Below are positions 1 through 60,031 of a DNA stretch of 60,031 nt, in pieces (the stretch's first letter is position 1; each line of letters starts with the position of its first letter). A program made the translations under genes and the position numbers. Source of the stretch: Octopus bimaculoides (Eukaryota). The DNA lies in NCBI RefSeq assembly GCF_001194135.2, contig NC_068984.1, forward strand, positions 74,993,051 to 75,053,081, in the 5' to 3' direction. The notes beneath the pieces are model-generated. The model had not been told where the DNA came from. It saw only the letters and a program-made list of their open reading frames with translations, and ran no database searches.

Positions 1-968
1 ATGATAATAGAGGTGGTGTTGATGATGATGATGATGATGAATAATGATGATAATGATGATGATGGTTGTTATCGTGATCATGACAATTATGATCTTGAAA
101 TGTTGTCTCAACTGACTGGCAACAAAACAGCTTACCAAAATTCTCAGTTTTATTACAGTCAGGCAAAACGTGATATTTAATCTTAATCTTACCAATATCA
201 AAACATGCAGTTAGACATTACACACACACACACACTGACGTCATCATTGTCACCACTGCTGCCATCATCATGTTTATCTTTTATCATCATCATCATCATC
301 ATCATTATTATTATCAACATCATTTGTTTTTATGTCCGCTTTTCTATGCTGGCATAATTTGGGCAGGACTTTTTGAGGTAGTGTTTTACTTTTGTTTCTT
401 TTTGGGGTTTCCCCCCCCCCCACAACTAGATTCTCTTCTTGATGGTGCAAACCCTTTTAGTGACATCTTACAAAAATATAGGGATATAGTATATCTAGTC
501 TAAAGACCAGTATAAATATGCTATTATAAATATACTGAACCAATCATAGTCCCACTGGAAACCCGTAACCACTAAAAGACATTTAACAAAAGAAAAAAAA
601 TATAAAAGTAATTTTACAGAGCCCTTGTTCTTCTCCAACATATTTCACCCTCGAATAGGATTGAACTCAGAACTTAAAAAATACTGGGAAATAGTAATTT
701 TAGAGTAATTACATATAAAAACAGGAGATCGGAAAAAAATTTTACAGCTATTTATTCAACATTACATATGTTTTCATTTACTAACAGGAGTTACCAACTT
801 GTACATGTAGGAAAAACATGCTCAAGATATATCCTATTAGAAATTCTTGAAAACTTTCTAATGAGATATCTTGCATGTTTTATCTACATGTACAATTTTG
901 TAACTCCTATTACCAAATGAAACATGTGTAAAGGTGAATAAATAATACCAAAACTATTTTCATACAGA

Positions 969-1102
969 CATGGTTGTGTGTTATGAAGTCTACTTCCAAA
1001 CCACATGATTCCAGGTTCAGTCCCACTGCATGGCACCTTGGGCAGGCGTCTTCTACTATTGCCTCAGGTCAATCAAAGTTTTATAAGTGGATTTGGTAGA
1101 CA
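969..1102 (+). mobile_element. tRNA-derived SINE, CORE-like family, 5' part, decayed
   Basis: GGTTCAGTCCCAC box B-like motif followed by GGCACCTTGGGCAGGCGTCTTCTACTATTGCC, which is shared with many copies in the window. Other decayed copies lie near 5690-5822, 7719-7850, 26832-26995, 31762-32085, 32458-32600(-), 34990-35140, 54630-54740(-) and 56410-56520. Confidence 0.8.
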
Positions 1103-1218
1103 TAATGTGTGTGTGTATGTGTGTGTGTGTGTGTGTAATGCATGCCATTAAAGAAAATAACTCTGAGCTGATCTCCCTGCAAAATAAAAAAGATGAAAAA
1201 GCAATGAACAATACTTAC

Positions 1219-1333
1219 AGATTATAATGAACATCAGCCATATTACTACGATATTTCAGAGCATTCTTGTATGCAAATTCAGCTTCTTTCTCTTTTCCCT
1301 GGCTATTTAACACATTGGCAAGGTTTCCCCATG
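1219..1333 (-). CDS. TMTC2: TMTC2-like coding exon (probable exon 4; first TPR repeat), absent from the ORF track
   Basis: Read by hand: T-tract...attaaag|CA TGG GGA AAC CTT GCC AAT GTG...CAT TAT AAT CT|gtaagt gives (A)WGNLANVLNSQGKEKEAEFAYKNALKYRSNMADVHYN(L). The phase 1 start fits exon 3, and the peptide matches the recalled TMTC2 AWGNLGNVLKSQ...RSNMADMLYNL. Confidence 0.93.
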
Positions 1334-2334
1334 CTTTAATAGATCATAAGAAAAAAAAAAATGATAATAAATGATTTCTTGTACTGCAAGAGGAGCAATG
1401 AACATAGAATTTACACTTTTGTATTGAGTATATAAATAAAGTGATATTAAATACAGGTCTCAATAAAAGGACATCTACTTAGAGCCATTACTTACAGGAA
1501 CCCCTTAACTAACTTGTATCACGGTCATAAATTTCGAGAAAAGATATGGTTAATTAAATTGACTCCAGTATTTGACTGGTGCTACAAGGAATGCAATCTG
1601 GTATACTTCAATTTCCCTCACTTCAATAAAAAGAACAAGAATGTTATTGCTACCAAGAATGTTATTACTATCATTATTATTCTTGACTTAGGCACCAGGT
1701 CACAAATTACAGAGGAAGAGATGTAGTTGATTATATCAACCGCATTAGTTTAGTTGTATTTATGTCATCAACCCCTGAAAGGAAAATAAATCCAAAGTTA
1801 ACTCTGGGAGGATTTGAACTCATAATGTAGCATTTTGTTCTTTGTCTGTTTGAATATTAATAATATTTATAATAAAGTTTTCTAAGTTAGGTACAATGCC
1901 ATAATATTAGAGTTCTGTACTATAATGATATTTGTTTATGTTGACCTTGGAGAAATGAAAGGCAAACAGAAATGTCAACACCTGTGAGATTTGAACTTGA
2001 AATCGAAACGTAAAAGGACATAACGGAATTACTACCAGGTATTCTTCTATTATAATGATCCTGAAACTTTCCTAGGAAGGAACATTTAAACAGAAACCAG
2101 AAAAAACATTGCAAATTTGAATTGTATGTTAAGTTGTGATAATTAAAATTGTCTACCCCATCTGAAATTTTAATGTTTTATGCTTTACACTTTCTGTTTA
2201 GATTATGGGAAGCAAAGTGAAGTTTGGAAATGATTTGGTTGCTGTTTCTAGTGAGATAGTAAGATAAGCAACTACATAGGGGCAGCCAAATAGATACAGG
2301 GAACCTATAACAACAGAAAACAAGAGTAATTTAC

Positions 2335-3223
2335 CTTTTGCTGGGTTGATATCTATTCCAGAACGATACAGATATTCCTCAGTCAGCCAGTCTTGATTCC
2401 TTAGAAATGTCCGTGCAGTGAAGGAAACTAAAATACAAATGACATTAACAACGATAGCTATCCGACACATCCGACTGGAATGGTAGTGAAAGTAGAGTTT
2501 TTCGGCACCTTTGGCAACCAACATGCAAAATCCCATGCTGGGTATATAGAGGACACGCTCTGCAATCACAAAGCCTACATAGAAAAATAGATTTGTGGCC
2601 GGTATAAATGGCACAATAATGACAGCTAATGAAAAAATAATGCAGTCTAATGAAGATCTATTGTCTTCGCCAGTTAATGTCATGTTTTGGTGGTTAGCAG
2701 ATTCTGCAAAATTTTTTAATCTTCCTCGGGTTCCATTCAGTACCCTTGGAGGATGATGGTGTGACTCTGTAGTACCATTTCTATGGATTTTTGTTAATTT
2801 TGAGCTGTGCGTAACATTGTGTGAATTGTGTTGTAAACTGTGTTGCATGACGTGCAATTCTGGTGTGACGTGGGTGCAGTGTGATATGTGTTTTAAAATA
2901 TAAATAGCAATGTACAAGAGCCCACAATAGAATGCTATGGTGACAATATTCCGTGAATCTCCCAAGCTCTCAACAAGCGGTATAGAGTTCATTGACCAAT
3001 CAAAGCTCAGAATGTAAGGACAAAGAAGCAGCCACAAGTTTAAAGTGAGCAGATAGTGGAATGTCAAAGTTCGTGTCAGGAAGCTTTTTGAGTCAGCTGC
3101 AGGATTGTCAGAAGGGGCAAATTCTGGGGGTTTGCTACCCATTAAACAAAATCGTAGAAATAGTAGACCAACTGAGCAGAAGAATAGCATTAAAAGACCT
3201 TCCCGGAGACGACTGTATTGCTT
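2335..3223 (-). CDS. TMTC2: TMTC2-like coding exon (probable exon 3; DUF1736 region and last TM helices)
   Basis: Translation KQYSRL...MGSKPPEFAPSDNPAADS...LLCPYILSFDWSM...PFIPATNLFFYVGFVIAERVLYIPSMGFC...RNQDWLTEEYLYRSGIDINPAK. Acceptor ctttgtttttcag|AAG (phase 0, matches the upstream donor); donor AAAG|gtaaat (GT at 2334-2333, phase 1). Confidence 0.95.
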
Positions 3224-3280
3224 CTGAAAAACAAAGGAGAAAATACATAAGAATGTTATACATGCACATACACATATATA

Positions 3281-4615
3281 CAGGAGTTGGACAAAATAAT
3301 GGAAACACTTAAAAATTTCAAACAAATTTGTTTTAATATGGGGTAGGACTGCCTTTGGCAGTAATTACAGCTTGAATTTACAAGGTATGGACTCAAAGTT
3401 TGAATTGTTTCCAAAGGTATTCTTATCCATTCTTCAGCTAAAACAAGTCTCCAGTTCTTGTAGTGATGATGGTAGAGGATATCAACTCCTTACTTGTTTT
3501 TCTAAAATGCACCATAAATGTTCAATAATATTAAGATCTGGGGACTGTGACGGCCAGATAAGATGTTCAGCTTCACTAGAATGTTCCTCGTGCCATTCAG
3601 TAACAACTTTAGCTGTGTGAATTGGTGCCTTATCATCCTGAAAGATTGTGTTTCCCTCTAGAAACAGTTCCACAAACATAGGATGAATTTGATCAGATAA
3701 AATGCTTAAATAGTCTTGACTATTAATTCTGCCATGAAGGGAAACCANNNNNNNNNNNNNNNNNNNNNNNNNNNNNNNNNNNNNNNNNNNNNNNNNNNNN
3801 NNNNNNNNNNNNNNNNNNNNNNNNNNNNNNNNNNNNNNNNNNNNNNNNNNNNNNNNNNNNNNNNNNNNNNNNNNNNNNNNNNNNNNNNNNNNNNNNNNNN
3901 NNNNNNNNNNNNNNNNNNNNNNNNNNNNNNNNNNNNNNNNNNNNNNNNNNNNNNNNNNNNNNNNNNNNNNNNNNNNNNNNNNNNNNNNNNNNNNNNNNNN
4001 NNNNNNNNNNNNNNNNNNNNNNNNNNNNNNNNNNNNNNNNNNNNNNNNNNNNNNNNNNNNNNNNNNNNNNNNNNNNNNNNNNNNNNNNNNNNNNNNNNNN
4101 NNNNNNNNNNNNNNNNNNNNNNNNNNNNNNNNNNNNNNNNNNNNNNNNNNNNNNNNNNNNNNNNNNNNNNNNNNNNNNNNNNNNNNNNNNNNNNNNNNNN
4201 NNNNNNNNNNNNNNNNNNNNNNNNNNNNNNNNNNNNNNNNNNNNNNNNNNNNNNNNNNNNNNNGTTTTGTTTCAGCAAGGAAGTTTTTCCCTCTTTCTCA
4301 AAGGTTGTCATTACTTTTGAGACAGTACCTCTTGATACACCAAACATTTCGGCTGTTTTCTTACGCTAGCGCCTGCCATACGAGCACCAACAATTTGACC
4401 TCTTTGAAAGTCCGATAGATCTGTAATTAATGGATTTTAATTACCTTTTTCAGATGATATCAGAAAAGAAACAGCAATTTTAGTAAAACATATTAAGCAA
4501 CACTAATAATAAATTAAAAAATATAAAAATAAACAAGTCTTTGATGGTTTTTATAGATGTTTCAAAATTATGATGGTATGATGCTAGGTGTTTCCATTAT
4601 TTTGGCCAACCCCCG
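3281..4615 (-). mobile_element. Tc1/mariner-superfamily DNA transposon with DD36E spacing, defective, central gap
   Basis: Left TIR CAGGAGTTGGACAAAATAATGGAAACAC; right TIR (rc) CGGGGGTTGGCCAAAATAATGGAAACAC. TA flanks both ends (3279-3280, 4616-4617). Transposase remnants lie inside. Confidence 0.92.
3333..4427 (-). pseudogene. Tc1-like transposase pseudogene
   Basis: N-terminus (I)[38 protein letters not shown] (HTH; start codon reads ATT). C-terminus IFQDDKAPIHTAK...WPSQSPDLNIIEHLW, followed by in-frame stops. The middle is hidden by N-run 3748-4263. Confidence 0.88.
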
Positions 4616-4779
4616 TATATACATGTATTATTATTTATTTGCTCGCATTTGTTATTTACAAATAATTAGTTCATAATTACCCTGGAATTTGAAGAATGAG
4701 CATTCTGTTTATTCACAGACACATTTTTTCATACACACATACTTGTGCATATTACATGTATATGTATGTGTGTAAGAGA

Positions 4780-4822
<43 letters not shown>

Positions 4823-7800
4823 CATACAAAGAATGTATGTGTGTGTGAAAATACATACAATGAATGTGCATGTATGTGTGTGTGTGTGCATCTATTTTTG
4901 TGTATGGATGTGTACACATGTATGAGCATGCATATTTATGTGCATATGTATTTATGTGCATGCGTATTTATGTGTGTCCGTGTTTGTCAATATTTGTGCT
5001 TGCTTCTGCAATATTTGTGATCTACATACAAGCAGTAATACTGTCATCAGTTCTCTTGTCAACAAATTATGTATGATGGGTGACACTTGCTTACAACTAC
5101 AGTGGAATGTCATGACAAGGAGACTCATACACGCATGTATTTGAAAGATTACTAAAAAAAAAAAATACAAAAAACTAGTTATTTATTCTGTCTCCTCTTC
5201 TGTCTCTGTAATTCTTTCTCACTGTGTGGACAACATTCTTACTCATTGCCTGCCACTAAGCCTAGTATGTGCACTAATCCTGAATCTCCTATGTTAATTC
5301 TCTCTGTAGCTCTCTTTTACTCTCACTCCCTCTTGCTACACATATACACACACCACGTGCATATATCTTAGCAATATACAACATTTAATAGACAGACAGG
5401 TGGGAAATAAGGTAGACAAGTAGGTAGTATATATAAATGAATTAAACAGACATTTGTTGTAGAAATTAGATGTTAATAATACTTAATTAAGGAAATGAAG
5501 CCATGGAAAGCTGCAAGTTATCAAGAAAAGTTTACTTAGATGTTGAATATACCTGTTATTGTACACTAGTTAATCAGATTGTTTTCTGAAACAAATGTCA
5601 GCCCTGATGTGGGAAATGTATGACAATGGAGCAGATTTGACCATCCAATCTTTAAAACAGACATAGTGTAACTAGAGTAGGTATAATATGGCTGAATGAA
5701 GAGGTTTGCTTCATGACCATGAAATCCTGGTTCAACCCCACAGTATGGCATCTTGGCCAAGTGTCATTTGACTAAAATCTCAGGTTGACCCATAGCTTGT
5801 AAGCAAAATCGAGGAAATCCATTACCATCAGTTTATATAGGACTATGTAAATCCAGGATTAAATGTGTCCAACCCATTTTTAAGACAAGATTTTTAACAG
5901 ATTAAGTGATCACATGGAAACTCGTTGGTACTGCATGAAGGTGTTAACATCAATAACTGCTATAAGAGCATGCTGTATTGAGAGGTACTTACAGAGACCA
6001 CAATCTGATGATGGAGCTGAGAAGGAGACTAAGAAACTGAGCCAAGTGTTGATCATAGTTGAGAGAAACTTCAATATGAGAGAGGCTTGAAAAATGAATT
6101 AAGTGAATATAACAAAGGGAGACTTAAGAAGTGAACTAAGTTCTGAAGATAACAATGAATAAGTGAACCAGAGCATGAAGAAAGTTAGCTTTGTACTCCA
6201 ACAGTTTTCTGGTGTAATAAATGTTTATATTTAAAACTAAGAAGAAATATCAATATACAGGCCACTCAACAGATTAGCATTAAGCCTCTTGCTAACACCA
6301 TCTAGTTCATAGACCACAGATGTTCTGCCTCCTTGCTCTACCCTTTTCACCACTTCAACTAGGGCCACTATTTCTCAAAGTCTGCTGATACCAGCTCCCC
6401 TCACTTTTTCTCACTCATTTCACTTCTTGTCACACACATTGTGTCCAACCTTACCCAAGGCCCAGTATTGACCACTATGCCCAAGCCTCCTCAGAACATT
6501 TTCATCTAGAACTCCTAGTTTGCACATGTTTTTCATGCAGCCGTGGTTCAAGATAAATATTAACAACATTGATCTTATCATTTTGAGAAAGGAGTGTCGG
6601 TAATTGCCATCAGCATAAATTCATCTCTGAGACAGGAAATTAATCAATGCTGGGGAACTGACATCATGCATATATATGTGAAAACGCCTATACAGGACTA
6701 ACTGCATTTTCATAAATGTCTCCAAATTGGGAGCTTTACACACAGAAAGAACAAGAAATTAAGAGTTAAGAAAGGGCTAGTTAGAAACTTTATACAATGA
6801 AATAAGTCACTCACAGAAGAGAAGCAATAGAGAGTGTAGGATTTAAATATGTCAAATGAACAAGAGTAGATAGACATAAGATCACTTTCTATAAAATGAA
6901 GCAGATGAACTGATCAGATGGTTCTCTGTAATGTTTATTATCGTTTATTTAATAGACATTTTTATGGCAGCTGGATATGTGTGCAATATAAAAACTTGCA
7001 TTGTCTCATCACAGACGACTAATATGTTGAAATATGATATCACTATACCTTCACATGTCATAATCCAGTCATCTTCTGCCATGTGCACATAAATGGTCAT
7101 ATTTATAAGCACCTAGACACACACACACATGTATATATATGTATATAATATACAGAGAAAGAGAAAGAGATCTCTTTGCATTTGTTAGGCATGTATGTAC
7201 ATGCAGCTACAGACACAAAACAAGACTCTTGCATGCATATTCACTTTTCATTGTACTGTTAAAAAAGTGACCATAGATGCATTGCATATTATATATATGT
7301 GTGTGTATGTATGTAAGTGTACAGATAGCTAGATACATAAACAGATATATAAACATAGTAGTACACAAACACAAACACACACACATATTGGAACACAAAT
7401 GTCCACATATAAACATGTTTGTGTGTTAGTGTGTATATGTGTGTGCTTGCATCTGTGTGTATATTTATACATATCAGACTACATAATCAGAAACCAGTAC
7501 TAAATCATTGATAATATCACATTCAGGCATATATTTTTCATCCTTATCGATCAATAATCATGTTGTGCACCCATTATTAGAATAACTCCTGAATTTCATA
7601 TATCTACATATATGCTGTGGCTGGTATGATATGATAGCCATTAACATGCAACTCAATCAGATAATATGTAGAATTATATATAAGCTATGGGTGTATCTGT
7701 GTATAAATATAACAGACACAGCTGTGGTTGAGTGATTAAATAAGCTTGTTTAGCAATCATAAGATTCCAGGTTCATTTCCACTGCATGTAACCTCAGATT

Positions 7801-8383
7801 GACCCAAGCTTTGTAAATGAAATCGAGTAGATGGAAACATCAGGAGCCCATCAGATGAACTGCTCTTGAAATTCAAAGATTCAGTGTTAACACATTATAG
7901 TCATACTTGTTCTGCCTGAAGATTATATTAATGGTACAAGAATCTGTGGAATATTCAACATTGAAACCTAAAGAATATCCATTTGCTTCACACAGAATTA
8001 TATAAAGTATCATAATTTTCATCGTTTTAACATTCACTTTTCGTTCCTTGTGTTTTTGAGATGAAATTCAATGGGGCAGGTCTTCGACAGCTAGATACCC
8101 TTCTTATCATCATGGGTATGTAACATCATCATCGTCATCATCAAACGTTTTCCATGCTGTCATGGGTTGGATGGTAAACAGGAGCAAGCAAGCCAAAGGA
8201 CTACACCCAGCTTCACTGTCTGTTTTGGCATGGTTTTTAAGGCCTTTGCCCTTCCTAATGCCAACCACCGTGTGTGTGTGTGTGTGTGTGCGTGCGTGCA
8301 CGTGCGTGTGTGTGTCACTATTTGTTTGCAACTCTCTTTCTTTCAAAATTGGGTATGTTGCTTTGTGAGAAGGGTCGCATACA

Positions 8384-8454
8384 CCATATTTTAATGTATA
8401 TAAGGAACCGCCTAATTTTGGGGGCTTAAATTTTGGAAAAAAAGGTTTTGTAAG
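8384..8454. mobile_element. CCGTATTT-ended (Tc2/Kanga-like) MITE, left part
   Basis: ccatattttaatgtatataaggaa matches the rc of the right end at 56121-56146. The internal sequence aattttgggg(g)cttaaattttggaaaaaaaggttttgtaag is shared with 56005-56052. Confidence 0.6.
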
Positions 8455-10107
8455 NNNNNNNNNNNNNNNNNNNNNNNNNNNNNNNNNNNNNNNNNNNNNN
8501 NNNNNNNNNNNNNNNNNNNNNNNNNNNNNNNNNNNNNNNNNNNNNNNNNNNNNNNNNNNNNNNNNNNNNNNNNNNNNNNNNNNNNNNNNNNNNNNNNNNN
8601 NNNNNNNNNNNNNNNNNNNNNNNNNNNNNNNNNNNNNNNNNNNNNNNNNNNNNNNNNNNNNNNNNNNNNNNNNNNNNNNNNNNNNNNNNNNNNNNNNNNN
8701 NNNNNNNNNNNNNNNNNNNNNNNNNNNNNNNNNNNNNNNNNNNNNNNNNNNNNNNNNNNNNNNNNNNNNNNNNNNNNNNNNNNNNNNNNNNNNNNNNNNN
8801 NNNNNNNNNNNNNNNNNNNNNNNNNNNNNNNNNNNNNNNNNNNNNNNNNNNNNNNNNNNNNNNNNNNNNNNNNNNNNNNNNNNNNNNNNNNNNNNNNNNN
8901 NNNNNNNNNNNNNNNNNNNNNNNNNNNNNNNNNNNNNNNNNNNNNNNNNNNNNNNNNNNNNNNNNNNNNNNNNNNNNNNNNNNNNNNNNNNNNNNNNNNN
9001 NNNNNNNNNNNNNNNNNNNNNNNNNNNNNNNNNNNNNNNNNNNNNNNNNNNNNNNNNNNNNNNNNNNNNNNNNNNNNNNNNNNNNNNNNNNNNNNNNNNN
9101 NNNNNNNNNNNNNNNNNNNNNNNNNNNNNNNNNNNNNNNNNNNNNNNNNNNNNNNNNNNNNNNNNNNNNNNNNNNNNNNNNNNNNNNNNNNNNNNNNNNN
9201 NNNNNNNNNNNNNNNNNNNNNNNNNNNNNNNNNNNNNNNNNNNNNNNNNNNNNNNNNNNNNNNNNNNNNNNNNNNNNNNNNNNNNNNNNNNNNNNNNNNN
9301 NNNNNNNNNNNNNNNNNNNNNNNNNNNNNNNNNNNNNNNNNNNNNNNNNNNNNNNNNNNNNNNCATTTGGGTGTTGATAGCCAAGAGCAATATCTGATAA
9401 CAATGTCAAGAACATTAACAACAGATGGTCAGTCCTGGTCTGTTTCTGGAAAAATATGTTTGCAGAAGAGTGAAGGAGTCAGTTATATCAGGGTGGGATG
9501 ATCTGATCTGATGGGTGGATTGATCTTAGACCATGAACTGTTGATGGATACACTGAGGAAAGGATTCCTCTGTGAATAACAAATAGTCGTAGCATTGGCA
9601 ATAATAGGGGTGGTGGTGGAATTATTGTAGTGATAAACCTAAGTCATGATATCGGCAGTGAAGTGGGAAAATACAATTTAGTGGTGGTAGTGGTGGTGGT
9701 GGTGGTTTCCGTGGTGATAGTAGTAGTGGTTTTGGTGTTCGCAGGTTAATATCTTTGGTGGTGGGGTGGGGTGACAATTTGCGTTGGTGGCATTTTTTGA
9801 TGATGGTGGGGGGCTTCTATTTTTGTCCGCAATGTTTGTATTGGGCCCCTAATACTTCATGCTGGTGGTGTTGTTGGTAATGATAGTGAGGATGCTAAGG
9901 ACAGTGATGATAATGGCAGTGTTGGTGTTGTTGGTGATAAAGATGCTGGCAGAGTGGAGTGATGGTGGTGATGGTGGTAATGGTGGCAGCGGCATTGTTG
10001 GTGGTAATGGTGTTGTCAATGGTAGTTATGCCATCATTGCTCTTGTTGATGATGATGATGATGGTGTAGTGGCATAGGTATTGGTGATGGTTGTAGTGAC
10101 GTTGTTG

Positions 10108-10161
<54 letters not shown>

Positions 10162-10313
10162 ATGCTAAGTCTGTTTACTGACTTTGACTGCTATTTCCAG
10201 TAAACCAAGTAAACTACATGGAGGTTCCATCATTATTTTCATCTATTTTCCTTGCAGTTGTAGTGTGGTGGTGATGGTGGTAGTGGTGGTGTGGGGACAG
10301 GCAGTGGCGGAGA

Positions 10314-10375
<62 letters not shown>

Positions 10376-10530
10376 ATGCTAAGTCTGCTTACTGACTTTG
10401 ACTGCTATTTCCAGCATACCACGTAAACTACATGGAGGTTCCATCATTATTTTCATCTATTTTCCTTGCAGTTGTAGTGTGGTGGTGATGGTGGTTTTGG
10501 TGTGGGACCAGGCAGTGGTGGAGATAATAG
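10108..10530. repeat. Tandem duplication of a ~214-bp unit bounded by (GTA)n tracts
   Basis: atgctaagtctg(t/c)ttactgactttgactgctatttccag...ggagata occurs at 10162 and again at 10376; each copy is preceded by (GTA)n. Confidence 0.9.
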
Positions 10531-11725
10531 TAGTAGTAGTGGTAGTAGTAACAGCAGCAGCAAAAGCAGCAGCAAAAGCAGCAGCAATAGATGATAATGG
10601 TGTTTTGGTTAGGTAATGATGATGATGTATTAGTAAGTAATTGTAGTCTAATGAACATTTCAGTTCTATTTTTAAAAAAATTGAAATAAATAAATAAATA
10701 AATAAATAAATAAATGAATAAAAGAGGCTTAAGTGTCTTTTACTGTTCCAGTGCTGTAATTAGGTGATATTCTTGTATGCACTTACGTAGTCTGGGGTAA
10801 TTTTATAGACCACACATAAATATAAACTACACCAGCCATGCCAGGCAATGTGAGGTATGCCAAGACCATTGTCCAAAAACTAATAAACAGAACATGGCAG
10901 TCATAGGTCCGCTATTATTAGATTTGAACTCTTACTGTCTATGACAACCATAATAATAAATACCTCTGACATACAGGTAGATAGATATATATGTATGTAA
11001 GGTAGGTAGGTTCATAAGTATTGTAGGTTGTTAGGTAAATAGGTTGATAGGTAGAAAGGTGGATAGGTACAGTCAGGTCTCTCATGTAAATACCGCAATT
11101 GGATAAACTTTGATCAGCTGAGATTATTATCCCAGCAATTAGTATATAACAGCGTCCTTCTAGAGGTGTTTAATATCTAAAATAAATAAGGGAGATAATT
11201 TCAGCATGATCGGTTGATTAAATTTTGAGGCACTATAGACAATTGTTAATTGCCAACTGATGAACGCAATAGATGTGTTCCAGTCTTATTAAAACTCCTC
11301 CTCAAAGTGTGTATGTATGTAAGTACATATATAGTTTTATATTTATATGTGATGTGTAAAATTACTTGAGACTATATACACACGTGTGTGTACTTGGATG
11401 TGTGTGTTTGTATATGTGTTCATCCTCAACCACCACTTGACAACCAGTGTTGGTTTTTTTATGTCCTTGTAACTTGATTGTTCAGCAAAAGGGACCAATA
11501 GAATAACTGCCAAAATTTAAAATAGAATAAGCACTGCGGTCAATTTGTCCAACAAAACTTGTCAAGGTGGTGCACTAGCATGGCTGCAATCCTATGACTG
11601 AACCCAGCNNNNNNNNNNNNNNNNNNNNNNNNNNNNNNNNNNNNNNNNNNNNNNNNNNNNNNNNNNNNNNNNNNNNNNNNNNNNNNNNNNNNNNNNNNNN
11701 NNNNNNNNNNNNNNNNNNNNNNNNN

Positions 11726-11786
<61 letters not shown>

Positions 11787-11940
11787 CTATCTATCACTCT
11801 ATCAGTCTGCTATATTTCTGTCTATCTATCTATCTATCCATCCATCTAACTCTCTATCTACCTACCTACCAGTCTGTCTATCTATCAGTCTATCTATTTG
11901 TCTGTCTGTCTGCCTGTCCATCTGTCTATCTATCCTTTCT
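11726..11940. repeat. Compound (TA)n/(TCTA)n/(TCTG)n microsatellite
   Basis: Directly visible. Confidence 0.9.
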
Positions 11941-13679
11941 CTACAAGAAATCTGGTATGGTTAGACCTTGCCAGATTTAAAGATCTCAAGATATGTTTGT
12001 TAATGGCATCTCTATAACTCTTACCAAAGGTTAAAAACCCAAGTCAAAGCAAAGTAACTCAATCATTTTGATTAACCAGTTGCTGCCACCCATCATCACC
12101 TTCACCATCATCATCTTCATTATCATCATCTGCTTTGCCATACTGGCATGCATTGGATGAGACATTTTGTGACAGTTGTTTTATGGTCAGGTTCTCGTCC
12201 TGATACTTAGCCTTTCCATCACATCTTACAAAAGGTAGGAATGCTGGTGTACCTACACTAAAACTCAGGGATTTCCATTACTAGACGGGAAGGAAGCAAA
12301 GTAAACAGGCAGATTAATTAGAACGAAAAGCTAATTAATTAACCAAACAAAACCACACCAAATCAAACATTCACCCATCCACCCCCACCATATACTCTCA
12401 CTCCCACTCTCTGTTGGTTGAATTCTGTAGGAATTTCTATGAAAGACAATGGACAGCATTATACAGAAAAATACATATTAGATGATATATAATTTAGTGA
12501 AATTCCTTGATTCAATTAACACCATAGCAACCTCACCCCTTTCACATTGTTTTTGGTCTTTCTGTCTTGCTTGTTTGGTTTCTTTTTTTATTTCTCTTGA
12601 TAACATACAGGTTTAAGTGCAACATTTAGCAGTTGGTCGCCTTGTCAAATGTAACTACATTGAATTTATGATATACTTGGCTTAACTTAATGTACAAAGG
12701 AGGCATTAAGTAGTCATTCGGTTTCTTGATTTACATTCTTTTTTTTTCCTTTCTTTCTTTCTTTCTTTCTTTGATAACTAGTGATATTGTGTAAACCTCA
12801 GATCAGGCCTGATTAAGTAGACTTATGACCAAATACATTCCAGGCATGACCATTCTGTTCGGTCTGTAATGCATATTTAGGACTACAATGCCCGAGAAGG
12901 CAGCATATTGTCAGCCATTAGGACATGCCAGATTGAATGTTTTGTGATATTCATTCCAGCTCTCTGTGCACTGAGTTCAAATCTCACCCAAGTCAACCTT
13001 GCCTTTTATCCAATAATGACCAATTCTTCACCCCTCTCTCTCCTTCTCTCTTTACTAATTCCCTTCTTGACCACCTGAGTAAATGTACATGCTTTAGATT
13101 ATTGAATACACTCTACACTTAACACTCATGCACCCCTCACCTATTTCTGGATATGCTGCTGTTATCACCCTATTTTGTATTGCCACCTCGGACTTGATCC
13201 ACATGTGTTAGGCTATCGAGTACTTTCTACATTACTTGCGTATAAGACATCTTCGTCCAGCTTTATGCGCTGATATCAAGACAGAAACCTGCCAAATCAT
13301 GCCACCTCTAAAGAAAAGGGAGAGCACAGTGACTTCTCTGGTGCAAGTGCGACAGAAAATGTACTCCACTCAGTGCACAGACAAGAGGTTGGCATGTGAG
13401 CAGAGAAAGTGTAGGAATATGAGATCCCAACAGCCCTGTCTCACTGAGGACTATTCAACTTGTGTATTGTAGGAGCTACAATAAAACGCATCCAGTATAC
13501 GGTGTGAAGTGGTTGATGATAGGAAAGACATCTAGCCAAAGAAATCAGGCCAAAATACAGAAGTAGTGAGTCCCAATAACTGATGTGTGTGAAGTGGAGG
13601 TACAGGGGGAAGTGATGGAGAGGAGGTAAAAGAAGGAGTAAGGTAAGGAAGGAAGAAGAAAAAAGTAGCAGATAAATAG

Positions 13680-14028
13680 TTTAGATAGATAGATTGATTC
13701 AGTAAAGACAGACAGACAGATTCAGTAAAGACAGACAGACAGATTCAGTAAAGATAGATAGATAGATAGATAGATAAGATAGATTAGATAGATAAGATAG
13801 ACAAGACAGATGGATTAGATAGATAGATTCGATAGACAGATTGGAAGGATAAATTCGACAGATAGATTAGACAGACAGACAGACAGATAGATTAGACAGA
13901 CAGACAGATTAAACAGGCAGGCAGGCAGGCAGCCAGACAGACAGAAAGACAGATAGATAGATAGATAGAGAGATAGATAGATAGATAGATAGATATACAT
14001 ACATACATACATACATACATACATACAT
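13680..14028. repeat. Compound GATA/GACA/GGCA/CATA tetranucleotide array
   Basis: Directly visible, with several slippage-duplicated subunits. Confidence 0.92.
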
Positions 14029-14029
14029 A

Positions 14030-14335
14030 CACAATGGGGTTTGAACAGTTCTTGCCTAACAAAGTCACTTGCAAGGCATTGGTTGACCAGTGGGATAAAG
14101 CAGAAGACACTTGCCCAAGGTGCCAGGCAGCAGGACTGGATCTTAAGTCATGTAGCTGTGAAGTGCACTTCTGTGCCTAAAAGCTATTCATATTATATTT
14201 GACATTAAGAAGCTCACTTTGCAACCACAAGGTTTCAGGTTCATATTCCATTGTCTGCCATGTTGGGTAAGTGTCTTCTATTTCTGCTATAGACCCAGGC
14301 TACCAATGCCTTGCGAGTGAATCTGGTAAACAGAG
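14030..14335. mobile_element. Two CORE-like SINE fragments in head-to-head orientation
   Basis: 14030-14175 reads as the rc of the family (gaagacacttgcccaaggtgcca). 14205-14335 reads in sense (gggtaagtgtcttctatttctgctatag). Confidence 0.7.
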
Positions 14336-14336
14336 A

Positions 14337-14371
<35 letters not shown>

Positions 14372-14619
14372 CCTGTGTGTGTATCTGTTAACCCCTCCAC
14401 ATCACTTGACGCGAGTTGGTTTGTTTTCATCAACACAACTTAGTGGTTCAGCAAAAGAGACTGATAATTCGAGTACCAGATTTCTTTTACTTCAAATAAG
14501 AATTGGGGCCAGTTTGTTCTTCTAAACTCTTAAAGGTGATACTCAGCATGGCAGCAGTCCAATGACTGAAACAAGTAAAAGATTTAGAAGGTAAAAGACA
14601 TTTACACACACACACACAC

Positions 14620-14658
<39 letters not shown>

Positions 14659-15169
14659 AATATAACATAACACACACCAACATATATATAGTATGTGAGA
14701 TAAAACTACAAATCTACTACATTATATATACCAATGCCAACAAGCAAAGGATATCAAATTAGTTAAAACAAACATTATAATTTAGGGTCCTGTCTGCAAT
14801 TTGTGATATAACCCTAGTTAAAATTGTTTATACAAAACATCCCATGTGACCTTTCAAAAACACGGTCACAAACACGTGTATGCACACAAACACAGACAAC
14901 ATGTCCCCTGCCACAGTCTACCATATAATGTGGGGAGGTACAGAGAGAGAGAAAGAGAGAGAGAGATGTTGGGTATATTAATGGAATTTGAATAATTTTA
15001 CATCTCTTAAAGATTAAATATAAGACGCAGTCGCTGTAATATTAATTAATAGATGAAATTACAGTACTGCTTCTTGGCAGACCATTCATAATGCGGTTGT
15101 GTTTGTACATTTCAGTGTGTAGAATAATATATGCACACACACACATGTACACATAAATACACATCATTT

Positions 15170-15221
<52 letters not shown>

Positions 15222-16582
15222 AAATGGAAAAAGCAAAACATTTGGCATCACATTATATATATATATGTATATACACACATACATAAATATATGTATGTGT
15301 TTGTGTGAGTAAATGAAATATAAATGAAATGTGTCTGTGTGCGCAAGCATGTGTGTGTGTCAGTGTGTGTATGTGTGTGTGTGTGTGAGTGTACGCGTAT
15401 GCAAGAACATGTATAAAATATACCACCCAAACAACAAAAGCATACACACTTGTATTTCTGAATAATTATGAGTACATATATATGTATGCATGTCTGAGCG
15501 TACAGTTTCAGTGTGTGTGTGTGTGTGAATTATAAGTGGGATGTAGCATTTCTGTATATTTATAAGCTAAGTGTAGATGAGTGAATGAAATGTATCTCTG
15601 CCTTGATCTGCAATGCAACCGTGTGAGTGTGAATGAAATACTTAGGATGTATGTCTACACATGTGTGCATATATGTATATATATATATGTGTAGGAGGGT
15701 AAGGTTGCTAGAAAAATAATGTTTAAGCAGAAGAGATTATTTGAAAAGTCAAAGTGGTGAAATTGTTTGAAAGAGATAGGCAGGATGTTGAACAACATTT
15801 TCAAAAGAAAGTGAATTAATTTATGAGTATATGAGTATATGCATATATGTGTATGTGTAGGCATGTATGTATGTGTGTGTGTGTATATAAATATGTAATA
15901 TATATATATATCATATATCCATGCATGTATGCTGCATTTGCCAGTGTGCATATTGCAACAAATACACACAAAGAACATACATATATACATATAAATACAT
16001 ATACATACACACATATATACATACATATACATACATACATTCACACACACACACACTCACATATGTATATACATCCATACATCCACACCTGTCAGCTTTG
16101 TAATATATGGCTTAGCAGATTTTGTCTGAAATGCAAATGCATTGTTAGGTTGTTAAAAAGCCACTTGATTGAATTCCGGGCACAAAATGTACATCTCTGA
16201 ATATATTTGCATAAATAAATACTTTGCCTGCTTTTAAAAGAACATAGCTACATAGAGAACTTCAAACAGCTAATTGGTCAAGTAAAAACACAAGCTTATT
16301 AATTTTCTCATTCATCTGTAAACTCTGCTAATGTAGTCACAATGGTATTCTGTTCCTCCTGACCGCCAAACCACTTAACTCTACTTACTTTTAATTTGCT
16401 TGACAAAAATAAAAGCAGGTTTTACTCCTACAGTACTATTAAGTCCTGTTGTTGTTGTTGTTGTTAATGTTGTTTGTTACTGTCATTTAGAGCCGAGTTA
16501 TCGCTTGGTTTAAAACAGGCCTGAACTGAGCACTAAACAACAAAGTTAGTCTAGCTGTGACAGACCATTCAGTGATCTTGTC

Positions 16583-16799
16583 CGAGGGGGTGCGGAAAAG
16601 TTCCTGGCTTTGGGTAAAAGAAAATACAGGAGGATAAGCTATTTATGGTTTTATCCAACATATTCTCCTCTCAGATTCACACACTTACTGCAGTGGTCCT
16701 TCAGTTTTTCCAAGCCCTGTAAAAGAATTTGGAAGTTTGGGCCTCCAAGCAAGCCTTTCACAATACCCTTAAAGTCAGGAATTTTTCAGCACCCCCTCG
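16583..16799. mobile_element. Mariner-type MITE (~217 bp)
   Basis: TIRs CGAGGGGGTGCGGAAAAGTTCCTGGCTT / AAGTCAGGAATTTTTCAGCACCCCCTCG; no coding capacity; flanking TA dinucleotides are mutated. Confidence 0.8.
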
Positions 16800-17067
16800 C
16801 ATATTTAGGAAGTGCATCATCATCACCATTATCATCATTATTGTTTTAATGTCTACTTTTCATGCTTGCTCAGAGTTTACTGAGGTAGAATTTCTACAAC
16901 TGGATGCCCTTCTTGCCACCAACACTCACCTGATTCTAAGAAAAGTAATATTTCTCCATGACCAGACATGTTTTTGTAAACTATTGAAAATGAATGCTAT
17001 GTGATGTTAAGACAAGGAGACACATATATACACTTATACAAACAAACATATGTGTCTATATGTGTGT

Positions 17068-17378
17068 GCATGGCTCAGTGGCTCACAATCACGAGGTAGT
17101 GAATTCAATTTCTGGCTAGGCTATGTGTTGTGTTCTTGAGCAAGACACTTTAATTCATGAGGCTCCTGTTCTCTCAGTTGTAGAAATGAGTTCCAGTATC
17201 ACTGGTGCCAAATTGTATTGGGCTTTGCCTTTCCAGTGGCGTCAAGAGGGGAAGCTGGTATGCATGGGTCATGACTGGTCTTCCATAAACAACCTTGCCC
17301 AGACCTGTGCCTCGAAGGATAACTTTCTAGGCACAATCCCCACAGTCATTCATGACTGAAGGGGGTCTTTACCCTTTA
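17068..17378 (+). mobile_element. tRNA-derived SINE of a second family, related to 29383-29612
   Basis: Head gcatggctcagtgg...gtagtgaattcaatt; body gtgttgtgttcttgagcaagacacttta is shared with the rc of 29505-29540. Confidence 0.65.
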
Positions 17379-17612
17379 TATATGTGTGTGTGTGTGTGTG
17401 TGTGCATGCGTGTGTGTGTGTGTGTGTGTGTGCAATGGGCATCTTCAGTTCTCATCTACCAAATCTACTCACAAGGATTTGGTTGTCCTGGACTAAAGTA
17501 GAATATACTCAAAGTACCCCACAATGGAATTGAACCTAAAACCAAATGGTTGGGAAGCAAACCTCTTAATCACACAGTCATTTCTATGTATACATGTATA
17601 CATATATAAGTC

Positions 17613-17653
<41 letters not shown>

Positions 17654-17656
<3 letters not shown>

Positions 17657-17856
17657 TTTTATTTGTTTCAGTTGTTTGACTGTGGCCATGCTGGAACACC
17701 ACCATTAGTCAAACAAATCGATGCCACGACTTATTGTTTGTAAGCCTGGTATTCTATCAGTCGCTTTTCCCGAACTGCTAAGTTACAGAGATGCAAACAC
17801 ACCAACATCAATTGTCAAGTGATGTCTGGGGGACAAACACAGACATAAACACACAC

Positions 17857-17896
<40 letters not shown>

Positions 17897-18040
17897 CAAA
17901 TCTACCAGATCCACTCACAAGGCTTTGGTCAACCCAAGGCTATAGTAGAAGACACTTGCCCAAGGTGCCACACAGTGGAACTGAACCCAGAACCAAGTGA
18001 TTGCAAAGCAAGCTTCTTACCACACAGCCATGCCTGCACC
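17654..18040 (-). mobile_element. Near full-length CORE-like SINE with internal (CA)n tract
   Basis: Collinear with 35477-35848 from tail to tRNA-like head. Confidence 0.85.
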
Positions 18041-18057
18041 TATATTTATATATATAC

Positions 18058-18250
18058 ATATCATCATCATCATACGTTCACTTTCCATGCTGGCATGAGT
18101 TAGACGGTCTGACTGGAACTGGTAAGCAGGAGAGCTGCACCAGGTTCCAGTCTGATTTGGCATGGTTTCTACAGCTGGATGCCCATCCTAATGCCAACCA
18201 TTCCAAGAGTGTAATGGCTGCTTTTTACAAGCCACCAGCAACAGCCACAA
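18058..18250 (-). mobile_element. (GAT)n-tailed retroposon, 3' part
   Basis: (cat)n...ttccatgctggcatg...tttctacagctggatgccc(a/t)tcctaatgccaacca. Other copies lie at about 8120-8270, 23398-23590, 24983-25080, 32190-32330, 38005-38223(+) and 38420-38590. A related module occurs at 16835-17020 and 26320-26500. Confidence 0.8.
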
Positions 18251-20042
18251 CTATGATTTCACTTAACTTGACGAGTCTTCTCAAGCACCACATCTCACCA
18301 AAGGTCTCAGTCACTTGGCATTTGAAGATCATGCTTCACCACCTCATTCCTCACTTCTGTGAGGACCAACATTCGAAGATAACACTACCAACAATGGCCA
18401 CAACTGCAATTTCATGGATACTATTTACATGACACTGACAACAGTCATGACTACAATTTCACTTGACTTAACAAGTCTTCTCAAGCACAGTATATTGCCA
18501 AAGGTCTCGGTCACTTGTCATCGCCTTCATGGACTAAAATCATTATATAGCGCAGTTATATCAACTTTTGTATGTTGTGAAGTTAAGCATTATGAGTTGT
18601 AGTTCATGTTTTCTTAAAAACAAACATCCTGATTTCTTCAGTCAAGTTACCTCAAAACACGTTATCACTTTTTCAACATTAATGAAACAACCTTCAGAAA
18701 GCTATTCAAGATGAAAAACAAAATTGTTATCAGTCATTACAGACAGGAATAGTAGTGTATACAAGCTAAAGAAAATTTTCTATTATCTTCTGAAGAAAAA
18801 GAAAGGGGGAATATACATATATGATGATGATGATGATGATGATGATGATATATATATATATANNNNNNNNNNNNNNNNNNNNNNNNNNNNNNNNNNNNNN
18901 NNNNNNNNNNNNNNNNNNNNNNNNNNNNNNNNNNNNNNNNNNNNNNNNNNNNNNNNNNNNNNNNNNNNNNNNNNNNNNNNNNNNNNNNNNNNNNNNNNNN
19001 NNNNNNNNNNNNNNNNNNNNNNNNNNNNNNNNNNNNNNNNNNNNNNNNNNNNNNNNNNNNNNNNNNNNNNNNNNNNNNNNNNNNNNNNNNNNNNNNNNNN
19101 NNNNNNNNNNNNNNNNNNNNNNNNNNNNNNNNNNNNNNNNNNNNNNNNNNNNNNNNNNNNNNNNNNNNNNNNNNNNNNNNNNNNNNNNNNNNNNNNNNNN
19201 NNNNNNNNNNNNNNNNNNNNNNNNNNNNNNNNNNNNNNNNNNNNNNNNNNNNNNNNNNNNNNNNNNNNNNNNNNNNNNNNNNNNNNNNNNNNNNNNNNNN
19301 NNNNNNNNNNNNNNNNNNNNNNNNNNNNNNNNNNNNNNNNNNNNNNNNNNNNNTATATATATGTATATATATTGGCCATGTAACAGCACACATGCTTTTC
19401 TTCAGACTGTCTGCACCTTCCTCCTTTAGTTTTTCACTGAATTTCTTTCCCCCCACCCGTATCTGATGAAGAACCATGCTAGCAATGTCATTTCTACTCC
19501 TATTTTTCCATCTAGGACTTTCACTGAACATTAATCTAACATATTCACTGTGTAAATCCAATTGATTTCTGTTGTTTTTTGCCCCCTTTTTTTTTTTTTT
19601 TTTNNNNNNNNNNTTTTTTTTTTTTTTGTTATTCCTTTTTGTTCCTAGATTTGCCTATAGATATATATATGTATGTGTGGGGAAAAGAGAATCTGATGGT
19701 AGAATCAGTAAAGCGTCAGATGAAATATCAAATAGTATTTGATTATTTCCTTTTATTTTATATTCTGTGCTCAAATCCGGTCCAGATTGATTTTGCTTTT
19801 CATCATTGTAAGGTCTATACAATTATAAAACAAAAATAAAGCATCAATCTGTAAGTTTTGGGCTTGGTACAATCAACTAACATCCTTAATGAGGGGGCCC
19901 CATTATGGCCACAATCCAATGATTCAAATCAGTGAACAAATAAAAGAATTCCACACACCATTTTTTTCACTGAGACTAGCATGAAAAAATATAAATGGTG
20001 AACAGTTAAAACCCATATATTTTTCAATTAGTTGTTTGTCAT

Positions 20043-20131
20043 TGTATCCTAACTTAAGCTCTGATAATGTTATCGAATCTTAACTTAAGCTCTGATGATG
20101 TTATTGTATCCTAACTTAAGCTCTGATAATG
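20043..20131. repeat. 31-bp minisatellite, about 3 copies
   Basis: Unit tgtatcctaacttaagctctgataatgttat starts at 20043, 20074 and 20105. Confidence 0.88.
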
Positions 20132-20377
20132 AGTTATATCAGATTACTGAATTTTCAGTGAATAGCTTCATTACTTGAATGTAAAACTGAATTCATCCAC
20201 AGCTTCCAAACAACCATCAAGAAAAAGAAGAGGAGAAAGTCAATGGGAATACAGATGCATTCTCATTGGTTTCTAAGTTTCAGGGATCAATACTTTTGGA
20301 TCACAAGCCAGCAAGGAAGCCTCTATGTGATTGTTTAACTTGCTAGAAATAGCAACCATATTAGTTTTTCATTTCCT

Positions 20378-20607
20378 TTAACCCTTTTGTATTCAGGATT
20401 ACTCTGTCAATTGTAATACTTATCTATTCTCATTATTTTGAATTAATCATGTATTATCTTATAGCCTCAAGATTTTGATGAAGTTATTGTTTAATTTTAG
20501 AATGACATTGTAGGATAGGTGTGAAAGGCCAAATCTGGCTATTTTGAACATAAGACAAATAGAGTATTTGGGCCAGATATGATCAGTTTAACAGCTAAGT
20601 GGGTAGT
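20378..20607. mobile_element. TTAA-flanked piggyBac-type MITE, decayed copy
   Basis: Starts ttaa|ccctttt; body collinear with 24928-25256, 31072-31299 and the rc of 37405-37634. Confidence 0.75.
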
Positions 20608-21324
20608 TCACACTATATTGTCTTTAAAGAAAAAAATTGAAAAAGATGAGACGATGCCTTGTTCAGAGTTATAACAACAACAACAGTATCAGCAGTTATA
20701 GCAGCAATATTCAGATCATATATAAACAAGTAAGGCTTTCATAAGGTTTTTAATGGAAGCACAGTTTCAACAGTTCCAGTGGGTCAAACTTAAGTATATA
20801 ATTGCTTCAGTAAAAGGCAAACTTATGTACTGGTTGATTTGCAAATATTGCTAATTTAGCTATAATGTTACTCTCTTGGTCTTTCTGTCTGGGTGGTTGT
20901 TGGGAGTACAGAAATGAACTTCAAGGAGAATATGGTCTTTCGGAAGTCATAGTAGTGAAAAAGCTTGTTAGCTAGACAAGCAAGCAGGCAGACAGGCAGG
21001 CAGGCAACAGAAAGAGCGAGTGGTTGTATACTGAACAAAATATTTTGAAGAGAAAATTAATATATATATATATATATATATATGCATGTGTATGTGCATT
21101 CTGCAACAAATACCCCTGACTAAAGCACTTAGAAGTATGACTTTCCAATTGTCTTGCATTCCACTAGGATGAAAACTCAAAACAATCAGTGCAACTGTTA
21201 TTGTTAGTTGACCTACGTCAGTCCAAATCTTTACAATCAAAGATGTTCCATCACAACAGTCCTCTCTCTCTTGCTCAGTTACAACCTATCTAGAACTCCA
21301 TTTCTCAGTATGTGTTTCTTTGTT

Positions 21325-21446
21325 TGAAACATAAATTAACATGAAAGTTTAATGGAAAGTTTTAAATTTAAATTGCTTTAAAGCAGAAACATTGTATAAT
21401 AGAAAAAGAGGGTGGTCTTAGGGCAGGGTGGTATCAAAAGGGTTAA
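21325..21446. mobile_element. One end of a second TTAA/CCC-type MITE family
   Basis: Ends gggtggtatcaaaaggg|ttaa; the body is unlike the first family; the other end was not found. Confidence 0.4.
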
Positions 21447-22508
21447 GGATTTCCTTCAAAGGGAATGTGTTTGTAATGCATTCTTGAAATCATTATTTCT
21501 TTGTGTTTTTTCTTAGTATTACACTCATTCTATAGGCTTACCAGCAATTTTTCCCTTTAAACTGACAAAAGTAAATACATTTAAGCATTTTACTAACAAA
21601 TTGTGATTTTTAAAAACTGGGAAAGTGACATGGTGAGCGTTCCCTTACAAGCATCCTAGAATTGCTATAACTGATTCTGGAAAAAAAGAAAAAAAGGAAG
21701 GAAGGAAGGAAAGAAGGAAGGAAAGAAGGAAACGGGGGGGGGGATTAAATGGTCTTTTAATGACTCCAGAAGAAGGAAAGGCAAAGTGTTCCTTTACAGG
21801 ATTAGAACTAATTACAGTAAGGCTTTGGAGGTCTAATGACTGACAGTCTACCAGATACAGCAAAGTGATTTTATTGCATCCTCTCATTTCCAATAATTCT
21901 AACAGGTTCTTAAAGCTGAGAGATAAACAAACAAGAGGCAAATTTTTCTCAAGGCAATACATCAGCTTCACAGATGTAACCATTTCTCAACCCATTGAAA
22001 GAGAATTTATATATGATAAGCTCTACCTGCTAGAAATATTAACAACAATTCCTTCAAATAACATCCTACCAACTTGAAAGCAAGAAATAACCTATTAGAT
22101 AAGTTACTAGTAGATAACCTTAAAAAGACAGATAGGTGATGAACAGTAACAAATACTAGATACCCCTCAAAAGACAGGTAGATGACGAGCAATAACATCA
22201 TAACTTTGCAAGAGGAACTAATAGATATTACTAACACCCAAGTTGGTGTCTAAACACAGATGAAGCGGTCTTATTGGTCATTTCATTTTTAATATTCTCT
22301 AATGACTGCTTATTATTATGGTGGTCAGACCCTATGAAGGGAACAGCTATGTGATCACTCAACATATTAGAAATGGTTAAACTTTGCTCAATTCACATAT
22401 TGTCTCAAACAAAGGAAAGATATATTGGAATGTCTTTAATAATGGGCTTGGTTGATCAAAATCTGATTTTCAGTCAAACACTAAATTCCTCATTACCGTT
22501 CTGCACTA

Positions 22509-22543
<35 letters not shown>

Positions 22544-22577
22544 TAAGTTTTATTATTCACACTGAAAATATACATAC

Positions 22578-23199
22578 CTGTTTAAAAATTTGAAAGAAAG
22601 CCTTTGGTGATATTTTCTGATGAACAAACACTTCGTAGATGATGCAGACACCTAGAACAGTAATCCCATGTTCTTTGGTCAACATGCTCAGTGTAGCTAA
22701 AACAGCAGACAAGAACAGATACAAAAGCCTCTTGCTGTGACGTGGGGTTGTTTCAGGGTTGCTAAATTCTTTAGGGTTTCCATCACAGTAGCCATCCCTG
22801 TAGTAAATATATTGACGGTAGCTAAGAAAGCTGAGTATGAAAAACAGACATGCCCCAACATCTGCTCGTCCTACAATGCCAGCAACAGCTTCAGTGTGAA
22901 CTGGGTGTGTAGCAAACAAGATTCCTGCAATGAGTGTTGGTAGAGTTCGGTGGAGGAAAACACTCGACATATGAGTGAAGCAAACTGTGACTAACGAGTG
23001 AAGTAAAACATTGGTAAAATGGTAGCTCCAAGGGTTCAGTTTACTGAAGAAATGATTCAGGCGGAACGAGAGCACACATATTGGTCTGTATGACTTATGC
23101 GAACCACTGTTGACCAATGGTGTCCCCCAGAAATCATCATAGAAAATGTTCTGGATTGGTGTCTCAGGAAGGAGGTCTGGGTTCTTCTGAACAGCTCGA
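22578..23199 (-). CDS. TMTC2: TMTC2-like protein O-mannosyltransferase, internal coding exon (probable exon 2; N-terminal GT-C transmembrane region)
   Basis: Translation (S)RAVQKNPDLLPETPIQNIFYDDFWGTPLVNSGSHKSYRPICVLSFRLNH...HPVHTEAVAGIVGRADVGACLFF...KEHGITVLGV closely matches TMTC2 as recalled. Acceptor ttgtttcacag|T (AG at 23201-23200, phase 2); donor CAG|gtatgt (GT at 22577-22576, phase 0). Confidence 0.95.
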
Positions 23200-23673
23200 C
23201 TGTGAAACAAAAAAAAACAAAGCAGAAATTAGAAAATACTGTATTTACATGTTTGATGCTAGAAATTTAATGCAAATGTCAAGGTCAAAATTGTTGGGCA
23301 ACTTGATAATCAAGTGTAAAACAAAAGCAAGAGAATATAATACATTACTGATTTTTAGGTACAAAAGAATGGATGTCACATTATATATCGTACTCAAGTC
23401 ATCATCATCATCATTTAACATCCATTTTCCATGCTAGCTTGGACTGGACGGTTCGACTGAAAACTGGTAAGGTGGGGAGCTACATCAGGTTCCAATCTGA
23501 TTTTGCATGGTCTCTACAGCTGGATGCCCTTCCTAATGCCAACCACTCCAAGTGTGTAATGGGTGCTTTTTACATGCCACTGGCATGGGTGCCACTTATG
23601 AAACATCAACATGAGCCATGGCTACAATCTCACCTGGCTCAATCCACAGTAATTAATATCTAGAGGTTGTATA

Positions 23674-23890
23674 AGGCAGTGAGCTGGCAGAATCATTAGC
23701 ATACTGGGTGAAATGTTTAGCAGCATTTCATCCGTCTTCACCTTTGGAGTTTGAATTATGCCAGGGAGGACTTTGCCTGTTCTCCTTTTGAGCTCAATAA
23801 AATAAGTACCAGTTGAACACTGGGGATTCATTTAATCAACTTAGCCCCCCTCCCCCAAACCTGCTGGCCTTGTACCAAAATTTGAAACCA
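23674..23890 (+). mobile_element. SINE of a third family (Meta-like central domain), decayed
   Basis: aggcagtgagctggcagaatcattagc...gactttgcctgttctcctttt...aaataagtaccag, homologous to 56523-56745. Other copies lie near 1735-1835(-), 12905-13010, 33445-33600 and 53725-53840. Confidence 0.7.
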
Positions 23891-24927
23891 ATATTTAGGA
23901 GTTGTAGAGAAGTCAACTGGCAGAATCATTACAGCATTGGACAAGTTGCCATACAGTATTTAGTTACAGCTCTATATACAGGTTGCGGCAGAAAAGCTGT
24001 CCCAGTTTCAAAGGTTAATAAAAAACAAACACATGAAGATGCATGAAAAAACTTTGTATTTCTATGAAATTCATTAAATGCTATTTTTTTTTTTTTTTTT
24101 TTTTCTTTGTTTCAGGTAGTACCCACCGTGGCCTGGAGAGGAGAGCATTGTTTTTTCTTGTTCTTTCATGTGTCTGATTTTTTATTAACCTTTGAAATCA
24201 GGGCAACCTTTCTGCAGCACCTTGTACTTTGAGTTCAAATCCACTGTCAGTTTTCTTTCCATCCTTCCAAGATCAATAAAATGAAGTGAAAATCAAGAAC
24301 TGGGATTAATATAGTTAACTATATTTCTCCACTAAAAATGAGGTCTTGTGTCTACATAGGAAATCAATATTTGGAAGTTCTAATTTTCTAATTGCTTGGC
24401 AAGAATCAGTAACCAGGTCACAAAAGTGCACTGAAACATTTTGATACTTTATAGTATACAAAAAAAAAAAAAAATTAAAAAAAACATGAATGTGACAGTT
24501 TTTATGCATTTATAAATGTTTAAAAATGACACTTTTACAATGAAGTCAATTTTTAGTTGGACTCTTTTATTACCATATTTCAAACAAAAATACAAGAAGA
24601 CAGTAAACCTTTTTTGTGTTTTGATTTCAAAATAATCGAGAATTATGATCTAGCAGAATAACTGTAGTACTTTTGCATATGATGGAAGGGAAACAAAAAC
24701 TAATAGTGACTGCTAATTGCCAAAGCATCTGGAGTCATAGCCCAATGATTGGCAGCATCAATCAGAGGAGATAATGATGATGATGGAGGTAGTGGTAGTA
24801 ATGGTGGCAGTGATAATGATGATGATGATGTTTCCTGTAATTATGATATTTGAATCCAAGATATGAATTCATATTTCCACATTTTAATAGGTATATTGGT
24901 GTTGAAAGGATTAAAATGAAATACCAG

Positions 24928-25256
24928 TCAACTCTTTAGCATTCAGATTACTCTGTCAAATGTAATGCTTACTAATTCACATCATCATCAGCGTTTAACA
25001 TCCGCTTTCCATGCTAGCATGGGTTGGATGATTTGACTGAGGACTGGTGAAACCAGATGGCGACACCAGGCTCCAATCTGATTCACATTGTTTAGAATTA
25101 ATCAGGCATTATCTTATGGCTTCAAGATTTCAATGATGTGATTGATAATTTTTAGAAAGACATAGTAGGGTAGGTGTGAGGAGTTGAATCAGGCCAGTTT
25201 GAACATAAAACAGGTATGTGGGCCAGACATGGTCAGTTTAAATGCTCAAGGGTTAA
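24928..25256. mobile_element. piggyBac-type MITE carrying a nested 98-bp retroposon fragment
   Basis: Ends aatgctcaaggg|ttaa. Insert 24983-25080 is flanked by the direct repeat ATTCACAT (24975-24982, 25081-25088). Confidence 0.85.
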
Positions 25257-36911: not shown

Positions 36912-37169
36912 GGCTAGGCTGGGTGGAGGTACTTGTCTCCCCCCTCGTAAACATAAGGACACAGGAAATGTGTCATGGCCAACAGGAAGCAGTCCAGCTT
37001 CCTATGGCTAAATAGCAGTAGTATGATTCCCTTATTGGGACTGTCACGTTAAGTTGACAGTATACAACTAGTGTGTGTGTGTGTGTATGTTTGTGTTTAT
37101 TTAACTGTTTCTTATAAAAAAATAATTTTTTCCTATGTATGGTGACTTTTGACTCACTATATATATATA

Positions 37170-37735
37170 AACGACATGGTCTCAGGTTCAGTCCCACCAT
37201 GCAGCGCTTTGGGTGTCTACTACTATAATCCCTTGTGAGTGGATTTAGTAGATGGAAATCATGAGTAAGCCCATCGTTGACATAAATAAATGTGTGCACG
37301 TCTTTGTATTTGGCCCTCACCATCATTTGAAAACTGGTGTTGATTTGAATACGTCCCTGTAGCTTAGTGGTTAGGCGAACGAACTGGTTGAATAAGTACC
37401 AGATTTAACCCTTTAACATTCAAACTGGCTATATCTGGCCAAATTATTCTACTTGTTTTAAGTTCAAACCAGCGAGATCTGGCCTCTCAAACTAATCCTA
37501 CAATGCCATTCTAAAAATTAATAGTTTATATCATAAAATTCTCAAAAGCCATGAGATAATGCATGGTTAATTCAAAACAATGTGAATGAATAAGCAATAC
37601 ATTTGACGACAAAATCTGAATATTAAAGGGTTAAAAATAAGTACAGGAGTCAATTTATTTGACCAAACCTTTTAAGACGGTGCCCAGTATAGTAGTAATC
37701 CAATGATTCAAACAAGTAAAAGATAGTAGATATAT
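37170..37735 (+). mobile_element. CORE-like SINE interrupted by a MITE
   Basis: The head and CORE lie at 37175-37270; the tail resumes after 37634 (aaataagtacaggagtcaattt...aaacaagtaaaagata). Confidence 0.78.
37405..37634. mobile_element. piggyBac-type MITE, best-preserved copy with TTAA TSD
   Basis: TTAA|CCCTTTAACATTCA ... TGAATATTAAAGGG|TTAA (13/14 TIR match); 222 bp between the TTAA sites. Confidence 0.9.
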
Positions 37736-40516
37736 AGTACTGCTAACATACTACCTTAAAGATAGCATTTTGATACTACCTGAGTCATTTTTATAGAAAG
37801 ATTAATGTATATTTTTGCAAAGAAGTACTATAAAAAATGCAGAGGTATATCAAGCTGAAGGGTTAAATGAAATAAGAAAACTTCAGCACCAACATAGAGG
37901 ATTCTTTATTGGCTGGGTACATTTATTGCTTTTGTTGTATAGTCCCAAACAAACTCTCATGGAGCAGACTTATGATAAAAGCTTTCCAGCAATGACCATG
38001 TGGCCGTTGCCAATGCCATGTAAATGGCACCCGTACCGGTGGCATGTAAAAAGCACTCATTACACTCTTGTAGTGGCTGGCGTTAGGATGGGCATCCAGT
38101 CTTAGAAACCAAGTCAAATCAAACTGGAACCTGGTACAGCTCTCCAGCTTGCCTGTTCAAGTCAAACTGTCTAACCCATACCAGCATGGAAGGCGGACGT
38201 TAAATGATGATGATGATGATGATTTTTTTTTTTTTTTTGATGGCAATAGAATAAGATTTAATAGCATTTTGACTACTATTTTCAACAGGTTAATTCAAAG
38301 CAGCACCCTACCATGGGAAAAGTCCAGTCATTGACACTAAGAATAGAAAAGAATATTAACGCATCTTTAACAACCCATTTGTATCTTTGTATACATTGAT
38401 GTACAGACACACATGCATACATATATCCTTATCATTTAAGTTCTATGCTGGCATATGTTGGACAGCTTAACAGGATCCAGTGGACCTAATGACTTCATTG
38501 AGTTCCTAGTCTGCTTTGGTATGGTTTCTTTAGCTTGATGCCCTTCCTAACACCAGCTACTATACAGTGTATATTGGGTGACTTTTTTATGCAATCAGTA
38601 CAAGGTTATATTATATTAGATGACATATATATATCATATTATATCTAATATGCACGTGTGTGTGTGTAACAAGAATGTGTTGTAAATACATATGGTAGGT
38701 ATTTAGGAATTAATAAAGGCAAATTGTTGACATAAAGCCAAATTACGAGACAATATTTAAGAGCAGAGTTTGTATATTTAACATAAGCACAAGCTTCTTG
38801 AATTGTTAATCTGAGTTTCATGTTACCAACTATATAAACGACTAATCTCAGTGCTGTAATATAACACATGTATATAAGTGGATAGGTATAATATATGTAT
38901 ATATGAGGGTAGGTGTAAGGGTTTGTGTGTACGTGTACTTGTTTGTCTTGGTGTCGAGTTGCGTCCGTTTAATATCAAAAATATAACTTAGACATTCGTT
39001 AAATAGAAAACGATAAAAATATGTAGCTACGTCAAACATGTACCAGGGCCGGTATGATTGACTAAAATAACTTAAGTGTTAATAACAACCAGAGAAAGAA
39101 AACTAAAAGTAATAATGTATAGCAATATGCTCTGTACAAGAAATTGTATAGAAGCAAGAGCAACAACAATACATATACACACACATATATACAATAATAA
39201 GGTTTTATTTTTGTTTAAGAATCATTTTTCACTGATTTCTATAAGCCATATTGACGACATGACAGGTTAGTTAGGGCTTAGCTCATAGACTGGTTGAAAA
39301 TGTCACCTGCTTTATATTAAATCTGGAAATATATATTCTTTTCAGTCTTGAATATATAAGAGACTACACACTCATACATACAAGAGCGCGCGCGCGCGTA
39401 TACAGAACTGCAAACGTCAAGTTATCAATTTTTGTACACAGTTATAAATGTTCGTGTGCACACATACACACAGTTTAAAGCTTTGGCTCTCGAGCCCACA
39501 TACACTCGCGCACAATATACACTTACACGATTTTGCAAGACACACACGCACACAAACATACATACATACATGCATTCATGAATGCATAAATACATAAACG
39601 CATGCGCTCACAATCTCACATCATACATCACAAAAGATACGTACTTTTGCACAATCTCTCGTTATATATTATAAAAGATATACATGCATATACATACACA
39701 CACACAATCTCATCATATATCTCATATTCACAAATTCCTGTTAAGTGTTCCAAGTTTCTCCAGACCACTTTAAAATACATTTTACACACACACACACACA
39801 CACACACAAAGTGACACCACACAGCAACATACATTATTACTTACAACTCAAAAATTCACACACACATGCTTCACACGCTTAATATTATACATATTACAAA
39901 CACGTGTGGACTGATGAACACACACACGTATACACACAAAGCTATAAATATATTAATGTATTTAGCTGATAGCAAAATTCGTAATTACGTACACACATTA
40001 CACTTATACATAAATAAATACACGCATCATACATATACAGAAATAATATACACATAAATACGTACATACATACATACACTAACACGCTCAAGTACTGACA
40101 TCCAAATCCTAATTATCTTGGCACTTAGAGAGTTGCAGGGGATAAACACACACACACACTTTACACAACTATTAACTATCAACCGAATACATGCATACAT
40201 ATGTATTGGATTTGATTATTATCAAAGACCACGCGCGCGCACACACACACAGGGAGGCAGGCTGGTACACATGAAGAAGTACGCATAAATATCTTAAATA
40301 CAAAATCATTCGATATAGGAATATATACATTTATATAAATATATATGTACATACATATAACCGTATTGGAGGTAGTTATCACAGGCCCCGACCACACACT
40401 GATAAATATTTAATCGAAACAGTCAATATCTAAATAAATATACAAATAAAAGTACACCACACACAGTCTGTCGAAGCACACACAGATACATACCTACATA
40501 CATACACGCACAGTTA

Positions 40517-40895
40517 TGGCGTGGCTGGTGGTAAGAAGTTTGCTTTCCAACCACATGGTTCCGGGTTCAATATCATAGCCGTGGCACCTTGGGAAAGTGT
40601 CTTCAGCTTATAGCCTTGGGTCGACCAAGGCGTTGTGAGTGAATTTGGTAGACGGAAACTGAAAAGAAGCGAGTCGTTTATATATGTGTGTGTTTAACTC
40701 CCACCGCCGCTTGATAACCGGTCTTGGTGTGTTTACGTTCCCGTAAGCTAACGGTCCGGCAAAAGAGAGTGATAGAATAAATATCATGTTAAAAAAAAAT
40801 ACAGAAAAAGAAGTACTTGAGTCGATTCGCTCAGCAAAAACTTTTGAAGGTGGTGCTCCAGCATGACGGCAGTCGAATAATTAAAACAAGTGAAA
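40517..40895 (+). mobile_element. Near full-length CORE-like SINE
   Basis: Head gtggctggtggtaagaagtttgc...ccgggttcaa through tail ggtggtgctccagcatgacggcagtc...aaacaagtgaaagata. Confidence 0.85.
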
Positions 40896-40959
40896 GATAA
40901 AAATGTCTAAACAAATATACAAATAAACGAACACCACACAGTTTGTAGAAGTCTTGAGA

Positions 40960-41289
40960 GGCTTAGTTGAATAAATCAACTCCAGTACTAATTTCCAGAT
41001 CTGGTACTTATTGTATCGTTCTGTTTTGCCGAACCGCTAGTAACGGGATCGTAAATAAACCAACACCGGTTGTCAAACGGAAGTGGACACACACACACAC
41101 ACACACACATGCATACATACATACATACATTTATATACGAAGGGCTTCCACATAGTTTCCGTCAACCAAATTTTATCATACAGCACTAGTCGACCCGGAG
41201 CTATAAAAGACACTCGTCCAAGGTGCCACGCAACGGGGCTGAACCTGAAAACACGTGTTTAAAAAGCGAGCTTCTTAAACACACAGCCT
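40960..41289 (-). mobile_element. CORE-like SINE, inverted relative to 40517-40895
   Basis: ttttgccgaaccgctag...gacactcgtccaaggtgccacgcaacggggctgaacc...cacacagcc. Confidence 0.82.
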
Positions 41290-43254
41290 TCTGCAAATCC
41301 ACAATGAAATAGCTTTTCATTTAATCTCTGAGGATCCCTAAACTGCAAGCTCAAAAGCCCATGCTTTAATCCGTACATGCGTACGAACTGAAGTTAGATT
41401 TGGCTATTCTTTTTAGCAGGTTAAGTGACCAAACTGATTCCCACACTGGCTCAAAAAGAAAAAGCAATTGGTGGATTGTCGATAATATGCAATGCGAAAT
41501 AATGGTAATTACCATTAGGTATTTAATGGGAAAATACATTCAAATTTCGAAGAAGTTCTTGAGTACGAGACCCAATGAATGGATCAAATCCCACTAGGAT
41601 GTTAATTTTTTTTTTCTTCCATATGAGGACTTTTTTTTTTTGCAAAGTGAAGTGCGTCCTTCTTTGAATAAAAAAGTGAGTTTGTATGTGTGAGTAAATA
41701 CATACAATATGTCAGAGAAATTTGAACATTTTGTGAGTGTCTGCGTGCGCGCCAGTGTGTGTGTGTGTGTGTGTTCATTTATTACCATTTAGTTTCTAAA
41801 GTTAATTACAGACAAGAACAGAAAAACCATAGAGTAGGATAAATAAACTAACACTTTGGAAGCTAAGTTTTAGGTATTAAAGTATCCACCAAATATCCAT
41901 ACAATATCTCGAGATCTTGAGATCAAAATAAGGGGAAAAAAACTAAAACACATTTACAACTTCAATACCGCCAACTTGAGGGCAATAACGGGCTGGCGGA
42001 GAATGAGAGAGGTGGAGACGACAGAACGTGAGACAGACTTACTGTTTACAAAGTTTTGTTTAATAACCAACCCTGTATTAAGACAGGTCTTATCTGATAT
42101 CCAAAATAGCTGTATTATGGTAATAAAACATTAGAGTTTAAGTACTTGCTGTGTGTATTGATCTACACGCATACACATACAATATCTTATATATACATAC
42201 ATACATACACACACACACATATATGACAGAGAGGTGGCGTGTGTACACATAGATACAATCACTCACTGATAATGGATTTGAGTTGGTGGAAATTTAAACG
42301 TTTGCGAGGTGGTATATTAAATAAGATCTAAATGTTTTGAGTTCAAGATATTTCTCGATCATTTTTTTTTATATATATATAGTTGACCTCTGGGTCACCT
42401 GACAAAGAAGTTTATCACTGAAATGGAAGAAAGTGTAAAAAAAAATAAAAGAAAAAAGAATAATGGCCTCTTCATTGGTCAATTTTCTATTCGGTGTTTT
42501 TATAGTAATTTACAAGCTATCTGAGGACAAAATCTTCAAATACACACAAGCGCGCGCACACACACACATTAATCTCAGAACAGATCGAGTAAAAATCAAA
42601 TATACACAAGCGCGACTGTGTGTGGTTATCAGCAGAAATAACAGGAACGGAACGTTTAATCTACTAATAAATAAAAAATAACCTGAGAGAAGAAACTTCA
42701 GTTTTATTGCTTAGTACTTGAGGTTGGTTTCTACAAATTTATTTGATAATTAAAATATTACTTTCTGAAGTGTAAATGACGTAATGTAATTAAAAAACCC
42801 ATAATTACTTTGTACTGAAGAGATTCAAATAGTTAAAATAGTTGCTTCTATATACTAATATTAAAGACTAGAATTGAAACGAAAATGAAAATAAAAATTG
42901 TAGGAAGATTAAGCCTTTATCTATCCATTGCTGAATAAATTCTAGGCATATCATTGCTGGTTAAGTCCTACCTATTCATTGCTAATTGTGAATTGGGCGA
43001 GCTGCTCTCGTGATTACTTGTTTAGATGTGGCCACCGGCAACCAGATGGAATTTGGAATTCAGAATGCAAAGAGCTACAACAAACATCGGAAGATATCTA
43101 TTCCAAAACTTTCTGGATTCCTTTAATCCATCTACTGTCTGTGAGAGGCACATTATTTATTGCCCCACCACCACCACACAAAGTAAAAAAAAAAATGGCA
43201 AAGCTGTCATCTTGTGGATTTGAACACAGAGCACAGAGAACCGAAACAAATATT

Positions 43255-43447
43255 CTTTTCTACTCTAGGCACAAGGCCCGAAATTTGGGGGGAGGGGGCC
43301 ACTCATTTAGATCGACCCAGGACGCAACTGGTACTTAATTTATCGACCTCGAAAGGATGAAAGGCTAAGTCGACCTCGGCGGAAAACCAGAGCAAATATT
43401 GCAAGGCATTACTACACCCGACGTTCTAACGATTCTGCCAATTAGCC
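43255..43447 (-). mobile_element. Meta-like SINE
   Basis: ctggtacttaatttatcgacctcgaaaggatgaaaggctaagtcgacctcggcggaa is the rc of the family core. Confidence 0.78.
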
Positions 43448-44122
43448 ACTACTCTATTCATTGTGTCATGCAAAAATGGTGACAAGATTTAGGTATTCAT
43501 TTAAAAAAGGCAGCAGATAAGCAGAATCGGTGGAGTGCCAGACAAAATGTCTTTAAATATTTAAATGAGTCTCTAAGTTTCGAACTCAAATTCTCCGAAG
43601 TCTGCTGATCATGCTTCAGAGACCGATAAAAAAAAATTGCTTAAGTGTCTTTACAGCCGACTGCACCTTTTCATACAAAATTTATGGTTTTCTACTTGCA
43701 AGGTATAAGAACTGCATAAAGGAAGTCGCAGCTGAGTTTAAACATTCCCGACATTCCACTTTGTTAAACTATATTGTATCTTGAAGCCATGAATGTACAA
43801 ACAGATTCAATAACATACAATACCAAAGAATTGTTCCTTTGAATATCTGTTACATGAAAAAGCGCATAAAATAGAAAAAGAAAATAGATTTAAATGTGAC
43901 AAACATGTCTCTCATTTAGAAATCGTCTCGAACCTTATAAATTTACATATCACTGAAAAATTTATTCTTTGTGTTTCGTAAAAATTCACACGACCACCCA
44001 CGTACACTGAATAAATGTTGCTTGTTCTCCGTGCTAATCTCATCCGGTTTCCTCTCTGATCCGCCTACGTATTTCTGCACATATTTACCTGCAGAGGTTT
44101 AAGTTGATCGATACATCACTAA

Positions 44123-44990
44123 TACGAAGTACGTTCAAAAAGTATCCGACTCTATTTTTTCCCGCCAAAATTAATGTCGTGTGGGTAAAATGCTTTCGGT
44201 GCGAATGCGTGAAACTTTTTGCGCTGATAAATTGCGTCAGCTCTCGGCTGTTACGCCTACAGTACAGACATCTAGTGCACGCTCATCGGGTTTTCGTTTT
44301 CACGCAAGATGACCGAACGCATCGAGTAGATTATAAGTTCATATCTCACTACCAGTGACGATGGTCTTCGTAAAATTTGGGTCGTTGTTTGCACAGTCCC
44401 GCGTGTCCTGATCGATTTCCATGCAGAATTGCTTCTGCTGCTCCTTGGCAACGAATTTCTCCTATACTCTCCACATGCACAAATCCTCTGTTAAAATGGA
44501 ATGCACTGATCCTGTACTTCTTCCCACTTCGTGAGCAATTTCCTGGATTGTTACACGATGGTCTTCCATGACTATTCGCCGAACCTTCTCAATCGACACC
44601 TCGTTTCGGCTTGAGGATGACCTGCCTGAACATGCCTCGCTCTCCACTGAAGTACGGCCATGTTTGAAGCGGTTGTACCACCCCTTGATCTGAGTTTTGC
44701 CCTTGGCATCATTACCAAAGGCCTGCTGAACCTACTGGATGGTTTCAGCTTGAGTATCACCAAGTTTTTGCTAAAACTTGATTCAATATCTCTGTTCGAT
44801 GCGTTCGGTGCAAACGAAAATCTGACGAGTGTGCACAGCACGTCTGTACTCTAGAAGTAACAGCCAGGAACTGACGCGGCCTCCCGGCGCAAACATTTTC
44901 CCACGCGCGCAGGAAGAGCATTTTTTCCCACGCGGAATTATTCTTGGCGGGAAAAAATTATATCGGTTATTTTTTTCCCCTAAGATGATA
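44123..44990 (-). mobile_element. Fold-back mariner derivative with two 5' ends and a truncated transposase
   Basis: Inverted arms of about 200 bp (44123-44325 vs 44796-44990). The minus strand encodes TERIEQRY*IKF*QKLGDTQAETIQ*VQQAFG...WYNRFKHGRTSVESE...SGR...VRRIVMEDHRVTIQEIAHEVG...TIVTGSE, a mariner HTH region that ends at a mutated first catalytic D. Confidence 0.88.
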
Positions 44991-45449
44991 GGGTGTGGGT
45001 TGAGAGATATCGCTGTTATTTTTAGGATGTCGACAGACCATGCAGAGGCACTCTCAGGACAGCAGGTGGTGGAGGGCTTCAAGATTTTCGGCATTTTGTT
45101 CCCTTAGCCATATATCTATACATTTTACAGCTGTCATTTTGTAATCCATCCTGCCAGTCTGCTCACACTTTAAATTGAAACTTAACACAACAGCTTTCCA
45201 TCTCGGAACACGAAAGTTAGGGTGTTGCGCGGAAATAACATACATTCTCTTCCCATCCAAGATACAGTATACTATTGTGTATCTCCTGTACTTTATACTT
45301 GTCAGTATGTATGTGTGGTGATTAATTTATATGTGTTTTTGTTCGCTTCCCAATCATGTTCGATATCCTCGCGAAGAATTTCTCTCACCACTAGCTTCTC
45401 AGGTCTACACAAGATTTGTGGACAAAATGAGGTTGATGTTCCAGCCAAG

Positions 45450-45482
<33 letters not shown>

Positions 45483-45976
45483 CGGTCCAACCTTATTTTT
45501 CGATTTCTACACAAGTGTAGTTCGGTACGGCAATTACGTAAACTGCAACTATGTATCGGCAAAATATATTTTTAAAATACTTCACCATTCATTAATGAGT
45601 TAAAGATTGAACTGGATTTTAATAACATTAAAGGCAAAAATCAACAGAAATTAGTAATTTCAATTAAATGCTGTAATGTACTGCATTTTTTTTTTTTTAA
45701 CTAGTCGTAGTTTTCGTGTCTACTCCACCACATAAGCTCTCAAACCAAAGAATTAATCATCGAAACATAAGTGTGGCAACGAGGCAGTTCCATTTGCTTT
45801 TCAGTGTGCTAGCAACGTGGATACTGCTTTCTGAGTTGATAAATTTAACAATCGCTTGAGACTGCCTCTTGGTTCTATGACACCAACATCGTGTAAATGA
45901 CCTAAAGTAAAACTTTCAATCAGAAAATTAATTCTGAATCAATGTTTCAAACATGTCGTTTTACTATTTTTTTTAA

Positions 45977-46385
45977 TCTTTCACTTGTATCAGTTATTGG
46001 AATACGACCGCGATGGAACACCGACACGAAGGATTTTGTCGAAGCAATCAACCACACTAATTATTTTTGAAGTCTGGCACTTATTTTATCGTTCCATTTT
46101 GCTGAACCGCTAAGTTACGGGGACGGTTGTCAAGTGATGATGGGAGACAAATACAAAATACACACACACTACATAACGGCGGTGCCTCAGCATGGCCGCA
46201 GCTCTCGACCTGAAACTAGTAAAGAAAAAGATATATACACGGCGATCTTCCTTTAGTTTCCGTCCAACAAATTCGCTCACGAGGCTTCAGTCGGCCCGGG
46301 GCTATAGAAGACATTTGCCCAAGATGCCGCACAGTGGAACTTAACCCGGACACAGTTGCAACGCGACCTTCGTAACCACACAGCT
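45977..46385 (-). mobile_element. CORE-like SINE, near full length
   Basis: ttttgctgaaccgctaagttacggggac...gtcggcccggggctatagaagacatttgcccaagatgccgc...cacacagc. Confidence 0.8.
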
Positions 46386-46947
46386 GAAACAAAGCACAGT
46401 ATTTCAACAGAAACATGCTTAATAAAAGGTCATAGCTAGGTATCTGGGGGTAATGAGAGCTAAGATCACCACAAGTCACTCACTCTATATCACTGTTTCC
46501 GTTTTTTAAAAGAACTGAGGCCCAAATATATTCTTCAAGTGTTGTCTATGACATAGAATGACATAGAGGAATATCTGCTGAGTTTCGTGGCATACACTGT
46601 GGAAAACACACTGATTTGGAATTGGCTGTAATTAATTTCTTCAAAATATCAAAAATTTAAAACTAAAAACGGTTGTGCTTTTCTCATAATCGGCATGCAA
46701 CACTACGTTCAATGAAGGAATTCATAATAAGACCAGAGAGTGTGTGCGTCAAAAAGAACAGATCCGATTACCGAATATGTCCTCATTCAACCCCCTCCTT
46801 TTCTAAAACAGGCAAAATACACCGCGCAGGACTTTCTGATTAACCTTTTTTTTTTTTCTTTTTCAGCTGAGCGGTCTGCTTGATAATGAACCAGGTGTCA
46901 TGCGGGCAGTTTTTCGAAAAAGGTTGCCCGTGCTTTGCAGTAAGATG

Positions 46948-47664
46948 GGATCTAGTTCAAAACGGGGGCGCCAGTATTTTCTTAACGAAACACTTTGAAA
47001 CTTGGGACACTGGTAGAATGTGTCATATAAAACATCTTTTTCTCTTAGTCTTCTTAAGAAAAATTATTATATTGCAACTTATTTCATGTTAAAGTTGTCG
47101 TNNNNNNNNNNNNNNNNNNNNNNNNNNNNNNNNNNNNNNNNNNNNNNNNNNNNNNNNNNNNNNNNNNNNNNNNNNNNNNNNNNNNNNNNNNNNNNNNNNN
47201 NNNNNNNNNNNNNNNNNNNNNNNNNNNNNNNNNNNNNNNNNNNNNNNNNNNNNNNNNNNNNNNNNNNNNNNNNNNNNNNNNNNNNNNNNNNNNAGGGTTA
47301 GGGCAAATGTTGTACACATACAGTTCAGGCAGATGTTAACGAAATTATATTAAAAATAAAACGAAGGAAAACGAACACACGTGCGTTGCCTTTCTGCAAA
47401 ATGTCAGAAGTAATGGAGATTAAATACGCTTTACACCGCTTAAACTGCCAAAGGAGTAATTGTAAACAGCTGAATACTTGTCAGTGATTGGTTGAAATTA
47501 TCGAAATAAGACAATTTTTTACATGAAATAACTTCGAATACAAAATTTTTTTTCTGTTCTATAACACAAAATAGATAAGTATACGAAGTTTGAAAGTCTT
47601 TCGGTACCAAAAACACTACATAAAACATAAATGAAAACTGGTGCCCCCGTTTTGAACTAGATCC
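46948..47664. mobile_element. Non-autonomous DNA transposon, GGATC termini, 28-bp TIR, 8-bp TSD (Merlin-like candidate), copy A
   Basis: TIR GGATCTAGTTCAAAACGGGGGC(G/A)CCAGT (27/28 identical). TSD GTAAGATG at 46940-46947 and 47665-47672. Confidence 0.9.
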
Positions 47665-48073
47665 GTAAGATGTGATCTGAAGGAAATTTATTCCTATTTC
47701 TAGCAGGTTGAATCACTTCGTAGAGGTTTTTCTGCATTTACTACAGCAGCAGCAGCAGTAGCAGTAATAGTAGTAGTAGTCGTAGTAGTTGTTGTTGTTG
47801 TTGTGACTAACACATTTCCCGATATTTTTTTTTTCCCACTGAATCACAATGTACAACCATGTTGCCTGTATTCAGTTTCTGTGGTCCAAATTTCATTCAG
47901 CATTAGAAGTGAAAGAGGTACATACAACCAAAGAATAAATTAAAAAAATTAATCATACTCAGCCAATAAGATTGATTTATATTTCAGAATAAGCAAAGCT
48001 TTTTGTGTCACACAATTGTAACACCTTTTATTGTGGAGAAAAGCTAAATAACAATACACTGAACGGAACAGAC

Positions 48074-48078
<5 letters not shown>

Positions 48079-48133
<55 letters not shown>
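48079..48133. repeat. (ATT)n microsatellite
   Basis: Directly visible. Confidence 0.92.
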
Positions 48134-48134
<1 letters not shown>

Positions 48135-48384
48135 TACCACCCCAATTTACCCTTTACCATATTCCCCTTATAGGTTACTCACGTGCGCTATTGTTATTTA
48201 GCTTCCGGTCAACCTTAATCGAACATGACAATGGTAAAAGCATGCGCTCCATTTATTTATATATTTATTTATTTATTACCCAAACAGTGTATGTAGGAGT
48301 ACCATTTACTTTTTTTATGAAGTCGGTTGAGTAATTAATAAATAAATAGTAAATAAATATAAATATTCGATGGGGTGATCAGTT

Positions 48385-48542
48385 AATTACGATTTTATAT
48401 AACATATTCCCCTCTCAGATTCACACACTTATTGCAGCGGTCCTACCGTTTTTCTAATCCCTGTAAAGAACTCAGAAGTTTGGGCCTCCAGCCAGGCCTT
48501 TCCCGTCACCCTTAAAGACCGGAACTTTTCAGCACGCCCTCG
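48385..48542. mobile_element. Second, truncated copy of the same mariner-type MITE
   Basis: aacatattcccctctcagattcacacactta(t/c)tgcag is shared with 16657-16693. Ends accggaacttttcagcacgccctcg|ta. Confidence 0.78.
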
Positions 48543-48645
48543 TATATAGGTTGTTGGAACAAACAGGATAAATAGAATTCAGTACATGATCATACAAAAT
48601 TTTTTAGCATATTTAAAAGGTAGTAATTGCAAAGTAACTCCAAAG

Positions 48646-48691
48646 GCATGGTATTTTTTATCGAAACGCGTTTCGATGAAAAATACCATGC
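48646..48691. repeat. 46-bp near-perfect palindrome
   Basis: GCATGGTATTTTTTATCGAAACG|CGTTTCGATGAAAAATACCATGC; one mismatch, no spacer. Confidence 0.92.
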
Positions 48692-48709
48692 ATAAAACTT
48701 TCTGCCCTT

Positions 48710-48745
<36 letters not shown>

Positions 48746-49107
48746 CATATACATACACACGTCATACAGCAAGTAACTTCGAAAGTATACTTTTGTCACT
48801 ATTTGTAACATCAGAGAATATGGCATACATACAATAATTATAATTTAACTTTTATCGAATTTCTGGGTGCTTATAGAAATTGATGAAATGAATACTATTT
48901 TCAAACAGAAAAATTACCTAAAAATAATATAAAAATGAAATATATTTTTCATTTATTAATTTGCAATAAATTATTATTATTATTCTAAGATTTCAGACAT
49001 AATCAGTGTACTTCAGCAAAACTTATCTCCGCAAAATTTCATTAAAAAATATTTAGGCAGTGGGGTATGAACCTTGAATTATGCCCCTTCTCTCTCCATA
49101 CATGCAT

Positions 49108-49208
49108 AGTGTGTGTGTGTGTGTGTGTGTGTGCGTGCGTGTGCGTGCGTGTGCGTGTGTGCGCGTGTGCGTGCGTGTGCGTGTGTGCGCGTGTGTGTGC
49201 GTGCGCGT
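49108..49208. repeat. Mixed (GT)n/(GC)n alternating purine-pyrimidine tract
   Basis: Directly visible. Confidence 0.9.
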
Positions 49209-51927
49209 GATGTAAATTTACGGATACGGGATAAAGCCGACGATGTGTATATGTATAATTTGCAGACAACTCATTCCGAAACGCAAACAAATATTTTATT
49301 TGAAGGTTTACAAAGAGAATTTCAAAAGCGTTCCTTTATTCATTGCCAAGCACCAAGCCTTGTATGAGAACTCATTCTCTATACCTCTCATGTGAACGCT
49401 TGCTGTATCTCTTTTTTAAGGGGTAAAGCGTGACTGAAGTACTCAGCCAACCAACATTTATATCGGCTATTATTGTCTGAGTGTGTGAGTGTTGTGTGCG
49501 TGAGTGTGTGTGTGCGTGAGTGTGTGCGTACGTGTGTGTATGTGTGTGTGTGGTTACACTGAAACTTTGTAATGTACAGCCAGCCAATGTACTGTAAGTT
49601 CTTAATAAATGAGAGTATACAAATGCAAAACATGTTTTCTTAATACTTGAAATCAAAGTTTCACCTATAGAATTCCTTGTCAAGAGAAAATAGAAACTGA
49701 ATTTAGCTTTGGTTGCTACTTCTCTCTTAATGTTTGTCTGTTTGCTTGCCAGTCTCTTTCTCTCTGTGTGAATATATATGTGTGTGTGTGCGCGTGTGTG
49801 TCTACTTGTCACTGTATAACTAATTGTAACACACACACACACACACACACACACCAGATTATATATATATATATATATATATATATNNNNNNNNNNNNNN
49901 NNNNNNNNNNNNNNNNNNNNNNNNNNNNNNNNNNNNNNNNNNNNNNNNNNNNNNNNNNNNNNNNNNNNNNNNNNNNNNNNNNNNNNNNNNNNNNNNNNNN
50001 NNNNNNNNNNNNNNNNNNNNNNNNNNNNNNNNNNNNNNNNNNNNNNNNNNNNNNNNNNNNNNNNNNNNNNNNNNNNNNNNNNNNNNNNNNNNNNNNNNNN
50101 NNNNNNNNNNNNNNNNNNNNNNNNNNNNNNNNNNNNNNNNNNNNNNNNNNNNNNNNNNNNNNNNNNNNNNNNNNNNNNNNNNNNNNNNNNNNNNNNNNNN
50201 NNNNNNNNNNNNNNNNNNNNNNNNNNNNNNNNNNNNNNNNNNNNNNNNNNNNNNNNNNNNNNNNNNNNNNNNNNNNNNNNNNNNNNNNNNNNNNNNNNNN
50301 NNNNNNNNNNNNNNNNNNNNNNNNNNNNNNNNNNNNNNNNNNNNNNNNNNNNNNNNNNNNNNNNNNNNNNNNNNNNNNNNNNNNNNNNNNNNNNNNNNNN
50401 NNNNNNNNNNNNNNNNNNNNNNNNNNNNNNNNNNNNNNNNNNNNNNNNNNNNNNNNNNNNNNNNNNNNNNNNNNNNNNNNNNNNNNNNNNNNNNNNNNNN
50501 NNNNNNNNNNNNNNNNNNNNNNNNNNNNNNNNNNNNNNNNNNNNNNNNNNNNNNNNNNNNNNNNNNNNNNNNNNNNNNNNNNNNNNNNNNNNNNNNNNNN
50601 NNNNNNNNNNNNNNNNNNNNNNNNNNNNNNNNNNNNNNNNNNNNNNNNNNNNNNNNNNNNNNNNNNATATATATATATATATATATACACGAATACAGAT
50701 ACATATATATGATAGCACAATGACAGGACGTCTTCAACAATATGTCAACCGGATATGGCAGTCCTCGAAACAACAACACAAATGCACTGCGAGCAACCAA
50801 CTAACTTATAGAAATAGCAAACGAAACTCCATTAAGATGACATAATGTAGCCCTAAAAACATTATTATTACAATTCAACTCAATGGTCTCTTTGCGAAAT
50901 AACTTATCATACACACACACATACATGCAAATACACACACACAAACACATATATACAGAAGGTTGTTTGATAGGGCCAGTCAGAGTGACCATTGGTTTGG
51001 CACCTATAAAGCGCTTAGGTGTGTAGTTGACTTGTCAGATTCAAATGGTCGCGGGCACATACGCTCTCTACAACTTGAGGTAGGAAAACGTCATGGGAAG
51101 TTCATTTTGTAAACAAAATATTCGAATATGTGTGTATACAAATACATATATATATATATATATAGATATATATATATATAAAATAACTGGATAGAAACTT
51201 GGTTGATGAAATAACGGGTTTATCCATGTTTAGATTTAGTCATTTTCGTTAATTGTCGTACAGGATCTTTCATCATTATTTTGTTATTACATATAACATG
51301 TCAAGTCATTTTTGTAGAGAAAGTTCTTGAGTCTTGAGATTATCCCCCTCCCCCTCTTCTCATTTGGAGTTGGTCCTAATTACCATTTAAGCGACTGTTC
51401 AATCTTTTCTGGAAGCAGAGATAGTTTTGATAAATCAAGAATCTATAATCTTATATGATATTTAATATATCTTTATTTGACTTAATATGAATGTGTACAC
51501 ACATACATACAATCAGATGCAGACGTTCAACGTTTATTCTTTCAGCATTATAGTATATCTCCTGTGGCCAATGTTGTCAAACTAGATTATAAAGAATTGT
51601 TACGGCGATGTTTTATGAAAGGAATCAATGACCTGACGTTTAAAAGACACGAAAATGGTATTGACAAAATCATGTTAGATACAGGTTTTACAAGTCAGCA
51701 GATTCTTTGGTTTATTGAGTGACTATAAATTAACAAAGGTTTCTTTTTTCTTTCTTCTTTCGACGACACAAACTTTTTACAACAAATGTTAAATAGAGAG
51801 CTCAGATTTCTTACGTAAATAGATTTTTCTTTATTTACTGTCTTAAACATAAAACAGATATAGTGATTCACTTACACACACACTCTCTCTCTCTTTCTCT
51901 CTAATATACACATTATATACATATAGA

Positions 51928-51958
<31 letters not shown>

Positions 51959-52512
51959 CGTACGTACCCACTGACACACGTTCATGTGTTCAAGAGAAAG
52001 GGGCACTCAATACATAACCCAGAGTCTATTGAGTCATAGTTGGTGATTCACTCCGTTGATGTATAAAGACATATCAGTACAGTATTTGTGTAATCAATCA
52101 GGCAAGAGTGTTACCCAGTATGTGTATGTGTGCCAAAGAGGGAGATGGGTAGAAAGAGAGACATCACGTATAAAGTAATACATATAAAACGTATCAAAAT
52201 ATATTATATACGTTATTATGCACACATACACATGCATTTACAAACACATACATATAACCAAAAAGGAACAGGAGAGTGTTCATAAATCATTCAGATACAT
52301 CATCTTATACAATAGATGTCAGTTATATATATTAAGAAAACGTTGTAAGCAAATTATCTTGCCAAATACTCAGAGATCGTTTAACTTTCATTAGTAATCT
52401 TTGGGATATCTACCGGACTACAGACTGCGTTACACACAGAGTTTCAAGTTTAACAGTTAGAAATATGCGTGGAGGAGAAGCTGGGGATATATATTACTTA
52501 TACACATGTCAA

Positions 52513-52780
52513 AATGAGGGGCTATGCTGGAAAACTAGTTGCAATAGCGTGTCCCTTGAAAGAAAAGGTTGATGAATCAGATGTTATGGCCTTGCACATA
52601 GAATGGCTCGGGGAAGGATGCCAAAGATAACATTGACATACACTCCACTAAGAAAGCGAAAGCCTGGACAGCCTCAGAACACCTGAATGCGAACAGAGAA
52701 GAATAGATTGCACATGGCGCAAGTTAAAGCAATTTACTGACGATCGATGTGGATGGCACCAAATCGTCGAATCCTTATTT
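52513..52780 (+). mobile_element. RTE-like LINE, degenerate 3' end of ORF2
   Basis: GRMPKITLTYTPLRKRKPGQPQNT*MRTEK...(frameshift)DRCGWHQIVESL resembles the post-RT C-terminus of RTE-clade LINEs (R.PK.AL.WTP.GKR.RGRP..TW...DR..W...V). Confidence 0.6.
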
Positions 52781-54164
52781 CCCGATTTGGAAAAAGGGGA
52801 TTAAATTATAATTTATAGTTTAAGCACATTGTTACCATTTTTTATTGGAGTGGTTGGTCGATGAAATCGATCCTTGTACTTAGACAGACTTACTTCGGTG
52901 CAGGTTTTGAAAACAGAGCTTTGGAAGTAAAAAAAGTAGTACAACAAAGCATTGTATCCGAGGGCCTGCCGATTCTGGTAGTCTACTATCTTAGAGGATT
53001 AAATAATAAATACTGACAATAATGACTAGTATTGGATGAGAAAAGAGCTCACTGTGCGTGCGCGAGCGTTTATACGCGCATGCGTACATAAGCACAGGCG
53101 CAAAAATACGTCCAAAAACATGCTTATACGTATTGTACACACACACACACACACACGCACACACACACACACACACACACACGGAGGAATGCAGACATAC
53201 AAACATCGACAAACATCAAAATTAATGGCCTACTGAATGTTAACAGCTTCTTACATTTCTCGGTAGAACGCTTGCTATGTGTGATCAGAGACAAATTTAT
53301 AGCGTTTTGTTGGTATGGGCTTTTTTTTCAGCTGTCACTTAAAGGCGTAATAAAGAATAAGCAAATGTTGCGATCTGCAGTGAAGAGGGCAACATGTGAG
53401 TTAGTCCTGAAGGTAAAAGTAAATGGGTCCTCCGTCACCTTCACGGTGAGTATTGGCAGTTGTTGATCGTTTAATGTAACTACTTATTTAATCATTATAG
53501 TGTGAAAAATAATGAGTTTTCATTTCACAATAGCTGTACCCTTAACATATTTCTTAACCAGTACCAAAACGACACAATAAGTAACGAGACATACAAAATT
53601 GGTCAAGCGATATGTGCAACAGAGAGTGTTTTCATCGCTTGGTCAGTCTGTAACGCAGAATGTTTTCATCATTTGGCCAATCTTTGCCGCCCCAATCTGA
53701 AATATATGTGAAGAACTAGTTAATAAGAAACTCGGATAAAATGTCTTGTGGTATTTATTCCTTCCGTCAGTCTATGCTCCGAGTTCAAATCCTGACAAGG
53801 CCAACTGTACTTTTCATCCTTTTTCGATCGATAAATGAGATACTATCCATGGCGCTGAATTACTGTAATTCTTAAAAGCCTCAGAACGGACGCCTAGTGG
53901 TATCTGTTCCAGCTTTACTAAAGCGTCCTACTTTCAAAATGCGTTGCTTGGCATTTAAATAGCACCATCACCAACTAAGCAGGCGTAGCCTGAAGTGTAA
54001 GGCAAATTTTCAAAACAATGCCAACACCAAAATATATCGCCCAGGGCGGAGTTGAGTTCTTAGTGATGGGAATATAAACAAACCAATACTAGTGAGGGAA
54101 ACAAATACAGCCATAAAGACACACACAGGTGTGTATGTATGTATGTATGTATGTATGTGTGTAT

Positions 54165-54268
54165 TCTTTTCTTTTACTTGTTTTAGTCATCTGACTTCGG
54201 CCATGCTGGAGCACCGCCTTTAGTCGAGCAAATCGATCCCAGGACTTATTCTTTGTAAGCCTAGTACT
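54165..54268 (-). mobile_element. CORE-like SINE 3' tail fragment
   Basis: cttttacttgttttagtcat...gccatgctggagcaccgcctttagtcgagcaaatcgat...ctttgtaagcctagtact is nearly identical to 35480-35580. Confidence 0.85.
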
Positions 54269-55398
54269 ATTGATCATTCTAAAGACTATTGGGTTTTACT
54301 CATAAGGTATTGAAATCTTATATGTATACCATTCTGCCTAAATAATGGATTTACAAATACAATATCTCTGCATTTTCGTTCCTCCAATTCATTCTCTATA
54401 TCGTATCTTATCTAAATTAACTATTGCTTAACTATCCTCTCACACCGTCTCTAATGAAGAGATATAGTAAAAATCCTGGAAACAGCTGTAAGACCTATTT
54501 ATAAATGTTCTAAAATCTACACAGCCATGGTTTTTTATCTCATTACGAAAAGTAAATCTTTATATACACACGCTGATATATGACCTACGTTGGACCCCTT
54601 ATTTGCATAATCCCCTAACCTGGAGCTTAACAAAATTTTGGTCGGTCCAGGACTGTAGTAGAAGACACTTGCCCAATGTGCGACGCTATGAGACCGAACC
54701 TGAAACCATGTTATAACAAATTTAGTTTCTTAACCACACCACCAGTTTTTCTTTGCCACTTTTTTCTTTTATATTCAAAAGATAAATAGTGGAGTAAGAT
54801 ATTTTTAATGAATGAAATTTGGTTGTTATTTCTGGCACGTTATACACCCAGGTAGAGGCTTCATTCACTAGTTTTAGCATAAAATTTTTGTTTTTGTTGT
54901 TGATTTTTTTTTTTTAAGCTTTTAAACTCATTAAATCCATCGAAGTCCCTCGTGTTTTACCTTCAAGCTTCAATTGCTGCTGATAGATAGAAAGAAAGCG
55001 TTAAGAACAAACAGCATGACTAACAACAATCGTGGGGTCTTACGGATGGTATCAACGAATAACAAACAACAACAACAACAATAATAATAATAATAATAAT
55101 AATATGGTTGGATGGGTGTGAATAAAGATAGTGGATATGATATGAATTTGCTGAGTCAAAAACCATGTCTAGCTTGAAGGAACGCCAACAACATATTAAT
55201 AACTTATTCCATTTGTCATGGCATTAATCACATCGATACTACGACCAATTGAATAGAGTGGCCTGCATAGCAATGGTAATGGCTTAGAGTGTATAGAAAT
55301 GTGACACAAACATTTTCATACAAGAGCATCCACACACATGTATACACTATACGCATATATACACACATACACACACAAACCTAAATCCACTACTACAT

Positions 55399-55447
<49 letters not shown>

Positions 55448-55994
55448 NNNNNNNNNNNNNNNNNNNNNNNNNNNNNNNNNNNNNNNNNNNNNNNNNNNNN
55501 NNNNNNNNNNNNNNNNNNNNNNNNNNNNNNNNNNNNNNNNNNNNNNNNNNNNNNNNNNNNNNNNNNNNNNNNNNNNNNNNNNNNNNNNNNNNNNNNNNNN
55601 NNNNNNNNNNNNNNNNNNNNNNNNNNNNNNNNNNNNNNNNNNNNNNNNNNNNNNNNNNNNNNNNNNNNNNNNNNNNNNNNNNNNNNNNNNNNNNNNNNNN
55701 NNNNNNNNNNNNNNNNNNNNNNNNNNNNNNNNNNNNNNNNNNNNNNNNNNNNNNNNNNNNNNNNNNNNNNNNNNNNNNNNNNNNNNNNNNNNNNNNNNNN
55801 NNNNNNNNNNNNNNNNNNNNNNNNNNNNNNNNNNNNNNNNNNNNNNNNNNNNNNNNNNNNNNNNNNNNNNNNNNNNNNNNNNNNNNNNNNNNNNNNNNNN
55901 NNNNNNNNNNNNNNNNNNNNNNNNNNNNNNNNNNNNNNNNNNNNNNNNNNNNNNNNNNNNNNNNNNNNNNNNNNNNNNNNNNNNNNNNNNNNNN

Positions 55995-56146
55995 GTATAC
56001 GGAACCCCTTAATTTTGGTGGCTTAAAATTTGGAGAAAAAAAGGTTTTGTAAGGGATTATAATACTATCCATGTATAAGAAACTCCCATATTTTTTTAAC
56101 ATAACTTTTGGCAAAAAAAGGATTCCTTATACACGTTAAAATACGG
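55995..56146. mobile_element. CCGTATTT-ended (Tc2/Kanga-like) MITE, right part
   Basis: Ends ttccttatacacgttaaaatacgg|ta. Same family as 8384-8454. Confidence 0.65.
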
Positions 56147-56160
56147 TATATATGCATATT

Positions 56161-56210
<50 letters not shown>

Positions 56211-56522
56211 CTTATGCATGCATAAACTCAAATGTATGTACGTAAAAGAATACGTTTGCGCATTGAAAGACGGACAATTACTCTAATATAAGAATTAATG
56301 TGGTATAGTATGCGTTAGATATTCACAAATCGTTACCCAGAGAGTTCCACGTTTCGAATGTATGTGTGTGTGTGAAATCATAGATACGCACATTGTATAG
56401 ATATATGGTGAGGAAAACAACTTGCTTCCCAAACACTATGTCTTGGGTTCGACCTCATTACTCTTCACTTTAGACAAGTTAATGTGTGTAGCCTCAAGGT
56501 AATAAAATATTGTGAACGGAAA

Positions 56523-56745
56523 GGCGTGAGCTGGCACAATCATTAGTACGCCGGGTGAAATGCTTTGCGGTGTTTCGTCTGCCGTTACGTTCCGAGTTCA
56601 AATTCCAGCGAGGTTGACTTTGCCTTTCATCCTTTCGGGGTCGATTAAGTATGTACCAGTTACGCACTGGTAATCGACTTAATCTCTTTGTCCTTGTTTG
56701 TCCCTTCTGTGTTTAGCCTCCGGTGGGAAATAAGGAAATAAAAAG
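56523..56745 (+). mobile_element. Meta-like SINE, near full length
   Basis: tRNA-like head ggcgtgagctggcac...gagttcaaattcc; central gactttgcctttcatcctttcggggtcgat..tgtaccag; tail ttgtccttgtttgtccc...gtgggaaataaggaaata. Confidence 0.85.
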
Positions 56746-57066
56746 ATAATGAATGGAATTTGCTTGACCGAAAATACAGAAGTGTGTGTGCGTTTTCATG
56801 AGAGAAAGAGCGGCAGAAAGAAAGAAAGAAAGAAAGAAGAGGAGAAATGGAGGGAGACTCCGTGTGTGTGTGTGGTCGAATTTTTGTCTCTTTACGTCAA
56901 ATGGAAATTGAGCTATTCAATAAACAGAGGTCGTCGAAATAGTGCCAGAGTGGAAGTACTGAGGTTGATATAACTAACTTAAAATCCGTGAAGGTGGTGC
57001 TATACATCATAGTGGCAGTCTCATGATTAAACTTCTTAATAAAACAAAATGTTCCCAACCGAAGTC

Positions 57067-57854
57067 GGATCTTTGGGGTTTGACGGGCAACATTTTTTTA
57101 TGTAGTGTTTTTGGTACCGAAACACTTTCAAACTTCGTATACTTGTATATTTTGTGGTATAGAACAGATAAAAATGTTTGTATTCGAAGTTATTTCACGT
57201 TAAAAATTGTCTTATTTCGATAATTTCAACTAATCACTGATGTCTNNNNNNNNNNNNNNNNNNNNNNNNNNNNNNNNNNNNNNNNNNNNNNNNNNNNNNN
57301 NNNNNNNNNNNNNNNNNNNNNNNNNNNNNNNNNNNNNNNNNNNNNNNNNNNNNNNNNNNNNNNNNNNNNNNNNNNNNNNNNNNNNNNNNNNNNNNNNNNN
57401 NNNNNNNNNNNNNNNNNNNNNNNNNNNNNNNNNNNNNNNNNNNNNNNNNNNNNNNNNNNNNNNNNNNNNNNNNNNNNNNNNNNNNNNNNNNNNNNNNNNN
57501 NNNNNNNNNNNNNNNNNNNNNNNNNNNNNNNNNNNNNNNNNNNNNNNNNNNNNNNNNNNNNNNNNNNNNNNNNNNNNNNNNNNNNNNNNNNNNNNNNNNN
57601 NNNNNNNNNNNNNNNNNNNNNNNNNNNNNNNNNNNNNNNNNNNNNCACTGACTGTATTCAGCTGAATAGACGTCAGTGATTGGTTGAAATTACAAAAATA
57701 CGACAACTTTAACATGAAATAACTTGCGATGTACACTTTTTTGTTAAGAAGGCTAAGAGAAAAAGTTGTTTTGTATGACACATTCTACCAGTGTCCCAAG
57801 TTTGAAAGTGTTTCGTTAAGAAAACAAGTGTTGCCCGTCAAATCACAAAGATCC
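57067..57854. mobile_element. Non-autonomous DNA transposon, GGATC termini, 28-bp TIR, 8-bp TSD (Merlin-like candidate), copy B
   Basis: TIR GGATCTTTG(G/T)G(G/A)TTTGACGGGCAACA(T/C)T (25/28). TSD CCGAAGTC at 57059-57066 and 57855-57862. The internal arms are homologous to copy A in reverse orientation. Confidence 0.9.
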
Positions 57855-60031
57855 CCGAAGTCAACTTTGCCTTTTATTATTTTGGAGGTCGAGTATGGAT
57901 AATATAAAGTATGTGTCAATGAATGGTGTCAATTTACATTACTATAAGGTATACTAGTTGCGTGTGGAATTATAACAGTAAATCAACTTTTACGTGTATT
58001 TACGTGTATTTTATCGTTCTTTAGTCGCTCGTCTGCCAAAAAACAATTAAGAACAATTCCATCTATTTTAAGATGGTAGAAAGTGATTTGAAGTTATTTG
58101 GTTACCTTTCCAAAAGGTGAAACAAACAGAAGTACCCCCGCTGGCATCGTTCCTCTCAGTACTAACAGAGTATATGTCGAAAATATGGAGTTTGTGAAGA
58201 TAGAAATAGTGTAAACAAGTTTTAGAATAAAAAAAAATATTTAGTGGCAGAGAAAAAAAGTAGGCAGGTAGGTGTATAATGAAAGAATCTGGGTGGTAGA
58301 AAGAACACAGCTCTCAGTGTGTAGGTGTATAAAACCAGTTTAAAGGGTAAACTCTTTCAGACTATTTATCCATCCATCACTTTTCATTGACTCTATCTTA
58401 TTCTTTTACACACACAATCTATCTATTTATCAATCGATTACGATATTCATTTGTCAACCTTCATATATAGTTAAGTGTATCGTAATTACAATTGTGACAT
58501 GGAGCAATGGACAATCTTTATGTAAGTATTGCCATGTAAAATACAATGCAAGAACGAAAAGTCTGTCAATTTTAGTTTATCATCAGATTTGTTTAGTACA
58601 AGGTTATATGTATGGCTGTAAATACATGAATAAATATATATATACATGTGTATGTATATTCATGTATGTATGTGTGTGACAACGAAGAAACTGACATAGG
58701 CTTTTAAAACAGATAAATCTAGTATTCAAAACATTAACTAAAGAAAAATTTCTTTATATATTATGATAGGTTTTAATTCAAATGTAAACACTTTAACCCG
58801 AGTGTGTATTGTAGGTCAATGTTTTTTAACCTACAAAATCATTCCAGTTGTGACCATCCAGTCTTTTAGGTGTATCTAGGACAGTTGTTTCCTAATTATT
58901 TTTGCTGAACACTGACCTGATATACTTGAATACATAATACCGACCCCAACTTTTACTCAATAGTTGTGCAATAGCGCCGGTGATTAAAAATATACTGCTA
59001 TTCACCGATACATTCATAGCTGCTAATCATCTCATAAGAGGCGTTATAGAACTCTCCCCTAAGAACTAGTGCTCCAGGACAATACTGCCCAACGTATCCT
59101 TCTTTATTTTAAAAAATATAGTGTAATTTGAATGAATTTGGTTGTCGGTTATAGTATGTCAAACAACGTCGGAGAGACTCTTCTTTTTCAAGGAGCCAGA
59201 GGCGGTTTTCTTGAGAAAGGCATGAACGTCAATCAGTCTCGTGTTTCTCTAAAACTTTTTTTTCTCGCAGGTTGAACGCCAGACACAAAATGATCCCCCA
59301 GTGCCTTGTTATTGCCACTGTCGTTTAGCCGTAAATCAAATTTGATCGAGCAAACCTATGATTATAGGCGGCATTCTTTACTTGATAAACTGAAAGTGTG
59401 GAATTTTAGGACGGATTTGGTTGTTATTTCTAGAAGAAAGAGTGATCACATACGTAAAGGGCCCCCTCCTCGCTGACTCCACGGACTGATTGAAGGCTGT
59501 CAGTTGAGATACACGTTTTAACACTTGATGATATCAAATCATATATTTACATGAGTTACTTTCCATATCACCCAAAGAACCGACCAACCGACCAACCAAG
59601 TAAACCACCAGCCTGTTTAGTCTGCCTTCTTTCAATGTTCATTAAATCAAAAACTGTATTCTCTCGTCTCCAATGTAACTTGTATGTGTGTGTGTGCGCG
59701 CGCGCTTGAATATTTATTGGTTTATTAATATATTTCGTATATTTATGTATTTCTTTAACTATACGTGTTATACACACACATACACACACTAATGTTTTTT
59801 TTTTCCTGGCTAAATTGTTCCATTCCACTTCGCAATTTTTTACCAACGCCCACCATTAATACTAACTCTGTCTTGGACTTACTCTTTCTCTCATTCCGTT
59901 TCGTGTGTATGTGTGCGTCGCGCGCGCGTGCGTGCGTGCGTGCGTGCGTGTGTGTGTTAAAAAGTTTTTGGACTTTGTTGCCGTGCTAGAAACAGATCTT
60001 ATCCTATTTAGATCATTCATACCTCCCCAAG

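Follow-up and report, generated by a model that had tools for sequence, protein, structure and literature searches.

MITEs are normally classified, and paired with a transposase, by their TIRs. Feschotte is said to have described the Merlin superfamily of DNA transposons, together with its MITEs, in 2004. Merlin elements are defined by terminal GG, TSDs of 8–9 bp and TIRs of 24–462 bp, and 191 Merlin protein hits have been counted in Octopus bimaculoides, a host unusually rich in Merlin transposase genes (PMC8101967). MITE families with conserved internal sequence and differing TIRs have been published from the coral Acropora; these CMITEs belong to the piggyBac superfamily, are ~100 bp long, carry TTAA TSDs, keep a whole 75-bp interior conserved, and show higher between-family identity inside than in the TIRs (Wang et al. 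2010, PMC2872659). Galileo, a foldback-like, long-TIR element of the P superfamily, reportedly has inverted arms that are long and structured internally (PMC3573991).

The window analyzed here, a 60,031-nucleotide stretch of O. bimaculoides DNA, contains two elements, copy A (46948–47664) and copy B (57067–57854), both of which are genuine non-autonomous TIR transposons. An ungapped B-type copy of 710 bp, termed B2, lies on the O. bimaculoides contig LGKD02092233.1 (locus L003, positions 5575–6284), and the same locus holds an end fragment with a third TIR variant, A′ (4505–4602). The three full-length copies and this end fragment, drawn from 68 kb of O. bimaculoides-like DNA and sharing 90–96% mutual identity, constitute the sample and correspond to a density of about one copy per 20 kb. 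We consider that A and B are probably two subfamilies of a single ~710-bp non-coding hairpin MITE family, the ends of which behave as an exchangeable or fast-evolving module.

Copy A is delimited by an exact 8-bp TSD, GTAAGATG, at 46940–46947 and 47665–47672, directly abutting the TIRs. Its left TIR, designated type A (GGATCTAGTTCAAAACGGGGGCGCCAGT, 46948–46975, forward strand), matches the reverse complement of the right TIR (47637–47664, reverse strand) at 27/28 positions, and the type A pattern has only two matches in the window, where 0 were expected by chance. The left arm, arm 2 (46977–47101, forward strand), is common to the B-type copies and is cut at 47102 by an internal assembly gap of 192 N (47102–47293), which covers the inner portion of arm 2 together with some of the centre and for which the predicted hairpin structure is a plausible reason. 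The readable part of the centre (47294–47480, forward strand) opens with the telomere-like AGGGTTAGGG, and BLAST similarity to the B-type arm begins shortly before 47481, at about position 164–168 of this segment. The right arm, arm 1 (47481–47633, forward strand), is likewise common to the B-type copies and holds a CCAAT-like GTGATTGGTTG. Measured against the 710-bp reference, copy A lacks ~185 bp.

Copy B is flanked by the exact 8-bp TSD CCGAAGTC (57059–57066 and 57855–57862). Its left TIR, type B (GGATCTTTGGGGTTTGACGGGCAACATT, 57067–57094, forward strand), is identical to that of B2 at 28/28 positions and matches its own right TIR (57827–57854, reverse strand) at 24/26; the right TIR departs from the B2 consensus at three positions of its own. 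Arm 1 is here the left arm (57096–57240, forward strand) and arm 2 the right arm (57646–57824, forward strand, with its inner part at 57646–57699), and the centre between them is concealed by an assembly gap of 400 N (57246–57645). Both halves of copy B are collinear with B2: the left half, TIR included (57067–57245), aligns with L003 5575–5753 at 92.8% over 180 bp, and 57651–57854, right TIR included, aligns with L003 6081–6284 at 96.1% over 204 bp. The length missing relative to B2 is ~322 bp. B2 itself has an exact 8-bp TSD, TAACGTTG, and 5′-GGATCT ends. Since on either side of a gap the TIRs and TSDs form matching pairs, and since the halves of copy B are collinear with B2, the flanks of each gap are taken to belong to one element. 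An assembly-gap artefact was ruled out, as the ungapped B2 is collinear with both window copies and has the expected size; two further gaps (49887–50666 and 55448–55994) lie between copies A and B and touch neither.

All three full copies carry TSDs of exactly 8 bp and end in GGATCT. For both TIR patterns, A and B, 0 matches were expected in the window by chance. The chance of an exact 8-bp TSD abutting a TIR is ~1.5e-5 in each case, and the exact TSDs and self-matching TIRs reported for A and B by the first-pass annotation, made from the letters of the window, hold up in full, as do the imperfect inverted repeats within each element. The TIRs are 28–29 bp long and continue inward as imperfect inverted arms over ~200 bp at 65–69% identity, and a complete copy is predicted to fold as a single long hairpin (−168.6 kcal/mol, z = −23.5). 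Both the A-type and the B-type centres contain TTAGGG-like repeats. Open reading frames within the elements reach at most 66 aa, are without a Pfam match, and gave 0 homologues in a phmmer search of 1.8 billion representative proteins; short, non-coding, and equipped with TIRs and TSDs, the elements are MITEs by the usual definition. An origin of the arms from an RNA gene or a SINE was ruled out, no Rfam family scoring above threshold for the element sequence. SINE-like repeats of the window are common to O. sinensis, at up to 93%, and a TMTC2-like exon had no match exceeding 61% identity. The long, structured arms recall Galileo, from which the family is set apart by its superfamily and TSD length and, reportedly, by the existence of autonomous Galileo copies (PMC3573991).

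The family was sought more widely. The O. sinensis and O. vulgaris loci L005–L009, about 95 kb in all, yielded no full copy and only a 110-bp fragment; loci L004 and L010–L013 proved to come from unrelated organisms. A generic TIR and TSD scan for other GG-type MITEs in the window and the octopus loci recovered the A/B family alone. With a 20-nt arm probe, viral contigs gave no match and metagenome contigs gave just two 20-mers, both attributed to chance; searching the literature for the strings of the TIRs and arms returned no match either.

Between copies A and B the arms correspond crosswise and in opposite orientation, as had been described from the window. Arm 2 of copy A aligns with L003 6130–6254 and with the reverse complement of window 57700–57824 (90.4% over 125 bp), arm 1 with the reverse complement of window 57096–57240 (93.1% over 145 bp), and the homology reaches ~155–185 bp from the ends. 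In the terminal 28 bp, by contrast, A and B are identical at only 14/28 positions, namely GGATCT, GGGC and a handful of isolated bases. The 14/28 TIR mismatches against 13/142 and 12/125 in the arms make the excess divergence of the terminal module over the adjacent arms statistically robust (Fisher p = 2e-6 to 2e-8). Within type B, the same comparison of B with B2 gave 0/28 and 3/30 mismatches in the TIRs and 11/142 and 4/125 in the arms, which is not significant. The A′ variant shares 22/28 positions (79%) with A and 17/28 (61%) with B; it differs from A at 6/28 and 3/17 positions in the terminal 45 bp and at 0/53 in the arm (p = 0.001), the differences being scattered substitutions between conserved blocks, with no indels.

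A gives way to B abruptly at the inner border of the TIR. On both sides the common sequence begins at T-runs, and ~10 nt present in A and A′ are absent from B, giving a 10-nt indel. At 7 positions in arm 1 and 10 in arm 2, B and B2 agree and A differs, although, A being represented by a single copy, part of these differences could be peculiar to it. Nested insertion of one MITE in another was ruled out, no second TIR/TSD set being present at the module borders. A small inversion could connect the TIR cores (GTTCAAAAC versus GTTTGAC), a resemblance that is probably chance. From these alignments, the best reading is that the outer 28–45 bp acts as an exchangeable or fast-evolving module.

The first-pass annotation had proposed one internal body shared by both elements. 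The arms are indeed common, but the first 165 bases of the readable A centre (47294–47458) align with the L003 B-type centre no better than shuffled bases do (local score 28; shuffles 28.7 ± 4.8). The resemblance to CMITEs accordingly extends to the arms only, with 90–93% identity there against 50% in the TIRs, and the A/B elements differ from the coral families in being ~710-bp hairpins with 8-bp TSDs in which the arms are common but the centre is not. The pattern is moderately unusual, and a like pattern has already been described in coral transposons; because these piggyBac CMITEs are a published precedent (PMC2872659), the A/B family does not represent a new element type, and the suggestion of an undescribed mechanism is weakened. 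The annotation had also named a continuum of TIR variation following body divergence, or already catalogued subfamilies of one element, as the outcome that would speak against it: arm substitutions follow TIR type and A′ is intermediate, which leans toward ordinary subfamilies, possibly a variant series.

Several features connect the family to Merlin, as the first-pass annotation had suspected from the 8-bp TSDs and 5′-GG ends, both Merlin hallmarks (PMC8101967). The TSD lengths of all three full copies fall within the 8–9 bp range, every end has a 5′-GG TIR within 24–462 bp, and the long imperfect inverted arms are a further likeness. One MITE end is, moreover, joined to element sequence encoding a Merlin-type transposase. 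At L003, gene P0124 encodes a DDE_Tnp_IS1595 domain (PF12762, 62.7 bits), and after it comes a 37-bp stretch that shares homology with the subterminal inverted repeat found in the O. sinensis relatives (score 50; shuffles 22.9 ± 3.4). At 4504/4505 this Merlin stretch abuts the terminal 98 bp of a MITE arm (4505–4602), bearing the A′ TIR and 91% identical to the outer 98 bp of copy A arm 1, TIR included. The A′ end lies ~450 bp past the transposase gene, has 53/53 subterminal bases as in A, is oriented as a right end, and begins exactly where the Merlin subterminal homology stops. Judged by its sequence, the end is chimeric and lies roughly as far from the motif as the different terminus of the relatives does.

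The closest transposase relatives, from O. sinensis, end in the unrelated sequence GGGTAC...GGTCCCGGTGCGCGCAC, and in the octopus loci examined no intact autonomous element was bounded on both sides by A- or B-type TIRs. The transposase copy at L003 is a single, degenerate locus with no detectable left end and may be a rearranged relic, so the A′ end there could be accidental. A tblastn search with published Merlin transposases found no Merlin remnants in the window. The postulated switch of transposase partner is not supported here: in these loci no autonomous element was found for either TIR set, and one degenerate locus provides the link to a Merlin gene. Membership of the Merlin superfamily is nonetheless the most likely assignment on the sequence features above.

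We propose that each element consists of a 28–45-bp terminal module (presumably the TIR recognized by the transposase), a subterminal arm of ~150 bp and a variable centre with telomere-like repeats. The arms, about 91–93% identical between types, would have been inherited from a common ancestor, and the terminal module would differ by type, existing in no fewer than three forms (A, A′ and B), the same one at both ends of an element. Such matching ends are expected if amplification is open only to copies whose two ends fit one transposase. The most likely route for the change of ends would be a swap of modules among Merlin families living in the same genome: a gap left after excision would be repaired by copying, with a template switch at the T-runs that border the TIR on its inner side, and a few founder copies would then have been amplified. 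The intermediate A′, it should be said, suits gradual divergence equally.

The main alternative is stepwise TIR–transposase co-evolution, in which the ends altered base by base alongside diverging Merlin transposases, without recombination, as rare copies with ends better fitting a new transposase were amplified in successive rounds. Besides the intermediate A′, the indel-free, scattered differences between A and A′ and the tracking of TIR type by arm substitutions agree with it. The host offers many Merlin lineages (PMC8101967), the proteins compared here being 37–92% identical to one another, and with thousands of copies, by our estimate, single-step selection would cost little arm divergence. 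Against this, each of the two ends would have to acquire ~14 matched changes, yet arm divergence is just ~6–9%, the A/B change is sharp and includes the 10-nt indel, and the L003 junction indicates that non-homologous end modules have been joined in this lineage. Co-evolution has a real, if minor, chance of being right.

A and B could also be separate internal-deletion derivatives of two related autonomous Merlins, rather than one re-ended chassis, given that the centre is not common to them; the parents would already have been unlike in their TIRs and have kept similar subterminal arms. MITEs typically have only subterminal regions in common with their parents, and the outer 98 bp of arm 1 beside the L003 transposase gene accords with this. 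The A–B arm homology, however, continues past those 98 bp, both centres contain TTAGGG-like repeats, and no such parents were found in the octopus loci examined. The contrast between half-identical TIRs and 91–93% arms is, furthermore, merely moved onto the parents. We regard independent miniaturisation as doubtful.

Termini of hAT elements follow YARNG, and those of P elements are CA. Assignment to a different superfamily having 8-bp TSDs (hAT, P, MULE, Zisupton or Novosib), with the proximity to a Merlin gene at L003 being coincidental, is improbable: the missing intact autonomous partner, the unrelated ends of the O. sinensis relatives, MITE fragments dense enough for chance adjacency and, for hAT, the fitting TSD length would allow it, but the 5′-GG ends (GGATC) match neither 5′-YARNG nor CA, all three TSDs are exactly 8 bp, and the A′ end stands in right-end orientation precisely at the limit of Merlin homology.

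Returning to the reading of two subfamilies with a modular end, the A/B family leaves knowledge of the kinds of mobile elements unchanged. TIR-based pipelines would split such a family, with half-different ends and 91–93% identical arms, into unrelated families. The family provides a concrete system for studying the ways in which non-autonomous elements follow their autonomous partners or change them, and octopus genomes, owing to their unusually large Merlin transposase set, are suited to this question through genome-wide clustering and transposition assays. A bolder version, which we think rather unlikely, is that the hairpin chassis has repeatedly been given new recognition ends and that a transposase-bearing Merlin copy received the same kind of grafted end. 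If true, MITEs, and perhaps autonomous Merlins as well, would regularly change their partner or escape it through end-module exchange, brought about by template switching during gap repair, and would by this means outlive any one transposase lineage.

Direct inspection of the sequence, followed by script comparison, delineated two hairpin MITEs in the window. Copy A (46948-47664) carries the target-site duplication (TSD) GTAAGATG on either side and opens with GGATCTAGTTCAAAACGGGGGCGCCAGT, its right end, read inward, being GGATCTAGTTCAAAACGGGGGCACCAGT (27/28 positions match). Copy B (57067-57854), which lies in the opposite orientation, is flanked on either side by CCGAAGTC and has the ends GGATCTTTGGGGTTTGACGGGCAACA and GGATCTTTGTGATTTGACGGGCAACA, matching at 24/26 positions. 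These are the only two copies of the family in the window, where neither pattern of terminal inverted repeat (TIR) occurs again, the chance expectation being none. The left arm of A is 90.4% identical to the right arm of B over 125 bp, and the right arm of A is 93.1% identical to the left arm of B over 145 bp; arm-to-arm complementarity inside a single element is 65-69% over ~200 bp. Both copies are shown to be mobile, non-coding TIR elements. Each arm also contains GTGATTGGTTG, which on the opposite strand reads like a CCAAT box (47484-47494, 57676-57686 and, in reverse, 57227-57237), so that a full element would hold two such motifs in inverted orientation.

Both copies are broken up by runs of N, and the two remaining gaps of the interval singled out in the first-pass annotation sit between them. 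An ungapped relative, a 710-bp B-type copy, was found at 5575-6284 of the O. bimaculoides contig LGKD02092233.1 (L003); its TSD is TAACGTTG, and its 29-bp TIR is perfect. Both halves of copy B are collinear with it (92.8% and 96.1%), and its length predicts a missing stretch of ~185 bp in copy A (192 N written) and ~322 bp in copy B (400 N written). The whole L003 copy folds into a single hairpin (-168.6 kcal/mol, z = -23.5), and its centre holds degenerate, telomere-like TTAGGG repeats in palindromic order (L003 5895-6025); the fold and these repeats could each plausibly have caused the assembly to break. Copy A resumes after its gap with AGGGTTAGGG (47294-47303). With the ungapped copy as the decisive control, an assembly artefact is ruled out as the source of the pattern, and the two elements with matching arms and different TIRs described in the first-pass annotation are real.

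Merlin elements are defined by terminal GG, 8-9-bp TSDs and TIRs of 24-462 bp (PMC8101967), structural hallmarks that copies A and B match; a possible link to a transposase comes from a single locus on L003. An O. bimaculoides Merlin transposase fragment from the supplement of PMC8101967, used as a query for relatives, led to a Merlin-type gene, P0124 (L003 3223-4056), which scores 62.7 bits to DDE_Tnp_IS1595 (cut-off 27). About 450 bp past its stop codon lie the outer 98 bp of MITE arm 1 (L003 4505-4602), ending in GGCCCCCGTTTTAAAAAAGATCC. This end is a third TIR variant, A', identical to A at 22/28 positions and to B at 17/28. The 37 bp directly before it (L003 4468-4504) share homology with the subterminal inverted repeat that O. 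sinensis Merlin relatives carry, with a 21/21 match and an alignment score of 50 vs 22.9 +/- 3.4 for shuffles, and stand in the orientation expected of a right end. In these relatives (L008 and L009, protein identity 82% and 72%), the termini are of unrelated sequence, GGGTAC...GGTCCCGGTGCGCGCAC. Position 4504/4505 of L003 is thus a chimeric junction, a Merlin element joined to a MITE terminal module. It is present as a single copy, and no left end of the P0124-bearing element was detectable on L003. The junction is suggestive of a place for the MITE ends among Merlin elements, and of an exchange of end modules in this lineage.

A 110-bp fragment of MITE inner arm and centre (L009 6934-7045, 85% identical) was also seen ~50 bp beyond the right-hand terminus of the L009 Merlin, the second case, after L003, of a MITE piece adjoining a P0124-family element. 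In L008, the related Merlin gene is split by a ~470-bp insertion (10779-11250) bounded by perfect 44-bp inverted repeats with CGATTTCC motifs. Repeats of this kind also lie on either side of the Merlin genes in L005-L007, further loci of the O. sinensis and O. vulgaris set.

Alignment of all ends, each read inward, defined three zones. All ends share GGATCT in the terminal zone and differ by type at positions 7-28, and ~10 nt present in A and A' are missing from B. Inward of the T-run, the arms of all copies are at least 90% identical. The centre fared differently from what the first-pass annotation had proposed: the part of A's centre that can be read (165 bases) scores 28 against a B-type centre, i.e., at shuffle level (28.7 +/- 4.8), so that the 'one shared body' is reduced to shared arms, TTAGGG-like repeats being found in both centres alike. 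Between A and B, mismatches amount to 14/28 in the terminal zone vs 13/142 and 12/125 in the arms (Fisher p 2e-6 to 2e-8), and between A and A' to 6/28 plus 3/17 vs 0/53 (p 0.001); between B and the second B copy the values are 0/28 and 3/30 vs 11/142 and 4/125, not significant. Terminal modules diverge far more between subfamilies than arms do, and any one element carries the same module at both ends. The arms hold a subfamily signal too, since at 17 positions the two B copies agree and A differs, some of these differences possibly being private to the lone A copy.

The ~95 kb examined from O. sinensis and O. vulgaris contain no full MITE copy, the L009 fragment being the only trace. In this small sample, the lack of full copies is consistent with a family that amplified mainly once these species had separated, a split put at 13-33 million years (PMC13282606). 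SINE-like repeats of the window (35471-35845 and 17652-18041) have counterparts of 78-93% identity in O. sinensis L008, and their relatives recur across the window. These repeats and the MITE copy on the O. bimaculoides contig together assign the window to an Octopus genome. A TMTC2-like O-mannosyltransferase gene is represented in the window by two long open exons (22557-23210 and 2198-3325, both on the minus strand), whose best database matches are just 56-61% identical; named ones include molluscs, and no Octopus protein is among the matches, despite the Octopus origin indicated by the repeats. Tc1/mariner-type transposase reading-frame remnants lie at ~3300-4350, divided by a gap (3748-4263), and at ~44500-45100. 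At 30210-30900 a purine-rich unit of 14 bp (GAGGAAGAGGAAGG) is repeated ~50 times, giving rise to long artificial ORFs with a high content of Glu, Gly, Arg and Lys.

From three full copies and one fragment, we favour exchange between co-resident Merlin families, through template switching in gap repair, as the way in which the modules may have changed; the abrupt module borders at the T-runs, the 10-nt indel that separates A from B, and the L003 junction point to it. Stepwise co-evolution of the ends with diverging transposases would explain the data nearly as well, given the intermediate A' and its scattered substitutions relative to A. Separate miniaturisation of A and B from two related parent elements is a possibility in keeping with their differing centres, but their arms are alike well past the 98 bp present at the transposase locus. 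The initial interpretation is supported in part: the Merlin-like ends and the hypervariable terminal module have support, and the 'one body', 'partner switch' and 'new mechanism' do not. The trait is uncommon but previously reported: coral CMITEs (PMC2872659), much smaller and of the piggyBac superfamily, are a published precedent for the A/B pattern, and the TIR and arm strings themselves did not occur in the literature searched. The terminal 28-45 bp would serve as the transposase-recognition site, and amplification would be limited to copies whose two ends fit one transposase, which may be why left and right ends agree within each element and the classes look discrete.
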